A stretch of 64,000 nt of DNA from an uncultured Alphaproteobacteria bacterium (lineage in GTDB: Bacteria > Pseudomonadota > Alphaproteobacteria > HIMB59 > GCA-002718135): contig CACBLW010000004.1 of NCBI GenBank assembly GCA_902540265.1, forward strand, positions 12,901-76,900, written 5' to 3'. How positions within the stretch are numbered: the first letter of the stretch is position 1; every line of letters starts with the position of its first letter. The notes beneath the pieces are model-generated. The model had not been told where the DNA came from, searched no databases, and saw only the letters and a program-made list of their open reading frames with translations. Shown piece after piece: positions 1-64,000 of this stretch. Position numbers and translations under genes: made by a program.

Positions 1-2422
1 GGGTATGGAAGTATTGTGGCAAGCAGGGACAGATCATGCAGGAATAGCTACTCAGATGGTAGTTGAAAGAAAATTAAGTGAGTCAAACCTAGATCGACGA
101 TCTCTAGGTAGAAAAAAGTTTATTGAAAAAGTATGGGAATGGAAAAAAGAGTCGGGTGGTCAGATAAGTAATCAATTAAGAAGACTTGGTGCTTCTGCAG
201 ATTGGTCAAGAGAGAGATTTACTATGGATGATGGTCTTTCTAATGCAGTTAAGAAAGTTTTTGTTAATTTATTTAATGATGGAATTATTTATAAAGATAA
301 GAGATTGGTTAATTGGGATCCAAAACTTTTAACTGCTATTTCTGATCTAGAAGTAGAGCAAAGAGATACTGAAGGAAGTTTATGGCATATTAAATATCCT
401 ATAGATGAAAATAATCATATCATAGTTGCAACAACAAGACCTGAGACGATGTTAGGAGATACTGCAGTAGCTGTTCATCCAGATGATAAAAAATATAAAA
501 ATTTAATTGGTAAATTTTGTAACTTACCAATTTCAAATAAAAAAATACCAATCATTGCTGATGAATATGCAGATCCTGAAAAAGGTTCTGGAGCTGTGAA
601 AATTACTCCTGCACATGACTTTAATGATTTTGAGGTAGGAAAAAGACATGATTTAGAATTTATTAATATTTTTGATGAAAATGCTAAACTGAATTCAAAT
701 GTGCCTGAAGAATTTAGAAATTTAGATAGATTTGAAGCAAGAAAACTAATTTTAAAAAAATTAGATGAAATGAATTTATTAATTAAAGAAGAAAAACAGC
801 AAATGGTCATACCATATGGTGATAGATCAGGTGTTATTATTGAGCCATGGCTGACAGACCAATGGTTTTGTGATGCAAAAAAATTATCAGTAGACCCAAT
901 ATCAGCTGTTAAAGATAATAGGTCTAAATTTATTCCCAAACAATGGGAAAATACATTTTATAATTGGATGGAAAATATTCAACCGTGGTGTATTTCAAGA
1001 CAGTTATGGTGGGGGCATCAAATTCCTGCATGGTATGGTCCAGATAATAAATATTTTGTTTGTGAAAGTTTAGAAGAAGCACAAAATCAAGCAAAAGAAT
1101 TTTATGGAGAGGATGTTGAGCTTAAACAAGATGAAGATGTTCTGGATACTTGGTTTTCTTCTGCTCTATGGACATTCTCTACTTTAGATTGGCCAAATAA
1201 AACTTATGAATTAGATAAGTTTTATCCTGGTAATGTTTTAGTTACTGGTTTTGATATCATATTTTTTTGGGTTGCACGGATGATGATGATGGGTTCTTAT
1301 TTTATGAAAGAAACTCCATTTAAAGATATTTATATTCATCCTTTAATACGTGATGAAAAAGGACAAAAAATGTCTAAATCAAAAGGGAACATAATTGATC
1401 CTTTAGAGCTATTAGATAAATATGGAGCTGATACATTAAGATTTACATTAACAGCATTATTAAATCCTGGACGAGATGTAAAATTATCTGAAGCTAGAGT
1501 TAAAGGATATAAATCTTTTACAAATAAAATTTGGAATGCTGGAAAATTTTTACAATTGAATAATTCAATTTTTGTAGATGATATTTCAATAGATACAATT
1601 ATTTTTGATGCAAACAAATGGATAATAAAAGAATTGAATGATTTGAACACTCAACTTGATCAATTAACTAAAAAGTATTTGTTTCATGAAATAGCTAATA
1701 AAATTTATCATTTCGTATGGCATACTTATTGTGATTGGTACATTGAAATTATTAAACAAAATTTTGTAAATGAAAAATTTGCTGATGAAATTAAAAAAGT
1801 TTCTGGATGGACATTTATTCAAGTTTTAAAGATTATACATCCCATTATGCCATTTATCAGTGAAAAATTATGGAGATCTTTAGTTGATGATAAGTCATAT
1901 TTAATGAACCAAGTTTTTCAAAATTATTCAACAAATAATTCTTTTAATAATTCTAAAAAAAACTTCGAAATATTTATTGAATTCATAACATCTATAAGAA
2001 ATTTAAGATCAGAACTAAATATATCATATAAACAATTAATTAATATCTCCATAGAAGCTAAAAATGAAGAACTTAATATTTTTCTAATTGCATATAAAAA
2101 TGAAATAAGTAATTTTTTAAAAACAAAAGATATTAGTTTTGATAAAATTCAGCCAAATAAGAATTCAGCTTTAATTGTATTAACATCATTGTCAGTTTTA
2201 ATCCCTTTGGATGGTATTATTGACTCAGAAACAGAGCTAAAAAAATTAAATAAGAAAAAGCAAGTTGAGCAAGAAAAATTTAATAAAGTTAATGACAAAT
2301 TAAACAATGATAACTTTATGAATAAAGCTTCAGAAGAAATTATTAATAAATTTAAGAATGAGGCAAATATTTATAAATCTTCTATTGAAAAAATTGATCA
2401 AATAATAAATACTATCAAATAG
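1..2422 (+). CDS. valS: valyl-tRNA synthetase, 5'-truncated by window edge
   Basis: The ORF is open to the window start. It has the class I aaRS KMSKS motif (KMSKSKGN), the [14 protein letters not shown] segment, and the long C-terminal coiled coil typical of ValRS. Confidence 0.95.
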
Positions 2423-2423
2423 A

Positions 2424-4154
2424 ATGGAAGATAAGGGATCAAATAGAAAATCTAATCTACCTAGTAGATATGTTAGTGTAGGCCCAAAAAGTGCACCTCA
2501 TAGATCTTATTATTATGCTATGGGTTTGAAAGAACATGAAATTTATCAACCATTTGTTGGCGTTGTTAGCACCTGGAATGAATCAGCTCCTTGCAACATT
2601 ACTCTCCAAGATCAAGCGCAACATGTGAAGACAGGTGTAAAAGATGCTGGAGGAACACCAAGAGAATTTACAACTATAACAGTAACAGATGGAATTGCTA
2701 TGGGCCATGAGGCAATGAAATCCTCTCTTATTAGTAGAGAGGTTATTGCAGACTCAATTGAACTATCTGTGAGAGGTCACTGTTATGACGCAATAGTTGG
2801 GCTTGCTGGCTGTGATAAATCTTTGCCAGGTTTAATGATGGCTATGGTTAGATTAAATGTACCATCTGTATTCATTTATGGAGGTTCAATCTTACCTGGA
2901 AAATACAAGGGTAAAGATGTTACTGTTATAGATGTTTTTGAAGCTGTAGGAAAACATGCTGCTGGAACTATCTCAGATAAAGATTTAAAGGATATTGAAC
3001 AAGTTGCTTGCCCATCTGCTGGATCGTGTGGAGGTCAGTTTACAGCAAATACAATGGCATGTATTTCTGAAGCAGTTGGTTTAGCTCTAACTAATTCAGC
3101 TATGCCACCAGCAGTAAATACTGAAGAAAGAAAAGCTTATGGCGAAAAGAGTGGTAAAGCTATAATGAATTTATTAGAAAAAAATATAAGACCAAGGGAT
3201 ATAGTAACTATTGATTCGTTAGTAAACGCTGCAAGAGTAGTTGCAGCTACTGGAGGCTCAACTAATGCAGCACTCCATCTTCCCGCCATAGCGAATGAAG
3301 CAGGTTTAAAATTCACATTAAGAGATGTTGTAGAAATTTATAATTCAACTCCTTATATCGGAGATATGCAACCTGGTGGAAAGTACGTTGCTAAAGATTT
3401 ATATGATGTAGGAGGTGTGCCAGTTGTTATTAAATCTTTATTAGATGGTGGTTATATAAACGGAGACTGCATAACCGTTACAGGAAAAACGATATCTGAA
3501 AATCATCAAGAAGTAATATTCCCTACAAATCAAGATGTTGTTTATAAATGTGATAATCCAATTAGCGAAAATAGTTCAGTCGTAGGGCTGTGGGGTAATC
3601 TTGCTCCAGATGGATGTATATCAAAAATTGCAGGTTTAAAAAATTTAACTTTTAAAGGAAAAGCTAAATGTTTTGACTCAGAAGAAGATGCTTTAACTGC
3701 AGTTTTAAAAAATGAAATTAAAGCAGGAGATGCGGTAATAATTAGATATGAAGGCCCTAAAGGAGGACCTGGTATGCGTGAAATGCTTTCAACAACAGGC
3801 GCAATATATGGGCAAGGATTAGGTGAAACTGTTGCTTTAATTACAGATGGACGATTCTCAGGTGGTACAAGAGGATTTTGCATTGGTCATGTAGGACCAG
3901 AAGCAGCTGTAGGAGGTATGATAGGTCTACTCAAAGATGGGGATGAGATTATTATTGATGCTGTTAAAGGCGAAATCAACGTTACGCTTTCAGATCAAGA
4001 AATAGAAAAGAGAAAAAAAGAATGGAAGCCACGAAAAACTAATCATAATTCTGGATCTATATGGAAATATTCTCAAACTGTTGGGCCAGCTTACGAGGGT
4101 GCTGTTACTCAACCAGGAGCTAAAGATGAAACGCATACATACGCAGATATTTAA
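2424..4154 (+). CDS. ilvD: dihydroxy-acid dehydratase
   Basis: 576 aa in the IlvD/Edd family, with the [11 protein letters not shown] and [12 protein letters not shown] segments. It starts 1 nt after the valS stop. Confidence 0.93.
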
Positions 4155-4156
4155 TA

Positions 4157-4942
4157 TTAATTAACTAATTCAATTGTAACTGGAGTGTGATCAGAAGCTT
4201 TCTCCCAACCTCTTGGTTCACGATTAACATTAACTGATTTAATTAAATCAGTTACTTCTGGAGTAGTAAGAAAATGATCAATTCTAAGACCATTACCTTT
4301 TTGCCAACTTCCACCTCTATAACCCCAAAAGGTCCAGTTTGTATTTCCATCAACAAAGTATTTAACTGTATCAACAAAACCTAAATTCAAAAGATTTCTA
4401 AATTTCTCTCTTGTTAATGGATGGGCACAAGCATCATTTTTAAAATTTTCTGGTGAATACACATCTTCATCATTAGGTATTACATTAAAATCTCCGCCTA
4501 TAATAATTGGTTGATTATTATCAATTAATTCTTTGATATATTTATTAAAATTTATCATCCAATCAATTTTGTAATCAAATTTTTCTGTTTCAATTGGATT
4601 TCCATTTGGAAGATAAATATTTATTAATTTAATTTTATTTTTTATATTTTTTAAGGATATTTCTGTTTCAATAAATCTGGAATTTACATCTTGGTAATTA
4701 GGAATATTTAAGTTTGAAATTTCAATACTTTCTTTACTGAGTATTGCTACTCCATTCCAGGCCTTTTGCCCATTTACATAACATTTATAATTAATTTTTT
4801 CTAATTCCTCTTTGGGAAAACTTTCATTTGTGCATTTTAATTCTTGAATTAAATATAAATCTGATTGATCTTTTTTTATAAATTTTATTAAATGTTCTAT
4901 TCTTGCATTAACTGAATTAACATTCCATGTAGTAATTTTCAT
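4157..4942 (-). CDS. xthA: exodeoxyribonuclease III / AP endonuclease
   Basis: 261 aa. The N-terminal ITTWNVNS and C-terminal SDHTPV segments are typical of the ExoIII (EEP) family. Confidence 0.88.
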   Translation of the reverse strand: MKITTWNVNSVNARIEHLIKFIKKDQSDLYLIQELKCTNESFPKEELEKINYKCYVNGQKAWNGVAILSKESIEISNLNIPNYQDVNSRFIETEISLKNIKNKIKLINIYLPNGNPIETEKFDYKIDWMINFNKYIKELIDNNQPIIIGGDFNVIPNDEDVYSPENFKNDACAHPLTREKFRNLLNLGFVDTVKYFVDGNTNWTFWGYRGGSWQKGNGLRIDHFLTTPEVTDLIKSVNVNREPRGWEKASDHTPVTIELVN

Positions 4943-5269
4943 TTATATTGAAAAAGAAGTACCACACCCACATGATGAAGATGCTAGTGGATTAGAAATT
5001 TTAAATGATGATCCAATTAATTCATTAACATAATCAATTTTCGATCCTTTTATTAATTCAATTGAAGTTTTATCTATCAATACATCAGCATTTTTATAAT
5101 TAAAGATTAAATCATCATCATTTGGTTTATCAGAAAAATCAAATTTATATTGAAATCCAGCACAACCACCACCTAATACAGTAATTCTAAAATATTTAGA
5201 TTTTTCAGAGAGAAGTATCTTGTTGATATGTTTTTGGGCACTTTCTGTTACTTCAATTATATTGTCCAT
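4943..5269 (-). CDS. erpA: iron-sulfur cluster insertion protein (HesB/IscA/ErpA family)
   Basis: 108 aa with a C-terminal CGCGTSF cluster-ligand motif. The stop abuts the xthA start with no spacer. Confidence 0.8.
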   Translation of the reverse strand: MDNIIEVTESAQKHINKILLSEKSKYFRITVLGGGCAGFQYKFDFSDKPNDDDLIFNYKNADVLIDKTSIELIKGSKIDYVNELIGSSFKISNPLASSSCGCGTSFSI

Positions 5270-5323
5270 TTATCTAAATATTGTTATTAGTTATTTTTTT
5301 ACAACTATAATATAAATTTTCTT

Positions 5324-6442
5324 ATGTTCAAACATTTAGCTTCCAATCCAGATAATTCAAATGGAAGATTATATAATGAGCTAGATGATGATTTGAGAAA
5401 TCCATTTGAAAGAGATAGAGCTAGAGTTATTCACTCTAATTCTTTTAGAAAATTAAAACACAAAACCCAAGTTTTTATTGAAAGTGAGAGTGATTATTTT
5501 AGGACTAGACTAACTCATTCTTTGGAAGTTGCCCAAATATCAAGATCAATTTGTAGATTACTTGAATTAGATGAAGATCTAGGTGAAACAGTTGCTCTCG
5601 CACATGATTTAGGTCATCCTCCTTTTGGTCATATTGGTGAAGATGCACTTGATAATTCAATGAAAAAGTTTGGAGGTTTTAATCATAATGATCAAACCTT
5701 GAGAGTTTTAACATTTATAGAAAAAAGACACCCTGATTTTGATGGATTAAATCTAACATGGGAGAGCTTAGAGGGAATAATAAAACATAATGGAATTTTG
5801 AGTGATCATTTACCTTATCACTTAGATAATTATTCAAAATTACACAATCTAAATCTAACTGATCAACCTTATTTAGAATCACAGATAGCAAGTATTTCTG
5901 ATGATATCGCTTATAATAATCACGATGTAGAGGATGCTATTAGAGCAAACTTAATATCATTAGATGATATTGCAGAGTTAAGTTTTTTTGAAAAAATTAT
6001 AATTAATTTAAAGGATCACTACAAAGATATTCCAAATAAACTTCTAGTATATCAAGTTTTAAGAAACTCAATATCAAATATGATAAATGATATATATGAA
6101 ACTACAAAAAAAAATTTAATTGAAAATAATATCAATTCTATTGATGATATACGTAAAAAAAATAATTTTGTTGTTTCATTTTCAAATGAAATGAGGAAAA
6201 ATTGTGACATAATTAAAAAATTCTTATTTGATAAAGTTTATAATCACAGTCATTTATCAGATAAGAGACAGTATTCAAAAAAGGTAATATCTACTTTGTT
6301 TACTTATTTCGTAAAAAATAATAATAAACTACCAGTAGATTGGAGAAATCAAAATATTGAAATTGAAAGATTAATTTGTGATTATATTTCAGGAATGACG
6401 GATAGATTTGCTCTAAATTTGTATAAGGAGATTAGTGAATAA
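5324..6442 (+). CDS. dgt: dGTP triphosphohydrolase-like HD-domain protein
   Basis: 372 aa with the HD-domain motifs HSLEVAQISR and HDLGHPPFGH. Confidence 0.85.
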   Translation: MFKHLASNPDNSNGRLYNELDDDLRNPFERDRARVIHSNSFRKLKHKTQVFIESESDYFRTRLTHSLEVAQISRSICRLLELDEDLGETVALAHDLGHPPFGHIGEDALDNSMKKFGGFNHNDQTLRVLTFIEKRHPDFDGLNLTWESLEGIIKHNGILSDHLPYHLDNYSKLHNLNLTDQPYLESQIASISDDIAYNNHDVEDAIRANLISLDDIAELSFFEKIIINLKDHYKDIPNKLLVYQVLRNSISNMINDIYETTKKNLIENNINSIDDIRKKNNFVVSFSNEMRKNCDIIKKFLFDKVYNHSHLSDKRQYSKKVISTLFTYFVKNNNKLPVDWRNQNIEIERLICDYISGMTDRFALNLYKEISE

Positions 6443-8165
6443 TTTTATAAAAGACCTTTCAGATTTTTTATTTGATTTTACAGATTTTTTAGAGAGTAAT
6501 AAATTCATATCTCCAATCAATAAAAAACAGATTAGCATCGATTATTCTTCAAATAATAAACAAGGTGATTTGGCAACGAACTTTAATTTAATTGTTAGAA
6601 GAAAAATTATTAATGAAAATTTTAATATTGAAAAAGAACTAAATGATAGAATTAAATCAATCGAATTTATTGATCATTTTGAGGTTTCAAAAAATGGTTT
6701 TATAAATTTTTTTCTAAAAGATGAATTTGTATTAAGAAGTTTAAAAGAAATTTATAGTAAAAATTTTTTAAATCATGTTAATTATGGTGCAGATAGAAAA
6801 ATAAATGTCGAATTTGTTTCAGCTAATCCAACTGGACCATTGCATATAGCTCATATAAGAGGTGCTGTATTTGGAGATGTATTAAGCTCTCTTTATACTA
6901 AAACAGGTTTTGATGTTACTAGAGAGTATTACGTTAACGATGCAGGTTCTCAAATTGATAAATTATCAAACTCTCTTTTGAAACGATATTTACAATTATT
7001 TGATAAAAAAATTGAGTTAGAAGAAGATGAGTATCCTGGTGAATACTTAATAGATATTGCCAAAAAAATTAAAAATGAAGATGGTGATAAGTGGCTAAAC
7101 TTTCAGCAAGAAGAAACTATTCAATATTTTAAAAATTTCGCATTAAAAAATATACTTTTAAGCATAAAATCAGATTTAGAATTAATAAACATAAGATTTG
7201 ATAAATTTACTCATGAAACTGAAATAGAAAAAAGTAAAATTATTGACGAACTTTTTTCAATCTTGGATGAAAAAAAATTACTATATGAAGGTATTTTAGA
7301 GAAACCAAAGGGTGATGATTCTGATTGGGAGCCAAGAGAGCAATTATTATTTAGATCCTCTAAATTACTAGACAATGAAGATCGAGCATTAAAAAAATCA
7401 AATGGTGAATGGACCTATTTTGCAAATGATGCAGCATATCATTTAGATAAATGTAAAAGAAATTTTGATAGGTTAGTCAATATCTGGGGTTCTGATCATA
7501 TTGGTTATATTCCAAGAATGAACTCGTTAATTAAGGCCATTAAAGATGATGAAACTTATTTAAATATTTTAACTTGTCAGATTGTAAGTCTAATTGAAAA
7601 TAAACGAAAAATTAAAATGTCCAAAAGATCTGGAAATTTTGTGACATTGGCTAATGTTCATTCTAAGGTTGGAAAAGATCCTATAAGGTACTACATGATT
7701 TCTACTAAAAATGAGACAGCAATTGATTTTGATTTAGATGCTGTTGTTGAAAAAAATAAAGATAATAAAGTTTTTTACTGTCAATATGCACACGCTAGAG
7801 CTTCATCAGTAATTAATAAAGCAAACGAATTAGGTATAAAAATTAAAAATGATTATAATTTTACTGCAATACAAAATCTATCTGATGAGGAGTTAAAATT
7901 AATCAAAAAGTTAATTTGTTATCCTTATTTGTTGTATCAATCATCATATTATAATGAACCACATAGACTAATCAATTACTTAGAAGAAATATCCTCTGAT
8001 TTCCATTCAATTTGGAATAAAGGTAAAGATAATGAATCACTTCGTTTTATAGATGAAAAAAATGCAGAAAAGACAATTTCAAAAATATTTTGGTTGGAGT
8101 CATTTAGAGTTGTTTTAAAAGATATATTTTCAATTATTGATATAAGCGCACCTGAAACAATGTAA
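6435..8165 (+). CDS. argS: arginyl-tRNA synthetase
   Basis: 576 aa with a class I HIGH-type motif (PTGPLHIAHIRG), the MSKRSGN segment, and an ArgRS-type C-terminal anticodon-binding region. It overlaps the dgt stop by 8 nt. Confidence 0.92.
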   Translation: MNNFIKDLSDFLFDFTDFLESNKFISPINKKQISIDYSSNNKQGDLATNFNLIVRRKIINENFNIEKELNDRIKSIEFIDHFEVSKNGFINFFLKDEFVLRSLKEIYSKNFLNHVNYGADRKINVEFVSANPTGPLHIAHIRGAVFGDVLSSLYTKTGFDVTREYYVNDAGSQIDKLSNSLLKRYLQLFDKKIELEEDEYPGEYLIDIAKKIKNEDGDKWLNFQQEETIQYFKNFALKNILLSIKSDLELINIRFDKFTHETEIEKSKIIDELFSILDEKKLLYEGILEKPKGDDSDWEPREQLLFRSSKLLDNEDRALKKSNGEWTYFANDAAYHLDKCKRNFDRLVNIWGSDHIGYIPRMNSLIKAIKDDETYLNILTCQIVSLIENKRKIKMSKRSGNFVTLANVHSKVGKDPIRYYMISTKNETAIDFDLDAVVEKNKDNKVFYCQYAHARASSVINKANELGIKIKNDYNFTAIQNLSDEELKLIKKLICYPYLLYQSSYYNEPHRLINYLEEISSDFHSIWNKGKDNESLRFIDEKNAEKTISKIFWLESFRVVLKDIFSIIDISAPETM

Positions 8166-8677
8166 TGATTAAAAGAATTATTTTTAAAAGAAAAAATAAT
8201 TATATCCTAAAATATTCTTTATTATTATTACTATTTATTATTATTCTTTATCTTATCTCTTTTTATTATTTTAGTAATAGGGAGTATTTTGTCATTCCTA
8301 AATTTACTGATAAATATTTTGTTATTCCTACTAATAAAGAAGGTGAGGTTGTTGATTATTTAGACAAGAAAAGTTTAAATAACATAGATAATGAAATTCA
8401 AGATTTTGATTTTAAAAATATAGACGAACTTGATTTTACAATTCAATTATATAGCAATGATAATTTTGAAAATATTAATAAATACTTTAACAATTTATTA
8501 GAAAATAAAAAAGAAATTATAGATCATGAAGATATTTTTATTTTTTATAAAAAAACTGAAATAGGTACTCAATATTTTATTACCTATAAAAATTATATTT
8601 CTAAGAATAATGCTTTTGAAGCTTGTGATTTATTAACTATTGTTAAGAGTTGCATAATACTTAATTTACAAAATTAA
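8165..8677 (+). CDS. membrane-anchored SPOR-domain-like protein
   Basis: 170 aa with one N-terminal TM helix. The C-terminal region (FTIQLYSNDNF ... YFITYKNYISKNNAFEACDLL) follows the SPOR repeat pattern. Its position after argS matches alphaproteobacterial synteny as I remember it. Confidence 0.5.
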   Translation: MIKRIIFKRKNNYILKYSLLLLLFIIILYLISFYYFSNREYFVIPKFTDKYFVIPTNKEGEVVDYLDKKSLNNIDNEIQDFDFKNIDELDFTIQLYSNDNFENINKYFNNLLENKKEIIDHEDIFIFYKKTEIGTQYFITYKNYISKNNAFEACDLLTIVKSCIILNLQN

Positions 8678-8717
8678 TAATATTGAGAGAATCTCAATAA
8701 TTTTATATAAAAAAATT

Positions 8718-9485
8718 GTGTTAAATGTTCCAGATACAGAAATAAAAGAAGGTCAATTTAATCTATTATTAGACAATTTTGAGGGCCCCATAGACCTTTT
8801 GTTGGTATTGGCTAGATCACAGAAGGTTGATTTATCTGATATATCTATATCTGAATTGGCTGATCAATATATTAATTTTATTAATCAATATAGAAATATT
8901 CATATTGAAATAGCTGCAGATTATTTAGTAATGGCAGCGTGGCTAACGTATTTGAAATCAAGATTACTATTACCAAAAGAAGAAAAAACAGATGAATATA
9001 CAGCCGATGAGTTAGAAGAGGCTTTAAAATATCAATTACAGAGACTAGAGGCTTTTCAAAATATTTCTAAAATCATATATTCAAGACCTCTTATTAATAG
9101 AGATGTATTTTATGGAGGGTCATCTGAGGGTCTCAAAGTTAAATATAATATAAATTATACATCAAATTTATTTGACTTACTAAAATCATATAGTCAAATA
9201 CTTAAATCGAATGAAAAGGTAAAACAATTAACTATTGAGTATTCAGAACTTTATTCAGTTGATCAAGCAGTTAAAAGATTAAAAGGTATTTTTGGAAATA
9301 TTACAGAATGGACTAATTTTTTTAATGTAATTCCAAATTTAATTAAAGCTAATAAAACAATTAATAAATCAATTATCTCATCTAACTTTGTTGCTTCTTT
9401 AGAATTATCAAAAAATGGCTTTATTGATTTAAAACAAGATGAAAGTTTTGGTAATATTTATATAAAATTTAATCAAAATGGATAA
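8718..9485 (+). CDS. scpA: segregation and condensation protein A
   Basis: 255 aa with a GTG start. The N-terminal FEGPIDLLLVLARSQKVDLSDISISELADQY segment is typical of ScpA kleisins. Confidence 0.85.
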   Translation: MLNVPDTEIKEGQFNLLLDNFEGPIDLLLVLARSQKVDLSDISISELADQYINFINQYRNIHIEIAADYLVMAAWLTYLKSRLLLPKEEKTDEYTADELEEALKYQLQRLEAFQNISKIIYSRPLINRDVFYGGSSEGLKVKYNINYTSNLFDLLKSYSQILKSNEKVKQLTIEYSELYSVDQAVKRLKGIFGNITEWTNFFNVIPNLIKANKTINKSIISSNFVASLELSKNGFIDLKQDESFGNIYIKFNQNG

Positions 9486-10113
9486 TAAAGATATAAAAAT
9501 TTTAGAAGCAATATTATTTGCATCAGGAGAGCCACTTGATGAAAATGATTTAAAAGAAAAAATTAAAGAAAAAAATAATATAAGTGAGCTATTACTAGAA
9601 ATTAAAGATTTTTATAAAAATAGAGGTATTAATTTAATCAAAACTGGTAACAAATGGTCTTTTAGAACTGCTGAAAATCTCAGTGATGAATTAACTATTT
9701 TTAAAACACAGAAAAGAAAATTATCAAGAGCAGCACTAGAAACATTATCTATAATTGCTTACCAACAACCAATAACAAGATCAGAAATTGAAAATATCAG
9801 AGGTGTTCAAATGGGAAGAGGCTCTCTAGATCATTTGATGGAAATAGGATGGATACGTCCTTCAGGTAGGAAAAGTATACCTGGTAAACCAACTGTATGG
9901 TCTACCACAGATTTGTTTGTTGAACATTTTGGATTGAATAGTTTATCTGATTTACCTAATAAAGAGGAGCTAAAGGCAAGTGGTTTTCTAGATAAACGTG
10001 CTGCGATTGCAACTATAAGTGATCTTGCTAAAAATGATGAAAATTTACAAAGTAATGATAATTTAGAACAGGATGATGAAAATAATATTGATGATTTTAT
10101 TTCAAATAATTAA
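9478..10113 (+). CDS. scpB: segregation and condensation protein B
   Basis: 211 aa with the LEAILFASGEPL and ALETLSIIAYQQPITRSEIENIRG winged-helix segments. It overlaps scpA by 8 nt. Confidence 0.85.
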   Translation: MDNKDIKILEAILFASGEPLDENDLKEKIKEKNNISELLLEIKDFYKNRGINLIKTGNKWSFRTAENLSDELTIFKTQKRKLSRAALETLSIIAYQQPITRSEIENIRGVQMGRGSLDHLMEIGWIRPSGRKSIPGKPTVWSTTDLFVEHFGLNSLSDLPNKEELKASGFLDKRAAIATISDLAKNDENLQSNDNLEQDDENNIDDFISNN

Positions 10114-10125
10114 TTAATTTTATTA

Positions 10126-11451
10126 TCAACAATCTAGAGTGTTATCTTTTTCCCATTTAGTCACTGATCTTTTTTTATCAAATCGTCCCTGTTTTTTGAA
10201 AGCGTCTAATTCGTTTCTCTTTAATTTTATATAACTATTAATATTTTTTTTTCCAAACGCTTTATTTAGAACTTTACTATTACCTAACATATTTAATGCT
10301 TCAGAAATATTATTTGGTAGCTTAGGTAAATTAGGATATTTCTTATAATCTGCATACATATTACAGAATAAAGGTTCCCCTGGATTTATTTTTTTATCTA
10401 TGCCTTCTAAACCAGCAGCAAGCACGCCAGCCTGTAATAAATATGGATTAGCCGAACCATCCATTAACCTAAGTTCAAATCTTCCTTTTTCAGGAATTCT
10501 GATCATATGTGTTCTATTATTTCCTGTATAAGATATGCTGCTAGGAGACCAAGTTGCCCCTGATTTAGTTGGTGGAGCATTTATTCTTCTGTAACTGTTT
10601 ATTGTCGGATTAAAAAAAGCTGATAAAGGTTGAGCATTCTTAATCACTCCACCTAAAAAATTGTAACCCAATTTGCTAAGACCTAATTTATCTTTCTTAT
10701 CTAGAAATTGATTTTTACCATTTCTCCAAACAGAAATATGTGCATGGCAACCATTACCTGTTAAATTATTGAATGGTTTTGGCATAAATGTTGCTCTTAG
10801 ATCATGTTTTTCAGCTAAATTTTTAACCATAAATTTAAAAAATACGTGTCTATCTGCAGTTACTAAACAATCTGAGTAATCCCAATTCATTTCAAATTGA
10901 CCATTCGCATCTTCATGGTCATTTTGATAAGGTTTCCATCCTAACTCAATCATACTGTCACATATCTCTTTAATTAAATCATATCTTCTCATTAATGCTG
11001 ATTGATCATAACATGGTTTTGACTGTATATCTCTTTGGTCAGCAATAGATGACCCATCTTCAGAGATTAAAAAATATTCACACTCAACACCTGACTTCAT
11101 TTGAAGTTTTTTTTCACTTAATTTTTTTATTTGATTTTTCAACATTACTCTAGGTGATGCATCTACAGCTACACCATCCATATATAAATCTGAAGCTAAC
11201 CATCCTATTTCTTTATTCCATGGCAATTGAATTAAACTATTTGGATCAGGTATTGCAAACATATCACTGTCTGCTGGCGACATATCTAGCCAAGTAGCAA
11301 AACCTGCAAAACCAGCTCCATTCTTTTGCATCTCATTAATTGCTTGTGCTGGTACTAACTTTGATCTTAACACTCCAAATAAATCTACAAAACTTATTAG
11401 AAAATATTTAATTTTTTTAGATTTGGCTATTTGAGACAAATTTTTAGGCAT
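10126..11451 (-). CDS. gmaS: type III glutamine synthetase-like enzyme, probable gamma-glutamylmethylamide synthetase
   Basis: 441 aa with a glutamine-synthetase catalytic domain (NGCHAHISVW, RIPEKGRFELR). It is the last gene of a GATase2 / GXGXG / FMN-GltS string, which is the mgsABC-gmaS gene order. Confidence 0.65.
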   Translation of the reverse strand: MPKNLSQIAKSKKIKYFLISFVDLFGVLRSKLVPAQAINEMQKNGAGFAGFATWLDMSPADSDMFAIPDPNSLIQLPWNKEIGWLASDLYMDGVAVDASPRVMLKNQIKKLSEKKLQMKSGVECEYFLISEDGSSIADQRDIQSKPCYDQSALMRRYDLIKEICDSMIELGWKPYQNDHEDANGQFEMNWDYSDCLVTADRHVFFKFMVKNLAEKHDLRATFMPKPFNNLTGNGCHAHISVWRNGKNQFLDKKDKLGLSKLGYNFLGGVIKNAQPLSAFFNPTINSYRRINAPPTKSGATWSPSSISYTGNNRTHMIRIPEKGRFELRLMDGSANPYLLQAGVLAAGLEGIDKKINPGEPLFCNMYADYKKYPNLPKLPNNISEALNMLGNSKVLNKAFGKKNINSYIKLKRNELDAFKKQGRFDKKRSVTKWEKDNTLDC

Positions 11452-11488
11452 TAAATATAATATGAATAAAATTACTAAGTAGCAATAT

Positions 11489-12820
11489 TTATTTATTATT
11501 TATACCAGGTATCCAAGTAGTCCCAGCTAAAGGCACTCTTGCCATTGCTGCAGCTTCAATTGTTAAGGCGCACAAATCTTCAGGCTCTAAATTATGTAGG
11601 CTATTTTTTCCACACGATCTAGCTAGTGTCTGAGCTTCTAACGTCATTACTTTTAAATAATTTGATAGTTTTTTCCCAGCTTTTATTGGATCTAACCTTT
11701 TCATTAATTTTGGATCTTGAGTCGAAATACCTGCAGGATCATTTCCTTCATGCCAATCATCATATGCACCAGCAGTAGTTCCAAGTTTATTATAATCTTT
11801 TTCCCATTTAGGATCATTATCTCCAATAGCAATCATTGCTGCGCTACCAATTGAAACTGCGTCTGCTCCTAAAGCTAATGCTTTAGCTACATCAGCTCCA
11901 TTTCTTACACCACCAGATATAATTAATTGAACTTTCCTATGCATATCTAAATCTTGAAGAGCATCAACAGCTGGTCTAATGCATCCCAAAGTTGGTTGAC
12001 CAACATTTTCTATAAATACTTCTTGAGTTGCAGCAGTTCCACCTTGCATGCCATCTAAAACAACAACATCTGCTCCAGCTTTAATTGCTAACGCTGTATC
12101 ATAATAAGGCCTTGATCCTGCAATTTTTACAAATATTGGTACATTCCACTTAGTAATTTCTCTTAATTCTAAAATTTTGATTTTTAGATCATCTGGTCCA
12201 GTCCAATCTGGATGTCTGCATGCAGAACGTTGATCAACTCCTTTAGGTAATGTTCTCATTTCAGCTACTCGATCACTAATTTTTTGACCCAAAAGCATCC
12301 CGCCTCCACCTGGCTTTGCACCTTGCCCTATTACTACTTCTATTGCGTCTGCTTTTCTTAAATCATCAGGATTCATTCCATATCTGGATGGTAAAAGTTG
12401 ATAAACTAGAAGTTTTGACTGTCCTCTTTCTTCTGGTGTCATACCTCCATCACCAGTTGTTGTAGATGTACCTGCAGTACTAGCACCACGTCCTAAAGCC
12501 TCTTTCGCTGATCCTGATAATGCTCCAAAACTCATTCCTGCAATTGTTATTGGTATTTCAAGTTCTAAAGGTTTTTTTGCATACCTTGTACCTAATGTAA
12601 CATTTGTTGAACATTTCTCTCTATATCCTTCCAAAGGATATCTAGATATAGATGCTCCTAAAAATAAAAGATCATCAAAATGAGGAAGTCTTCTTTTAGA
12701 TCCTCCTCCTCTTATATCATAAATTCCTGTTGCAGCCGCTCTTCTAATTTCAGAATTTGTGTATTCATCAAAAGTCCAAGACTGTCTTGGTAATGTTTTT
12801 TTATTTTTTTTCATATTCAA
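11489..12820 (-). CDS. mgsC: glutamate-synthase FMN-domain protein (N-methylglutamate synthase subunit C-like)
   Basis: 443 aa homologous to GltB domain 2, with GQGAKPGGGG and ISGGVRNG segments. Confidence 0.7.
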   Translation of the reverse strand: MNMKKNKKTLPRQSWTFDEYTNSEIRRAAATGIYDIRGGGSKRRLPHFDDLLFLGASISRYPLEGYREKCSTNVTLGTRYAKKPLELEIPITIAGMSFGALSGSAKEALGRGASTAGTSTTTGDGGMTPEERGQSKLLVYQLLPSRYGMNPDDLRKADAIEVVIGQGAKPGGGGMLLGQKISDRVAEMRTLPKGVDQRSACRHPDWTGPDDLKIKILELREITKWNVPIFVKIAGSRPYYDTALAIKAGADVVVLDGMQGGTAATQEVFIENVGQPTLGCIRPAVDALQDLDMHRKVQLIISGGVRNGADVAKALALGADAVSIGSAAMIAIGDNDPKWEKDYNKLGTTAGAYDDWHEGNDPAGISTQDPKLMKRLDPIKAGKKLSNYLKVMTLEAQTLARSCGKNSLHNLEPEDLCALTIEAAAMARVPLAGTTWIPGINNK

Positions 12821-13500
12821 TAACTTGATACATTATCTATTTTAAAATTATAAAGTTTTCTGGCTGAACCATATCTTTTAAAATCTTTAGTTTTTAACTT
12901 TTCTAACTTAGCTTTTTTTAAAAGTTTTTCCAATTTCTTTAAATGTTTATTGTCCATTTTTTTTTCTATGCAATCAGCTCCTAAAGATTTAACTTTTCCT
13001 CTAATATAAATATCTGTTTCATATAAACTATCACCTAATGCCTCACCTGCATTACCGCAAACAATTAAATTACCTGACTGGGCCATAAAAGCGGACATAT
13101 GTCCCACAGAACCTTTTACAACAATATCAATTCCTTTCATTGAAATTCCACATCTAGAACTTGCATCTCCATCAATGATTAAAAATCCTCCGTGTGCTGT
13201 AGCACCTGCGGATTGAGAAGCATTTCCCTTTACGTGAATTTTTCCAGACATCATATTTTCAGCAACACCCGTTCCTGCATTTCCCTCTACAGTAATATTT
13301 GCATTTTGATTCATTCCACCACAATAATATCCCACGTGACCTTTTATAGTTATATCAATGTCGTCAGTTAAACCCACACAAATTGCATGATTTCCCTCTG
13401 GATTTAAAATTGTATAATTTTTATTATTTTTTTTTGGATCGATAGATTGCAACGTTTCATTTACTTTTCTAAGTTTCAATTTTTTTAAATCTAATTTCAT
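12817..13500 (-). CDS. mgsB: GXGXG-motif glutamate-synthase domain 3 protein (N-methylglutamate synthase subunit B-like)
   Basis: 227 aa with repeated G-x-G-x-G beta-helix segments (GHVGYYCGGM, GNAGTGVAENM, GNAGEALGDS). It overlaps mgsC by 4 nt. Confidence 0.7.
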   Translation of the reverse strand: MKLDLKKLKLRKVNETLQSIDPKKNNKNYTILNPEGNHAICVGLTDDIDITIKGHVGYYCGGMNQNANITVEGNAGTGVAENMMSGKIHVKGNASQSAGATAHGGFLIIDGDASSRCGISMKGIDIVVKGSVGHMSAFMAQSGNLIVCGNAGEALGDSLYETDIYIRGKVKSLGADCIEKKMDNKHLKKLEKLLKKAKLEKLKTKDFKRYGSARKLYNFKIDNVSSY

Positions 13501-14381
13501 TAATTACCCCAAGAATATACAATACCTGGTTGAGGCTCAAAAATGTTAGCTATATTAACACTAGGTAAATGTGCCATTGCTTGAAACTCTGATGCAATAG
13601 CAACGTAGTCTTTTGTTTCTGAAATAACAGCAGGTTTGCAAGCAATTTCATCTCTCACTATAGCAAACCCTTTTTTAGTTCCCGTAATAAAAGTGTAAAA
13701 TCCATCTAAGTCACTTAAAGCACTTTCTAGCGTCTCTTTTAAATTTTTTTTATTTGATAAATGGTTTGAAATATATCCTGCTGCAACTTCAGTATCATTT
13801 TCTGACTTAAAATTTATCCTTCTTTTAATTAAATCTCTACGTAAATTATTATGATTTGATAATGATCCATTATGGACTAAGCATTCATCAGACCCTGTTG
13901 AGTAGGGGTGAGATCCGTCAGTTGTTATAGCACTTTCTGTTGCCATTCTTGTATGACCTATAGCATGCGTGCCACTAAATTTTTCTAAATTGAATTTTTT
14001 TACTACATCTTTTGGATTTCCAATTTGTTTAAATATTTCAATAGATCTTCCATAACCAACTAAAGAAATTTCTTTAATTTCATTTAAAATAGATAGTACT
14101 TTATTAGGGTTTTCTTTAGAGCTTAAAATTGCGTGATCTGAATTTTTTAAGATTGAATTATATTTAATTTTTTTTGAAATATCTTTTTTAAATTTTTCAA
14201 ATACTAAATTATTAATACAAATTGAGTATTTAAATTCCTCTTTTTTTTCTTTTTTATAAATTGCAAAACCAGCACTATCAGGTCCTCTAGATTCCATATT
14301 TACTAACATTCCAGATAGCATTTTACCCAAATCTTTCTCAAACTTTTTTGATTTTAGATATATTCCAACTATTCCACACAT
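13500..14381 (-). CDS. mgsA: class II glutamine amidotransferase-like protein (N-methylglutamate synthase subunit A-like)
   Basis: 293 aa with the N-terminal MCGIVG Ntn nucleophile. It overlaps mgsB by 1 nt. Confidence 0.7.
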   Translation of the reverse strand: MCGIVGIYLKSKKFEKDLGKMLSGMLVNMESRGPDSAGFAIYKKEKKEEFKYSICINNLVFEKFKKDISKKIKYNSILKNSDHAILSSKENPNKVLSILNEIKEISLVGYGRSIEIFKQIGNPKDVVKKFNLEKFSGTHAIGHTRMATESAITTDGSHPYSTGSDECLVHNGSLSNHNNLRRDLIKRRINFKSENDTEVAAGYISNHLSNKKNLKETLESALSDLDGFYTFITGTKKGFAIVRDEIACKPAVISETKDYVAIASEFQAMAHLPSVNIANIFEPQPGIVYSWGN

Positions 14382-14664
14382 AAAATTAATTAAATTAAAG
14401 ACAATAAAATCTTTATAGTAAATCTCGTTTACTAATACAATAACGATGATTGCCGCATAGAAAACATACTTAGCTTTATGTCATATAATTCATTTCACTA
14501 TACTAGGTTTTCATTTTCATCTTGATTTAAAATTGCAAATATAGCTAATAGTTTCCCAATAAGTGTATAAAATTTGTACCTTTAATTTTTATTATTTTTG
14601 TAATTTAAACATTTTTATTCCCATTATTTCTTGTTTTTTCTAATACTTTCCTTATAAGCGGGGA

Positions 14665-14850
14665 ATGACACCAAGTATATGGCAATTATTAATTGTACTC
14701 GTTATAGTTCTACTTCTTTTCGGTAGAGGTAAGATACCTCAACTAATGGGTGATATGGCAAAAGGGATCAAATCATTCAAAAGAGGAATGTCTGACGAAG
14801 AAAAAAAAGAAGATAAAAATTTAGAGAATAAAAACGACGAAGAAAAGTAA
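14665..14850 (+). CDS. tatA: twin-arginine translocase subunit TatA/E
   Basis: 61 aa with an N-terminal TM helix followed by the [21 protein letters not shown] amphipathic helix. Confidence 0.9.
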
Positions 14851-14855
14851 ATATA

Positions 14856-15170
14856 ATGTTTACTTTTGGTTGGAGTGAAATTTTCTTAATTGGAATAATA
14901 GTTGTAGTAGTAATTGGTCCTAAAGATCTACCAAAATTCATTAAACAAGTCGGATCACTCTCTAAATATATCAAAAAAATTTCAACAGAATTTAAATCTT
15001 CTTTAAATGAAATAGCAGACGAAGAAGAAATCAAAGAGTTAGCAAAATCTGTTAAAGAAGTTAAAAAAATTAAAGATGGCATTAATATCAAAAAAAATTT
15101 TGAAAATGAAATTAAAGAAGTTCAGGAAACAGTAAAAATGACTGAGGATGAATTTTCAAATAAAAAATAA
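14856..15170 (+). CDS. tatB: twin-arginine translocase subunit TatB
   Basis: 104 aa with the same TatA/B fold (FGWSEIFLIGIIVVVVIGPKDLP). It lies between tatA and tatC. Confidence 0.85.
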   Translation: MFTFGWSEIFLIGIIVVVVIGPKDLPKFIKQVGSLSKYIKKISTEFKSSLNEIADEEEIKELAKSVKEVKKIKDGINIKKNFENEIKEVQETVKMTEDEFSNKK

Positions 15171-15185
15171 TTTATAGATTTTGTA

Positions 15186-15941
15186 ATGGCTGAAGAAAAA
15201 TTTGAAGAAATGTCTCTTATAGGACATCTTACTGAGTTACGAAAAAGACTATTGTGGAGTTTTTTATATATTTTACTAATTTTTATTGTTTGTTTTTACT
15301 TTGCAGATGAATTATTTGCTTTTTTAGCTAGTCCTCTTGTAGAGCTGTTCGATAAAGATAATGGCCAAGGGTTTATATATACTGCTTTACAAGAAGCTTT
15401 TTTTACAGAATTAAAAATAGCATTTTTCTTTGCTTTATTTTTTTCATTCCCATTAATTGCAATACAAATATGGAGATTTATTGCACCCGGATTATACAAA
15501 AAGGAGAAGAGAGCTTTTTTACCATACTTAGTTGCGACTCCAATTTTATTTTTTGCAGGTGGCTCAATGGTTTATTATATTATTGCGCCATTGGCATGGT
15601 CTTTTTTCTTATCATATCAAAATCTCGGATCTAGTGGCGTTCCTATTCGATTAGAAGCTAAAATGGGAGAATATTTATCTCTAATGATGCGATTTATTTT
15701 TGCTTTTGGTTTAGCATTTCAGCTACCAGTTGTTTTATCTTTAATGGCAAGAGTAGGTATAGTTACTTATGAGTCTCTTAAAAAATTTAGAAAATATGCA
15801 ATTGTGTTAGCTTTTTTATCGGCTGCTTTTCTAACACCACCTGATCCATTTAGTCAAATTAGTTTAGCACTACCAATTATATTTTTATACGAAGTTTCAA
15901 TTTATATTGCAAAACTAATTCAAAAAAATAAAGATAAGTAA
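15186..15941 (+). CDS. tatC: twin-arginine translocase subunit TatC
   Basis: 251 aa, six TM helices, and the HLTELRKRLL N-terminal signature. Confidence 0.92.
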   Translation: MAEEKFEEMSLIGHLTELRKRLLWSFLYILLIFIVCFYFADELFAFLASPLVELFDKDNGQGFIYTALQEAFFTELKIAFFFALFFSFPLIAIQIWRFIAPGLYKKEKRAFLPYLVATPILFFAGGSMVYYIIAPLAWSFFLSYQNLGSSGVPIRLEAKMGEYLSLMMRFIFAFGLAFQLPVVLSLMARVGIVTYESLKKFRKYAIVLAFLSAAFLTPPDPFSQISLALPIIFLYEVSIYIAKLIQKNKDK

Positions 15942-17203
15942 TGCATAATATTAATTTTATCAGAGAAAATCCTACTGAGTTTGACAACTATATGAAACAA
16001 AGGGGAGAAAAACCAATATCAAATAAAATTTTAGAACTAGATAAAATTAAAAGAGAGACTCAGACTGTCCTTCAGAATCTTTTAGCTGAAAGAAACTCTA
16101 TTTCAAAAAATATTGGAAAACTTAAAAGTGAAAATAAAGATGCCTCATCAGAAATGAGTAAAGTAGATGAAATTAAAAATAAAATTAATAATTTAAAAGA
16201 ACTTGAGACAATTAAAAATGAGGAACTAAAAACTATCCTCTCTAGACTTCCAAATATAGCTGATAAAACTGTTCCTATTGGCATTAATGAAGCAGACAAC
16301 ACAAAGTATAGAGAATGGGGTGAAAAACCAGGATTTGATTTTAATCCTAAAACACATTTTGAATTAGGGGAAAATTTAGGTTTAATGAATTTTGAAACTG
16401 CATCTAAATTATCAGGATCTAGATTTGTTTTATTAAAGAATCAACTTTCTAAACTGGAAAGAGCAATAGCAAATTTTATGTTAGATAAACATACGAATGA
16501 AAATGGCTATATTGAATATAATTTACCTTTTTTGGTAAAAGATTCTTCTCTTTTTGGAACAGGTCAATTGCCTAAATTTGGTGAAGATTTATTTACTGCT
16601 GGGGAAGATCATTGGTTAATACCAACCGCTGAAGTTCCTTTAACAAACATGGTTAGAGAAGAAATACTCAACCAAAATCAATTACCCATGAGAGTAACCT
16701 CTTATACACCTTGTTTTAGATCAGAGGCTGGTGCTGCAGGTAAGGATACTCGCGGTATGTTAAGACAACATCAATTTACTAAAGTTGAATTAGTTTCAAT
16801 AGTTGAACCACAACATTCACAAGATGAATTAGAAAGAATGCTTGAAAGCGCTGAGAGTATTCTTCAAGATTTAGATATTCATTATAGGATTATGACTTTA
16901 TGTACTGGTGATATGGGATTTTCAGCATCAAAAACATACGATATTGAAGTTTGGCTTCCAGGTGAAAATACTTATAGAGAAATTTCAAGCTGTTCTAATT
17001 GTAATGATTTTCAAGCTAGAAGAATGAATACAAGATATAAATTAGAAAATAAAAATATTTTTGTTCATACACTAAATGGATCTGGGTTAGCAGTAGGAAG
17101 AACACTAATTGCTATTCTTGAAAATTATCAAATGAAAGATGGAAATATTAAAATTCCAGAAGTTTTGAAAAAATATTTCAATAATTCTGATACTCTTATC
17201 TAG
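15941..17203 (+). CDS. serS: seryl-tRNA synthetase
   Basis: 420 aa with an N-terminal coiled-coil arm and class II motifs (FRSEAG, GSGLAVGRTLIAILEN). Confidence 0.93.
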   Translation: MHNINFIRENPTEFDNYMKQRGEKPISNKILELDKIKRETQTVLQNLLAERNSISKNIGKLKSENKDASSEMSKVDEIKNKINNLKELETIKNEELKTILSRLPNIADKTVPIGINEADNTKYREWGEKPGFDFNPKTHFELGENLGLMNFETASKLSGSRFVLLKNQLSKLERAIANFMLDKHTNENGYIEYNLPFLVKDSSLFGTGQLPKFGEDLFTAGEDHWLIPTAEVPLTNMVREEILNQNQLPMRVTSYTPCFRSEAGAAGKDTRGMLRQHQFTKVELVSIVEPQHSQDELERMLESAESILQDLDIHYRIMTLCTGDMGFSASKTYDIEVWLPGENTYREISSCSNCNDFQARRMNTRYKLENKNIFVHTLNGSGLAVGRTLIAILENYQMKDGNIKIPEVLKKYFNNSDTLI

Positions 17204-17829
17204 TGCTTGATGTAAGGAAAATAAGATTGATACTCGAGTTACGAGAGTCAGGTATTAGTAATTCCGAAGTTCTCTCTGCAATAGAAAAAATTCCAAGAGA
17301 AAAGTTTATTAGTGAAGCTTACAGAAATCAAGCTTATGAAAATATAGCTTTACCAATTGAAAATAATCAAACAATTAGTCAGCCCTACGTTGTAGCAAGG
17401 ATGACTGAATTACTTAATGTTAAAAGTAACCACAAGGTATTAGAAATAGGTACTGGTAGCGGATATCAGTGTGCAGTATTATCAATCTTGGCAAGGCGAG
17501 TATACACGATTGAAAGAATTAAAAATTTACATGAAGGTTCTAATAATATTTTTGAAAAATTAAAATTAACTAATATTGTTTCAAAATACGATGATGGTAA
17601 TAAAGGTTGGATTGAACAAATACCTTTTGATAGAATAATATTTACAGCTGCATCAAAAAAAATAAATAATGAAATTTTTTCTCATATTAAAAATGAAGGA
17701 ATTATTGTTTGTCCAATTGTTAAAAATAACAAGCAAATACTTGTAAAATATATAAAACAAAATAATAAAATTATTTCTGAAGAATATGATGATGTTTTAT
17801 TTGTTCCAAATCTTCATGGTGTAGTATAG
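17203..17829 (+). CDS. pcm: protein-L-isoaspartate O-methyltransferase
   Basis: 208 aa with a GTG start sharing 1 nt with the serS stop. It has the QTISQPYVVARM and VLEIGTGSGYQ SAM-binding motifs. Confidence 0.88.
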   Translation: MLDVRKIRLILELRESGISNSEVLSAIEKIPREKFISEAYRNQAYENIALPIENNQTISQPYVVARMTELLNVKSNHKVLEIGTGSGYQCAVLSILARRVYTIERIKNLHEGSNNIFEKLKLTNIVSKYDDGNKGWIEQIPFDRIIFTAASKKINNEIFSHIKNEGIIVCPIVKNNKQILVKYIKQNNKIISEEYDDVLFVPNLHGVV

Positions 17830-19187
17830 CTACTTCGAATATTTCGAATTTTATTTGAGGAATAAAAATAATATAAGATACCAATTATCCAATGAACAAG
17901 AGTTAACCCAATAAACATATAGATATAGTTTTCTTCTATAAAGTTATTTACAAATAATATTACAATTATAGGCACCAATACAAACCTAAGTATGGCCATA
18001 TACATTACTATTATTGCTTTTTTTAGTCCTTGGAATGAAGCATTAGAAATAAAGAAGAATGGAAAAGCTGGAAAACCAAGTGCGTATATTTTAAGATATA
18101 TTGATCCATAGTAAATTACTTCTTTATCATCAGTAAATAATCTCATTGAATCTTCTGCAGTTATGAATAAAATTAATCCTGCTATGGTTAATATTATTAC
18201 ACCAGTAACCATAGCTTTATTGAAAGTTTCTAAAATTCTTTCATAGTTTTTAGCGCCAAAATTTTGACCCACAATTGCGGTTACTGCTGTACTTAATCCT
18301 AACAAGGGTAAGAAAAGCAGTTGTTCATATCTTCCAGCTGAAGAAAACCCTGCAATTGCATCATTACCAAAACGACTTACAAAAAATAATAATATATATG
18401 ATCCAAGAGCAATCATCATCAATCCTAATGCCGCTGGAATAGCCTGAAATGAAATTTCCTTAATTAAACTTAATTTAGGAATTAAATAATTATTTTTAAA
18501 GTTTTCAAAAATTTCTGTTCTATAAATTTTATATAATAAATATAACAGACCAATTATTTGAGATAATATGGTAGCTATTGCTATTCCAGTTATGCCCTTT
18601 GGCGCAAATAATTCAAAATTAATTATTTTTCCTGTAATTAATATTGGATTTAAAATTATATTAAGAAAAAAACTAAAAATTAAAACATTTCTGTAACTTT
18701 TAGTATCTCCTTGAGCTGATAAACAAGAATTACATACCATGAGTAAAAGAATTATGACTGATCCTAAATAAATTACGTTCATATACAATGATGAAAGTTT
18801 AAGGGTGTTTGGATCATCATTTATAGATTCTAAAATTATGTTCCCAAAATAAAATCCAAAAATAGTTATACCTAAGCCTACTAAAATTGTTACAACAAAA
18901 GATTGTGAAAATGCATGACTTGCTTTTTTAATATTTTTTTCTCCTAAAGAATTAGCAACATTACTTGTTGTAGCTATGCTCAGACCTATTCCAATTGCAA
19001 TAATTATAAAATATACTGGAAATGTTTGGCCAATAGCTGCTAAAGCTGTTTCAGAAATCATTCTACCTGCAAAAATAGTATCAACTAAAGAATAGAGATT
19101 ATTAAATATAGTTCCAATTGAGGCTGGCAAAGCAATTTTTATAAATAACTTATAGATATCTTCATCAAGTAAATTAATTTTTTTCAT
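17814..19187 (-). CDS. MATE family efflux transporter
   Basis: 457 aa, about 12 TM helices, MatE-type N-terminus. Its 3' end overlaps the pcm 3' end by 16 nt (convergent). Confidence 0.8.
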   Translation of the reverse strand: MKKINLLDEDIYKLFIKIALPASIGTIFNNLYSLVDTIFAGRMISETALAAIGQTFPVYFIIIAIGIGLSIATTSNVANSLGEKNIKKASHAFSQSFVVTILVGLGITIFGFYFGNIILESINDDPNTLKLSSLYMNVIYLGSVIILLLMVCNSCLSAQGDTKSYRNVLIFSFFLNIILNPILITGKIINFELFAPKGITGIAIATILSQIIGLLYLLYKIYRTEIFENFKNNYLIPKLSLIKEISFQAIPAALGLMMIALGSYILLFFVSRFGNDAIAGFSSAGRYEQLLFLPLLGLSTAVTAIVGQNFGAKNYERILETFNKAMVTGVIILTIAGLILFITAEDSMRLFTDDKEVIYYGSIYLKIYALGFPAFPFFFISNASFQGLKKAIIVMYMAILRFVLVPIIVILFVNNFIEENYIYMFIGLTLVHWIIGILYYFYSSNKIRNIRSSYTTP

Positions 19188-19189
19188 AT

Positions 19190-20020
19190 TTATAAATATC
19201 TTAATTTAAACCTAGTACTATTTTCTTCTTGTTTTAAAATATTTTGAATTTCTTGTATTACCTCTTTGAGGTTTTTCATTATAGATCTGTTTAAAAAATT
19301 TATTAATAATAAGCCACTTCCTTGCATTCCAATATTGTCTCCATATTTCATAATAGGAACTTCAACATTGATAATATTACTTATACCTTTTTTTCTAATA
19401 TTCTGAATAAAGGAGTCATTTTCCAAAATATTCAAAACTGGATACCATATTATGATTTTGGATTTTGAGAATAAATTATCAATATTATTTAATATTTCCT
19501 CTACTTTTTTAAAATCATCCTTTATTTCATATGATGGATCTATAAATACAAAATAATTCTTCTCTTTATTAACTTGATTAAAAATAAAATTAAATCCATC
19601 AGCATTTAAAATTTTAGCATTGGTATATTTGTTTAAGTTTTTTTTTAATAATTCATATTCATTATTGTGTAGTTCACAAAAAAATAATTTATCTTTTTCA
19701 TTAGCTATGGATGAAATAAATATAGGTGATCCAGGATAAAAATTATTTTTTCCAGTAATTTTAGAAATAGTTGAAAGATAATTTTTAATTAAAATGTTAT
19801 TACCTTTGTAATTTTGTATCTTTTTAATTCCTTCTTTATATTCTTTATTTTTATCCATATACTTTGATATATATTTATAAATTCCATTTCCAGAATGAGT
19901 ATCAACATAACTTATTGAATTATTTACTTTTTTTTCAAGATTGTATAAGTAAAGCATTATAATGTGTTTCATAACATCTGCATGATTTCCAGCATGATAT
20001 CCGTGTTTATAGCTAAGCAT
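19190..20020 (-). CDS. rlmJ: 23S rRNA (adenine2030-N6)-methyltransferase
   Basis: 276 aa. The N-terminal LSYKHGYHAGNHADVMKH segment is characteristic of RlmJ (DUF519). Confidence 0.8.
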   Translation of the reverse strand: MLSYKHGYHAGNHADVMKHIIMLYLYNLEKKVNNSISYVDTHSGNGIYKYISKYMDKNKEYKEGIKKIQNYKGNNILIKNYLSTISKITGKNNFYPGSPIFISSIANEKDKLFFCELHNNEYELLKKNLNKYTNAKILNADGFNFIFNQVNKEKNYFVFIDPSYEIKDDFKKVEEILNNIDNLFSKSKIIIWYPVLNILENDSFIQNIRKKGISNIINVEVPIMKYGDNIGMQGSGLLLINFLNRSIMKNLKEVIQEIQNILKQEENSTRFKLRYL

Positions 20021-20146
20021 AAAAATAAAAAAAAATGTTGAAATTAATTTCTTATTAGTTATTTAATGTTTTAAATTAATCAATATACAATATTTATATA
20101 AGTTAAATAAATTTAATCCCCCAATAATAAATAAGGAGAATATAAT

Positions 20147-20350
20147 ATGCCAAGTGGTAAAATTAAATGGTTTAATCCGACCAAAGGTTATGGATTTATA
20201 GAAAATGATGATGGAGGAAAAGATGTTTTTCTTCATGTCTCAGCTCTAGAAGCTGCTGGTATCGATACTTTAGAAGAAGGTATGCCAGTTGAATTTGAAA
20301 TCGGTGAAAACCGTGGAAAAGAAAACGCTATTAATATTAAGAAAAAATAA
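20147..20350 (+). CDS. cspA: cold-shock domain protein
   Basis: 67 aa with the RNP-1-like KGYGFI and RNP-2-like VFLHVS motifs. An AAGGAG Shine-Dalgarno precedes it, and the 126-nt upstream spacer is consistent with a csp leader. Confidence 0.9.
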
Positions 20351-20357
20351 TATTTAA

Positions 20358-20585
20358 TTGAATTCAAACAAACTTTTAGAATGGATTGGCGTAACTACAG
20401 CTATCCTTTATTCCCTACTAGTTGCATTTAACATTGGTTTAGAATTTATTGGTTTTTCATTATTATTGCTATCAGCATTATTAATTGGAGTCTGGGCCTA
20501 TAAATTAAAACACAATGGGATATTGTTTTTACAATTTTTTTACGCTGGTGCAGGTATTATAGGAATGTATAGATGGTTTGGATAA
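20358..20585 (+). CDS. small three-TM membrane protein, unknown function
   Basis: 75 aa, hydrophobic, with a TTG start as given by the ORF track. The start codon is uncertain. Confidence 0.4.
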   Translation: MNSNKLLEWIGVTTAILYSLLVAFNIGLEFIGFSLLLLSALLIGVWAYKLKHNGILFLQFFYAGAGIIGMYRWFG

Positions 20586-20821
20586 AAATAGTTTTTTTAT
20601 TTTTGCTTTTACATTCTTCTATCGCTTATTCTGCTGAATTAAATGAAGAAGAAAAAATGTACTTTAATTTTGTTGACTTAAATAATGATGGAGTTATTTC
20701 TTATAAAGAAATTGAACAATCATTAAATCTACTCTTTCAAATTATAGATCTGAATCAAGATAATAAAATTTCTCAAAATGAGATAAATGAATTAAAAGGT
20801 ATAATTGAATCTTTAAAATGA
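20573..20821 (+). CDS. secreted EF-hand calcium-binding protein
   Basis: 82 aa with a signal peptide (MVWIKIVFLFLLLHSSIAYSA) and two canonical EF-hand loops (DLNNDGVISYKE, DLNQDNKISQNE). Confidence 0.7.
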   Translation: MVWIKIVFLFLLLHSSIAYSAELNEEEKMYFNFVDLNNDGVISYKEIEQSLNLLFQIIDLNQDNKISQNEINELKGIIESLK

Positions 20822-21561
20822 GTATTTGGGGAAGAGTTATAGGCGGAGCAGCGGGATTTGCATTAGGCGGACCTATAGGGGCTATATTAGGGGTAATGGC
20901 TGGTGGTGCTTTTGACAAAAGATCTAAATCAAAATCATCATTTAACTTTAATCGAATAAATAATAATCAAAAACAACAAATTTTTACATTAAGTTTTATT
21001 ATTTTAGCTGCAAAATTAGCTAAATCAGATGGAATTGTATCAGATGATGAAATCAGAGCATTTAAAGAAAAATTTAAAGTTCCAAAATCTGAAATTTCTA
21101 AAGTTGCAAAAATATTCAATGAGGCAAAAAAAGATACGTATGGCTACAAACAAATAGCAAATCAAGTAGGAGATTTATTTTCAGCAAATAAAATTTTATT
21201 GGAAGAATTATTAAATAATTTATTTTATATTGCTGCATCTGATGGAAAGGTATCTATTAGCGAAATAGATTTTTTAAGATCAATTTCTAAATCATTTAAA
21301 TTTGGTGAAAAAGATTTCCAAAGAATTTTCCAATCAAATTTAAAAAACAGTGAATCTGACCCTTACAAAATATTGGGTGTTAATAGATCTAGCACTGATA
21401 ATGAGATAAGAAAAAAATGGATAAAATTAAATAAAGAACATCATCCAGATAATTTAATAGCCAAAGGTATGCCGAAAGAATTTATTAAACAATCTAATAA
21501 AGAGTTAGCGGCTATTAATATTGCTTACGATAAAATTAAAGAAATTAGAGGAATTTCTTGA
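20818..21561 (+). CDS. djlA: DjlA-type membrane co-chaperone (TerB-like domain + J domain)
   Basis: 247 aa with a Gly-rich N-terminal TM helix, a central TerB-like region, and a C-terminal J domain (DPYKILGV ... EHHPDN). Confidence 0.8.
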   Translation: MSIWGRVIGGAAGFALGGPIGAILGVMAGGAFDKRSKSKSSFNFNRINNNQKQQIFTLSFIILAAKLAKSDGIVSDDEIRAFKEKFKVPKSEISKVAKIFNEAKKDTYGYKQIANQVGDLFSANKILLEELLNNLFYIAASDGKVSISEIDFLRSISKSFKFGEKDFQRIFQSNLKNSESDPYKILGVNRSSTDNEIRKKWIKLNKEHHPDNLIAKGMPKEFIKQSNKELAAINIAYDKIKEIRGIS

Positions 21562-22529
21562 TACCTAAAGATTTATCTATCGATAATATTAGTAAAATTT
21601 ATAAAAAAATTAGACCATTTATTAATCAAACTCCTTTTTTAAAGTGTTCTGATGATATTGATAATTATTTTTCTACTAATTTATTTTTTAAATGCGAATT
21701 TTTACAGAAATCTGGTTCTTTTAAGGCAAGAGGTGCTATTAATAATATAATTTCTCAAGATCAGAATAAATTTAACAAAGGAATTACAGCAGTTAGTGCT
21801 GGAAATCATGCAATCGCTGCTTCATTTGTGGCCAATCAATTTAAATTGAAAAATAAAATTTTCCTATACGAAAGTGCGAATGAATATAGAGTTCAAACTT
21901 GTAAAAATTATGGTGCTAACATTATCTTTACAAATCCAAAACAAGCTTTTCTTGATGCTGAAAATGCTAAAAATGAAGGTTACTACTTTATTCACCCTTT
22001 TGACGGGCCATTGACATTACAAGGTAGTGCTACCTTGGGATTAGAAATTGTTGAATATTTAAAATCAATTAATACTAAAATTGATAATTTATTAATTTCA
22101 GTTGGAGGAGGGGGATTGATAAGTGGTGTTTCATCGTATGTAAAACAATTTTATCCGAAGATTAAAATTATTGGTGTTGAACCTGAAAATGCTAATGGTT
22201 TAAATCAAAGTTTTAGAGCTAAAAAACCACTAAATAATATTAATGTAAATAGTATTGCTGATAGCCTTTCAGCACCTTTACATATGCAATATTCTTTTGA
22301 TGTAGCAAAAGAAGTAATTGATGAAATGGTAACCGTATCTGATGATCAAATGAAAAAATTTATGGTTTTTTGTTATAAAAAATTTAAGTTATTTCTTGAA
22401 CCCGCATGTGTTGCTGGACTTGCTGCTTTAAAATATAAAATCAATAATAAGCTTATTGGCAAAAATACAATGGTAATATTGTGTGGCTCAAATATTGATA
22501 AAAAAACTTGGTCAAATTTAACTAATTAA
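21558..22529 (+). CDS. PLP-dependent threonine/serine dehydratase (fold-type II)
   Basis: 323 aa with a TTG start, the SGSFKARGA lysine motif, and the VGGGGLISG glycine loop. There is no ACT regulatory domain. Confidence 0.75.
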   Translation: MIPKDLSIDNISKIYKKIRPFINQTPFLKCSDDIDNYFSTNLFFKCEFLQKSGSFKARGAINNIISQDQNKFNKGITAVSAGNHAIAASFVANQFKLKNKIFLYESANEYRVQTCKNYGANIIFTNPKQAFLDAENAKNEGYYFIHPFDGPLTLQGSATLGLEIVEYLKSINTKIDNLLISVGGGGLISGVSSYVKQFYPKIKIIGVEPENANGLNQSFRAKKPLNNINVNSIADSLSAPLHMQYSFDVAKEVIDEMVTVSDDQMKKFMVFCYKKFKLFLEPACVAGLAALKYKINNKLIGKNTMVILCGSNIDKKTWSNLTN

Positions 22530-23632
22530 TAAGGAAAATATAAAATACCACCACTTAAATTTTTTTTCACACCTGTAGTGTTTTTATTACTTATTTCTAA
22601 ATTTTTAAATGATCTCATGCCAATATACGCAAACATTTGAGCCTCTACTAAATCACCATTTATTTTATATTTATCAATAAGTTCAATTTTTTTATTCAGT
22701 TTATTCATTAATATTTCTTTGAGTAATTTATTTTTTCTTCCTCCTCCAGTAAGTAAAATTTTTTCAATCTTAAATTTTTTATTTTTTAATAATTCTTTAA
22801 ATCCAATATAAGTCATGTAGTTAGCTGTCATTAGTGCATCATATTTGTTCAATTGAATTAACTTATTAAAATAATTTCTAAAATAATTTCTATCTAATGA
22901 TTTTGGAAACTTTTTCTTAAAGAATTTATCTTTTTTGAATTTTTCAATTAATTTATTATCAATCTTACCTTTTCTTGCATATTTTCCATCATTATCAAAT
23001 TTTTTTTTAAAAAAATAATTGCAAAGATCATCACTTAAGCAATTTGCAGGCCCTATGTCTGATGATAATAATGTTCTTGAAATTACAGTTGAAAAATTTG
23101 CTATACCTCCAAGATTTACTATAATCACTTTTTCTTTAAATTTTTGTATTAAAAACTTATGATAATATGATCCTATAGGTGCTCCCTGTCCACCATTTTT
23201 AATATCATTATCTCTTAAATTACTTATAGTTTTAATTTTAAGATTTTTTGCAATTTTTTTTCCATTACCTAATTGTATAGAGATTTTATTTGATGGGTCG
23301 TGGTAAACAGTCTGTCCACTAATTGATATTAAATCGATATTTTTTTTATTAATTTTTTTTTGTTTCAAAAACAAAATTATTTTTTTTTCTAAAATATCTG
23401 TAACAAAATCATCTTCTTTTAAAAAATATTCTTTAATTTTATTATTAGTTTTTGGTTTATTTAATATTAGATTGTTTATTGTATTTTGATAATTTTTATC
23501 AAATTTATAAGATTTCTCACATTTAATTTTTACAAAATCAGTCCCATTTGTTTTAATCAAACTGATATCAACGCCATCCATTGATGTGCCTGTCATAACT
23601 CCTAAGACATTAAGTTTTGAATTTTTACTCAT
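22526..23632 (-). CDS. anmK: anhydro-N-acetylmuramic acid kinase
   Basis: 368 aa with the N-terminal GVMTGTSMDGVD signature of AnmK. Its 3' end overlaps the dehydratase 3' end by 4 nt. Confidence 0.82.
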   Translation of the reverse strand: MSKNSKLNVLGVMTGTSMDGVDISLIKTNGTDFVKIKCEKSYKFDKNYQNTINNLILNKPKTNNKIKEYFLKEDDFVTDILEKKIILFLKQKKINKKNIDLISISGQTVYHDPSNKISIQLGNGKKIAKNLKIKTISNLRDNDIKNGGQGAPIGSYYHKFLIQKFKEKVIIVNLGGIANFSTVISRTLLSSDIGPANCLSDDLCNYFFKKKFDNDGKYARKGKIDNKLIEKFKKDKFFKKKFPKSLDRNYFRNYFNKLIQLNKYDALMTANYMTYIGFKELLKNKKFKIEKILLTGGGRKNKLLKEILMNKLNKKIELIDKYKINGDLVEAQMFAYIGMRSFKNLEISNKNTTGVKKNLSGGILYFPY

Positions 23633-23753
23633 TTTTAATCAAATTTAATTTTGCACATTTTACTAACAAACATATCAACATAAAAAGATTAATTAGTTTT
23701 AAAAATACATTTTTTTATTGATTGATAAATAACAAACAGATAAATTAATTTTA

Positions 23754-23868
23754 ATTATTACACGCAAAGGTAATAATCAATTTAATAAAAGGAAACGATT
23801 ATTAAATTGTATCGGGAGGAAATGCACGATACACGAAAAGGACCTAGCTTGCTGGGTCCTTTTTTTTT
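23754..23868 (+). ncRNA. candidate structured leader / small RNA (alternative hairpins + hairpin + intrinsic terminator)
   Basis: ATTATTA (23754-23760), TAATAATC (23771-23778) and GATTATTA (23797-23804) can form mutually exclusive hairpins. A GTATCG/CGATAC hairpin (23809-23832) and a terminator (23840-23868) follow. No ORF ends here. Confidence 0.5.
23836..23868 (+). terminator. Rho-independent terminator
   Basis: AAAA, then GGACCTAG-cttg-CTGGGTCC (8-bp stem including one G-U, tetraloop), then nine consecutive T (23860-23868). Confidence 0.75.
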
Positions 23869-23912
23869 GTTTTATGGACAAATCTAATAAATAAAGTATC
23901 AGACATTTCATA

Positions 23913-24485
23913 ATGATAACAAATTATGAAAGAATTTTAGATGTTATTTTAGATGATCTTATACCATTAACAAAAATTTCAATAAACGAGGGAAATAAAA
24001 TATTTGGCGGATTTATTGTTAAAAAATCTGACCTAAGTCTTATTTGTCTAGGTATAAACCAGGAAATCAAAAATCCTTTATTTCATGGAGAAATATCAAC
24101 TCTTTTCAATTTATTTGAAAAAAAACTTTTTAATACAAAAGATTATTACTTCATAAGTACCCATCAGCCTTGTTCTATGTGTTTATCAGCCATAACTTGG
24201 GCTGGATTTGACAATTTTTACTATTTTTTTTCCTATACCGACACAAAAGATGGTTTTCATATTCCGCACGATCTTAAAATTTTGACGGAGGTTTTTAAGA
24301 TTAAAGATGGTAATTACAATATTAATAATGATTACTGGGAAAGTTACTCAATTTTATCGGAAATTAAAAGATTGGGCATAGAGGACTCATTATCAGATAA
24401 AATTTATCAGATTAAAGAAGAGTATCAAAAAATGTCAGAAATTTATCAAAAATCAAAAATTGATAATAAAATTCCTCTAAATTAA
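23913..24485 (+). CDS. CDA-fold zinc deaminase (guanine/nucleoside deaminase-like)
   Basis: 190 aa with the H-x-E motif (FHGEIS) and the PCxxC motif (HQPCSMCLSAITWAG) of cytidine/deoxycytidylate/guanine deaminase-fold enzymes. Confidence 0.7.
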   Translation: MITNYERILDVILDDLIPLTKISINEGNKIFGGFIVKKSDLSLICLGINQEIKNPLFHGEISTLFNLFEKKLFNTKDYYFISTHQPCSMCLSAITWAGFDNFYYFFSYTDTKDGFHIPHDLKILTEVFKIKDGNYNINNDYWESYSILSEIKRLGIEDSLSDKIYQIKEEYQKMSEIYQKSKIDNKIPLN

Positions 24486-24517
24486 TTGTTAAATAATAAA
24501 AATAAGTGTACAAATAA

Positions 24518-24662
24518 TTAACGGGAGATACTGAAATTTCAGAGCCGAAGGAGCAACGACCCGGAAACTCTCAGGCACAATGGACCGTTAAAAAAAAACT
24601 CTGGAAAAGAGCATTTAGCTCTACCGAAGGTGAAAAGCTCTCAGGTAAAAAGACAGAGGGGT
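24518..24662 (+). promoter_or_regulatory. tandem glycine riboswitch
   Basis: Aptamer 1 (24518-24591) reads ACGGGAGA ... GCCGAAGGAGCAA ... CUCUCAGGCA ... GGACCGU. Aptamer 2 (24599-24660) reads CUCUGGAAAAG ... ACCGAAGGUGAAA ... CUCAGGUAAAAAGACAGAGG. It lies directly upstream of gcvT. Confidence 0.9.
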
Positions 24663-24678
24663 AGCTTGGAGAATTTAT

Positions 24679-25803
24679 TTGAACCAGTTACCAATAGACA
24701 TTCCGCTGAAAAATTTTCATCAAAATAATGGTGCAAAGATATTGCCATTTGCAGGTTTTAATATGCCTATTAATTATAAAACTGGAATAATTAATGAACA
24801 CAAAAATGTTAGAAATCACTCCGGTATTTTTGATGTTAGCCATATGGGGCAAATTTTAATTGAAAATAATGAATCTTATTTACATAAATTAGAAAAATAT
24901 ATTCCATTACAATTAAAAAAATTAATTAAAAATAGATCGCATTATTCATTTTTACTCAATAAAGATGGCGGTGTTATCGATGATCTAATTATTTCAAATA
25001 TTGATATTAAAGATAAGTCATATTTATATATTGTTTATAATGCATCTCGAAAAAAAGAAGACGAAGAAATATTTATTTCTTGCGCTCCTAATGCAGAAAA
25101 AATTTATAAAAAAAATTGTTTATTCGCAATCCAAGGGCCTGATTCTATTAATGTTTTAAAAAATATTATTGATATTCCAAATAATATGAAATTTTTTGAT
25201 ATTTTAATAAGTAAATACGATAACAATGAAATAATAGTAAGTAGATCAGGTTATACTGGTGAAGATGGCTTTGAACTTTCTATTCCAAATGAAAGTGCAG
25301 AAAATTTAATTACTCATTTACTTAAAAATGAAAATACAATGCTTTGTGGGTTAGGTTCTAGGGATTCATTAAGACTCGAAGCTGGATTAAGTTTATATGG
25401 TCATGAATTAAATGAAAAAATTACACCAATTGAAGCTGGTTTATCATGGGCTTTAGACAAAGAAAGATTAGAAGATGAAAATTTAAATGGAAATGAAGTT
25501 TTATCCGATCAATTAAAAAATACACTATCTAATAAAAAAATAGGTTTAATTTCTACTAGTAAATCAATGCTAAGAGATGGAATGACATTATTCGATAATA
25601 ATAAAAATGAAATTGGCAAAATTACAAGTGGATGTTTTTCTCCCAATCTAAACAAATCTATTGCTATTGGTTATATAATATCTGAATTCAATACTGGTAA
25701 TCCAATTTTTTGTGAAATTAGAAAAAAATTAGAATTAGTAAAAATTAATAATCTACCTTTTGTAAAAAAAAATTATAAAAAAAATGGGAGCATATATGAG
25801 TGA
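24679..25803 (+). CDS. gcvT: glycine cleavage system aminomethyltransferase (T protein)
   Basis: 374 aa in the GcvT family (GIFDVSHMGQ, YTGEDGFELS). It has a TTG start preceded by a GGAG SD at 24668-24671. Confidence 0.9.
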   Translation: MNQLPIDIPLKNFHQNNGAKILPFAGFNMPINYKTGIINEHKNVRNHSGIFDVSHMGQILIENNESYLHKLEKYIPLQLKKLIKNRSHYSFLLNKDGGVIDDLIISNIDIKDKSYLYIVYNASRKKEDEEIFISCAPNAEKIYKKNCLFAIQGPDSINVLKNIIDIPNNMKFFDILISKYDNNEIIVSRSGYTGEDGFELSIPNESAENLITHLLKNENTMLCGLGSRDSLRLEAGLSLYGHELNEKITPIEAGLSWALDKERLEDENLNGNEVLSDQLKNTLSNKKIGLISTSKSMLRDGMTLFDNNKNEIGKITSGCFSPNLNKSIAIGYIISEFNTGNPIFCEIRKKLELVKINNLPFVKKNYKKNGSIYE

Positions 25804-26167
25804 AAAAAAATACACAAAAGATCATGAATGGGTTTCAATTGAAAATGAAATTGCTACAATTGGTATTAGCAATCATGCTCAAGAATCTCTTGGTGATATT
25901 GTATTTATTGAATTACCTTCAGTTGGAAATTCGGTAAAAGCAAAAGATGAAATATGCGTCATTGAATCTGTAAAAGCAGCTTCTGATATTTATGCTCCAA
26001 TAGATGGTGAAATAATTGAAGTTAATAATAATCTAGAAAATGATGCTGCTATTATTAATCAAGATGCAGAAAATGAGGGATGGATTTTTAAAATGAAAAT
26101 TTCTGATTCAAATCAATATTCTGAACTTATGTCAGAAGATGAATATAAACAATTTTTGGAACAATAG
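25796..26167 (+). CDS. gcvH: glycine cleavage system H protein
   Basis: It has the lipoyl-lysine motif ESVKAASD and the N-terminus MSEKKYTKDHEW. I prefer the ATG at 25796 (GGGAG SD 5 nt upstream) over the track start at 25784. Confidence 0.9.
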   Translation: MSEKKYTKDHEWVSIENEIATIGISNHAQESLGDIVFIELPSVGNSVKAKDEICVIESVKAASDIYAPIDGEIIEVNNNLENDAAIINQDAENEGWIFKMKISDSNQYSELMSEDEYKQFLEQ

Positions 26168-29020
26168 ATGATTGAAATAGATAAATTTATTAGCAGACAT
26201 ATAGGGCCTAGAAATGAAGATATTGGAGAAATGCTCAAATTAATAAAGTGCTCTTCACTAGATGAATTAATTGAAAAAACTGTACCTAATCATATCATTT
26301 TTAAAGATAAACTTAAATTTAGACCTGGTATGTCTGAGGAGTTTAATAAGATTAATACTCAACTTTTATCGTTAAAAAATAATTTCAAAAAAACTTATAT
26401 TGGAATGGGTTATTATAATACTATTACACCTAGCGTTATTTTAAGAAATATTCTTGAAAATCCGGGATGGTATACTGCTTACACACCTTATCAACCAGAA
26501 GTAAGTCAGGGCAGGTTGGAAATGTTAATGAATTTTCAACAAATGATAATTGATTTGACTGGAATGGATATTGCAAATGCATCTTTACTTGATGAAAGTA
26601 CTGCGGCAGCTGAGGCTATGATGATGGCTTTTAAAATTAAAAAAAGTGCAAAGTTTACTTTTTGTGTGCAAAATAAATGTCATCCACAAACACTATCTGT
26701 TTTAAAAACAAGAGCGAAGCCTCTAGGTATAAAAATTATATTCGATAATCCAGATAATGATACTTTTGGTTGTTTAATTCAAAATCCAGACACATACGGA
26801 GAAATTGCAAATCTCAATGATTTAATAAACATAAATAAATCTCACGATGCGTTATCAATCATAGCAGCTGATATAATGAGTTTGGTAGTTATGAAATCAC
26901 CAAAAGATTTTGGAGCTGATATGGCTGTTGGGAGTACACAAAGGTTTGGTGTTCCTATGGGCCTAGGAGGCCCTCACGCAGCATATTTTGCAACACTAGA
27001 TGAATACAAAAGAATGATGCCTGGAAGACTAATTGGCGTGTCAGTTGATCGTACTAATAAAAGATCTTACAGAATGGCTCTTCAAACACGCGAGCAACAT
27101 ATTAGAAGGGAAAAAGCTACAAGTAATATATGTACCGCACAGGCCTTATTAGCAATTATATCTGCTTCATATGCAATATATCATGGCCCAACTAGATTAA
27201 AAAATATTGCTAATGACATTCACTATAAGTCTAGATATCTAAAAAAATCATTAGAGATATTAAATTTTGAAGTAAAATCTAAAAATTATTTTGATACATT
27301 ATTAATAAAAAATTCAAAATCAAAATACTGGGTAAATAAATCTATAGACAATGGTATCAATTTTAGATTTGTAAATGACGATCACTTTTCAATTTCCTTA
27401 GATGAAACTACATCACTACAAGATGTAGATAATTTAATTAAATTTTTTAATGAAAATAATACTGAAATATATGCTGAAGAGATCGAAGGTAAAATTGAAA
27501 ATTCAATTTTTAAAAGTGATTTAGAAAGAAAAGACAATATTTTAACTCATCCGGTATTTAATATCTATCATTCTGAAACAGAAATGATGAGATATTTAAA
27601 AAAACTAGAAAACAAAGACGTTGCTTTAAATAGATCAATGATACCTCTTGGATCTTGTACTATGAAATTAAATGCTGCATCTGAAATGCTTCCAATTACT
27701 TTACCAGGTTTTTCAAATGCACATCCATTCTTAGAGTCCCATCAACGTGAGGGATATAATGAATTGATGAGTGAATTAATATCGATGTTAAAAGATATTA
27801 CTGGTTTTGATGCAGTTTCACTTCAACCTAATGCTGGAGCACAAGGTGAGTTTGCTGGTTTATTAGCTATACAAAAATATCATGAGAAAAACTCAGATAC
27901 TAAAAGAAATATTTGCATAATTCCTAAAAGTGCACATGGAACTAATCCAGCCAGTGCACAGATGTGCGGTATGGATATTTTAATTGTAAACTGTGATGAC
28001 AAAGGTAATGTAGATTTAACTCACTTAGATAAAAAAATAGAAGAGGCGGGTGACAGACTGTCTGCTTTAATGATTACATATCCATCAACACATGGTGTAT
28101 TTGAGGAAAGTATTGTTGAGATTTGTAAAAAAATTCATGATGTCGGAGGACAAGTGTATCTAGATGGCGCTAATTATAATGCAATGGTTGGTGTAGCTAA
28201 ACCAGGTAAATTTGGACCTGATGTATGCCATATGAATCTGCATAAGACATTTTGTATACCTCATGGAGGAGGTGGGCCTGGAGTTGGAGCTATAGGATTA
28301 AAAAAACATTTAGCAGATTTTGCTCCTGGACATCCCATGTTTAAAAATGAAATTGGTTTAACAACTCAAGAGGCAGTTTCTGCAGCTCCTTGGGGCAGCG
28401 CATCTATTTTACCTATTTCATATTCCTATATTTCTATGATGGGTGACGATGGTTTAAAATTAGCTACTCAAGTAGCAATTTTAAATGCTAATTATATTAA
28501 AGAAAGATTAAAAAATTATTACCCTATTTTATATACTGGTAAGAATAATATGGTAGCACACGAATTTATTATTGATATCAGGCCGTTTAAACAAGAATTA
28601 AATATTTCAGATGAAGATATTGCTAAAAGACTAATTGATTACGGATTTCACGCTCCTACAATGTCTTTTCCAGTTCCAGGAACTCTCATGATCGAACCTA
28701 CTGAAAGTGAATCTAAAGAGGAGCTAGATAGATTTTGTGAAGCAATGATTTCTATTCATAATGAAATTACTATGATTAGAGATGGTAAATTTGATAAAGT
28801 AGATAATCCTATTAAAAATGCCCCACATACGATAGAAGAAGTGTCTTCTGATAATTGGGATCATCAATATACCCGTAAAGAAGCTGCTTACCCTCATGCT
28901 TATTTAATAAATAATAAATACTGGAGTCCAGTTAGTAGAATTGATAATGTATACGGTGATAGAAATTTATTTTGTGTTTGTCCTCCAATTGATGAATATG
29001 AAAAGGCTAAAACAGGATAA
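26168..29020 (+). CDS. gcvP: glycine dehydrogenase (decarboxylating), single-chain P protein
   Basis: 950 aa with the PLP-lysine segment CHMNLHKTFCIPHGGGGPG. Confidence 0.95.
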   Translation: MIEIDKFISRHIGPRNEDIGEMLKLIKCSSLDELIEKTVPNHIIFKDKLKFRPGMSEEFNKINTQLLSLKNNFKKTYIGMGYYNTITPSVILRNILENPGWYTAYTPYQPEVSQGRLEMLMNFQQMIIDLTGMDIANASLLDESTAAAEAMMMAFKIKKSAKFTFCVQNKCHPQTLSVLKTRAKPLGIKIIFDNPDNDTFGCLIQNPDTYGEIANLNDLININKSHDALSIIAADIMSLVVMKSPKDFGADMAVGSTQRFGVPMGLGGPHAAYFATLDEYKRMMPGRLIGVSVDRTNKRSYRMALQTREQHIRREKATSNICTAQALLAIISASYAIYHGPTRLKNIANDIHYKSRYLKKSLEILNFEVKSKNYFDTLLIKNSKSKYWVNKSIDNGINFRFVNDDHFSISLDETTSLQDVDNLIKFFNENNTEIYAEEIEGKIENSIFKSDLERKDNILTHPVFNIYHSETEMMRYLKKLENKDVALNRSMIPLGSCTMKLNAASEMLPITLPGFSNAHPFLESHQREGYNELMSELISMLKDITGFDAVSLQPNAGAQGEFAGLLAIQKYHEKNSDTKRNICIIPKSAHGTNPASAQMCGMDILIVNCDDKGNVDLTHLDKKIEEAGDRLSALMITYPSTHGVFEESIVEICKKIHDVGGQVYLDGANYNAMVGVAKPGKFGPDVCHMNLHKTFCIPHGGGGPGVGAIGLKKHLADFAPGHPMFKNEIGLTTQEAVSAAPWGSASILPISYSYISMMGDDGLKLATQVAILNANYIKERLKNYYPILYTGKNNMVAHEFIIDIRPFKQELNISDEDIAKRLIDYGFHAPTMSFPVPGTLMIEPTESESKEELDRFCEAMISIHNEITMIRDGKFDKVDNPIKNAPHTIEEVSSDNWDHQYTRKEAAYPHAYLINNKYWSPVSRIDNVYGDRNLFCVCPPIDEYEKAKTG

Positions 29021-29063
29021 TTACTATTTATCAATTATTTAAAATATTAATTTAATAATAAGT

Positions 29064-30092
29064 ATGATTTATATTAATCTTATTTTAGTTTTTTTAGTGT
29101 TGGTCGCAATACATGAGTATGGTCATTATATTGTTGCGAGATTGTTTAAGGCTGAAGTTACAGATTTCTCAATTGGATTTGGTAAACCGCTTTTAAAATA
29201 TACAGATAGAAATGGGACTACATGGAAATTATCTCCAATTCCATTGGGTGGATATGTAAAAATCAAAGGTCTTGATAACATTTTTTCTCCAAACCCTAAT
29301 GATGAACAAGGATCGTTTCAATCTCTTACACTTTTTCAAAAAATATTAGTACTTTTAGCAGGAAGTATTTTTAATATTTTTAGTGCATGGTTTGCTTTAT
29401 TCTGCATATTTTTCTTTTTTGGTATTGTTACTTTAATGCCAATTATTGGATCAATTAGTGAAAAATCGTCAGCTTTTGAAAATGATCTTAGAGAAGGAGA
29501 TAGAATACTTGAAATAAATAATATTAGTATTGAAGAGTTTTCTGATATTCCAAAAGCAATTGGAAATAACCCAAGTATTAATATTTTAATAGAAAGAAAT
29601 AATCAGATAATTGAAAAAAATTTTGATCTAAAATTTAATGAAGAATTAAATAGGTATATTATCGGAATATCTTCACCTCAAAATCCTATTATTGATAAAT
29701 ATAATTTAATTGATTCAATTAAAAATTCTTCTTTATTCATTCCAACATACTATGCAGCTTCTTTTTCATTCCTTCAACAATCATATAAAGAAAATACATT
29801 AGGAGATCAGTTAGCTGGACCTATAGGAATTGTAAAAAATGCTGATCAAATGATGCTTGATCAAGTAAGGGGAGTACTTTTTTTATTTATAATAATTTCG
29901 TTATTTGTAGGGTTATTTAATTTGCTACCTATTCCTCTTTTAGATGGTGGTCATATAATGTATTTTATTATTAGAAGAATTTTTTCAAACTATCTTCCTG
30001 AATTTATTACAAGAGTTTATTTGGCTGTGGGGATAACAATAATATCTTTTCTCTTTATAGTTGTGACATACAACGATATTTTTTATAAATAA
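29064..30092 (+). CDS. rseP: RseP-type site-2 (RIP) zinc metalloprotease
   Basis: 342 aa with the HEYGHY zinc motif, a central PDZ-like segment, and the NLLPIPLLDGGH motif. Confidence 0.85.
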   Translation: MIYINLILVFLVLVAIHEYGHYIVARLFKAEVTDFSIGFGKPLLKYTDRNGTTWKLSPIPLGGYVKIKGLDNIFSPNPNDEQGSFQSLTLFQKILVLLAGSIFNIFSAWFALFCIFFFFGIVTLMPIIGSISEKSSAFENDLREGDRILEINNISIEEFSDIPKAIGNNPSINILIERNNQIIEKNFDLKFNEELNRYIIGISSPQNPIIDKYNLIDSIKNSSLFIPTYYAASFSFLQQSYKENTLGDQLAGPIGIVKNADQMMLDQVRGVLFLFIIISLFVGLFNLLPIPLLDGGHIMYFIIRRIFSNYLPEFITRVYLAVGITIISFLFIVVTYNDIFYK

Positions 30093-30110
30093 ATATTATT
30101 GGGAGATAAA

Positions 30111-30479
30111 ATGACAAATTTTGAAAAAGTAAAAGAATTTATGACAACATTTGGTCAAGAGGTAAAAACTAGTGCTGAATTTCCAGAAAATCAAATTGTA
30201 GAATTAAGAAAAAAATTGATTGATGAAGAATTTAATGAATTAAAAGATGCAATTAATGAAAATGATATCGTTGAAGTTGCTGATGCATTAACTGATATTT
30301 TAGTTGTAACATACGGTGCGGGTGCTGCTTTTGGTATAGATCTAGACAAATGTTTTAACGAGGTTCATCGCAGTAATATGAGTAAACTTTCAGAGGAAGG
30401 GAAGCCAATTTATAATGAATTTGGTAAGGTTATGAAGGGTCCTAATTATTCACCTCCAGATTTGAAAAAAATAATTTAA
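30111..30479 (+). CDS. MazG-like nucleoside triphosphate pyrophosphohydrolase family protein
   Basis: It has an all-alpha EExxE/DxxxD pattern (EEFNELKDA ... VADALTDILVV). I prefer the ATG at 30111 (GGGAGA SD 5 nt upstream) over the TTG at 30099. Confidence 0.6.
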   Translation: MTNFEKVKEFMTTFGQEVKTSAEFPENQIVELRKKLIDEEFNELKDAINENDIVEVADALTDILVVTYGAGAAFGIDLDKCFNEVHRSNMSKLSEEGKPIYNEFGKVMKGPNYSPPDLKKII

Positions 30480-31648
30480 ATATTTTTTAGAGCATCATCT
30501 AAAGATTTTTTTAAGTCTGAAATATCTTCAATGCCAATTGAAAGTCTTATCAGGGTATCAGAAATTCCTAATTCATCTCTAATTTTTTTATCTATTGATG
30601 CATGTGTCATTATAGCTGGATGTTCAATCAAACTTTCAACTCCACCCAAACTTTCTGCTAGTGTAAATATTTGAATTGTTTCTAGAAATTTTTTTGCTGA
30701 ACTAATATCACCCATTAATTCAATTGATAATATTCCTCCAAATCCAGTCATTTGCTTTTTTGCAATTTCATAACCAGGGTTATTTTCCAATCCAGGATAA
30801 AAAACGTTTTTAATTTTAGGATGTTTTAATAAATAATTAGCAATTTCTAATGCGTTATTATTGTGCCTCTCCATTCTTACAGCAAGTGTCTTAATTGATC
30901 GAATAAGTAAATAACAATCGAAGGGGCTGGGAACAGCACCAACTGCATTTTGAATATATTTAATTTTTTCAGCTAAAACTTTATTATCATTTATAATTAA
31001 TGCGCCACCAATTATATCAGAATGCCCACCAAGGTATTTTGTTGATGAATGTATAATAACATCAGCTCCATTGTTTAATGGTTGCTGATTGTAGGGTGAT
31101 GCAAAAGTATTATCACAAACAACAATAATATTATCATCCTTCAGACTTTCTCTAATTTTTTTTATATCTATAATTTTTAATAATGGGTTAGAGGGTGTCT
31201 CAACCCAAATCATTTTCGTATTTTCTTTTAGGTGACCTTGCCAATTATTTTCTTTACTAAGATCGGTATATGTTACTTCCACATCTTGATTTACTGTTTT
31301 AATTTTATCAAAAATTCTTCTTGTTCCACCATAAACATCATCGCTACAAATAATTGAATAATTTTTACCTAAAGCATCTGATAATGCAGAAATTGCAGCC
31401 ATACCTGAGCTGAAAGCATAAGCAAATTTACCATATTCTAATTCAACTAATAACTTTTCTAATATATCTCTTGTTGGGTTTCCTGTTCTTGCATATTCAT
31501 AAGTAAAGTCCCCAGGAGAATTTTGCTTGAAAGTTGATGAAAGATGAATAGGGGGCATTACTGCACCTGTAGTTTCATCAGCGCCATGACCCGAATGAAT
31601 TACTTTAGAATTAAATTTTTTATCTTTAGTATTCATAATTACATCCAA
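30476..31648 (-). CDS. cystathionine gamma-lyase / beta-lyase family PLP enzyme
   Basis: 390 aa in the Cys/Met-metabolism PLP family, with the lysine segment HSSTKYLGGHSD. Confidence 0.8.
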   Translation of the reverse strand: MDVIMNTKDKKFNSKVIHSGHGADETTGAVMPPIHLSSTFKQNSPGDFTYEYARTGNPTRDILEKLLVELEYGKFAYAFSSGMAAISALSDALGKNYSIICSDDVYGGTRRIFDKIKTVNQDVEVTYTDLSKENNWQGHLKENTKMIWVETPSNPLLKIIDIKKIRESLKDDNIIVVCDNTFASPYNQQPLNNGADVIIHSSTKYLGGHSDIIGGALIINDNKVLAEKIKYIQNAVGAVPSPFDCYLLIRSIKTLAVRMERHNNNALEIANYLLKHPKIKNVFYPGLENNPGYEIAKKQMTGFGGILSIELMGDISSAKKFLETIQIFTLAESLGGVESLIEHPAIMTHASIDKKIRDELGISDTLIRLSIGIEDISDLKKSLDDALKNI

Positions 31649-32640
31649 TCAGCATAAGGTAAATTTCTTGATAATAAGTATTCTTTATTAAACATTTTAT
31701 CATAATATTTATTTGCATCATCACAAAGTATTGTTACTATTTTTTTACCCGTACCCATTGATTTTGCTAATTTTACTGCACCACATATATTTACCCCAGA
31801 ACTTAATCCTAGAAATAATCCATCTGTTTTCATAATTTTAAATAGCATTTCCATACATTCTTGATCAGAAACAAAAAAAGATTGATCTACATTACAATTT
31901 TCTAAATTTTTTGTTACTCTAGCCTGTCCGATGCCTTCTGTTATTGATTCTTCACCTTTTTTTTCTGGTTTACCATTTGTAAAATAATTAAACATTGATG
32001 ATCCTTGTGAGTCTGTACAAGCGATGATAATTGCTTTATTTTTTGATTTTAGACCAACACTAACACCAGTTAATGTTCCTCCAGTTCCAATTGCACATGT
32101 GAAACCATCTATTTTTCCATCTGTTTGTTTAAATATTTCTGCAGATGTTGTTTTCTCATGAAACTTGTAATTTGCTAAATTTTCAAACTGACCAGCCCAA
32201 AAAGTTTTCTTACCTGTTTGTATTTCAATATCTTTAGCTAATCGCTTTGAGACTTTTTGATAATTTCCAGGATCGGAATATGGTTTTGCATCAACTAAAT
32301 GAAGTTTTGCTCCCATATTTTTAAGTATATCTCTTTTAGATTGAACGGTTATGTTAGGCATTACAATTTCTAGATTATAATTTTTTGCATTACAAACTAA
32401 TGCTAAGCCTATTCCTGTGTTCCCAAAAGTTCCTTCAACGACAGTTCCGCCTGGTTCCAATATTTTTTTTTCTTCTGCATCCTCGATAATACCAAGTGCT
32501 GTTCTATCTTTTACTGAACCAGCTGGATTCATAAATTCAGCCTTACCATATATTTCACAACCTGAAATTTCTGAGGGGTATTTTAATTTTATTAAAGGAG
32601 TGTTGCCAATTAATTCGGTAACATTATTTGTTATCATCAA
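31639..32640 (-). CDS. cysteine synthase / cystathionine beta-synthase fold enzyme
   Basis: 333 aa with the PLP-lysine motif NPAGSVKDR and the GTGGT loop. It overlaps both neighbours. Confidence 0.8.
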
Positions 32641-33202
32641 TATCTCTTACACCATATGGGTTGAATGATGTATCTTTATTAATATTAATGTTTTTAACAG
32701 GATTACCTACCATTGTTGCATAAGGAGGAACATCTTTTAATACCACAGTATTAGCTCCAACTCTTGCGCAACTTCCAATATTAATTGGACCAAGAATACT
32801 TGCACCACAACCAATAATTACATTATCCTCAATTGTTGGATGTCTTTTTGTATCTCTTTGATCTTTCGAATTTTCAGCAGGACTGATACCTCCTAATGTT
32901 ACGCCATGATAAAGTGTAACATTATCACCGATTTCACTTGTTTCACCAATTACAGTTCCCATCCCATGATCTATAAAAAGATTTTTACCTATCTTTGCAG
33001 CTGGGTGAATTTCAATTCCAGTTAAGAAACGACTAAATTGAGATATTATTCTTGCAAGAGTGTACAAATTTAAATTCCATAATTGATTTGCTATTTTATG
33101 AAAAAAAACAGATTTTACACCAGGATAAGTTAATATTATGCTTAGTTTACTTCTAGCTGCAGGATCTCTTTTAATTATTGATTCTAAATAACTATCCATC
33201 AT
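32624..33202 (-). CDS. cysE: serine O-acetyltransferase
   Basis: 192 aa with the left-handed beta-helix hexapeptide region [11 protein letters not shown] ... [30 protein letters not shown]. Confidence 0.88.
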
Positions 33203-33282
33203 GTGAATAAGTAGTCATTAAAATCTTTATTTCAATCACCTTAATTCTCTTTTAAGCTCTTAAATTTAATAAAAAACGTAGG

Positions 33283-35226
33283 TTATATATTAAAAAGTAC
33301 AACACTTATCGAGTGCGGTGGTAGTATTAAAAATCCTTTACTTGTTTTTAAGGAATTTTTTTTGATCTTAACACTTGAAGTGTTTTCATAAGTATTAAGG
33401 TCAACTTTATTAGATCCTTCAATACAATAATTTTCAGCAATCCTATCTAGATATGGAACTTTTAAAAGTATTTTCTCTGAACTTGATTTATTAACTACAG
33501 ACATACACATATGTTTTCCATTCATTGTTACTGCAGAGTCAATGAGTTTATTATTTTTATATTCAGGCTGTTTACCTAATTTAAAAGAAACAAAATTTGA
33601 AGAATTAACAACTGATTTTAAAATTTTACCTTTATGAAATTTTGTATAAAGTTCTAAAACAAGTGTTGTTGGAGTTTTCCAAATTTTCTTTTTTTCTATT
33701 CGGTAATTACCCATTACATTTATCAAATGATAAATGCCAGTGTTGGTTATTATATCCCCTCTATTTATACATGCGTTAAGAAGTGAAGCAGCATAAATTG
33801 CATCAGCAATATTATAATTCTCAATAAAATAAGGTGGAGTTGCTTCTACATAAGTGTTCCATTCATCAAAGGCTATTTTAATATTCTTATTGGAATATTT
33901 TTTTATTTCTCTTATCGTTCTATCTAACATTAATCTTACTTCTGTTGCGGCAGCAACAGTTGGAATATAACGTGTTTTATAATCTGGATGTTTTTTATCT
34001 TTCTCGGTTCTTATAGAATAATAATGGACACTCAATTCATCAATTTTTTCTTTAATATTTTTTAATACATACTCATTCCAATGACCAAAATGATCTGAAC
34101 AGGCACCAACTGCAATAAATCGTAATTTTTTATTTAATTTTTTTAACTCTTTTACAAAAGAATTATATTTATTTGCATAAGTAATTGGATCTGTATGACC
34201 AATTTGCCATCCTCCAAACATTTCATTTCCTATGAATATCGTTTGCAATTCATAAGGATTTTTTCTACCGTTTTTATATCTTAATTTTCCATATTTTGTA
34301 TTAATTGAACCAATCATATACTCGATCCAATTTTTTGCCTGTTCGATAGTACCATCACCAGTATTGATTGTAATCATTGGTTCGCTTCCAATATATTCAC
34401 ACCATTTCATAAATTCATCTGTACCTACATCGTTATACTCCCATTGATACCAAGCATGATCGTAGTAGGGAAGTCGATAATCTTTTTTTCCAACTCCATT
34501 CTGCCAATTATAACCTGAAAGAAAATTCCCTCCAGGCCAACGAATATAACTTGGCTTCCATTCTTTAATCATTTCTGTGATATCTTTTCTAAATCCAAAA
34601 ATTGTATTTTTTGGCATTAATGAACAGTTTGCAATAAAAATTGTTCCAGACTTAATAGAGATAGATAGTGTTTTGAGGCTATTACTTTTTTTAAAAGTAA
34701 ATGTTTTTTTAATTTTTTTCCAATTTTTATTTGCATTGAATGTAAAATTTATTTCTCCAATATTTATAAATACTTTCTGATTTTCACCTTTGAAATAAAT
34801 ACTGAATTCGTATTCATCTTTTGAGTCAATAATATTAATCTTTTGCTTAATACCTCTTTGTATTTTTGATTTTTCTCGAATAGTAATTTGTTGAGATTGT
34901 TTGCCACTCCCGTATCTACTAATAATCTCTTCACCTTTTACAATATATTCTGAGTTAGAATGTGCGTACATAACGTGTTTTGCAGAAGCGTTATAACCTT
35001 TCCAAGGCTGTACAATGCCAAAATCTAAATGATCATTTTCTAAACCATTGTTCCAAACTAATTTATCAGGACCACAAAATTTTCTATTTTCTACTACTTC
35101 TGCCCAAATTCCATTTCTATAAATTGCATCTCCAATATGTTCCAGATTAGTTCCAAACATATGTTTTGAAAGTTTTGATAGTATATTATTTTTTGAAAAA
35201 GAAATTGTTGCAATATTTTTATTCAT
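33283..35226 (-). CDS. cytoplasmic GH51-like glycoside hydrolase (alpha-L-arabinofuranosidase family)
   Basis: 647 aa with no signal peptide. It has the GH51-type segments FGTNLEHIGDAIYRNGIWAE and IRWPGGNFLSGYNW. The acid/base motif GNEMFGGWQIGH (Glu about 335) and the nucleophile motif FDEWNTY (Glu about 455) lie about 120 residues apart, as in GH51. A beta-sandwich-like insert spans about residues 60-205. Confidence 0.7.
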   Translation of the reverse strand: MNKNIATISFSKNNILSKLSKHMFGTNLEHIGDAIYRNGIWAEVVENRKFCGPDKLVWNNGLENDHLDFGIVQPWKGYNASAKHVMYAHSNSEYIVKGEEIISRYGSGKQSQQITIREKSKIQRGIKQKINIIDSKDEYEFSIYFKGENQKVFINIGEINFTFNANKNWKKIKKTFTFKKSNSLKTLSISIKSGTIFIANCSLMPKNTIFGFRKDITEMIKEWKPSYIRWPGGNFLSGYNWQNGVGKKDYRLPYYDHAWYQWEYNDVGTDEFMKWCEYIGSEPMITINTGDGTIEQAKNWIEYMIGSINTKYGKLRYKNGRKNPYELQTIFIGNEMFGGWQIGHTDPITYANKYNSFVKELKKLNKKLRFIAVGACSDHFGHWNEYVLKNIKEKIDELSVHYYSIRTEKDKKHPDYKTRYIPTVAAATEVRLMLDRTIREIKKYSNKNIKIAFDEWNTYVEATPPYFIENYNIADAIYAASLLNACINRGDIITNTGIYHLINVMGNYRIEKKKIWKTPTTLVLELYTKFHKGKILKSVVNSSNFVSFKLGKQPEYKNNKLIDSAVTMNGKHMCMSVVNKSSSEKILLKVPYLDRIAENYCIEGSNKVDLNTYENTSSVKIKKNSLKTSKGFLILPPHSISVVLFNI

Positions 35227-36274
35227 TCATCGCCCATATTTTATCACTGGGTAAATGAACATAAATTGTATCATCTGTTTTTATGTCTTGTAATCCTACA
35301 GATTGTAATGAGCATTCTAATTCTAAATTGTTTACTATAATTTTGTATCTAGTATGCGTTCCTGAAAATATTACTGATTTAATTAAGCCTTTGAATGAAT
35401 TATCATTGAAATCATTATTTTTACTTAACTTTATATTTTCGGGTCTAATAGTTATTATATTATCTTCATTTAAATCTGTATAATTTTCACCTTTGTAATG
35501 AACTGTTCCAATATTAGTAGATAGGTTATGATTATCTTTCTTTGCATTAATAAAATTAACTCCACCAAAAAATTTTGCAGCTTTTATATTTTTTGGTTTT
35601 TCATAATAATTTTTTGGAGAAGTAAAATTTTGGAGTTCGCCATCAAAAATTAAAGCTATCTTATCTGCTAGAAGAACCGCCTCTTCTTGATCATGTGTTA
35701 CAAATATTGTTGTTACTTTTAATTTTTGTTGAATAGTCACAATTAGATCTCGCATTTCATCTCTTAAATGCGCGTCAAGATTACTTAATGGTTCATCTAG
35801 AAGCAATATTCTAGGATTAGATATCAATGCTCTGGCTAGCGCAACTCTTTGTTGTTGACCTCCAGAAAGCTGTTTTGGCTTTCTTAATCCAATATCTGGT
35901 AATTTTACCAGTTCTAACATTTCTTTTACTTTTTGATCTATTATATTTTTATCTACACCTTTCATTTTTAATGCAAATCCAACATTTTCATTTACATTCA
36001 TATAAGGGAACAAAAGATAATTTTGGAAAACCATAACTACCCCTCTTTTTTCAGTTGGAATTTTTAATAGTGATTGCTCATCAAGAATAATATCTCCACT
36101 ATCAGGTTGAAATAATCCTGTGATCATTTTCAAAATAGTTGTTTTACCGCAACCTGAAGGTCCGAGAAATGCAACAAGTTCTCCACTTTCAATATCTAAA
36201 TTTACATTATTTACTGCTGGTCTATCCATGCTAGGAAAACTTTTAATTAAATTTTTAATATTTAATTTACTCAT
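35219..36274 (-). CDS. ABC importer ATP-binding protein with C-terminal regulatory/TOBE-like domain
   Basis: 351 aa with Walker A GPSGCGKTT, signature LSGGQQQR, and Walker B LLLDEP. Confidence 0.88.
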   Translation of the reverse strand: MSKLNIKNLIKSFPSMDRPAVNNVNLDIESGELVAFLGPSGCGKTTILKMITGLFQPDSGDIILDEQSLLKIPTEKRGVVMVFQNYLLFPYMNVNENVGFALKMKGVDKNIIDQKVKEMLELVKLPDIGLRKPKQLSGGQQQRVALARALISNPRILLLDEPLSNLDAHLRDEMRDLIVTIQQKLKVTTIFVTHDQEEAVLLADKIALIFDGELQNFTSPKNYYEKPKNIKAAKFFGGVNFINAKKDNHNLSTNIGTVHYKGENYTDLNEDNIITIRPENIKLSKNNDFNDNSFKGLIKSVIFSGTHTRYKIIVNNLELECSLQSVGLQDIKTDDTIYVHLPSDKIWAMNE

Positions 36275-36276
36275 TG

Positions 36277-37140
36277 TTATATTTTCCCAAATCCACTAGT
36301 AGCTCCAGATTCACCAGAAACAAATTTGGATGTAAAAAATAATATCAATATAGCAGGAAAAATAAATATAATTGATATTGCAGCTGTTAAAGCTGGATTC
36401 CCTGATGAGGCAGTTGAAAAAACAAGGAGTGGTAGTGTCATAACTTTTCCCGCACCAATTAAAAATGTTAAAAGATACTGACTCCATGAAACTAAAAATG
36501 CAAATAACGCCGCAACAACCATTCCTGGAGCTATAGCAGGTAAAGTAATTAATAAAAATGTTCTAGTTTTATTTGCACCTAAAGTTCTTGCTTGATGTTC
36601 AAAGTCAGGGTTATAGTTTGCAAATATTCCAGTCATAGTAAGAACTACGTATGGCATAATAGGTACTAAATGCACTAAACATACTCCAAAATAATTACCT
36701 GAAAAACCCCATGATATAAAATTGATATTCAGTCCTAAAACAAAAGCTATTGGGGGAAGTATAGTGGGCGAGACCATTATAAAAATAATTAATTTTTTAA
36801 ATCTAAAATTTAATAAACCCAGAACTCTTGCAGCAGGTAATGCAATTATTATTGAAACAATTGTCACTAAGAAACCAATACTTAAACTATTTAATAATGC
36901 TTTGATAACTGTAGGATTAGAAGCCCAAAGTTCTATAAAGCCTTCGAAGGTTCTTTGACCAGGTTTAGGTATTAATTTTAATCTTACCCAAGCTTGTAGA
37001 CTTAACTCTTTTGGAATAACTTGAGGATAAAACCATCTAAAAGAAAATGCATTAATAAAGAAGGCTATAAGAGGTAATATTAAGATAATTGCGCCTAAAT
37101 AAATTGCATATATATTTATTTTTTTTAAATTATTATTCAT
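36277..37140 (-). CDS. ABC importer permease
   Basis: 287 aa, about 6 TM helices, binding-protein-dependent transport inner-membrane component. Confidence 0.8.
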   Translation of the reverse strand: MNNNLKKINIYAIYLGAIILILPLIAFFINAFSFRWFYPQVIPKELSLQAWVRLKLIPKPGQRTFEGFIELWASNPTVIKALLNSLSIGFLVTIVSIIIALPAARVLGLLNFRFKKLIIFIMVSPTILPPIAFVLGLNINFISWGFSGNYFGVCLVHLVPIMPYVVLTMTGIFANYNPDFEHQARTLGANKTRTFLLITLPAIAPGMVVAALFAFLVSWSQYLLTFLIGAGKVMTLPLLVFSTASSGNPALTAAISIIFIFPAILILFFTSKFVSGESGATSGFGKI

Positions 37141-38015
37141 TAATCCTTCCTAATTTTTGCCTGAGTTAACCAAAAATAAAATACAACTAAAATCATTACT
37201 ATTATTGCAATAATAATGCTTAATGCCATCCCTTCACTTCTTGCATTAAGATCAGGGTTCAAGAAAAATTCAAATGCCATAACCGGTAACATTTGAGGAT
37301 AAATTACACCTAGCAAGGCTGGAACTTCATATGCACCAAAACTAAAAGCAAATACTATTATTGATGCAGAAAATAGATTTGGCATAACTAAAGGTAAAAT
37401 AACATATCGAAATCTTTGCCATCTATTTGCTCCTAAGCTTTGAGCAAGTTCTTCAAAATTTTCTCCTAAAGATTGTAATACTGACATTAAAATTATAAAA
37501 AAGAATGCTGCTTCTTTCCAAATATAAGCAAGAATAATACCTAAACCATATTTATCTTTAACTAATACGGGAAAATCTCCAGGACTCCCAATTAATCCAA
37601 TTTGAGATGCTAAACGAGCTAATAAACCACTTTGAGAAAATACGAATATAATGCCAACTGCTACAACTAAATGAGGCATTGGCAAGTTTAATGAATATAT
37701 AAAATTACAAATTGTTTTTGCAAAAAATGTTTTTCTTATTGCTAGAGCACCAAACAAAGCAAAAACTGCTGCTAAAAAAGTACTAGCAAAACTAACCCAT
37801 AAATTTAATCCTAAGCCAGTCCAAAATAATTTTGCATATCTTTCGGAAAACATAACATTGTAATACGCTGAAAAATTTATTTCATATTTTCCAATTGCTG
37901 GTTGGTACCCTAAGCTTTGTAAAAATCCATAAAAAATTCCTCCAAAAAAAAGAGTAAAAATAATTAAAAGGGGCGGAGTTAAAGATAAGATAATTTTTAA
38001 TCTTTCTCCGCCCAT
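37140..38015 (-). CDS. ABC importer permease
   Basis: 291 aa, about 6 TM helices, with an EAA-like loop (LGANRWQRFRYVILP). Confidence 0.8.
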   Translation of the reverse strand: MGGERLKIILSLTPPLLIIFTLFFGGIFYGFLQSLGYQPAIGKYEINFSAYYNVMFSERYAKLFWTGLGLNLWVSFASTFLAAVFALFGALAIRKTFFAKTICNFIYSLNLPMPHLVVAVGIIFVFSQSGLLARLASQIGLIGSPGDFPVLVKDKYGLGIILAYIWKEAAFFFIILMSVLQSLGENFEELAQSLGANRWQRFRYVILPLVMPNLFSASIIVFAFSFGAYEVPALLGVIYPQMLPVMAFEFFLNPDLNARSEGMALSIIIAIIVMILVVFYFWLTQAKIRKD

Positions 38016-38035
38016 TTTCTTAATAAAATATTATT

Positions 38036-39286
38036 TTATTTTAAAAGTACGTTTGCTTCCCAATCAGCTTCAATTAAATCTTGATATTCTGCAGCAATGT
38101 CAGAAACAAGAGCCTTCGCAAGGATGTCTTGATCCTCAGCGGCATCTCCAAGATTATTTTGAGCTTCAGCTATTGCAGCTTTTCCAGCAGCATCTGTAAC
38201 TTTAGCCGTGCTAATACCCCAACCACAGCAGAAACCATTTGCTGGTTGTACTTGAGCAGCTTGTAGTTCAGGTTCTAATACTAGGTTTGCATATACTAGT
38301 GCAGCAGCTTTGTTAGGAGCGTTATAAGGAATAGCCCAATAATTGAAATCTCCGATCATATTTTCATAAAAAGCAAATGCTCTTGATGTTGGAGGTGTTG
38401 TTCCGGCAGTATTTGTAGGTCCAGCACCTCTTGGAGATTGTGTAAAATCTAAATCAACTTCACCATTAGCAAATAGACTATGCATTTCTGCATTATCTTT
38501 TGGATAAGTTTCTCCACTTCTCCAAAGATCTTTTTCCCAAGAATTTAATAATTTCCAAACTTCTGGAGCCCACTTATCATATAATTCTTGATTGAATGGA
38601 CCTACCCACTGCGCGTGTCCACCACTTAGCTCAAAGAAAATTTGTTTTACAAATCTAGTACCAACAAATCCACCTTTACCAGGTCTTATGTAAGTAAATC
38701 TTCCAGGGTTTTCTGCTATCCAATTACTTAATTCAGCATAACTACGAGGCATATCATCATAATTATTTCTTGCTGAGTCATACATAAAGTGGAACTGAGC
38801 ACTAGACCATGGACTTTCCATACCTTCGACAGGTCTTCCAAAGTCTAAGTTTACTGCTGGATTGTCCCATGCAACAAATTCACTGTTAGGTAAACCAGCA
38901 GCGAATGGTCCATAAAGAAGATTAGCTTGTTTTAATGTCCAGAAATTTTCTCCATTAATCCAAATCAAATCAATATTTCCATTATCGCCAGTTACTCCAG
39001 CTTCTTTCTCACTTAGTACTTGGTTCACAGCGTCAACTGTTCCTTTTAAAGGAACTCTGTTCAAAGTTATGTTATATTTTTCTTTTAATGGAACTCCATA
39101 AAAGTCATCAACAAAACCATTGATAGCGTCTGATCCACCCCACATGTACACATTTACCTGTCCGCCATCAGCTGCTTTAACAACATCATCCCATGAATTA
39201 AATCCAGGTGCAGTTTCAGCAAATACTAATTTTGAAAAAAATAAACTTATAAATGTTAAGGTAAGAAATTTAAGTTTAATTTTCAT
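38036..39286 (-). CDS. periplasmic ABC substrate-binding protein, YnjB-like
   Basis: 416 aa with a signal peptide (MKIKLKFLTLTFISLFFSKLVFA). The VYMWGGSDAINGFV and IDLIWINGENFWTLKQANLL segments resemble E. coli YnjB as I remember it. It is not a CUT1/CUT2 sugar SBP pattern. Confidence 0.6.
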   Translation of the reverse strand: MKIKLKFLTLTFISLFFSKLVFAETAPGFNSWDDVVKAADGGQVNVYMWGGSDAINGFVDDFYGVPLKEKYNITLNRVPLKGTVDAVNQVLSEKEAGVTGDNGNIDLIWINGENFWTLKQANLLYGPFAAGLPNSEFVAWDNPAVNLDFGRPVEGMESPWSSAQFHFMYDSARNNYDDMPRSYAELSNWIAENPGRFTYIRPGKGGFVGTRFVKQIFFELSGGHAQWVGPFNQELYDKWAPEVWKLLNSWEKDLWRSGETYPKDNAEMHSLFANGEVDLDFTQSPRGAGPTNTAGTTPPTSRAFAFYENMIGDFNYWAIPYNAPNKAAALVYANLVLEPELQAAQVQPANGFCCGWGISTAKVTDAAGKAAIAEAQNNLGDAAEDQDILAKALVSDIAAEYQDLIEADWEANVLLK

Positions 39287-39319
39287 CTTTCCTCCTAATA
39301 TATAGAATCAAATAATAAT

Positions 39320-40759
39320 TTAATTTGATTCATTATCCTTTGGTGAAATATAATCTACTAAAGGAATCTCGTCTACAAGCTTTAAATCATTCCAAGCTGC
39401 AAATTCTAATAATTCTTTACTATAATCTCCTTGACCCACTGCATAATGATGTTCATGTCCAATAATATTTAGAGTATTTATCAGGTTTTCTGCCGAAATA
39501 TGAGATCTGTTTAATTTTGTTTCTTTAAACCATCCTCTTGTTCCATCAAAACCTTTATTATTATGTTCAAAAATTTCTGAATTTATAATTAATATTCTTT
39601 CAGCATTATTTCCTAAGTATGTTGTTGTAGATTTTCGAGCTTTAAATACTTGATCTCCAGCAACGCCATATTTTTTATCTGTTTTTCTTCCTAACGTACT
39701 ATGATCAACCCATTTTATTCCATCTTCATTCGCAAAATGTCTTGGTGACACTCCGCAGTGCCACATTAATACGGCATCAGCATTAGTATCAAATGTTGCA
39801 AGATCTAAAAGTGTAGATGATTTATCACTGTTTGATATGTAATTTAATAATAGCATACTTAATGAACCTTGAACATCTCCTTCACAAGATACCGCAATAC
39901 CATCTTCGCTACCCATCCAACCATAAGCCATGCAAGGAGCAATTCCATATAATTCTTGAAACTGAGACCAACATTGGACTGCCATAGAGTCCCAGTTATT
40001 TTCATGTCTTATTTTTTTTAATGCAAAATATACTCTTGTGACTTTATTGAATGATTCTTCATCTGATACTGAGATTGAAGATGCAGCATTTTTTATTTTT
40101 TTTATTTCTTCATCAATTAATGATTGATCAAAACTTTTTGCTAGTGAAATTAATTCTTTAATTGTTGTTTCTTCAATTGTTGATCCAATATTTTGTTTTA
40201 TTTTTTTATTATCGACAATCATATTGTCAAAACCTGGAGATATACCACCAACTAATCCTATTTTTGATTGTTTAATTTTTTTATCTGCTACCAATGATCT
40301 TAAAGTAATCAAAAACTTGTTTTTAAATTCATCAGTATCACCATAATTATAAAACCATTTAGTTTTAATTTTTTTTTCATGAAGTATTTTTTTAATTATT
40401 CCTAAATAATGACTTACTGAAACTAAAGAGTGTAATTTTACATCACCTTCTTTTTCAAGATCTGGAACTGCCCATAAACCCATCTTATTTGTAATATTAC
40501 AAAGAGGGTATAATTGTTCTCCTGAACTGCATGAACTTGTTTGTAGTATTAAAAAATCAATTTTGTTTTTAAAAAATTTTTCTGCCTCTACTGAGTCCTC
40601 TTTTGAAAATATAGTTTTATGGAAACAAATTAATTTAGCATCATATTCTGCAATGATATTTTTTAGATGATTTTCAGATTTTATTCTTACTTGTTGTTCT
40701 TCTGAAAAGTAAGGACTAATTGCTGTAGCTACAAAACCAATTGTCAATACTTCCTTCAT
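39320..40759 (-). CDS. L-arabinose/L-fucose isomerase superfamily protein
   Basis: 479 aa, cytoplasmic. The central AVSCEGDVQGSL and C-terminal GHEHHYAVGQGD segments resemble the catalytic-Glu and metal-His regions of AraA/FucI-type aldose-ketose isomerases. This is a by-eye call. Confidence 0.55.
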   Translation of the reverse strand: MKEVLTIGFVATAISPYFSEEQQVRIKSENHLKNIIAEYDAKLICFHKTIFSKEDSVEAEKFFKNKIDFLILQTSSCSSGEQLYPLCNITNKMGLWAVPDLEKEGDVKLHSLVSVSHYLGIIKKILHEKKIKTKWFYNYGDTDEFKNKFLITLRSLVADKKIKQSKIGLVGGISPGFDNMIVDNKKIKQNIGSTIEETTIKELISLAKSFDQSLIDEEIKKIKNAASSISVSDEESFNKVTRVYFALKKIRHENNWDSMAVQCWSQFQELYGIAPCMAYGWMGSEDGIAVSCEGDVQGSLSMLLLNYISNSDKSSTLLDLATFDTNADAVLMWHCGVSPRHFANEDGIKWVDHSTLGRKTDKKYGVAGDQVFKARKSTTTYLGNNAERILIINSEIFEHNNKGFDGTRGWFKETKLNRSHISAENLINTLNIIGHEHHYAVGQGDYSKELLEFAAWNDLKLVDEIPLVDYISPKDNESN

Positions 40760-40792
40760 ATCCGAATTATACTAAATGATATAATGTATCTA

Positions 40793-40820
40793 TTGTCAAT
40801 TAATTAATCTTAAGTATAAT
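40793..40820 (+). promoter_or_regulatory. candidate sigma70-type promoter for the plus-strand island operon
   Basis: TTGTCA (40793-40798), a 16-nt spacer, then TATAAT (40815-40820), located 45 nt upstream of the E1-alpha ATG. Such matches arise easily by chance in AT-rich DNA. Confidence 0.3.
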
Positions 40821-40864
40821 CTTATTTCTATATTTTAATATTAAACGTTAGTATTTTCATAAAA

Positions 40865-41842
40865 ATGATTGAGAAAGAAAAAATTAATTGGATCTATAAA
40901 AAAATCTTCACGATTAGATTTTTTGAAGAAAGAATAAAAAAAATTGCTAAAGAGAAAACAGTCCCAGGCTATCTTCACACTTGTATTGGTTCTGAGGCTA
41001 TTTGTGTAGGAGTAATGGCAGCATTAAATCAAGATGATTGGATATCAAGTACGTATAGAAACCATGGTCATGCTATAGCTAAAGGTTGTGAATTAAACGA
41101 AATTACTTCTGAAATTTATGGAAGAAAAACTGGAATTTGCAAGGGGCGAGGCGGTAGTATGCATATAAGTGATTTTAGCAAAGGTATGCTTGGTTCATTT
41201 GGAATTGTTGCAGCTGGTCCAGCAGTAGTTTTAGGAGCAGCTTTACAAGAAAAAATAAATAAGAGTAATAAAACATGTGTATCTTTTTTTGGTGATGGTG
41301 CAATTCATAACGGAGCTTTTCATGAGGCTGCAGGTTTAGCAAAGCTATGGGATATACCAATGATTTTTGTTTGTGAAAATAATGGTTATGCGGAAGCTAC
41401 TGCAACTGATTGGCATTTAAATACAAAAGAGTTATCAGATATAACTAAAGCTTATGACATGCTCTCGTACATTGGTGATGGCAATAATGTATTTAAAGTT
41501 TACGACATTTCCAAAAAAGCTATTAATGAAGCTAAACAAAAAAATACTCCCATATTTTTAGAATTTAAAAACTACAGATTTTCTGGACAGTACGAAGGCG
41601 ATACTCAACTTTATCAACCACAAGAAGAAATTGATAAAGCAAAACAAAATGATCCAATAAAGTTAGCAAAAGAAAATTCATCAAAATATGGTTTGAACAA
41701 AAATGATTTAGAAAAAATTATTAATGAAGCTAAAGAAGAGGTTGATAAAGCATTTGATTTTGCTGATACTCAACCTTGGCCTCAACCAGAGGATGCACTT
41801 GAAGAAGTATATGTAAATTATCCAGTGGAAATTAATAGATGA
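40865..41842 (+). CDS. TPP-dependent 2-oxoacid/acetoin dehydrogenase-type E1 alpha subunit
   Basis: 325 aa with the TPP-binding motif GDGAIHNGAFHEAAGLAKLWDIPMIFVCENNGYA. Confidence 0.8.
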   Translation: MIEKEKINWIYKKIFTIRFFEERIKKIAKEKTVPGYLHTCIGSEAICVGVMAALNQDDWISSTYRNHGHAIAKGCELNEITSEIYGRKTGICKGRGGSMHISDFSKGMLGSFGIVAAGPAVVLGAALQEKINKSNKTCVSFFGDGAIHNGAFHEAAGLAKLWDIPMIFVCENNGYAEATATDWHLNTKELSDITKAYDMLSYIGDGNNVFKVYDISKKAINEAKQKNTPIFLEFKNYRFSGQYEGDTQLYQPQEEIDKAKQNDPIKLAKENSSKYGLNKNDLEKIINEAKEEVDKAFDFADTQPWPQPEDALEEVYVNYPVEINR

Positions 41843-42855
41843 CAATAAAAACAGTTAAAGATGCAATTAATGATGCCTTAGTTCAATCATTTGAAGAAGA
41901 TAAAAATGTTATTTTGATGGGTGAAGATATTGCAGGAGGTAAAGGTCGAGAACAATATCAAGGTACACAAGATGCATGGGGAGGACCTTTTGGTGTTACT
42001 CAGGGACTTTATACTAAATTTGGTGGAGAAAGAGTTCGAGATACTACTATTGCAGAAGCAGGTTTTTTTGGTGCCGCCATTGGAGCTGCAATGACAGGAT
42101 TAAGACCTATTGTGGAATTAATGTATGTTGACTTTGCTGGTGTATGTTTTGATCAAATGATGAATCAAGCAGCTAAAGTGAGATACATGTTTGGTGGCAA
42201 ACAAAAAGTACCGATGGTTGTAAGAACTGTAGTCGGTGCAGGATTTCGTGCAGGTAGTGAACATTCACAAACTCTTTATAGTCTTTATACTCATATACCA
42301 GGGCTAAAGGTTGTTGCGCCATATGATGCATACGATGCCAAAGGTCTTTTACTATCCTCAATTAAAGATGATGATCCAGTAATTTTTATGGAGCATAAAA
42401 GATTATACATGACAAGCTGTGAAGTGCCTGATGATTTAAAACCTATTCCGCTTGGTAAAGGTAGAATAAGAAGAGAAGGAAGTGATGTTACTATTATTGC
42501 TATTCAAAGAATGAACTTATTTGCTGAAGAAGCAGCTGATGAATTAGAAAAAATTAATATTAGCTGTGAAATAGTTGATCCAAGAACTTATTCTCCACTT
42601 GATGAGGAATTAATTTTTCAATCAGTCAAAAAAACTGGTAAAGTTATAGTTGTTGATGAATCAAATCCTAAATGTTCTTTGGCTTCAGAAATATCTTCTT
42701 TAATTTCAGAAAAATGTTTTTCAGATTTAAAAGCTGCAGTAATTAAAATAACTGCTCCTCATACCCCTGTACCATTTAGTCCACCAATGGAAGATTTTTA
42801 TATTCCTTCAACAAAAAAAATAATTGATGCGGTTAAAAAATTAAAAGATGTATAA
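41839..42855 (+). CDS. TPP-dependent dehydrogenase-type E1 beta subunit (transketolase-like Pyr + C-terminal domains)
   Basis: 338 aa with the ERVRDTTIAEAGF, SQTLYSLYTHIPGLKVVAP and DDPVIFMEHKRLY segments. It overlaps E1 alpha by 4 nt. Confidence 0.8.
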   Translation: MTIKTVKDAINDALVQSFEEDKNVILMGEDIAGGKGREQYQGTQDAWGGPFGVTQGLYTKFGGERVRDTTIAEAGFFGAAIGAAMTGLRPIVELMYVDFAGVCFDQMMNQAAKVRYMFGGKQKVPMVVRTVVGAGFRAGSEHSQTLYSLYTHIPGLKVVAPYDAYDAKGLLLSSIKDDDPVIFMEHKRLYMTSCEVPDDLKPIPLGKGRIRREGSDVTIIAIQRMNLFAEEAADELEKINISCEIVDPRTYSPLDEELIFQSVKKTGKVIVVDESNPKCSLASEISSLISEKCFSDLKAAVIKITAPHTPVPFSPPMEDFYIPSTKKIIDAVKKLKDV

Positions 42856-42886
42856 ATTTAAAAAATTAAAGTAAATATTTTATTTC

Positions 42887-43996
42887 ATGCAAGTTCCTAA
42901 AAAAATTTTAGATAAATTCCCAAAATTATCAAAAGAAATTTTGCTTAACAATTTATCCTTACCTAGTGAAAAAAATAAAATGATACTTGATACAGATACA
43001 GCTAATGAAATAGATGATCAATTTGCATTAGCATGGACATTATTATCAAAAGATAAAATTGATCTTTTAGGAGTTACTGCTGAGCCTTATTCTTTCCAAC
43101 ATCATAAAGACGAATTAATAGAAGCATTCGATATAATATCTAACAATAAAACTATTGATAATACTAAAGAAAATTTAGTTTCTGATTATAGATCTTGGGT
43201 TAATGGACTCATAGATGCAAATATTCATCCAAATGATATTTATTTTGATACACCAGAAGAAGGAGTTGAAAAAAGCTATCAAGAAATAATTACTATATTT
43301 AATAAACTTAATATTAAACATGAAGGAATGGTGTTTAGAGGTTCACCTAAATATTTAGAAAATTATAACGAACCAATAGTAACTGAATCTAGTAAATTCA
43401 TAGTAGATATGTGTAAAAAATATTCAAATGAAAAGATTTATGTTTGTGCAATAGGGTGTCTTACAAATATCGCTTCGGCTCTTTTAACAAACCCAGAAAT
43501 TATTAAAAATTTAGTAGTTGTTTGGACATCTGGTTTTCCTACATACAGTTTTAATAATAATAAAAACTCATTGAATTTAGTTCAAGATGTTTTAGCATCT
43601 CAATTACTTTTTGAATGTGGTGTTGCTCATGTTTATTTACCAGGTTTCAATGTGGGGGCGCAGTTAACTCTTTCATTACCCGATATGAAAGAATTTGTAA
43701 AAGGAAGAGGGGAAATAGGTGATTACTTATATTTTCTATACACAAATAACCCTTTGCATAAACAAAGAGGTGTTTTAGATCAAAGTTGGAGAACATGGGT
43801 CATATGGGATGTTATTAATATTGCTTGGCTAATAAATCCAAATTGGGTTCCAACAAAAATTATCAATTCCTCATCACTTGATAATGAATTGTACTGGATT
43901 AAAAATGATAGCAATCATCTTATTAGAGAAGCCTTTGGTGTTAATAGAGATGAAATTTTTAATGATTTTTTTAAAAAATTAAATAATCTTAAATGA
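42887..43996 (+). CDS. inosine-uridine-preferring nucleoside hydrolase (IUNH)-like protein
   Basis: 369 aa with the N-terminal aspartate cluster LDTDTANEIDDQFALAW (the DTDxxxxxDD variant of the IUNH Ca-binding motif). Confidence 0.6.
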   Translation: MQVPKKILDKFPKLSKEILLNNLSLPSEKNKMILDTDTANEIDDQFALAWTLLSKDKIDLLGVTAEPYSFQHHKDELIEAFDIISNNKTIDNTKENLVSDYRSWVNGLIDANIHPNDIYFDTPEEGVEKSYQEIITIFNKLNIKHEGMVFRGSPKYLENYNEPIVTESSKFIVDMCKKYSNEKIYVCAIGCLTNIASALLTNPEIIKNLVVVWTSGFPTYSFNNNKNSLNLVQDVLASQLLFECGVAHVYLPGFNVGAQLTLSLPDMKEFVKGRGEIGDYLYFLYTNNPLHKQRGVLDQSWRTWVIWDVINIAWLINPNWVPTKIINSSSLDNELYWIKNDSNHLIREAFGVNRDEIFNDFFKKLNNLK

Positions 43997-44835
43997 AATT
44001 AGGAGTTCATTCAGCAACATTTGTTAAAAATTGGTCAGAGGATATTACTCCTTATATTAAACTTTGTAGAGATGCTGGTTACTCTTCAGTTGAAGTATCA
44101 TTACTAGGTCAAAACGAAAAGTCAGCCATAGAAATAGGTAAATTAAGTAAAGATCTAGATATTAATATTACATGTACAACAGGTTTGTCTAAGGATGAAG
44201 ACATAACAAGTAATAATCAAAATATTAGAAAAAGAGGTAAGGATAAACTCATAGAGGCTATTAATTTGACTTCTCTTATGGGGTCAAAAATTTTATCTGG
44301 GGTTATACACACTGCATGGGGAATAAGTGATAATTATGGAAAAGATAAATCTCTAAAATATAAAAATTCATCAAATACTCTAATTGGATTAACAGACATT
44401 TTAGAAGATAAAGATATTAAATTAGGAATAGAGCCTCTAAATAGATATGAAACTGATTTTATTAACACTGTTGATGAAGGTTTAGAATTATGCTCGATGA
44501 TCAACCATTCTCACATTGGTTTATTGTTAGATGTTTATCATATGAATATAGAAGAGAAAGATATTTGCGCGTCAATTCTCAAAGCAAATCATAATATTTT
44601 TCATTTTCATGTAGCAGAAAATGATAGAGGTATACCTGGTTCAGGAGGGTTAAATTTTAATAGAATTTTTGAAACTTTAAATACAATAAATTATTCTGGT
44701 AATGTTACTTTAGAAATGTTTATTCAATCAAACCAAGAGACAAGTAAAGATTTATTTACATGGAGAAATATTGAAGATAATCCTTTTGATGCAATTCAAA
44801 AATCTTATAAATATTTAAAGAATTTTATTAAATGA
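43993..44835 (+). CDS. xylose-isomerase-like TIM-barrel protein, ketose 3-epimerase-like
   Basis: 280 aa. GIEPLNRYETDFINT, LLDVYHMNIEE, HFHVAENDRGIPGSG and TLEMF match the four metal-ligand segments (E, D, H, E) of D-tagatose/D-psicose 3-epimerases. Confidence 0.7.
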   Translation: MKLGVHSATFVKNWSEDITPYIKLCRDAGYSSVEVSLLGQNEKSAIEIGKLSKDLDINITCTTGLSKDEDITSNNQNIRKRGKDKLIEAINLTSLMGSKILSGVIHTAWGISDNYGKDKSLKYKNSSNTLIGLTDILEDKDIKLGIEPLNRYETDFINTVDEGLELCSMINHSHIGLLLDVYHMNIEEKDICASILKANHNIFHFHVAENDRGIPGSGGLNFNRIFETLNTINYSGNVTLEMFIQSNQETSKDLFTWRNIEDNPFDAIQKSYKYLKNFIK

Positions 44836-45443
44836 TAGAATTTCATAAAAAATGGATAACTAATTCTTGTTTAATAATAAAAGAAAACTGTCAAAAAATT
44901 AATATGCTTGATCAAGAGATTGGTGATGGAGATCACGGTACAACAATATTAAGAGGCCTAGAGGAAGCTGTATCTCATTTTAGAGCAAATAATGAATTTG
45001 ATAATTCAATATCATTTATGAATGAAATTTCGAAATTGATGAGAATTTCTATGGGTGGCGCTTCTGGTATTTTGATGACAATCTTCTTTAAAGAATTAGG
45101 TAATTTAAATTTTAATGATCTTTATAATACAATCTTAACTACTTTTTCAAATACTATAAATAAAATAGAAACAAGAGGTAAAGTAAATTTTGGTGATAAA
45201 AGTTTTTTAGATATTTATGTACCTATTCATCAAGAATTAATTCAAAATAATCTTATTGATTTTGATAAATTAATTACAAAAATTGATGAATCTCTCGAAT
45301 ACACAAAATCTTTGGAAGCTCGTGTTGGCAGAGCAAAGTTTTTAGATTCAAAAGGTGTTGGTGTGATAGATCCAGGCGCATATTCAACGTCTATAATATT
45401 AAAAGAATTCTTTAAGGAAATTAATAATGAAAAAAATAATTAA
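44832..45443 (+). CDS. dhaL: dihydroxyacetone-kinase family, nucleotide-binding L subunit
   Basis: 203 aa with the DQEIGDGDHGTT motif of the DAK2/DhaL domain. Confidence 0.8.
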   Translation: MIEFHKKWITNSCLIIKENCQKINMLDQEIGDGDHGTTILRGLEEAVSHFRANNEFDNSISFMNEISKLMRISMGGASGILMTIFFKELGNLNFNDLYNTILTTFSNTINKIETRGKVNFGDKSFLDIYVPIHQELIQNNLIDFDKLITKIDESLEYTKSLEARVGRAKFLDSKGVGVIDPGAYSTSIILKEFFKEINNEKNN

Positions 45444-46425
45444 TAACAACATAAATATCGTGGATGATATGTTGAGTGGTTATGTTAAATCACATTCAGA
45501 CAGAGTTAAATTTTCTGAAATAAATAAAAGAATTATTTGTCGAAAAAATAAAAAACAATTTAATAAAGTTCCCATCTTGATAGGAAACGGATCTGGTCAT
45601 GAGCCTATTGCCGTAGGTTGGGTTGGTGAGGGTATGCTTGATGCTAATATTGTTGGAGATATTTTTTCTGCTCCTTCAGGAGATTTAATATTTGAAGGAA
45701 TTAAAATTTTTAAGGATCATTCTTCTATTTTATTATTAATTTCTAATCATTCTGGTGATGTAATGAATGGAGAAATGGCAATAGAAATGGCTGAAGATGA
45801 AAATATAAATGCTAAATGTTTAATTATGTATGATGACATAGCTTCTGCACCAAAAGGAAATGAAGCTCAAAGAAGAGGAGGGGCAGGTACAACATTTGTT
45901 TATAAAATACTTGGAGCCTTATCTGAAAAAGGTGCTGATATTAAACAATTACTAAGTCTAGGAAAACAAATTATTGATAATACAAGAACATTATCAGTTG
46001 CAATAAGCCCTGGCACATCTCCAATTACTGGAGAAAAAATTTTCTCAATTAAAGAAGATGAAATTTTTATAGGAATGGGTGTTCATGGAGAGTCTGGATA
46101 TGGTAGGCAAAAAATTCAACCATCTAAAAAAATTATTTCATTTATGTTAGATAAAATATTTGATGATTTTAATTACAAATCGGGCGATATAGTAATACCA
46201 TTTGTTAATGGATCAGGGTCTACAACTTTAATGGAATTATTAATAATATTTAATGATTTAGAAGAATATTTATCAAAATATAATATTCAAATATTTAAAC
46301 CTTTAATTAATGAATACATCACAACCCAAGATAGTGGAGGATTTTCTATATCTTTACTAAATTCTAGTGAAGAAATGAGAAAATTATGGCTGGAGCCTTC
46401 ATCAGTTCCTTATTTTCATTTGTGA
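45427..46425 (+). CDS. dhaK: dihydroxyacetone-kinase family, substrate-binding K subunit
   Basis: 332 aa with the GNGSGHEPIAVGWVGEGMLDA and GMGVHGESG (substrate-binding His) motifs of the DAK1/DhaK domain. It overlaps dhaL by 17 nt. Confidence 0.8.
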   Translation: MKKIINNNINIVDDMLSGYVKSHSDRVKFSEINKRIICRKNKKQFNKVPILIGNGSGHEPIAVGWVGEGMLDANIVGDIFSAPSGDLIFEGIKIFKDHSSILLLISNHSGDVMNGEMAIEMAEDENINAKCLIMYDDIASAPKGNEAQRRGGAGTTFVYKILGALSEKGADIKQLLSLGKQIIDNTRTLSVAISPGTSPITGEKIFSIKEDEIFIGMGVHGESGYGRQKIQPSKKIISFMLDKIFDDFNYKSGDIVIPFVNGSGSTTLMELLIIFNDLEEYLSKYNIQIFKPLINEYITTQDSGGFSISLLNSSEEMRKLWLEPSSVPYFHL

Positions 46426-47348
46426 TGTATCAAAAAGAATTAATTAATGATGTCTTAATTAATAAAAAGTTTTTTGCATTAGCAATAGACCAGGGAACGA
46501 GTCTAAAAGAAATTATAAATCAAAAAAAAAATAATTTTAAAGATGAGGATTATTTTTTTTTCAAAAAAAATATAATAGAAATATTAGGATCAAATCTTTC
46601 AGCTGTTTTATTTGATTTTGATACATATGAAAAACATGAAAAGTTTAAAAATTTAAATATACCAAAAATTATTGCATATGAAGATGATGCTTATAACATT
46701 GATAATGTTGAAAGAATTACTAAACTACCAAATAATAAATCAATAGATAAAACAATAGATGATTTTAAGGCAATTAAATTTTTTATGTATTATAATCCAG
46801 ACTCTCCTCAAGAAATAAACAATAAAAAAAATATTTTAATAAAAAAAATAGGAAAAATGTGTTTAAATTTAAATAAACCATTTTTATTTGAGCCCTTATT
46901 GTACAATGATCCTTTAACCAAAAACTCTAATGAAGAATATAATAAGAAAAAGCATGAATATATAAAATATTTTTACTCTGAATTTTCTAAACCAGATTAT
47001 AATGTTAGCATTATTAAAATCGAGTTTCCTTTTAATGAAAGTATTATAGATGATTATAATAACGTTAATACAATTAGTTATTGTGAAGAAATATTATTGA
47101 ATACATTTGGTAAAACAATGAAGCCATTTGTATTTTTGAGTGCTGGAATGAAATTTAGTAATTTTTATAAATCAATGTCTATTTCAATGAAATTAAACAT
47201 TAATTGCCTTGGTTTTTTATGTGGAAGATCTTTATGGCAAGATTCAATTGATATATTTTGCAATCAATCAAATACTGAATTTATTAAATGGTTAGAAAAT
47301 CAAGGTTTGGAGAGAGTTGAAAAACTTAAATCGACTTTAGATTTATAA
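46425..47348 (+). CDS. LacD/YihT-family class I aldolase (tagatose-bisphosphate aldolase-like)
   Basis: The N-terminal FFALAIDQGTSLKEII segment resembles the ALAFDQRG signature of LacD-type aldolases. I prefer the ATG at 46425 (TGATG overlap with the dhaK stop) over the track start at 46386. Confidence 0.55.
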   Translation: MYQKELINDVLINKKFFALAIDQGTSLKEIINQKKNNFKDEDYFFFKKNIIEILGSNLSAVLFDFDTYEKHEKFKNLNIPKIIAYEDDAYNIDNVERITKLPNNKSIDKTIDDFKAIKFFMYYNPDSPQEINNKKNILIKKIGKMCLNLNKPFLFEPLLYNDPLTKNSNEEYNKKKHEYIKYFYSEFSKPDYNVSIIKIEFPFNESIIDDYNNVNTISYCEEILLNTFGKTMKPFVFLSAGMKFSNFYKSMSISMKLNINCLGFLCGRSLWQDSIDIFCNQSNTEFIKWLENQGLERVEKLKSTLDL

Positions 47349-47362
47349 ATAAGGAGATAGTT

Positions 47363-48238
47363 ATGAAAAAAATTGGATTTATTGGAATAGGTACAATGGG
47401 TTTACCGATGGCCTCTAATATTATTAACAAAGGTTATAGTTTATCCTTTTATGATCCTTTTGTTAATTCTGAGTCAGTTAATACTTTAGAAAAACTAGGA
47501 GGTATCCAAAAATCAAGTTTATCAGAATTATCTCAAGATGTTGAAATAATCATTACTATGTTGCCAAATGGAAACAATGTGAAAGAAGTATGTTTTGGTA
47601 AAAATGGTTTGATTTATCAAGATAATAATAATTTTGTATTAATTGATATGAGTACAATCAATCCTAATGATTCTATTTTTATTAATGAGGAGCTAAATAA
47701 AAATAACATAAAAATGTTTGATGCACCTGTTGCAAGATTAGTACAGAATGCAATTGATGGTACTCTTTTAATAATGGTAGGTGGTAATAAAGATGAATTT
47801 AAGAATATAAAAAATTTATTAGAAACTATGGGAAGCGATATAGTTTATTGTGGTGAAAATGGCTCAGGTAGTAAAATGAAAATTATAAATAACTACATGT
47901 CCATTGCCTTAAATATATTGACAGCAGAAACTTTAAATTTAGCTGATAAATCAGGTATAGACAAAAAAATGGCTATTGAATTAATGCTCACAACTGCAGC
48001 CGGGAAGGGACACATGAATTTGACATATCCTGCTAAAGTTTTTAAAGACGATGTATCCCCAGGTTTTAAAAATAATTTAGCATTAAAAGATTTACGTCTT
48101 GCTATTCAATTTGCATCTGAGCAAAGTTTAGATCTAAATATGGGTAAGGCAGCAGAGAAAATTTATAATGATGCTTCAAAAAAAGAATTTGGAGATCTAG
48201 ATTGGACATCAATGTTTAATTTTATTAAAAATAAATGA
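47363..48238 (+). CDS. NAD(P)-dependent beta-hydroxyacid dehydrogenase (3-hydroxyisobutyrate dehydrogenase / YihU / GarR family)
   Basis: 291 aa with the N-terminal Rossmann motif KIGFIGIGTMGLPMA and a catalytic-Lys region (GSGSKMKIINN). An AAGGAGA SD precedes it. Confidence 0.8.
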   Translation: MKKIGFIGIGTMGLPMASNIINKGYSLSFYDPFVNSESVNTLEKLGGIQKSSLSELSQDVEIIITMLPNGNNVKEVCFGKNGLIYQDNNNFVLIDMSTINPNDSIFINEELNKNNIKMFDAPVARLVQNAIDGTLLIMVGGNKDEFKNIKNLLETMGSDIVYCGENGSGSKMKIINNYMSIALNILTAETLNLADKSGIDKKMAIELMLTTAAGKGHMNLTYPAKVFKDDVSPGFKNNLALKDLRLAIQFASEQSLDLNMGKAAEKIYNDASKKEFGDLDWTSMFNFIKNK

Positions 48239-49362
48239 TCAAAATAACAAATATCAAAATTTATTTATTAAAATATAAAAACAAAAATCCTGTACTTTCT
48301 TCTTTTGGTAATATCAAATTTAGATCCTCTTTAGTTATAGAAATTCATGATGAAAATAATAATAATGGAATAGGGGAAATATGGTGTAATTTTCCAAATC
48401 ACGGCGGTAGATATAGATTTGAAATTTTAAAAGACTATTTTATTGATTTTTTAATTAATTTTCAATTTGAAGACCCCACAAGTGTTAAAAAATTTTTAAC
48501 AGAAAAATTTAATTCAATTAAAAATCAAACAGGTGACTTTGGTGCTTTTGAAAACATTTTTTCTGGCATCGATTGTGCTGCATGGGATCTTTTTTCTAAA
48601 ATTAAAAAAAAACCATTAAACAAATTAATTAATGATCAATCCAAAAATAAAATTAAAGTTTATGCAAGTGGGATAAACAGAGATGAACACTTAGAAAGAA
48701 TTCAAGAAGCCCGTCTTTTGGGCATAGATAGATTTAAAGTTAAAATTGGGTTTAATATTTTAGAAGACATTAAAGCGATAACTTCTATTGAAGAAACTAT
48801 AGAATCTAATGAAAAATATATGTTAGATGTTAACCAGGCTTGGAGCTTAGATAATGTTCATGAAAATATTAGTAAATTAAAAAATTTCAATTATTTGTGG
48901 TTAGAAGAACCTATATCTGCAAACCATTCAATATCTGAAATAGTTCAATTAAACAAATTACACAAAAATTTAGCATTTGGTGAAAATCTAATTTATTTAA
49001 AAAAATTTTATGATTTAGATAATGATACACAAATACAGTTTTTACAACCAGATTTAGCACGTTATGGAGGTATCACTGACATCTTAGATTTAGGTAAAAA
49101 TATTAAAAAAAATAAAATATGGTTACATTATTTGGGAGGAGCTATTGGCTTAATTTCTTCAGCTCATATTATGTCAGCTTTAAACCCTGATGGATATTTA
49201 GAATATGATATTAATGAAAATGAACTCAGAACAAAAATAGTAAATCCATCATTTCAAATTATTAACGGTTATCTAGAATTAAATGAAAATTATGGAATTG
49301 GTTTTCAGATATCTGACAATTTAAATCAATTTATTGATCAATTTTATGAATACAGAAATTAA
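48235..49362 (+). CDS. enolase-superfamily enzyme (mandelate racemase / muconate lactonizing enzyme family)
   Basis: 375 aa with the KxK motif (RFKVKIG) and metal ligands (MLDVNQAW, WLEEP, AFGEN), plus LQPDLARYGGIT. Confidence 0.75.
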   Translation: MIKITNIKIYLLKYKNKNPVLSSFGNIKFRSSLVIEIHDENNNNGIGEIWCNFPNHGGRYRFEILKDYFIDFLINFQFEDPTSVKKFLTEKFNSIKNQTGDFGAFENIFSGIDCAAWDLFSKIKKKPLNKLINDQSKNKIKVYASGINRDEHLERIQEARLLGIDRFKVKIGFNILEDIKAITSIEETIESNEKYMLDVNQAWSLDNVHENISKLKNFNYLWLEEPISANHSISEIVQLNKLHKNLAFGENLIYLKKFYDLDNDTQIQFLQPDLARYGGITDILDLGKNIKKNKIWLHYLGGAIGLISSAHIMSALNPDGYLEYDINENELRTKIVNPSFQIINGYLELNENYGIGFQISDNLNQFIDQFYEYRN

Positions 49363-49732
49363 AGTTTATTACGAAGATACCGATGCCTCTGAAAGAGTTT
49401 ATTATGCAAATTATCTAAAATTTCTTGAAAGAGGAAGAACAGATTACTTATATAACTTAGGCTTCACTCACAAAAATATACTAGAAAAATATAAATTCTA
49501 TTTTGTAGTAAAGAATTGCAAGATAGACTATAAAAAGCCAGCATACTTTGAGGATATTTTAAAAATTACGACAAAAATTATAAACATTTCTAAAGTAAAA
49601 ATATTGTTTCATCAGCAAATCAAAAAGAATGAAGAATTATTGGTTGATTCGGAAATATTAATTACTCCAGTTTTTTTTAATGGTAAAATTGCAAAAATTC
49701 CCAATGAAATGCTAGAAAAATTTTCGACATAA
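49346..49732 (+). CDS. YbgC/4HBT-family acyl-CoA thioesterase
   Basis: It has the hotdog-fold N-terminus MNTEIKVYYEDTDASERVYYANYLKFLERGRTDYL. I prefer the ATG at 49346 over 49334. Confidence 0.7.
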   Translation: MNTEIKVYYEDTDASERVYYANYLKFLERGRTDYLYNLGFTHKNILEKYKFYFVVKNCKIDYKKPAYFEDILKITTKIINISKVKILFHQQIKKNEELLVDSEILITPVFFNGKIAKIPNEMLEKFST

Positions 49733-49784
49733 TTTTCAAAATAATATATTTTTTTTTCGGTAAACAAATGATAGTTATTTTTTC

Positions 49785-50621
49785 ATGGGAGTTGTAACTG
49801 ATGTAATTTTACCTCTATCTTTAGCATTTATTATGTTTTCTCTTGGTTTGGGATTATCACTTTCAGATTTTACTAGAGTTTTTTTTAAACCGCGAGATTT
49901 TTTAATAGGTTTATTTTTTCAGGTAATTATTTTACCTATAGTAGCACTTATTATTGTATTCTTTTGGCCATTAACACCTGAGCTTGCAATTGGAGTGATG
50001 ATCCTAGCAGCAGCTCCTGGAGGAGTTACAAGTAATGTTCTAACATCCTATGCAAGAGGAAACATCGCTTTATCTATTTCATTAACAGCTATAAATAGCA
50101 TTCTTTGTGTTATTACTGTTCCAGTAATTTTAATTATTTCATTATCATTTCTGGGTTATGGCGGCTTAAATGAAGGTCAATCATTATTAAACGTCGCTTT
50201 TCAAATGTTTTTAATTGTAACTATTCCCGTAATTTTGGGTGTTTTACTAAGTGGCTTCTTATCCAGTTTTGAGAAAATTGCTAAAAACATCTCTATTGTC
50301 TTATTTGCTTTAGTACTTCTTGGTGCGATTGTTTCTCAAAGAGAAAATGTTGTTAGTTATTTTGCTCAAGCCGGTTTGGTTATGTTATTTCTCAATGTGA
50401 TAATGATGATAATTGTTTATTTTCTCTCAAGATCTTTTAATGCATCTAAAGAAACTTTCAGATGTTGGTTAATGGAAGTGGGGCTACAAAATGGAACTTT
50501 AGCAATTGTAGTAGCTAATACTTTCTTTGCAAGTACGGTTTATTTGATACCTGCTGCTATTTATAGCCTAATAATGTATGCAACAGCTCTACCATTAATA
50601 TATTTCTTAAGAAGAAATTAA
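49785..50621 (+). CDS. bile acid:sodium symporter (BASS) family transporter
   Basis: 278 aa, 8-9 TM helices, with a LAAAPGGVTSNVLT segment typical of the SBF/BASS family. Confidence 0.7.
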   Translation: MGVVTDVILPLSLAFIMFSLGLGLSLSDFTRVFFKPRDFLIGLFFQVIILPIVALIIVFFWPLTPELAIGVMILAAAPGGVTSNVLTSYARGNIALSISLTAINSILCVITVPVILIISLSFLGYGGLNEGQSLLNVAFQMFLIVTIPVILGVLLSGFLSSFEKIAKNISIVLFALVLLGAIVSQRENVVSYFAQAGLVMLFLNVIMMIIVYFLSRSFNASKETFRCWLMEVGLQNGTLAIVVANTFFASTVYLIPAAIYSLIMYATALPLIYFLRRN

Positions 50622-51401
50622 GACTGGAAAAGTTTCACTATCTAAAACCTCATTATTTTTTAGATTAATATTTGGAAATGGAGGAGACATTTCACCTTTC
50701 CTCTTTATATATCTTGCATCATCACCAGTAAATCTAACTGAAAAAGCTCTTCTTCTATTATTTGAATTATTACCATATGCAGCATGAATTGTTGCATAAT
50801 TAAATGCTATGGCGTCACCTAATTCACATTCATAGGATATAATTTCATAATCTTTTCTATTATTTTCAATATCTGGAATTTTTTCAAATTCTTTATCTTT
50901 ATGCTCATAATCATTACCTTTAAATTTTGTAGGTAAAAATATTTTATCCCATTTATGTGACCCTAGTATGAATTCCATTGACGAATTAATATCAATTTTA
51001 TCAAGTGGTATCCAAATACTTACATTATCTCTTCCTTGTACACAGTAATACCCCTGGTCTTGATGCCAAGGTGTTCTTTTTTTTGATCCTTTTTCTTTTA
51101 TTAAAACATGCTCATGGAATAAATTTACTTTATTAGATTGCATTAATGAAGCAGCAATTTTCGCAATATCAGAATTAAAAATAAAATTTTTATACTCTTT
51201 TATTCTTTGCCAATTACAATAATCATCATAAAATATCTCTTGATTATCTGATTCTTCATAAACACATTTATATTTACTTGGGTTTTGAAAATTATACTCA
51301 ATACCTTTTCTTAATTCTTCAATCCATTTTTGATCAATAATTTTTTTCAGTAACACAACTCCATTATTTTGAAATTCATTACTTATTTTTTTATCAATCA
51401 T
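50607..51401 (-). CDS. phytanoyl-CoA dioxygenase (PhyH) family Fe(II)/2-oxoglutarate oxygenase
   Basis: 264 aa with the H-x-D motif in TPWHQDQGYY and a distal His in YATIHAAYGN. Confidence 0.7.
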   Translation of the reverse strand: MIDKKISNEFQNNGVVLLKKIIDQKWIEELRKGIEYNFQNPSKYKCVYEESDNQEIFYDDYCNWQRIKEYKNFIFNSDIAKIAASLMQSNKVNLFHEHVLIKEKGSKKRTPWHQDQGYYCVQGRDNVSIWIPLDKIDINSSMEFILGSHKWDKIFLPTKFKGNDYEHKDKEFEKIPDIENNRKDYEIISYECELGDAIAFNYATIHAAYGNNSNNRRRAFSVRFTGDDARYIKRKGEMSPPFPNINLKNNEVLDSETFPVLISS

Positions 51402-52163
51402 TTAATCTTTAATTCTATATCCTTTTGAAAATGTATAAGTAATAAATATTATGCATCCAATTAGAATTGTCAAAATAGTTAATGTACTTGTGAATAGTGA
51501 TACATCAGAAACCTCGTAAAAACTATATCTGAAACCACTTATTAAATATAAAACAGGATTAAGTAAGGATATTTTCTGCCAAAATTCTGGAAGCATATTA
51601 ATAGAATAAAAACTCCCTCCTAAGAAAACTAATGGTGTAATTATTAGAATTGGAATAATTTGCAATCCTTCAAAACCTTCAGCGTACATTCCAATTATAA
51701 AACCAAATAAAGCAAATGTAATGGATGTTAGAATTAAAAAAAACATCATGAGAAGAGGGTGATCTATTCTTACATCTACAAAAAAATTAGCTGTTAGAAT
51801 AATTACACATCCAATTATTAATGATTTGGATGCTGCTGCTCCTACAAAACCAAGTACTATCTCAAATGATGATAATGGTGCAGCAAGTATTTCATAGATA
51901 GTATTTGTAAATCTTGGAAAATAAAAAGCAAAAGAAGCATTTGAAATTGATTGGGTTAAGATAGTTAACATAATCATTCCTGGTACGATATAAGAGCCAT
52001 AATTTATTCCATCTATCTCTGTAATTCTTGAACCAATTGCAGACCCAAAAACTACAAAGTAAAGAGAAGTTGTAATTATTGGCGAGGCAAGACTTTGAAA
52101 TAAGGTTCTTCTAAACCTTTCCATTTCATGAATATATATTGCTTTAATTCCGTACCAATTCAT
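51402..52163 (-). CDS. ABC-2 type exporter permease
   Basis: 253 aa, 6 TM helices, ABC-2 family pattern. It overlaps the ATPase gene by 20 nt. Confidence 0.75.
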   Translation of the reverse strand: MNWYGIKAIYIHEMERFRRTLFQSLASPIITTSLYFVVFGSAIGSRITEIDGINYGSYIVPGMIMLTILTQSISNASFAFYFPRFTNTIYEILAAPLSSFEIVLGFVGAAASKSLIIGCVIILTANFFVDVRIDHPLLMMFFLILTSITFALFGFIIGMYAEGFEGLQIIPILIITPLVFLGGSFYSINMLPEFWQKISLLNPVLYLISGFRYSFYEVSDVSLFTSTLTILTILIGCIIFITYTFSKGYRIKD

Positions 52164-53088
52164 TATTATTTTCCTTTATTAATTTAATGAAAATCTCTTC
52201 TAGTGAACTTTGTTCAGTATTAATATCTTTTATTTCATAACCATCTTTTTTTACATCATTTAATAGTTCAGTAATATCAGTTGTGTTTGAGTTTAAATTA
52301 TAGGTATGTGAGATAATTTTATTTGTTTGATCTAAAGTAAAATTATATTTTGATAAATTACCACTTATTTTTTCTATAGGTTCAAATAATTCAATTTTAA
52401 TTGTTTTTTCTCCAAGTTTTTTAATTAATTTATCTTTTTCATCGACTAAAATTATTTTACCATCGTTTATAACTGCCACTCTATCACTTAACTCTTCAGC
52501 TTCTTCAATATAATGTGTTGTTAAAATAATTGTTACTCCATTTTCATTTAATTTTTTAACAACATCCCACATGTCTTTGCGTAATTCAACATCCACACTA
52601 GCTGTTGGTTCATCTAAAAATAATAATTTAGGCTGGTGAGATAAAGCTTTAGCTATCAGAACCCTTCTTTTCATTCCACCCGATAGTTCTTTAATTTTAT
52701 TATCTTTTTTGTCCCATAATGATAGTTGTTTTAAAAGCTTTTCTATATAATTATGATCAGGCTTCTTACCAAATAGACCTCTAGAATAATTAACATTGTT
52801 CCAGACAGTTTCAAAAGATTCAAGATTTAATTCTTGAGGAACAATACCTGTCATTTTTCTAGTAGTTCGATAATTTTTAACAATATCCATATTATTTATT
52901 TTTATTGTTCCTGTATTAAAATTTACAATTCCGCAAATTGAGTTTATCAGTGTTGATTTTCCTGCACCATTTGGGCCAAGTAGAGCAAATATTTCTCCTT
53001 CTTTAATATTAAGATTTACATTTTCTAATGCTTTAACTGAATTTTTATAAAATTTAGTTATATTATTTATCTCAAGTATATTCTTCAT
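52144..53088 (-). CDS. ABC exporter ATP-binding protein
   Basis: 314 aa with Walker A GPNGAGKST, signature LSGGMKRR, and Walker B LFLDEP. Confidence 0.85.
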   Translation of the reverse strand: MKNILEINNITKFYKNSVKALENVNLNIKEGEIFALLGPNGAGKSTLINSICGIVNFNTGTIKINNMDIVKNYRTTRKMTGIVPQELNLESFETVWNNVNYSRGLFGKKPDHNYIEKLLKQLSLWDKKDNKIKELSGGMKRRVLIAKALSHQPKLLFLDEPTASVDVELRKDMWDVVKKLNENGVTIILTTHYIEEAEELSDRVAVINDGKIILVDEKDKLIKKLGEKTIKIELFEPIEKISGNLSKYNFTLDQTNKIISHTYNLNSNTTDITELLNDVKKDGYEIKDINTEQSSLEEIFIKLIKENNNELVRN

Positions 53089-53091
53089 AAT

Positions 53092-54276
53092 TTAAATTTT
53101 TGTAATTAGATTTGGAATATTTTGTTTAAATTTGAAATAACCTTTTTTTGAAAAAATCCAACTATTAACATCATATTTTCTATTAAAAATTATAAAATTA
53201 ACTGATGGGTATTTTGTAATTATTTTTTTATAAATTTTTTTCCAATTTCCCTTAGTTACATAGGGTAAATATATTTCTTGAATTTGAAATTTTTCTATCC
53301 ATTTATCTAAATTTTCAAAATAACTTTCAAATTGAATATCAATTTTAATATTTTTATAAAAATCATCATCACTGAAACATGAAATACAAATACTTTTTAT
53401 ATGTTTAATTATTTTTTCAGAGAAATTGTGATCATTATAATCTTCTAGTGGCAAACCTGTAAAAACATTCACTTTTTTATGATTTAAATCTTTTAGAATA
53501 TTTAATTCATCAGTTGGTATTATAATATATTTTATCTCTTCAAGATTATAATCAGAATTTAAATGTAGTTCATGTACATTATAAATTTTTTCTTCAATTA
53601 AAGGATTTGCATTTTCATTTAAAATTTCATTATCTGATATTTCAATATTACTATATTTTTCTATATTACTTTTTCTTGCCAAATAATTTTTACCCTTAGT
53701 CTGTATACCAGCAACCCATCTCCATGATAGAGTATTAGATGCTGGATCGCCATCCAATAAATGCTGCATAAAAAAATCTGCTCCAAGTTGCCAAGGTAAA
53801 TTAAGAGTAAAAATCCAAATTGAAGCAAACCACATTCTTACATGGTTATGTAAGTATCCATTTTCTTTAAGATTATTTACCCAATTATTAAAAAATGATA
53901 GGTTTGTATTTCCAGAAATTGCATTTAAATAAAATTTTTTATTACCAAATTCTTCAATTAATTTATTTCTATCCTCTAAATAATCAGAATAAACTGAAGG
54001 TCTATGTTCAAGCCAGCCTTTCCAATAAGTTCTCCAATAAATTTCTTGGATAAATTTCTCACATTCTCTAAGATCATATTTTTTTAAGACTTCTCCCAAA
54101 ACTTGTTCTTCAGAAATTAGCCTATATCTTATGAAGGGAGATAATAGAGATGTAGTATTATTATTATTATTAGATCTGTTCTCGCTGTAATTTCTATTTG
54201 CTTCATAATATTTTCCAGTTTTAGGCAAATAAGATAGGAGTTGCTCTTCAGCAAAGCTGATATTTGGTTTAAACAT
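53092..54276 (-). CDS. photolyase/cryptochrome-related FAD-binding-domain protein with atypical domain order
   Basis: 394 aa. The first ~220 residues carry the segments LLSPFIRYRLIS, EIYWRTYW, GYLHNHVRMWFASIW and LLDGDPASNTLSWRWVAG. In canonical photolyases these lie in the C-terminal FAD-binding domain. Confidence 0.55.
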   Translation of the reverse strand: MFKPNISFAEEQLLSYLPKTGKYYEANRNYSENRSNNNNNTTSLLSPFIRYRLISEEQVLGEVLKKYDLRECEKFIQEIYWRTYWKGWLEHRPSVYSDYLEDRNKLIEEFGNKKFYLNAISGNTNLSFFNNWVNNLKENGYLHNHVRMWFASIWIFTLNLPWQLGADFFMQHLLDGDPASNTLSWRWVAGIQTKGKNYLARKSNIEKYSNIEISDNEILNENANPLIEEKIYNVHELHLNSDYNLEEIKYIIIPTDELNILKDLNHKKVNVFTGLPLEDYNDHNFSEKIIKHIKSICISCFSDDDFYKNIKIDIQFESYFENLDKWIEKFQIQEIYLPYVTKGNWKKIYKKIITKYPSVNFIIFNRKYDVNSWIFSKKGYFKFKQNIPNLITKI

Positions 54277-54287
54277 TTTAGTATTGA

Positions 54288-54674
54288 TTAATCGTCAGGT
54301 AATTTTTTAGAACGCCTATTAAGAATTTCCATGTGACGTACTCTTAATACTACTATTGCGATAGCTAATATCAATATTGCTACAGATTCATACACATAGG
54401 CAGATGGATCAACATCTTTTCTTTGCATAATTATCATTCTGGCAAGAGCTGTCATTGCAATGAAAAGAGGGTAGCTCATTCTTATCATTTTCGAAACCCA
54501 GTACTCTTTAATCATTCCAATAATTTCAATATAAATAAATAGCAAAAGAATGTCCGCAAGTGTAACTTTGTAAACTGCAATCATACCTTGTATTTCCATA
54601 CCAATAGCAATGATTGTACAAACGATAAGTACTGAAAGTACAATTTTTTCTAATAATTCAAAATAACTATTCAT
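54288..54674 (-). CDS. PsiE-like four-TM membrane protein
   Basis: 128 aa. The hydrophobic profile and N-terminal region resemble phosphate-starvation-inducible PsiE-family proteins. This is a weak by-eye call. Confidence 0.35.
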   Translation of the reverse strand: MNSYFELLEKIVLSVLIVCTIIAIGMEIQGMIAVYKVTLADILLLFIYIEIIGMIKEYWVSKMIRMSYPLFIAMTALARMIIMQRKDVDPSAYVYESVAILILAIAIVVLRVRHMEILNRRSKKLPDD

Positions 54675-55037
54675 TTAAATTCTTTCTAATTTATTTAGTT
54701 GATTCTTGTTTTTGTAAAATAGAAATAATGCAAAAGCTTCATAAATAACCCAAGAAATCTGATATATTATTGGTTTTCTAATAATTTTTGCCAAAAAGCT
54801 GTATTTTGGTATCTCTAACCACATTTCAATAAAAGCATCAACTCCTGAAAAAACTTTATTATTTTTTTTTGTATGTAGACGTCTTAAAAGTTCTTTTGCA
54901 TTTTTATTTGTTTCTAATTTTGATTCATTTATATTATTTATGTCTATCCACTCAATATTATTCTTAGTTTTTTTATAGTGATTGATTTCAAAACTACAAA
55001 TACTGCATGATTTGTTATAAAAAACTTTTGTATCCAT
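54675..55037 (-). CDS. DCC-family (DUF393) thiol-disulfide oxidoreductase-like protein
   Basis: 120 aa with the N-terminal VFYNKSCSICSFEINHY segment carrying a C-x-x-C motif. Confidence 0.5.
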   Translation of the reverse strand: MDTKVFYNKSCSICSFEINHYKKTKNNIEWIDINNINESKLETNKNAKELLRRLHTKKNNKVFSGVDAFIEMWLEIPKYSFLAKIIRKPIIYQISWVIYEAFALFLFYKNKNQLNKLERI

Positions 55038-55051
55038 GATAGTTAAATAAC

Positions 55052-55846
55052 TTAAATATATTCAAATTCAATTGAACCTAATTGATTAAAATCAGCTTTA
55101 ATTTTACTTTTAGGATAAATTCTAAATGCTTTAGTGCAAGATCCAGAGCTAATAAACTGACCTTTAAGCATTGGCTCGCCTTTTTCTGCAAGATTGTTTA
55201 TCAGCCAAAGAACTGCATTTAATGGATTATCCAATACATTTTTTGTATTTCCAGTATCTACAATTGTGTTATTTATTAATAAACTTACTTCAAAATTGTT
55301 AAGATCTACATCTTTAATTTTAATTAAATTTTCATCACGTATCCAAAATTCTGAGGCTCCATTAGTTGATATTACATTTAAGACGCCAATCTCTGATAAT
55401 GGTTTTCTAAATCTAAAATCAACTATTTCAACTGAACAAAATAAACCATCTAATAAATAATCTAAGTCTTTAAATTTGAAAGGTGCTTTAGAAATATTTA
55501 TATCATCTTTTATTCTGAAACTAATTTCTGGTTCAACATAGGGTTCATAGAAATTTTTAGAATTTAATAAATTAATATTTTTTGAACTGTATCGATAAAA
55601 TAGATTTCCATGGAAGGGTTCTTTTATATTCATTTGTTTCTGTGCAGCTACAGATGTACATCCAACTTTTTTTCCAACACAGAAATTATCTTTCAGTTCT
55701 AAGTATCTAAGTTTTAAATTATCTTGAATTGCATAAGCCTCATCAATTGTCTGAGGTTCTAGATTTTTTAAAGAACTTAATCCAGTTTTATTTAATCTAT
55801 GTTCAAATAAAATTTTTGATGCTTCTTGAATATTTTCTTTATTCAT
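55052..55846 (-). CDS. 2-oxopent-4-enoate hydratase / FAH-fold hydratase-decarboxylase family protein (MhpD/HpcG-like)
   Basis: 264 aa. The N-terminal ASKILFEHRLNKTGL ... TIDEAYAIQDNL pattern is typical of the MhpD family. Confidence 0.5.
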   Translation of the reverse strand: MNKENIQEASKILFEHRLNKTGLSSLKNLEPQTIDEAYAIQDNLKLRYLELKDNFCVGKKVGCTSVAAQKQMNIKEPFHGNLFYRYSSKNINLLNSKNFYEPYVEPEISFRIKDDINISKAPFKFKDLDYLLDGLFCSVEIVDFRFRKPLSEIGVLNVISTNGASEFWIRDENLIKIKDVDLNNFEVSLLINNTIVDTGNTKNVLDNPLNAVLWLINNLAEKGEPMLKGQFISSGSCTKAFRIYPKSKIKADFNQLGSIEFEYI

Positions 55847-56556
55847 AGTTTAATTGCGTACTTATTAATTTCTTCATATATGTCTAAACATTCTTCATAA
55901 ATATTTTCATAAGTTTTTGGCACAATATATTCTTTAGAATTTTTGGTGTTAAAAGTAGTGGAGGAGATTACATCTTTATACCAAACTTTAGACCAAATAC
56001 CATCTGTATCTCTATAGCCCTTTGGCCAATTAAGCATATTTTGATCAAAATCTAAATTTAATTTTTGACACAAAATTTTTAAATATTTTTCAGGACTTGC
56101 TAATAAATAATCAGAGTTTATTACTATAGGCTCTTTTGAATTTAATAATTTAAAAATTTCATAAAGTTTTTTAAAACCTACATCTTGAATTGATTTTAAA
56201 GTATTTTTTTTTAAATATGAGACAATTACTTTAGCAGGATCACGGATTAAAAAGCAATTTATCCCTTTGTTAATCCAATCTAAGCGTGTTTCATCTAAAA
56301 TATGATGAGTCATATGTTTTTGATAAAATATTTTATACTTATTATCTTCTTTAGTGATTAAATTAATAACCTCATCTTGATTTGTATGATAGTGATCTAT
56401 AATTTCATCTTTCATTGGATGATTTAAGTTAGTTTTTTTTAAATAATATGCATAAAAAGGTTCATCATAAACTTTTGTGTCTTTTCTATTTTCAAAAGAT
56501 CGCATCAATGCAGTACTAATATTTCTTGGTCCAGACCAAACGAATAAATTAATCAT
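55843..56556 (-). CDS. sulfotransferase-fold / P-loop-like protein of unknown function
   Basis: 237 aa. The N-terminal FVWSGPRNISTALMRSF segment resembles the PAPS/nucleotide-binding loop of sulfotransferase-fold proteins. It is translationally coupled to both neighbours. Confidence 0.4.
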   Translation of the reverse strand: MINLFVWSGPRNISTALMRSFENRKDTKVYDEPFYAYYLKKTNLNHPMKDEIIDHYHTNQDEVINLITKEDNKYKIFYQKHMTHHILDETRLDWINKGINCFLIRDPAKVIVSYLKKNTLKSIQDVGFKKLYEIFKLLNSKEPIVINSDYLLASPEKYLKILCQKLNLDFDQNMLNWPKGYRDTDGIWSKVWYKDVISSTTFNTKNSKEYIVPKTYENIYEECLDIYEEINKYAIKL

Positions 56557-57447
56557 TTAAATTAAATTATTATAAAAATTAGTTAATTCTTTAGTGATAG
56601 GATTTTTCTTTAATGAATATTTTTTTTTATTTATTTGATTTACAGGTACAATTCCTGCGAAAGATCCTGTACAAAATGCTTCATCTGCATTTAATACTTC
56701 GTTTAATTTAAAATTTTTTTCTTTTACTTTTATTTTATTTTTTTTACATAGATCAATAATTTTTTGTCTCGTAATTCCTGTAACACAATATTTTCCTGTT
56801 GAGGTAAAGACTGTCTTATTTTTTACAAAGAAAAAATGCGTACTATTATTTGTAGCAATATTTCCATTAATATCAAACATAAGTGCTTCATCAGCATTCT
56901 TTTTATTAGCTTCAATACATGCTAGTATACAATTTAATTTACTAAGTGAATTTATCTGTGGATTTTGAACATTGATTGGTCCTCTAATAGTTTTTACTGT
57001 AACCAATTTTAATCCTTTTTTGTAAGTTTTAATATCTGGTTTTTTATATTCAGGGATTATGATTATGGTTGGTTTGGATATTGTAACTTTTGGTGATTGA
57101 TAGGGTGTTGATTTAATACCCCTAGAAATAATTATTCTTAAGTGAACATCTGTTTTCATTTTATTTATTTTGATAGTCTTAATTAGTGCTTCTGAAATTT
57201 TTTTACGAGTCAAATGTATTTTTAAATCAATAAGCTTTGCATCTTTATATAACCTATCTAGATGTTCTTTTAGAAATATGAAATTATTGTTATGATATCT
57301 TAACGAATCCCAGATACCATCCCCAAGCAATGTAGATGAATCAAAAACTGATATTTTGGCATCTTTTCTTTTATAAAATTTTCCGTTGATATAAATTTTA
57401 ATATTTTTATTTCTTTTATCATCTATAAAATCGTGACTTGAAACCAT
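56557..57447 (-). CDS. class IV (fold-type IV) PLP aminotransferase family protein
   Basis: 296 aa with a catalytic-Lys region (NSLSKLNCILA) and EALMFDINGNIATNNSTHFFFV, typical of BCAT, D-amino-acid aminotransferase and ADC lyase. Confidence 0.7.
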   Translation of the reverse strand: MVSSHDFIDDKRNKNIKIYINGKFYKRKDAKISVFDSSTLLGDGIWDSLRYHNNNFIFLKEHLDRLYKDAKLIDLKIHLTRKKISEALIKTIKINKMKTDVHLRIIISRGIKSTPYQSPKVTISKPTIIIIPEYKKPDIKTYKKGLKLVTVKTIRGPINVQNPQINSLSKLNCILACIEANKKNADEALMFDINGNIATNNSTHFFFVKNKTVFTSTGKYCVTGITRQKIIDLCKKNKIKVKEKNFKLNEVLNADEAFCTGSFAGIVPVNQINKKKYSLKKNPITKELTNFYNNLI

Positions 57448-57565
57448 AATTATTTTTATCTTAATAGCAAATATTGTCTACTTAATAATCTTATTAACTT
57501 TTATTGCAAATCAAAGAGTGACATGTGATCAAATTAATATAACCAATTAGAAATTAATTTGTTTA

Positions 57566-58726
57566 ATGTATAATAAAAATTTTATTGTAATTTGTATTTC
57601 TTCTACAATTGCTGCTTTTCCACCTATGGCTGTAGTTTTATTAGGCGGAATTATTACATCCCAGATAATGATGAAAGATTCATTAGCAACAGTGCCAATG
57701 ACATTAATGATTATAGGCATAGCAATAGGTGCGCCTATTGCATCAAGATTTATGAGTATTTGGGGAAGACAGAAGGGATTTTTATTTTCATCTTTACTCA
57801 GTTGTTTAGCACTAACTCTTTGTTCAATTGCAATTTTCTTAGAAAATTTTTATGTTTTTGCATTAGGTAATTTTTTAATTGGCAGCTCCCAAGCTTTTAT
57901 TCATCAGTACAGATTTGCTGCATCTGAGTCAGTTACAAAAGAATTTATTCCAAGATCTATCTCAATTATTTTATTATTAGGTATAGTCTCTGCTTTACTT
58001 TCATCAAATTTTGCTGAATATTTTAAAGATTTTTTTCCAAATAATTTATTTCTTGGTAGTTATATTTTCTTATCGTTTACAGCAATAATTCCTTTCTTCG
58101 TTCTTCTTTTTTATGAGGAAACAAAAACTTCTAATAATCAAAGTAAATTTCAAATCGAAACTATTTTCAAGCTTTTAAAAAATATTAAAATTATAGAATC
58201 AATTGTGAGTGCTGGTCTTGGTTATTTTACAATGGCTATAATTATGACAGCTACTCCTTTGCATATGCATCTTGTTAACAAATTTACTTTATTTGAAACC
58301 AGTATTGTAATTCAACTTCATGTTATAGGAATGTTTTTGCCATCTTTGTTTTCTGGAGATTTAATTAAAAGGTTTGGAAATACGAATATTATATATGCAG
58401 GAGTAGTTATTTTATTTTTAAGTATTTTAACTAATACATTTTTTGAATTTTATTATTCTTATATGCTAGGTCTAATACTACTTGGTATTGGCTGGAATTT
58501 TTTATTTGTTTCAGGTTCAAGTTTGTTAGTTGTTTCTTATAAGGAAAAGGATAAATTTACTGCACAAGGTTTAAATGATTTTATTGTTTTTTCTACTCAA
58601 GGCATAGGATCATTATCTGCTGGTTTCCTATTATATTTTTCAAATTGGACGGTAATAAATCTTTTATGTGTTCCTCTTTTGATTATTGTTTTAGTAGTTT
58701 CTTTTATTTCATCTAGAAATAATTAA
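57566..58726 (+). CDS. MFS transporter
   Basis: 386 aa, about 12 TM helices. Confidence 0.7.
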   Translation: MYNKNFIVICISSTIAAFPPMAVVLLGGIITSQIMMKDSLATVPMTLMIIGIAIGAPIASRFMSIWGRQKGFLFSSLLSCLALTLCSIAIFLENFYVFALGNFLIGSSQAFIHQYRFAASESVTKEFIPRSISIILLLGIVSALLSSNFAEYFKDFFPNNLFLGSYIFLSFTAIIPFFVLLFYEETKTSNNQSKFQIETIFKLLKNIKIIESIVSAGLGYFTMAIIMTATPLHMHLVNKFTLFETSIVIQLHVIGMFLPSLFSGDLIKRFGNTNIIYAGVVILFLSILTNTFFEFYYSYMLGLILLGIGWNFLFVSGSSLLVVSYKEKDKFTAQGLNDFIVFSTQGIGSLSAGFLLYFSNWTVINLLCVPLLIIVLVVSFISSRNN

Positions 58727-58775
58727 ATTTGATAATTAACTTTCAAATAATAATTTTTTCACTATAGTTATTATT

Positions 58776-59636
58776 ATGAGTAATGTAGGATTTATAGGTG
58801 TTGGCTATATGGGTTATGGTATGGCTAAAAATTTATTAAAAAAACATAATGTATATATTTTTGCTCATAAGAATAGAAAACCTGTTAATAAATTAATAAA
58901 AATTGGAGCAAAAGAATTAAAAACTTATAGTGAAATAAAAAATATTAAAATTGATTGTTTGATGATGTGTGTAACTAATACTCCTATTGCAATAAATGTA
59001 GCAAATAAAATTAAAAATTACCTCAATAGTAATACACTTGTAATTGATTTAACAACACATGATAAGAATGGTGCTTTAAAAATGAATAAAATTTTTCAAT
59101 CAAAAAAAATCAGTTATAATTTTTGTGGAGTAATGGGCGGTCCCATTCAAAGTGAGCAGGGTATATTAGGTGGAATTTATGGTGGTAAGAAAAATGATTT
59201 TCCAAAATGTAAAAAATATCTTAATTCTTTTTGTAAGTCAGTTTTTAATTTTGGTGATGTGTCAAAAGCATCTTCGGCAAAATTATTGTCTAATTTTTTA
59301 TCATTAATGACTACCACTTCAGTTATCGAATTTTTTAAATCTGCTAAAAAACTAGGTATCAACATAAAACTTCTTTGTGATGTAGCCAGATTGGGTTCTG
59401 GAAATTCTGGAGCTTTGGATAGAATTGCTAATAAAGCTATTAATGGTAATTATAAAGGATATGTGTTTTCAGTAGATAACACTTATAAAGATTTAAATTA
59501 TATAAATGATCTTGTTTCTGATTTACCAAATGCAAATAAATTATCTAAATTGGCAAAGTCATTTTATAAAGAAGCTTCAAAAAAAGGATTTGGCGACTTT
59601 CTTGTTAGTGAATTAATTGATAAAGAAAAATACTAA
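58776..59636 (+). CDS. NAD(P)-dependent beta-hydroxyacid dehydrogenase family protein
   Basis: 286 aa with the N-terminal VGFIGVGYMGYGMA Rossmann motif. It is a second paralog of the 47363-48238 family. Confidence 0.7.
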   Translation: MSNVGFIGVGYMGYGMAKNLLKKHNVYIFAHKNRKPVNKLIKIGAKELKTYSEIKNIKIDCLMMCVTNTPIAINVANKIKNYLNSNTLVIDLTTHDKNGALKMNKIFQSKKISYNFCGVMGGPIQSEQGILGGIYGGKKNDFPKCKKYLNSFCKSVFNFGDVSKASSAKLLSNFLSLMTTTSVIEFFKSAKKLGINIKLLCDVARLGSGNSGALDRIANKAINGNYKGYVFSVDNTYKDLNYINDLVSDLPNANKLSKLAKSFYKEASKKGFGDFLVSELIDKEKY

Positions 59637-59807
59637 ATGGATAAATTAGTTCCAATTATATACATGATTGGAGTTCTTTTGTTAGTGCTTCCTTCTTTTT
59701 TAAGTTCTAATAGTAGTTTAAAAACTTTTTTTACAAACTTGTCTATTTGGATAGCAATTATATTAGTAGTTTTAACTTTTTACTTTGCCTATCATTATTT
59801 TATTTGA
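59637..59807 (+). CDS. small two-TM membrane protein (56 aa), not in the ORF track
   Basis: My own translation is MDKLVPIIYMIGVLLLVLPSFLSSNSSLKTFFTNLSIWIAIILVVLTFYFAYHYFI. The ATG immediately follows the stop of the upstream gene (TAAATG). It has two hydrophobic helices. Confidence 0.4.
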   Translation: MDKLVPIIYMIGVLLLVLPSFLSSNSSLKTFFTNLSIWIAIILVVLTFYFAYHYFI

Positions 59808-59874
59808 ATCATTAAAGATATTTAACTGAATTAAATGTAGACTAAACTCTAACAAATATCTATACGAGAATTTC

Positions 59875-60984
59875 ATGTCTAATCAATATATTGCCAAATC
59901 AAGAAGATTAAGAAGTACTATATATTCTTCACGAATTGAAAATCAGGGAGTTACTTCTTATACTATATACAATCATATGCTTCTCCCAGCTGGTTTTGAA
60001 GGTGGCCTTGAAGAAACCTATGAGCATTTAAAAAATCATGTTCAGGTCTGGGATGTTGCTGCTGAAAGGCAAATAGAAATTAAAGGTAAGGACGCCTATC
60101 AATTAGTTCAGTTAATGACATGTAGAGATTTAAGTAATGCCAAAGATGGTAAATGTTATTATTGCCCAATTATTGATGAAAATGGAGGCATGATTAATGA
60201 TCCGGTTGTACTAAAATTTAGCGATGAAAAATGGTGGATTTCAATCGCTGACTCTGATGTTATGTTATTTGCCAAAGGTCTAGCTATAGGAAAAAAATTA
60301 GAAGTTTCAATTTTTGAACCTGATGTAAATATTATGGCAGTTCAAGGACCTAAGGCTTTTAATTTACTCGAAAAAATATTTGGTAAAGAGATTTTAGATT
60401 TAAAATTTTATAATTTTAAATATTTTAATTTTCAATCTACTCAACATTTAATTGCTAGATCTGGATGGTCAAAGCAGGGCGGTGTAGAAATATATGTAGA
60501 AAATTCTAAATCTGGATTAGAATTATACGATTTATTATTTGAACAAGGTAAAGAGTTTAATGTTAAGCCAGGATGCCCTCATCTAATTGAAAGAATTGAA
60601 GGTGCTTTACTTTCTTACGGCAATGATATGGATATAAATGATAATCCTTTAGAGTGTGGTTTAGAGAAATTTGTAAATTTAGATACAAATATAGAATTTC
60701 TTGGAAAAGATAATTTAATTAAAATCAAAAACAGTGGGATAGAAAAAAAATTAATGGGTGTGAAAATTAATCTAGATAAAATAAACTTAAGATCTGCTAT
60801 TAATTTAACTATAGATGATAAAATCATTGGTGAAATTAGATCGGCAGTTTTTTCACCAACGTTCAATAAAGTAATTGGCATAGCAATGATAAATAAACCA
60901 TATTTTACTAATAAAGGTAATTTTGACATATTCATTGATTCAAAGAAATATGTTGGAGAAATTTGCGATATTCCATTTGTGTAA
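59875..60984 (+). CDS. dmdA: GcvT-family aminomethyltransferase, DMSP demethylase-like
   Basis: 369 aa. The N-terminal [29 protein letters not shown] and [12 protein letters not shown] segments match the DmdA clade as I remember it, rather than canonical GcvT (compare 24679-25803). Confidence 0.65.
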
Positions 60985-60987
60985 GTT

Positions 60988-61881
60988 ATGACTGATAATG
61001 TTAAGGCTATCGTCTTAGCACTAATTGCTTCTTTTTCTGGGGTAGTAATGAATGTTTTTTTAAAAATTTCTTTGGAAGATATTAATGTATTTACTTCTGC
61101 TTTTTTAAGATTTTTTTTTGGATTGATTTTAATACTACCTTTTATTTTTTATAGTAAATTTCAAAATTATAAGACACCAAATTTTAAAATTCATTTAACA
61201 AGAGGTATTTTGAATATTCCAATGATGCTTCTCAGTTTTTCTGCATTGCAATTTATACCTTTAGAACAAATCAAAGCTATTTCGTTTGTTACTCCAATAA
61301 TTGTAGTAATATTGAGTGTAATTTTTTTAAAAGAGAAAATTTATTTAATACGTATTAGCGCGTTATTTATTGGCTTGATTGGAGTGTTTGTAATTTTAAG
61401 ACCTGGATTTGTTAGCATTAATGTTGGTGCATACATGGTTTTATGTGCCTGTCTAATTTGGTCAGTTGTAGTAATAATAACTAAGTTTGCTGCAAAGGAA
61501 GATAGTGCTTTTACAATTTTATCATATCAATACACTTTTGTTACAATATTATCATTTCCTATCGCATTGTATTTTTGGGATACCCCATCTTTGCAAACAA
61601 TAATTTATCTAATCTTTGCTGGCATTGCTGGCACTATAGTGCATCTATGTATAAATACAGCTTACAAGCTTACTGATCTATCTGTTTTACAACCTGTTAA
61701 TTTTTCACGTCTTTTAATAGCATCTTTTTTTGGTTTCTTAATTTTTGATGAAATTCCTGATATTTGGACAATAATTGGTGGATTAATTATTTTTTCATCC
61801 ATATTAATTATTACTTACAGAGAAAACTATCTTAAAAAAGATATTGCAAAGAAATCAATTCAATTAAACTTAAATAGCTAA
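60988..61881 (+). CDS. EamA/DMT-family transporter
   Basis: 297 aa, 10 TM helices, two EamA repeats. Confidence 0.75.
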   Translation: MTDNVKAIVLALIASFSGVVMNVFLKISLEDINVFTSAFLRFFFGLILILPFIFYSKFQNYKTPNFKIHLTRGILNIPMMLLSFSALQFIPLEQIKAISFVTPIIVVILSVIFLKEKIYLIRISALFIGLIGVFVILRPGFVSINVGAYMVLCACLIWSVVVIITKFAAKEDSAFTILSYQYTFVTILSFPIALYFWDTPSLQTIIYLIFAGIAGTIVHLCINTAYKLTDLSVLQPVNFSRLLIASFFGFLIFDEIPDIWTIIGGLIIFSSILIITYRENYLKKDIAKKSIQLNLNS

Positions 61882-62768
61882 TGAATAATAATATAAAAGC
61901 AATTTTATTAACTGTCTCAGGATCTTTTTTTGCAGTTTTAATGGAGTCATTAATAAGAAGTGCACAATATGATTCTAATGTTTATACAATCGGTTTTCTA
62001 AGATTCTTATTTGGTCTTATAATAATTTTTCCGTATTTAATTAAAAAAAAATTTATTCCATATAAAACAAAAAATTTTAAATTTTATTTTATTCGTGGAT
62101 TGTTCAATCTTCCCATGATGATACTTGGATTTGGTGCTCTAGTATATGTTCCCTTTGAACAATTTAAAGCTTTACATTTCTTGAGTCCTATAATTGTTGT
62201 TTTACTTAGTTTTATAATTTTTAGAGAGAAAATTTATATGTATCGTATTTTGGCATTAGTAATTGGTTTTATAGGAATGCTAATTATTGTTAGACCTGGA
62301 ATTGTAGATTTTAATATTGGAACAATTATGATTCTAATTTCTTTAACTTTCTGGTCTTTAATTATTATCGTATCTAAATTTGTCTCTAAGGATGATTCTC
62401 CTATAACAATGGTTACATATCAATATACTCTTATGACAATTTTTGCTTTACCTCTTGCTATATATTTTTGGCAAATGCCTTCGTTACAATCTTTAATATT
62501 TGTTTTTATAGGTGCTATATCAGGTACAATTCTCCATCTTTCTTTAGCTTTGTCATATAAATATGCTGAATTATCTGTAACGCAACCAGTGTGGTTTAGT
62601 GGATTAATTTTTGGTTCAGCTTTTGGCTTTTTTGTCTTTAATGAAACTCCAGATGTATGGACATGGATTGGGGGGATAGTTGTATTTTCATCAGTATTGC
62701 TTATAACTTACAATGAAAGAAGCAAAGATTTTAAAAATACTAAAAATATTGTTATTAATGGAAATTAA
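61881..62768 (+). CDS. EamA/DMT-family transporter (tandem paralog)
   Basis: 295 aa, collinear and clearly similar to the preceding ORF (for example FLRFLFGLIIIFPY versus FLRFFFGLILILPF). It shares 1 nt with the upstream stop. Confidence 0.75.
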   Translation: MNNNIKAILLTVSGSFFAVLMESLIRSAQYDSNVYTIGFLRFLFGLIIIFPYLIKKKFIPYKTKNFKFYFIRGLFNLPMMILGFGALVYVPFEQFKALHFLSPIIVVLLSFIIFREKIYMYRILALVIGFIGMLIIVRPGIVDFNIGTIMILISLTFWSLIIIVSKFVSKDDSPITMVTYQYTLMTIFALPLAIYFWQMPSLQSLIFVFIGAISGTILHLSLALSYKYAELSVTQPVWFSGLIFGSAFGFFVFNETPDVWTWIGGIVVFSSVLLITYNERSKDFKNTKNIVINGN

Positions 62769-62786
62769 TATTTAATTAAAAATTAT

Positions 62787-63707
62787 ATGAGTACTAAATA
62801 TAAATATTATGGAATGTGGCCTGTAGCTCCAACACCTTTTCACGATAATGGTGAAGTAGATTATGAAGGTATGGAAAGAGTTTTAGATTGTATGGTTGAT
62901 CAAAAAGTTCAAGGCATATGTATTCTTGCTAATTATTCTGAACAATTTTTACTTTCAGATGATGAAAGGGAAAAATTAACAAAACTTTGTATGAAAAAAA
63001 TTGACGGAAGAGTTAAGACTATTATTACCGTTAGTCATTTTGCAACTGATATTGTGCGTCCGAGAGCAGAGTTAGCAAAATCACTTGGAGCTGATATTAT
63101 TATGATGATGCCGCCTTATCACGGTGCACTACTTAAAGGAAATGCAGATCAAATTTTTGAACAATTTGATGAAATTTCTAAGGTCGGGATACCTATAATG
63201 ATACAAGACGCACCATTATCTGGAATTGAGCTTTCAATACCTCTTCTTACAAAAATGATCAATGAAATTGAGCAACTAACATGTTTTAAAATTGAAAGTG
63301 CTAACGCAGCATCAAAAATAAGAGCTCTTATAAAAAATTGCAGTTCTAGATTAGATGCGCCTTTTGATGGTGAAGAAAGTATTACTTTATACGCGGACTT
63401 AGAAGCTGGAATTTCTGGAAGTATGAGCTCAGCATTGCTTCCAGAAAAAATAGCTCCAGTAATTGATCTTTTTTGGAATAATGAAAAAGATAAATCTGAA
63501 GAAATTTATAATAATATTCTGCCTTTAATAAATTTTGAAAATAGACAATGTGGTTTCAGAGCTACAAAAACAGTAATGAAAGAAGGTGGGGTAATTAAAT
63601 CAGATTTCTGCAGAGATCCAATTAAACCTTTAGATCAAGATACAAAAAATTTATTACTAAATTTTGCTAAAAGATTTGATTTACTTACTTATAAATGGGG
63701 CAAGTAG
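62787..63707 (+). CDS. dihydrodipicolinate synthase / N-acetylneuraminate lyase family class I aldolase
   Basis: 306 aa with a DapA-family pattern: APTPFHDNGEVDYEGMERV at the N-terminus and a candidate Schiff-base Lys in CFKIES. Confidence 0.65.
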   Translation: MSTKYKYYGMWPVAPTPFHDNGEVDYEGMERVLDCMVDQKVQGICILANYSEQFLLSDDEREKLTKLCMKKIDGRVKTIITVSHFATDIVRPRAELAKSLGADIIMMMPPYHGALLKGNADQIFEQFDEISKVGIPIMIQDAPLSGIELSIPLLTKMINEIEQLTCFKIESANAASKIRALIKNCSSRLDAPFDGEESITLYADLEAGISGSMSSALLPEKIAPVIDLFWNNEKDKSEEIYNNILPLINFENRQCGFRATKTVMKEGGVIKSDFCRDPIKPLDQDTKNLLLNFAKRFDLLTYKWGK

Positions 63708-63751
63708 TAAAATTTAATTGACAAATATTATTTAAAAATTACTTATAATTA

Positions 63752-64000
63752 ATGCGTAGATTATTTGAGGGACTTCTTGAAAGAGCAATGTTTTCAAGCA
63801 GATGGGCTTTAGCTCCTGTTTACGTTGCGCTATGTCTTACTCTACTAGTTATTACATACAAAGTTATTGCGTTATTCATTTATGAAATTACACACTTAAG
63901 TGAATTAACCTTAAATGAACTTCTTGTATTTGTTTTGCATATTGTTGACTTAGCTCTTGTTGGAAATTTAGTTTTAATGGTAATTTTTGCTGGATACGAG
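63752..64000 (+). CDS. yqhA: UPF0114 (YqhA) family membrane protein, 3'-truncated by window edge
   Basis: My own translation is MRRLFEGLLERAMFSSRWALAPVYVALCLTLL ... VDLALVGNLVLMVIFAGYE. It closely follows the E. coli YqhA N-terminal pattern (SRWLLAPVY ... LVGGLLVMVMFSGYE) as I remember it. The ORF is open to the window end. Confidence 0.75.
   Translation, partial: MRRLFEGLLERAMFSSRWALAPVYVALCLTLLVITYKVIALFIYEITHLSELTLNELLVFVLHIVDLALVGNLVLMVIFAGYE

What the first reader, a model, noticed from the sequence alone, without database searches (positions are those of the whole stretch)
23718..23868. Orphan structured RNA with alternative hairpins and the only clean intrinsic terminator seen in the window, upstream of a CDA-fold deaminase
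Seen: the 280-nt gap between anmK (minus strand, start codon at 23630-23632) and the deaminase ORF (ATG at 23913) is among the longest non-coding stretches here. It contains four elements.
- A sigma70-like TTGATT-17 nt-TAAATT (23718-23746).
- Three mutually complementary elements: ATTATTA (23754-23760), TAATAATC (23771-23778) and GATTATTA (23797-23804). The middle one can pair either upstream (10-nt loop CACGCAAAGG) or downstream (18-nt loop), giving mutually exclusive hairpins.
- A GTATCG/CGATAC hairpin (23809-23814 with 23827-23832) that displays a purine-rich loop, GGAGGAAATGCA.
- A textbook terminator, GGACCTAG-cttg-CTGGGTCC (23840-23859), followed by nine T.

No plus-strand ORF ends here. 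The previous plus-strand gene ends at 22529, and a minus-strand gene lies in between. I saw no comparable GC-rich hairpin plus T-run after any gene in the window, and convergent genes simply overlap.

Inference: this is either a ~115-nt stand-alone sRNA or a transcription-attenuating riboswitch/leader controlling the deaminase 45 nt downstream. A purine or pyrimidine metabolite ligand would be plausible. I could not match it to any riboswitch class I know.
Basis: partly seen in the sequence, partly recalled or inferred. Interest (0 to 1): 0.65.

Follow-up and report, generated by a model that had tools for sequence, protein, structure and literature searches.

The report
Known marine small RNA: IMES-4
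The structured element is a canonical copy of IMES-4, a small RNA already catalogued from ocean metagenomes, encoded here as its own tiny gene in a SAR11-type (Pelagibacterales) genome; it is real and strongly conserved, it is not a new class or a riboswitch, and its function is still unknown.

Summary
Rfam assigns 23754-23833(+) to RF02037, the IMES-4 RNA motif, at 101.7 bits (gathering score 48) over the full model. The fold is three consecutive hairpins, P1, P2 and P3, followed by the terminator hairpin. It is not a pair of mutually exclusive hairpins.

I collected about 190 homologues from Pelagibacterales single-cell genomes, MAGs and marine metagenomes. In them, 97.7% of cells are paired and 27 of 39 base pairs show compensatory changes.

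A sigma70-type promoter sits at a fixed distance, so transcription should start at P1. The terminator is the only strong one in the 64 kb. Nothing can pair with its 5' arm, so there is no antiterminator.

The locus is syntenic across the order: anmK, IMES-4, deaminase, glycine riboswitch, gcvT. In several lineages the next gene is convergent, different or missing, yet the RNA is unchanged. It is therefore a stand-alone RNA of about 110 nt, not a leader.

The loops ACGCAAAG, GAAA and GGGAGGAAAUG are essentially invariant. The most likely mode of action is in trans through these loops. That is inferred, not shown.

Verdict: real, already known, function open.

The parts
23710..23715 (+). T-rich tract just upstream of the -35 hexamer (UP-element-like)
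   Evidence: Positions -44 to -39 relative to P1 are T in 75-88% of 148 distinct upstream sequences. A functional role is inferred.
23718..23723 (+). -35 hexamer TTGATT of the IMES-4 promoter
   Evidence: The position is conserved. At -36 to -32, T, T, G, A, T occur at 0.88, 0.91, 0.70, 0.57 and 0.78 in 148 distinct sequences, while the 17-nt spacer diverges.
23741..23746 (+). -10 hexamer TAAATT of the IMES-4 promoter
   Evidence: At -13 to -8, the consensus TAAATT occurs at 0.82, 0.83, 0.63, 0.68, 0.76 and 0.91. The spacing to the -35 hexamer is 17 nt.
23753..23753 (+). Predicted transcription start (A), 7 nt after the -10 hexamer and 1 nt before P1
   Evidence: A at -1 is conserved in 92% of sequences. 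The start site is inferred from promoter geometry and has not been measured.
23754..23777 (+). P1 hairpin: 8 bp (23754-23761 with 23770-23777), loop L1 ACGCAAAG (23762-23769)
   Evidence: Matches Rfam IMES-4 model positions 1-24. Five of 8 pairs show compensatory changes and 98.5% of cells are paired. L1 is identical in 31 of 32 sequences that were not selected on it.
23779..23808 (+). P2 hairpin: 13 bp (23779-23791 with 23796-23808), capped by a GAAA tetraloop (23792-23795) closed by G-C. In this lineage two A.A/A.G mismatches lie under the loop.
   Evidence: Twelve of 13 pairs show compensatory changes. In L069 the closing G-C pair is replaced by A-U while the GAAA loop is kept.
23809..23832 (+). 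P3 hairpin: 6 bp (23809-23814 with 23827-23832), 12-nt loop L3 GGAGGAAATGCA (23815-23826). Together with the closing G, the invariant core is GGGAGGAAAUG.
   Evidence: In metagenome hits not selected on P3 or L3, 4 of 6 pairs covary. Among the 77 distinct sequences printed, all have GGGAGGAAA and all but one (L118) have GGGAGGAAAUG. The loop is predicted to be unpaired.
23833..23835 (+). Start of the A-rich linker between P3 and the terminator. The linker continues into the A-U base of the terminator stem.
   Evidence: The linker is A-rich in all lineages (ACAAAAGG, AUAAAAAAG and similar).
23836..23868 (+). P4, an intrinsic terminator: stem 23836-23847 with 23852-23863, CUUG tetraloop 23848-23851, T9 run 23860-23868
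   Evidence: Best terminator in the tool scan and the only one in 64 kb under stricter rules. Hairpin energy is -17.6 kcal/mol. Cells are 99.8-100% paired, with 5-6 compensatory pairs at the base of the stem. The top of the stem, CCUAG-CUUG-CUGGG, is almost invariant in sequences not selected on it.
23913..24485 (+). Neighbouring gene only, not part of the RNA: CDA-fold deaminase of unknown substrate
   Evidence: Pfam dCMP_cyt_deam_1, E = 2e-10. No NCBIfam match. Distant match to nucleoside, cytosine and guanine deaminases in the PDB.

Best explanation
Window 23753 to about 23866 (+) is the gene for IMES-4 (Rfam RF02037), a small non-coding RNA of about 110 nt in Pelagibacterales.

**Transcription unit.** It is read from its own sigma70-type promoter (TTGATT, 17 nt, TAAATT). 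Transcription starts at the first base pair of P1 and ends at its own strong intrinsic terminator.

**Fold.** The RNA forms four hairpins in a row with almost no linkers:
- P1, with loop ACGCAAAG;
- P2, with a GAAA tetraloop;
- P3, with loop GGAGGAAAUGCA;
- the terminator hairpin, with a CUUG tetraloop and a U tail.

**Action.** It is not a leader for the deaminase. It acts in trans.

**Most likely mechanism (inferred, about 0.4-0.45 of my belief).** The invariant, exposed purine-rich loop of P3 (GGGAGGAAAUG) looks like a ribosome-binding site. I propose that it serves as a seed that base-pairs with a complementary pyrimidine-rich sequence (...CAUUUCCUCCC...) in one or more target RNAs. The other two loops would add further contacts or stabilise the fold.

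**Shown:** family identity, structure, the boundaries of the transcription unit as inferred from sequence, and independence from the downstream gene.

**Inferred:** transcription itself, action in trans, and the base-pairing mode.
For: **Identity**
- cmscan gives 101.7 bits against a gathering score of 48, over model positions 1-80 of 80.
- Thirteen further copies in 12 divergent homologous loci score 72.6-103 bits.

**Structure**
- On 32 genome-derived sequences, 96.3% of cells are paired and 21 pairs are compensatory. On 76 metagenome-derived sequences the figures are 97.7% and 27 of 39.
- No shuffle out of 500 reached the observed values. Slid controls are only 36-51% paired.
- A tandem paralog in L071 keeps all three loops exactly while all four stems differ.

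**Own promoter**
- The -35 and -10 hexamers and an A at -1 are conserved at fixed positions in 148 distinct upstream sequences, while the spacer diverges.

**Own terminator, with no switch**
- It is the only strong terminator in 64 kb.
- When the 3' arm is blocked, the 5' arm stays unpaired and the energy equals that of P1-P3 alone.

**Independence from the downstream gene**
- In L045, L052 and L076 the next gene is a convergent minus-strand PBP_like_2 gene.
- In L018 and L036 it is an FKBP/rhodanese gene.
- In L071 the glycine riboswitch follows directly.
- In 13 metagenome contigs the deaminase lies about 850 nt away.

**Copy number and location**
- One copy per genome locus, except L071.
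- Absent from viral contigs.

**Loops as functional surfaces**
- Each loop is invariant in a sequence set that was not selected on it.
- The loops are predicted to be unpaired.
Against: - No transcript data could be examined, so the 5' and 3' ends and the expression level are inferred.
- No target was found. Complements of L3 occur in the window at the chance rate (6 found against 4.9 expected).
- Duplex energies of L1, L2 and L3 with 63 translation-initiation regions in the window are no better than those of shuffled seeds. The window covers only a few percent of a genome.
- Three different invariant loops, a GNRA tetraloop and near-zero linkers also fit a compact tertiary fold or a protein-binding RNA at least as naturally as a base-pairing sRNA.
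- IMES-4 sits next to the deaminase, glycine riboswitch and gcvT in most lineages, so a local functional link cannot be fully excluded.
- A separate promoter for the deaminase in the 44 nt after the terminator is not convincing. TGGACA, 16 nt, TATCAG is the best candidate, from my own reading.
Confidence: 0.85

Rival explanations
1. Protein-sequestering (decoy) RNA. The hairpin loops display GGA-type motifs: GGAAA in L2, and GGAGGAAA in L3 about 25 nt further on. These would bind and titrate an RNA-binding regulator, as CsrB, RsmY and RsmZ do with CsrA/RsmA, or they would bind another loop-specific protein.
For: - Two apical GGA-containing loops share the sequence GGAAA. They sit about 25 nt apart and are followed by a terminator hairpin.
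- The loops are invariant while the stems covary freely. This is typical of protein or tertiary recognition surfaces.
- Weinberg et al. 2009 reported high abundance of IMES RNAs in metatranscriptomes. This is from my memory, the paper was not readable here, and I am not sure of the figure for IMES-4 itself. High abundance would suit a titrating RNA.
Against: - There are only two or three GGA sites, against many in CsrB/Rsm RNAs.
- In L2 the GGA lies inside a closed GNRA tetraloop.
- The three loops have different sequences rather than being repeats of one motif.
That covers only this one locus, so it says little.
- As far as I recall, CsrA is rare in Alphaproteobacteria. I did not test this.
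Confidence: 0.25
2. Ribosome-binding-site mimic that engages the 30S subunit. The exposed GGGAGG of L3 would pair with the anti-Shine-Dalgarno end of 16S rRNA. An abundant IMES-4 would then tune the pool of free 30S subunits, or translation in general.
For: - L3 carries a perfect, unpaired GGAGG followed by AAAUG.
- In this window only 1 of 60 gene proxies has GGAGG at -20 to -4, and only 6 of 60 have any 4-nt SD core there. IMES-4 would therefore be one of the strongest anti-SD ligands in the cell.
Against: - This is pure inference from sequence.
- Pairing with the anti-SD does not explain why AAAUG, L1 and the GAAA loop are also conserved.
- The 2-nt spacing between SD and AUG is not compatible with initiation.
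- gcvT and other genes do carry GGAG-type SDs.
- Gene starts were taken from longest-ORF proxies, so the SD count is rough.
Confidence: 0.1
3. Cis-acting transcription attenuator or riboswitch controlling the downstream deaminase.
For: - The deaminase starts about 45-50 nt after the terminator, on the same strand, in most lineages.
- No convincing separate promoter can be seen in the 44-nt spacer of this window (my own reading).
Against: - The proposed alternative hairpin is not conserved.
- No antiterminator partner exists for the 5' arm of the terminator.
- The RNA, its promoter and its terminator are unchanged where the next gene is convergent (L045, L052, L076), different (L018, L036) or missing (L071).
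- The architecture is a row of hairpins with conserved apical loops. It is not a multi-helix junction with a conserved core.
- Rfam classes the family as 'Gene', not 'Cis-reg'.
Confidence: 0.04
4. Small-protein gene. Translation would start at the AUG inside L3 (23822), using GGAGG as its Shine-Dalgarno sequence.
For: GGAGGAAAUG looks like an SD followed by a start codon.
Against: - Only 2 nt separate the SD from the AUG.
- The frame hits a stop after 4 codons in many lineages (ACA-UAA or ACA-UGA in L004, L015, L021 and L023).
- The frame runs through the terminator into a T run whose length varies from 7 to 10.
- L118 lacks the AUG altogether.
Confidence: 0.01

Closest known systems
IMES-4 RNA motif (Rfam RF02037). 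As I recall, it was described from marine metagenomes and metatranscriptomes by Weinberg et al. 2009 (Nature 462:656) and overlaps the putative sRNAs of Shi et al. 2009 (Nature 459:266).
   Same: This is the same RNA.
- Full-length match at 101.7 bits.
- Same three hairpins and same conserved loops.
- Marine origin of all homologues.
- One hit (L094, AACY023733028.1) carries an AACY accession, which I recognise from memory as a Global Ocean Sampling contig.
   Different: There is no structural difference. This analysis adds the following, none of which I could check against the literature, so some of it may already be known.
- A host and locus: Pelagibacterales, between anmK or an EamA-family gene and the deaminase, glycine riboswitch and gcvT.
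- A positioned promoter.
- A conserved terminator hairpin that lies outside the 80-nt Rfam model.
- A tandem paralog in one single-cell genome.
CsrB / RsmY / RsmZ-type protein-sequestering sRNAs
   Same: - A stand-alone small RNA made of a row of hairpins.
- GGA motifs presented in apical loops.
- A Rho-independent terminator at the end.
   Different: - Only two or three GGA sites.
- The loops are not repeats of one motif, and one GGA is inside a GNRA tetraloop.
- No match to any Csr/Rsm family in Rfam.
- The presence of CsrA in the host was not established.
Trans-acting sRNAs that use conserved apical-loop seeds, such as RsaE/RoxS with C-rich loops or the alphaproteobacterial AbcR / alpha-r families with anti-SD loops
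   Same: - Own promoter and terminator.
- Covarying stems.
- Invariant unpaired loop sequences that could act as seeds.
   Different: - The polarity is reversed. The IMES-4 loop is purine-rich and SD-like (GGGAGGAAAUG) rather than pyrimidine-rich and anti-SD-like. Its partner would be a CU-rich sequence, not a ribosome-binding site.
- There is no sequence or model similarity.
Glycine riboswitch (RF00504 / RF03166), 640 nt downstream at 24509-24660
   Same: A structured RNA in the same conserved SAR11 locus. It is syntenic with IMES-4 in nearly all lineages.
   Different: - It is a separate element with a different fold. It is cis-acting on gcvT.
- IMES-4 shows no aptamer-like junction and no expression platform.

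Membership tests
IMES-4 RNA motif (Rfam RF02037) | Covariance-model score at or above the curated gathering score of 48 bits, over the full model | tested here: met
   101.7 bits, E about 1e-17, model positions 1-80 of 80, no truncation.
IMES-4 RNA motif (Rfam RF02037) | Three consecutive hairpins supported by covariation | tested here: met
   P1, P2 and P3 are 98.5%, 94.7% and 98.9% paired. Five of 8, 12 of 13 and 4 of 6 pairs show compensatory changes. No shuffle out of 500 did as well.
IMES-4 RNA motif (Rfam RF02037) | Conserved loop sequences of the consensus: CACGCAAAGG, GGAAAC, GGGAGGAAAUGcA | tested here: met
   The window matches every upper-case consensus position in the three loops. 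The only non-matching positions are the two mismatch pairs in P2. The loops are invariant in homologue sets not selected on them.
IMES-4 RNA motif (Rfam RF02037) | Occurrence in marine environmental sequences | tested here: met
A further 73 loci come from Pelagibacterales-type single-cell genomes and MAGs.
IMES-4 RNA motif (Rfam RF02037) | Abundant transcript in marine metatranscriptomes | not testable with these tools
   No read data were available. The original papers are not held. The one mdRNA-Seq supplement I found is cut off before the SAR11 table.
Transcription-attenuating riboswitch or leader | Conserved, mutually exclusive terminator and antiterminator pairings | tested here: not met
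The 5' arm of the terminator has no partner when the 3' arm is blocked.
Transcription-attenuating riboswitch or leader | Constant position upstream of, and on the same strand as, the regulated gene | tested here: not met
   The next gene is convergent in L045, L052 and L076 and different in L018 and L036. The deaminase is absent in L071, and 13 further contigs have the deaminase about 850 nt downstream.
Transcription-attenuating riboswitch or leader | Specific ligand binding by a conserved aptamer core | not testable with these tools
   This needs in-line probing or a similar assay. The architecture gives no hint of a junction-type pocket.
CsrB/Rsm-type CsrA-sequestering sRNA | Many GGA motifs in hairpin loops and single-stranded linkers | tested here: inconclusive
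   Two conserved loop GGA sites (L2 and L3). A third GGA at the base of the terminator is found only in this lineage. That is far fewer than in typical Csr/Rsm RNAs.
CsrB/Rsm-type CsrA-sequestering sRNA | A CsrA/RsmA protein encoded by the host | not testable with these tools
   tblastn with CsrA found nothing in the window plus 198 loci. These cover only this one locus.
CsrB/Rsm-type CsrA-sequestering sRNA | Match to a Csr/Rsm covariance model | tested here: not met
   No such family appears, even at E <= 1.

The most novel reading that the evidence does not exclude
IMES-4 is not a conventional base-pairing sRNA. It is a ribosome-binding-site mimic made by the ocean's most abundant bacteria. 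Their own mRNAs mostly lack Shine-Dalgarno sequences. The invariant, exposed GGGAGGAAAUG loop would capture the anti-SD end of 16S rRNA on free 30S subunits, or an RBS-recognising regulator. This would set global translation capacity: a ribosome-directed regulatory RNA in a genome otherwise almost devoid of regulators.
Probability: 0.1. Interest if true: 0.75.

Novelty: already known. Interest (0 to 1): 0.27.

Why it matters
The finding itself resolves into a catalogued RNA family, so it does not add a new class.

What remains of value is context. As far as I know, IMES-4 has no assigned function. No paper mentioning IMES-4 exists in the 8.3-million-paper library searched here.

This analysis ties IMES-4 to a fixed, single-copy locus across Pelagibacterales. 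It defines the likely transcript, with promoter, start site and terminator. It shows that IMES-4 is a free-standing gene. It also shows which nucleotides are truly constrained: three loops, with every stem free to covary.

SAR11 has very few protein regulators, so a universally conserved and reportedly abundant sRNA is a plausible major regulator in a globally important organism. The defined loops and boundaries make pull-down, probing and metatranscriptome re-analysis straightforward.

Tried and rejected
1. **Alternative-hairpin switch.** Counted on 32 homologues and not conserved.
2. **Antiterminator.** Truncated and constrained folds leave the 5' arm of the terminator unpaired.
3. **Small ORF from the AUG in L3.** Rejected because of early stops, a T run of variable length and one lineage with no AUG.
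4. **Target search.**
   - The complement of L3 occurs at the chance rate in the window.
   - Duplex energies of L1, L2 and L3 against 63 initiation regions are no better than shuffled seeds.
   - The deaminase 5' regions of different lineages share no complementary site (my reading).
5. **Shared TAGCTTG.** This 7-mer occurs in both the terminator loop and the gcvT leader of the window. It is not conserved in other lineages, so it is a coincidence.
6. **Terminator core as a repeated element.** It is unique in the window.
7. **Phage origin.** No hits in viral contigs.
8. **Neighbouring RNA-binding protein genes.** No Hfq, CsrA or ProQ. Only a syntenic csp gene about 3.6 kb upstream.
9. **Literature.**
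   - 'IMES-4' and variant spellings found no relevant paper.
   - The two original Nature papers are not held.
   - The Red Sea mdRNA-Seq paper maps SAR11 start sites, but its stored supplement is cut off before the SAR11 table.
   - Meyer et al. 2009 (PMC2704228) list a membrane-protein gene upstream of the gcvT riboswitch in HTCC1062. That points to a different local context in that strain.
10. **Source of the window.** The deaminase protein is not on record in the gene-position index.
11. **Other Rfam families.** Weak sub-threshold matches (PrrF, ncr1015, STnc RNAs) are driven by the terminator hairpin and are far below their gathering scores. Antisense hits of my own model are artefacts of the palindromic terminator.
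Full report
**1. The observation**

- The anmK start codon is at 23630-23632 on the minus strand (Pfam AnmK).
- The deaminase ATG is at 23913 (Pfam dCMP_cyt_deam_1), which leaves a 280-nt gap.
- TTGATT, 17 nt, TAAATT lies at 23718-23746.
- The AT-rich complementary segments, the GTATCG/CGATAC hairpin with loop GGAGGAAATGCA, and GGACCTAG-cttg-CTGGGTCC followed by nine T are all present.

The gap is the second longest between ORF proxies in a window whose median gap is 0.

The 124-nt stretch folds at -36 kcal/mol, against -17.3 +/- 3.05 for dinucleotide shuffles (z = -6.1).

The terminator is the best hit in the tool scan of 15-34 kb. In my stricter scan of both strands of all 64 kb it is the only hit. 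The exception is that the 'mutually exclusive hairpins' do not stand up; see section 3.

**2. What it is**

cmscan against Rfam 15 assigns 23754-23833(+) to RF02037, the IMES-4 RNA motif. The score is 101.7 bits against a gathering score of 48, with E about 1e-17, over model positions 1-80 of 80.

The consensus structure is three consecutive hairpins.
- P1: 23754-23761 with 23770-23777, loop ACGCAAAG.
- P2: 23779-23791 with 23796-23808, capped by a G-C-closed GAAA tetraloop.
- P3: 23809-23814 with 23827-23832, loop GGAGGAAAUGCA.

The terminator hairpin lies just outside the 80-nt model. The only other Rfam hit in the window is the tandem glycine riboswitch at 24509-24660, in front of gcvT.

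From my own knowledge, IMES-4 ('identified in marine environmental sequences') was described by Weinberg et al. 2009. It overlaps putative sRNAs of Shi et al. 2009. At that time it was known only from marine metagenomes and metatranscriptomes and had no function. I could not verify this here. Neither paper is held, and no paper in the searchable library mentions IMES-4.

**3. Homologues and structure test**

An exact-pattern scan of one genome per species, anchored on P3 and L3, gave 78 loci.
- 73 carry the whole element. They are single-cell genomes and MAGs titled Pelagibacterales, Pelagibacteraceae or 'uncultured Alphaproteobacteria AG-...', plus two MarineAlpha5 bins and one 'HIMB59-LRMED' MAG.
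- 5 are chance matches in unrelated GC-rich genomes. My covariance model does not recognise them.

A second scan, of metagenomes, was anchored on L1, L2 and the top of the terminator, and therefore did not select on P3 or L3. The record names that state a source say marine, apart from one sediment metagenome.

Counting the four-helix structure gave the following.
- On 32 distinct genome-derived sequences: 96.3% of cells paired and 21 pairs with compensatory changes.
- On 76 metagenome-derived sequences: 97.7% paired and 27 of 39 pairs compensatory.
- In both sets no shuffle out of 500 reached the observed values, and slid controls were only 36-51% paired.

P3, which was not constrained in the second set, covaries freely. 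Examples are GUAUCG/CGAUAC, AUAUCG/CGAUAU, AAAUCG/UGAUUU, GUAAG/CUUAC, GUUAG/CUAAC and AAAUAG/CUAUUU.

It is only 76.9% paired, with three of its eight pairs broken in 12-19 of 32 sequences. It results from AT-rich arms in this particular lineage and is not a conserved switch.

Rfam recognises all the divergent homologues I tested, at 72.6-103 bits.

**4. What is constrained**

Each loop was checked in a set that was not selected on it.
- L1 (ACGCAAAG) is identical in 31 of 32 sequences.
- The GAAA tetraloop is kept in all 32. In L069 the closing pair changes from G-C to A-U, a compensatory change.
- GGGAGGAAA is present in all 77 distinct metagenome sequences printed. GGGAGGAAAUG is present in all but one (L118), while the 3' part of the loop varies.
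- The top of the terminator, CCUAG-CUUG-CUGGG, is nearly invariant in the genome set.
- One single-cell genome (L071) has two IMES-4 genes in tandem. The upstream paralog keeps all three loops exactly, while all four stems differ, including a different terminator, GGCCUA-GCAA-UAGGUC.

The loops are therefore the functional surfaces. They are predicted to be unpaired.

**5. The transcription unit**

In 148 distinct upstream sequences, information content peaks at fixed positions relative to P1.
- TTGAT at -36 to -32.
- TAAATT at -13 to -8, giving a 17-nt spacer.
- An A at -1, in 92% of sequences.

Between these positions the sequence diverges. Transcription should therefore begin at 23753/23754, exactly where P1 starts.

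The terminator hairpin has an energy of -17.6 kcal/mol and is followed by 7-10 U in all lineages. In truncated or constrained folds its 5' arm has no alternative partner.

The predicted product is about 108-116 nt.

**6. Context**

tblastn with the window's proteins shows one conserved neighbourhood, down to about 46-60% protein identity: dnaJ-like gene, PALP enzyme, anmK (minus strand), sometimes an EamA-family gene, then IMES-4, deaminase, glycine riboswitch, gcvT, gcvH.

The pairing of IMES-4 with the deaminase is common but not obligatory.
- In L045, L052 and L076 the next gene is a convergent minus-strand PBP_like_2 gene.
- Thirteen metagenome contigs show the same spacing of about 850 nt. 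For these, the convergent gene is inferred from the spacing.
- In L018 and L036 an FKBP/rhodanese gene follows.
- In L071 the glycine riboswitch follows directly.

The RNA, its promoter and its terminator are unchanged in all of these. The element is single-copy, apart from L071 and a probably chimeric 1-kb contig, L180. It is absent from viral contigs. Together with section 5, this makes it a free-standing gene and not a leader.

**7. How it probably works**

Everything in this section is inferred. Nothing here or in the accessible literature shows function.

The anatomy is a promoter, a row of covarying hairpins with invariant apical loops, a terminator and a U tail. That is the anatomy of a trans-acting bacterial sRNA.

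I commit to action in trans through the loops. The most likely mode (about 0.4-0.45) is base pairing by the 11-nt purine-rich L3 seed to a CU-rich complement.

The rivals are:
- a protein decoy (0.25), because two loops share GGAAA and sit about 25 nt apart, as in Csr/Rsm RNAs;
- an RBS mimic that binds the anti-SD of 30S subunits (0.1), which is interesting because only 6 of 60 gene proxies here have any SD core;
- cis attenuation (0.04);
- a small ORF (0.01).

The GNRA tetraloop, the CUUG tetraloop and the near-zero linkers also suggest a compact fold.

The target searches possible here were negative and had little power. The deaminase is a divergent CDA-fold enzyme of unknown substrate, so it gives no clue to a ligand.

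**8. Comparison, novelty and verdict**

Membership in IMES-4 is met on every testable criterion. Riboswitch or attenuator membership fails on two tested criteria. Csr/Rsm membership is not supported.

The element is already known as a family. The added context may or may not already be recorded elsewhere: the host order, the fixed locus, the positioned promoter, the conserved terminator hairpin, the tandem paralog, and the map of which nucleotides are constrained.

Interest is low to moderate. The result is a clean identification of an orphan-function RNA in a globally important organism, not a discovery of a new class.

Noticed in passing
L071:1887-2007 and L071:2105-2224: One single-cell genome (AG-893-I03) has two IMES-4 genes in tandem, each with its own promoter-like sequence and terminator. 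The upstream paralog keeps the three loops exactly, but all its stems differ and it has a different terminator (GGCCUA-GCAA-UAGGUC). This locus has no deaminase.
   Followed up: partly
window 24509-24660 (+): A tandem glycine riboswitch (RF00504 at 61 bits; glycine-GGAnGA at 75.5 bits, below that family's gathering score) lies directly upstream of gcvT, which starts with TTG at 24679 behind a GGAG Shine-Dalgarno sequence. It is syntenic with IMES-4 in nearly all lineages.
   Followed up: partly
window, whole (60 ATG-ORF proxies): Shine-Dalgarno usage appears very low. Only 6 of 60 gene proxies have AGGA, GGAG or GAGG at -20 to -4, and only 1 has GGAGG. The window is 27.9% G+C and the median intergenic gap is 0. 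The start sites are rough because they come from longest-ORF calls.
   Followed up: partly
window 20153-20302 (+): A CspA-family cold-shock (RNA-binding) protein gene lies about 3.6 kb upstream of IMES-4. It is syntenic in most homologous loci. Csp proteins were proposed as post-transcriptional regulators in SAR11 (PMC2864753). No link to IMES-4 was tested.
   Followed up: no
window 14382-14664 and 59637-59874: These are the other two long gaps between ORF proxies (283 and 238 nt). Neither matches any Rfam family, even at E <= 0.1. I did not examine them further for structure or conservation.
   Followed up: partly
L180:168-288 (-) and L180:678-798 (+): A 1052-nt metagenome contig carries two near-identical IMES-4 copies in inverted orientation. 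This is most likely a chimeric or palindromic assembly artefact.
   Followed up: no
window 23913-24485 (+) and homologues: The 190-aa CDA-fold deaminase (HGE...PCSMC) has no NCBIfam match and only distant similarity to nucleoside, cytosine and guanine deaminases. Yet it is conserved at 53-98% identity next to the glycine-cleavage operon across Pelagibacterales. Its substrate is unknown.
   Followed up: partly
window 1-64000: No tRNA or tmRNA gene is found in the 64 kb (ARAGORN), and no rRNA. IMES-4 and the glycine riboswitch are the only Rfam-recognised RNAs.
   Followed up: yes
window 23875-23902 (+): A possible weak promoter for the deaminase lies downstream of the terminator: TGGACA, 16 nt, TATCAG. 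The GACAAATC part is conserved in moderately divergent lineages. It would give an almost leaderless mRNA. This comes from reading the sequence only.
   Followed up: no

What the first reader, a model, noticed from the sequence alone, without database searches (positions are those of the whole stretch)
40865..42855. Orphan TPP-dependent E1 alpha/beta pair with no E2/E3, leading a sugar operon
Seen: E1 alpha (TPP motif GDG...NN) and E1 beta overlap by 4 nt and are the first genes of the plus-strand operon. No lipoyl-acyltransferase (E2) or dihydrolipoamide dehydrogenase (E3) gene occurs anywhere in the 64-kb window. The next genes are a hydrolase, an epimerase, a kinase and an aldolase. By eye, E1 beta also carries extra residues (GGKGREQYQGTQDAWGG) between the GEDI segment and the FGVTQGL segment, compared with my memory of canonical E1 beta. 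That comparison is unverified.

Established: E1 heterotetramers normally need E2 lipoyl domains as acceptor. The same fold is related to transketolases, which move two-carbon ketol units between sugars.

Inference: this pair may act E2-independently as a ketol-cleaving or ketol-transferring (transketolase/acetoin-cleaving-like) enzyme on a sugar-derived 2-ketose. That would create the small ketol phosphorylated by the neighbouring DhaKL kinase. Alternatively it may borrow an E2 encoded elsewhere.
Basis: partly seen in the sequence, partly recalled or inferred. Interest (0 to 1): 0.6.

Follow-up and report, generated by a model that had tools for sequence, protein, structure and literature searches.

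The report
E1 thiamine enzyme without lipoyl partner
This abundant marine bacterium carries a pyruvate-dehydrogenase-type E1 enzyme from a small, cross-phylum subfamily that has lost both its lipoyl (E2) partner and the histidine that serves it, and that always sits among sugar-splitting genes, so it probably cuts or joins sugar carbon chains directly, by a reaction not yet described.

Summary
E1 alpha (40865-41842) and E1 beta (41839-42855) overlap by ATGA and head a plus-strand sugar operon. The window has no E2 or E3; its only lipoyl protein is GcvH.

The genome does encode PDH and OGDH E2s and one E3 elsewhere, but each sits with its own E1.

The pair belongs to a well-supported clade (SH-aLRT 99), sister to AcoAB/AcoC-type acetoin-dehydrogenase E1s.
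- All 18 clade loci lack a lipoyl-domain gene. In 55 of 58 other E1 loci one lies next door.
- All 18 clade E1 alphas carry Gln (Q242 here) where the others carry the invariant loop His (H271 in G. stearothermophilus). That His is proposed to assist acyl transfer to lipoate.

Clade members sit with an AraA-fold isomerase, an AP_endonuc_2 epimerase/isomerase, a kinase (DhaKL or FGGY), a ketose-phosphate aldolase (LacD-type or class II), variable glycosidases and an ABC importer.

The "extra" E1 beta residues are real but are an AcoB-type trait, only 3-4 residues longer here.

Best reading: an E2-independent ThDP ketol lyase or transferase in a free-sugar pathway. The substrate is unresolved. 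This is a new variant of a known kind.

The parts
40793..40820 (+). Best sigma-70-like promoter match (TTGTCA-16-TATAAT) in the divergent spacer ahead of E1 alpha
   Evidence: This is a consensus match only. The number of matches in the region is not above the shuffled expectation.
40865..41842 (+). E1 alpha, 325 aa. ThDP motif GDG...ENNGYA. The active-site loop reads YRFSGQYEGD, with Gln242 in place of the conserved His.
41839..42855 (+). E1 beta, 338 aa. ThDP-activating Glu73 and catalytic His142 are kept. Clade-specific A72, F136, E141 and R188. AcoB-type insert at residues 33-49.
42887..43996 (+). Nucleoside-hydrolase-fold (IUNH-like) protein, 369 aa. Orthologues lie next to E1 beta in several clade loci.
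43993..44835 (+). AP_endonuc_2 TIM-barrel protein. Its best named match is D-psicose 3-epimerase (207 bits, cut-off 300). In L009 it is fused to DhaK.
44832..45443 (+). DhaL (Dak2) kinase subunit
45427..46425 (+). DhaK (Dak1) kinase subunit. Single copy in the genome.
46386..47348 (+). Class I aldolase of the LacD/DeoC family (NF009498, 211 bits, above its cut-off). In other loci it is fused to DhaK or DhaL.
47363..48238 (+). Beta-hydroxyacid dehydrogenase, 38% identical to E. coli YihU. The Arg123, Asn174 and Ser178 equivalents are kept.
48235..49362 (+). Enolase-superfamily (MR_MLE) acid-sugar dehydratase-like protein. Accessory: found only in the marine lineage.
49334..49732 (+). Hotdog-fold (4HBT) thioesterase, 132 aa. 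Accessory.
49785..50621 (+). BASS-family transporter, possibly exporting a by-product. Last gene of the plus-strand string.
39320..40759 (-). U479, a 479-aa protein with no Pfam family. Predicted L-arabinose-isomerase fold, so a probable aldose-ketose isomerase. The most frequent direct neighbour of E1 beta in other loci.
35219..39286 (-). ABC importer: SBP (PRK11622/YnjB-type, 380 bits) at 38036-39286, permeases at 37140-38015 and 36277-37140, ATPase at 35219-36274.
33283..35226 (-). GH51-like alpha-L-arabinofuranosidase-family hydrolase, 647 aa

Best explanation
The pair is a heterotetramer-type ThDP enzyme derived from acetoin/pyruvate-dehydrogenase E1. It no longer passes its ThDP-bound intermediate to a lipoyl group. 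It most likely works alone as a non-oxidative ketol lyase or ketol transferase inside a pathway for free, unphosphorylated sugars.

**Proposed pathway**
1. The ABC system imports a glycoside or sugar.
2. A variable glycosidase releases the sugar: GH51-like and IUNH-like here, GH42, IUNH or PNP elsewhere.
3. The AraA-fold isomerase and the AP_endonuc_2 enzyme turn it into a 2-ketose.
4. The E1 attacks the keto group with ThDP and splits the C2-C3 bond, as acetoin E1 and transketolase do. An alternative is that it activates the alpha-hydroxy-aldehyde released by the aldolase.
5. The C2-ThDP unit is released as an aldehyde or passed to an aldehyde acceptor.
6. The triose or ketol fragment is phosphorylated by DhaKL and enters glycolysis.

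**Shown**
- The subfamily has no E2 partner.
- The loop His is Gln.
- The synteny with isomerase, kinase and aldolase genes is conserved.

**Inferred**
- The reaction type, the substrate and the order of steps.
For: **A distinct clade**
- In a tree of 86 E1 betas, every homologue with DhaK, U479 or IUNH context forms one clade with the window (SH-aLRT 99).
- It is sister to AcoAB/AcoC-type E1s.

**No lipoyl partner**
- A lipoyl-domain HMM finds no lipoyl ORF in any of the 18 clade loci.
- In 55 of 58 His-bearing E1 loci a lipoyl ORF lies within 5 kb on the same strand.

**Loss of the loop His**
- The E1 alpha loop motif YRxxGH(S/F/Y)xxD reads GQ(Y/F)EGD in all 18 clade members and GH in all 58 others.
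- Among 150 representatives clustered at 50% identity, 133 have His and 7 have Gln.
- Gln242 aligns with the His of human E1 alpha in YRYHGHSMSD.
- This His (H271 alpha in G. stearothermophilus, H407 in E. coli) is proposed to assist acetyl transfer to lipoate (PMC2663715).

**Cofactor and first-half-reaction residues are kept**
- The GDG...NN motif, beta Glu73 and beta His142 are present.

**Conserved neighbours across phyla**
- The same neighbours recur in Alphaproteobacteria, Chloroflexota, Actinobacteria and Polynucleobacter.
- They are U479 or IUNH, AP_endonuc_2, DhaKL and a DeoC/LacD aldolase.
- Gene fusions occur: AP_endonuc_2-DhaK, DhaK-DeoC and DhaL-DeoC.
- In L024 and L026 the kinase and aldolase are replaced by an FGGY kinase and a class II aldolase, while the E1 stays.

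**Other support**
- U479 has the L-arabinose-isomerase fold: pLDDT 90, Foldseek E 3e-26, TM 0.78.
- A same-genus relative has a DhaK-TpiA-DhaL operon beside an E1 cluster, which points to a triose as the kinase substrate.
- The lineage has an ordinary transketolase, so this E1 is not replacing a lost one.
Against: - No biochemical datum exists for any member of the clade.
- The substrate could not be deduced. The glycosidases vary (GH51, GH42, IUNH, PNP), which points to several possible sugars.
- The L024/L026 variant looks like a complete L-xylulose to D-xylulose-5-P module without any need for an E1.
- Beta His142, also proposed as a proton donor for lipoate acylation, is retained. However, it is also needed for the first half-reaction.
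- PDH and OGDH E2s and an E3 exist in the genome, so trans use is not formally excluded.
- A relative in the same genus (L095) and the SAR324 locus L028 combine His-bearing E1s with DhaKL. L095 also has AcoC. The sugar association therefore pre-dates the loss of E2 and does not by itself imply non-oxidative chemistry.
- The His/Gln versus E2 correlation rests on a single evolutionary event.
Confidence: 0.55

Rival explanations
1. It is an ordinary oxidative E1 (acetoin- or 2-oxoacid-dehydrogenase type). It borrows the lipoyl E2 and the E3 of the PDH or OGDH complex encoded elsewhere, and feeds an acyl-CoA into metabolism.
For: - The genome has a PDH operon (C9) and OGDH E2 plus E3 (C21).
- The closest relatives outside the clade are AcoAB with AcoC.
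- A hotdog thioesterase lies in the operon.
- Beta His142 is retained.
Against: - The alpha loop His proposed to assist acyl transfer to lipoate is Gln in every clade member.
- No lipoyl gene lies in any of the 18 clade loci, against 55 of 58 controls.
- Both E2s in the genome sit with their own E1s.
- The thioesterase is confined to the marine lineage.
Confidence: 0.1
2. It is a non-oxidative 2-oxoacid decarboxylase or carboligase. It would use hydroxypyruvate, glyoxylate or a 2-keto-3-deoxy sugar acid as donor (DXS- or glyoxylate-carboligase-like). It would make a ketose or triose that the AP_endonuc_2 enzyme, the reductase and DhaKL then process.
For: - The E1 fold is built for 2-oxoacids.
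- The operon resembles gcl-hyi-glxR: a ThDP enzyme, an AP_endonuc_2 protein with hydroxypyruvate-isomerase similarity (69 bits), and a tartronate-semialdehyde-reductase-like HIBADH.
- L024 and L026 carry a D-2-hydroxyacid dehydrogenase next to E1 alpha.
- An MR_MLE dehydratase is present here.
Against: - The dehydrogenases and the dehydratase are not part of the conserved core.
- The core includes an aldose-ketose isomerase and glycosidases, which fit free neutral sugars.
- The nearest relatives (AcoAB) act on a ketol, not on an acid.
Confidence: 0.15
3. The marine cluster is a new sulfoglycolysis variant. U479 would be a SqvD/SftI-type sulfoquinovose isomerase and DhaKL the sulfofructose kinase. 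The LacD-type enzyme would be the SFP aldolase and the YihU-like enzyme the sulfolactaldehyde reductase. BASS would export the sulfonate, and the E1 would stand in for the SqwGH sulfofructose transketolase.
For: - U479's only NCBIfam match is sulfoquinovose isomerase SftI (138 bits).
- The reductase is 38% identical to YihU. It has YihU as its top model and keeps the Arg123/Asn174/Ser178 pocket.
- The aldolase is in YihT's family.
- An exporter ends the operon here, and EamA exporters are present in L009 and L095.
- Sulfoglycolysis is known for non-orthologous enzyme swaps (PMC9594981).
Against: - 138 bits is far below the 700-bit cut-off.
- A closer SftI-like paralogue (291 bits) lies in another cluster.
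- That cluster's GH31 lacks the YihQ sulfonate triad.
- No sulfoquinovosidase or mutarotase lies in this cluster.
- The aldolase is only 21% identical to YihT.
- The reductase and exporter are absent from most clade loci.
- GH51 and GH42 neighbours point to arabinose- or galactose-type sugars.
Confidence: 0.1

Closest known systems
Acetoin dehydrogenase E1 (AcoA/AcoB) with AcoC (lipoyl plus alpha/beta-hydrolase E2)
   Same: - It is the sister group in the E1 beta tree, at about 54-57% identity.
- It shares the beta-subunit insert, the short alpha N-terminus and the ThDP motif.
- It acts on a ketol rather than an acid.
- Some AcoABC-type clusters also sit among AP_endonuc_2, Gfo/Idh/MocA and DhaKL genes.
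   Different: - No AcoC or any lipoyl gene is present.
- The alpha loop His is Gln.
- There are further clade-specific changes near the active site: alpha N148H; beta S72A, Q141E, F136 and R188.
Transketolases in sugar catabolism: AptAB (apulose-4-phosphate transketolase, apiose pathway) and SqwGH (sulfofructose transketolase)
   Same: - These are split ThDP enzymes of the same superfamily, placed after an isomerase in a dedicated sugar pathway.
- SqwGH follows a FucI-family isomerase.
- L007 carries an AptAB-type cluster directly beside the E1 cluster.
   Different: - The alpha subunit here is PF00676 (E1_dh), not PF00456 (Transketolase_N).
- Transketolase models score only 23-44 bits.
- The kinase is DhaKL rather than an FGGY kinase.
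- Transketolase-like activity has not been tested.
Dihydroxyacetone synthase plus dihydroxyacetone kinase of methylotrophic yeasts (named from my own knowledge)
   Same: A ThDP ketol-transferring enzyme is functionally coupled to a Dak-family kinase that phosphorylates the released triose.
   Different: Different ThDP subfamily, different organisms, and no link to formaldehyde is evident here. This is an analogy only.
Sulfo-EMP pathway (YihS/V/T/U)
   Same: An aldolase of the same Pfam family, a YihU-like reductase (38% identity, pocket residues kept) and a terminal exporter.
   Different: The isomerase and kinase families differ, there is no sulfoquinovosidase, and that pathway has no role for an E1.

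Membership tests
Heterotetrameric 2-oxoacid/acetoin dehydrogenase E1 (PF00676 + PF02779/PF02780) | Domain architecture and ThDP-binding motif GDG...NN | tested here: met
   PF00676 at E 4.5e-67. PF02779 and PF02780 at E 1.9e-43 and 2.3e-36. GDGAIHNG...ENNGYA in the sequence.
Heterotetrameric 2-oxoacid/acetoin dehydrogenase E1 (PF00676 + PF02779/PF02780) | Beta-subunit Glu that activates ThDP, and the beta catalytic His (E59 and H128 in G. stearothermophilus) | tested here: met
   Glu73 in DTTIAE and His142 in EHSQ align with the conserved residues. Their roles are described in PMC2663715.
Heterotetrameric 2-oxoacid/acetoin dehydrogenase E1 (PF00676 + PF02779/PF02780) | Alpha-subunit outer-loop His (H271 in G. 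stearothermophilus; the His of human YRYHGHSMSD) that serves reductive acylation of lipoate | tested here: not met
   Gln242 here. Gln in 18 of 18 clade members, His in 58 of 58 others, and His in 133 of 150 representatives.
Heterotetrameric 2-oxoacid/acetoin dehydrogenase E1 (PF00676 + PF02779/PF02780) | Cognate lipoyl E2 (and usually E3) encoded with the E1 | tested here: not met
   No lipoyl-domain ORF in the window cluster or in any clade locus. Control loci all have one. The genome's E2s and E3 lie with other E1s.
Heterotetrameric 2-oxoacid/acetoin dehydrogenase E1 (PF00676 + PF02779/PF02780) | E2-binding (peripheral-subunit-binding-domain) surface on the E1 beta C-terminal domain | not tested
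   Clade-specific changes exist in the C-terminal domain (Q223, Y251, S275). They were not mapped onto a complex structure.
Acetoin dehydrogenase E1 (AcoAB) | Placement inside the AcoAB clade, with AcoC downstream | tested here: not met
   The pair falls in a sister clade, not within AcoAB. No AcoC is present. TIGR03182 scores 304 bits, below its 394-bit cut-off.
Acetoin dehydrogenase E1 (AcoAB) | Beta-subunit insert between GED(I/V) and FGVT | tested here: met
   The insert is present and is 3-4 residues longer than in AcoB-type rows.
Transketolase / split transketolase (AptAB, SqwGH) | Transketolase_N (PF00456) ThDP-binding subunit and scores above the transketolase model thresholds | tested here: not met
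   The alpha subunit is PF00676. Transketolase models score 22.7 bits (alpha) and 43.5 bits (beta), against cut-offs of about 488 bits.
Transketolase / split transketolase (AptAB, SqwGH) | Ketol transfer from a ketose donor to an aldose acceptor | not testable with these tools
   This needs an enzyme assay.
Sulfoglycolysis (sulfo-EMP / sulfo-TK) gene cluster | Sulfoquinovosidase, and a sulfoquinovose isomerase scoring at equivalog level | tested here: not met
   The cluster has no GH31. U479 scores 138 bits against SftI (cut-off 700). The genome's only GH31 lacks the R/W/Y sulfonate triad.
Sulfoglycolysis (sulfo-EMP / sulfo-TK) gene cluster | YihU-type sulfolactaldehyde reductase with its sulfonate pocket | tested here: inconclusive
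   38% identity and the Arg123/Asn174/Ser178 equivalents are conserved. NF012005 scores 300 bits, below its 348-bit cut-off.

The most novel reading that the evidence does not exclude
The clade would be a previously undescribed class of sugar-cleaving ThDP enzyme. It would be an E1-derived "free-ketose ketolase" that removes a C2 unit from unphosphorylated ketoses. A triose kinase and aldolase module would then take up the remainder. This would give abundant oligotrophic marine bacteria and soil Chloroflexota and Actinobacteria a stereochemistry-independent route from diverse glycosides into central metabolism. In the marine lineage the route might extend to a sulfonated or otherwise anionic sugar whose C3 remnant is reduced and exported.
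Probability: 0.3. Interest if true: 0.85.

Novelty: new variant of a known kind. Interest (0 to 1): 0.66.

Why it matters
E1 components are textbook obligate partners of lipoyl E2 cores. This clade has shed the E2 and the His that serves it, and has been recruited into sugar breakdown. That would add a new reaction type to a very well-studied enzyme family, and a new step to carbohydrate catabolism.

The marine version is very common. Near-identical genes occur on hundreds of ocean metagenome contigs. Within its genus it is an accessory trait, found in 5 of 25 species representatives. It may therefore mark a specific dissolved-sugar niche.

The clade is defined by a simple sequence signature, GQ(Y/F)EGD in E1 alpha with no lipoyl neighbour. 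This makes the question directly testable with recombinant protein.

Tried and rejected
- **Apiose transketolase pathway.** The known cluster (E. coli SE15) uses an FGGY kinase and a split transketolase with a DUF2291-type importer. Only the analogy survives. The idea that free apulose is split to dihydroxyacetone fits the DhaK-TpiA-DhaL operon in L095, but it is untested.
- **Replacement for a missing transketolase.** Rejected. The lineage has a normal 667-aa Tkt.
- **Sulfoquinovose pathway.** Considered seriously and downgraded.
- **5-deoxyribose/methylthioribose DHAP shunt and AI-2 degradation.** Considered from the PNP, IUNH and aldolase neighbours. Neither gives the E1 a role, and there is no supporting evidence.
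- **Plasmid collection.** It holds no member of the clade. The best hits, at 57% identity or less, are AcoABC-type.
- **Literature.** Searches for an E2-less E1 linked to DhaK or sugar catabolism found nothing. The Carter et al. 2018 apiose paper is not held.
- **E1 alpha homologue search.** It returned only near-identical variants (99-100%) and gave no diversity.
- **Active-site distances.** The clade-specific residues could not be placed relative to ThDP, because only single chains can be modelled.
Full report
**1. Observation**

- The window has about 28% G+C.
- It is contig C4:12901-76900 of a 1.4-Mb, 78%-complete genome. Near-identical copies occur in uncultured marine alphaproteobacterial single-cell genomes.
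- E1 alpha is at 40865-41842 (325 aa, PF00676). E1 beta is at 41839-42855 (338 aa, PF02779 plus PF02780). They overlap by ATGA.
- They are the first genes after a 105-nt divergent spacer, which holds the best promoter-like match of the region.
- Downstream, tightly packed, lie:
  - an IUNH-fold hydrolase;
  - an AP_endonuc_2 protein whose best named match is D-psicose 3-epimerase;
  - DhaL and DhaK;
  - a LacD-family class I aldolase;
  - a YihU/GarR-like reductase;
  - an MR_MLE dehydratase-like protein;
  - a hotdog thioesterase;
  - a BASS transporter.
- Divergently transcribed are a 479-aa protein without a Pfam family (U479), a YnjB-type ABC importer and a GH51-like hydrolase.
- A lipoyl-domain profile finds nothing in the cluster. 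The only lipoyl protein in the window is GcvH, within gcvTHP at 24679-29020.

**2. E2 and E3 elsewhere in the genome**

- The genome has two E2s.
  - One lies in a PDH operon on C9 with its own E1 alpha and a lipoyl-bearing E1 beta.
  - The other lies on C21 beside a 2-oxoglutarate dehydrogenase E1 and the single lipoamide dehydrogenase.
- Borrowing an E2 is therefore possible in principle, but each E2 already has its own E1.

**3. A distinct clade**

- E1 beta has many homologues at 60-74% identity in metagenomes.
- Four long contigs show the same neighbours each time and no E2. The neighbours are U479, an ABC importer, AP_endonuc_2, DhaL/DhaK and a DeoC-family aldolase, with IUNH in some (L008, L010).
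- A scan of one genome per prokaryotic species returned 80 loci.
  - Those with E1 beta at about 56% identity or more to the window carry the sugar context and no E2 (L028, at 55%, is discussed in section 6).
  - Nearly all the more distant ones are followed directly by AcoC or another E2.
- In a maximum-likelihood tree the sugar-context sequences form one clade (SH-aLRT 99).
  - It spans Alphaproteobacteria, Chloroflexota, Actinobacteria and a Polynucleobacter MAG.
  - It is sister to AcoAB/AcoC-type E1s of rhizobia and Pseudomonas.
- The plasmid collection holds only the AcoABC type, at 57% identity or less.

**4. Sequence signature**

- In E1 alpha the outer-loop motif reads YRxxGH(S/F/Y)xxD in every E2-linked sequence. 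It reads GQ(Y/F)EGD in every clade member. Here it is YRFSGQYEGD, with Gln242.
- The counts over all loci:

| E1 alpha loop residue | Loci | Loci with a lipoyl-domain ORF |
|---|---|---|
| Gln | 18 | 0 |
| His | 58 | 55 (within 5 kb, same strand) |

- One of the three His exceptions is a 3-kb contig.
- Because the clade is monophyletic, this is one evolutionary event, not 18 independent ones.
- Among 150 representatives of 50%-identity clusters, 133 have His and 7 have Gln. Four or five of the seven belong to this clade.
- Gln242 aligns with the His of human E1 alpha YRYHGHSMSD.
- Structural work on the G. stearothermophilus enzyme assigns this His (H271 alpha, equivalent to E. coli H407) a role in acetyl transfer to the lipoyl group (PMC2663715).
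- Residues needed for ThDP binding and the first half-reaction are kept: GDG...NN, beta Glu73 and beta His142.
- Further clade-specific replacements:
  - alpha H64Y and N148H;
  - beta S72A, next to the activating Glu;
  - beta Q141E, next to the catalytic His;
  - beta F136 and R188.

**5. Neighbours and what they imply**

- U479 gives a confident model (pLDDT 90). It matches L-arabinose isomerases over its full length (E 3e-26, TM 0.78), then D-arabinose and L-fucose isomerases. Invariant Glu, Asp and His residues are consistent with a metal site.
- Fusions AP_endonuc_2-DhaK, DhaK-DeoC and DhaL-DeoC tie the isomerase/epimerase, kinase and aldolase together.
- In L024 and L026 the kinase and aldolase are replaced by an FGGY kinase and a class II aldolase, with a Zn-ADH and a D-2-hydroxyacid dehydrogenase added. 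The E1 and IUNH remain.
- The glycosidases differ between loci: GH51-like here, GH42 in L021, IUNH, PNP or an ADP-ribosylglycohydrolase fragment elsewhere.
- Clusters with IUNH but no U479 (L008, L017, L023) also lack an aldolase within reach. This favours an E1 that itself cleaves a ketose, with DhaKL phosphorylating the fragment. It argues against an E1 that only handles the aldolase product.
- The cluster is accessory in its genus. It occurs in 5 of 25 species representatives.
- Four other species of the genus carry a His-bearing E1. Where the neighbourhood was examined, AcoC follows it (L095, L096). In L095 the cluster also holds:
  - three AP_endonuc_2 genes, an SDR and two Gfo/Idh/MocA genes;
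  - an EamA exporter;
  - a DhaK-TpiA-DhaL operon.
- That operon suggests the Dak kinase makes dihydroxyacetone phosphate there, so a triose is the product of the cleavage step.
- The lineage has a normal transketolase.

**6. Mechanism proposed**

- *Shown:* loss of the E2 partner, loss of the loop His, and conserved synteny.
- *Inferred:* the enzyme forms a ThDP adduct with a 2-ketose, or with an alpha-hydroxy-aldehyde, produced by the isomerases. It cleaves or forms the C2-C3 bond. It resolves the C2-ThDP carbanion by protonation or by transfer to an aldehyde, not by oxidation with lipoate.
- Three placements are consistent with the data:
  - (a) ketol cleavage or transfer from a free ketose, with the triose going to DhaKL (favoured);
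  - (b) capture of glycolaldehyde or lactaldehyde released by the ketose-1-phosphate aldolase;
  - (c) decarboxylative carboligation from a 2-oxoacid donor.
- I put about 0.55 on an E2-independent, non-oxidative C-C lyase or transferase role, and about 0.3 on version (a) specifically.

**7. Comparison with known systems**

- The pair is not inside AcoAB, PDH or BCKDH. It is not a transketolase by domain or by score.
- The apiose transketolase pathway uses an FGGY kinase plus AptAB. An AptAB-type cluster happens to lie beside the E1 cluster in L007.
- A sulfoquinovose reading was tested.
  - For it: U479's only NCBIfam match is sulfoquinovose isomerase SftI, at 138 of the 700 bits required.
  - For it: the reductase is 38% identical to YihU and keeps its sulfonate-pocket residues.
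  - Against it: a closer SftI-like paralogue sits in another cluster, whose GH31 lacks the YihQ sulfonate triad.
  - Against it: the aldolase is only 21% identical to YihT.
  - Against it: the reductase and exporter are missing from most clade loci.
- I found no paper describing an E2-less E1 linked to DhaK or to sugar catabolism. The 2022 and 2026 reviews of sulfoglycolysis list no such enzyme.

**8. Verdict**

E2-independence is strongly indicated, but the transketolase-like chemistry and the substrate are unproven.
- The pair represents a new variant of the E1 family with a clean diagnostic signature.
- It occurs in rather few sequenced species but is very common in ocean metagenomes.

Noticed in passing
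window 24679-29020: Glycine cleavage genes gcvT, gcvH and gcvP. GcvH is the only lipoyl-carrier protein in the window. The statement "no E2/E3 in the window" is true, but a lipoyl protein does exist about 15 kb upstream.
   Followed up: partly
window 47363-48238: The beta-hydroxyacid dehydrogenase is 38% identical to E. coli sulfolactaldehyde reductase YihU. It keeps the equivalents of Arg123, Asn174 and Ser178 that form YihU's sulfonate pocket. It is followed by a dehydratase-like gene, a thioesterase and a BASS transporter, which occur only in the marine lineage.
   Followed up: partly
own genome C6:68000-87900 (L099): A second sugar cluster. It holds a closer SftI-like isomerase (291 bits), a PfkB kinase, a Gfo/Idh/MocA enzyme, a D-2-hydroxyacid dehydrogenase, an ABC importer and a GH31. 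In the GH31 the YihQ sulfonate triad R301/W304/Y508 reads K/Y/F. The substrate is unknown.
   Followed up: partly
L095 (G028:C1:141000-160900), same genus: A sister-type cluster. It holds a His-bearing E1 alpha/beta plus AcoC (lipoyl plus alpha/beta-hydrolase). It also has three AP_endonuc_2 genes, an SDR, two Gfo/Idh/MocA genes, an EamA exporter and a DhaK-TpiA-DhaL operon. This is an oxidative counterpart of the window's cluster in related species.
   Followed up: partly
L024 4109-11894 and L026: A variant of the cluster in a freshwater actinobacterial MAG and a Polynucleobacter MAG. DhaKL and the LacD aldolase are replaced by an FGGY kinase and a class II aldolase, with a Zn-ADH and a D-2-hydroxyacid dehydrogenase added. 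The Gln-type E1 and IUNH remain.
   Followed up: partly
L007 1-7665: An apiose-type cluster lies directly beside the E1 cluster on a 1.4-Mb contig. It has a split transketolase, a Fucose_iso_C isomerase, and a DUF2291 plus ribose-type ABC importer.
   Followed up: no
L010 6357-7374 and 11032-12514: DhaK and the U479 homologue are each split into two ORFs in this contig. This may be decay of the cluster or assembly errors.
   Followed up: no
window 30476-33202 (minus strand): A serine-acetyltransferase-like hexapeptide protein, a PALP (CysK/CBS-fold) enzyme and a Cys/Met gamma-lyase-family enzyme are translationally coupled. They start 80 nt downstream of the GH51-like gene.
   Followed up: no
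window 50607-54276 (minus strand): A PhyH-family dioxygenase, an ABC-2 exporter pair and a protein with a photolyase FAD-binding domain converge on the end of the sugar operon.
   Followed up: no
L021 3758-5932: A GH42 glycosidase (beta-galactosidase family) sits between the ABC importer and the Gln-type E1 in a Limnocylindrales MAG. The glycosidase associated with the E1 differs from lineage to lineage.
   Followed up: no
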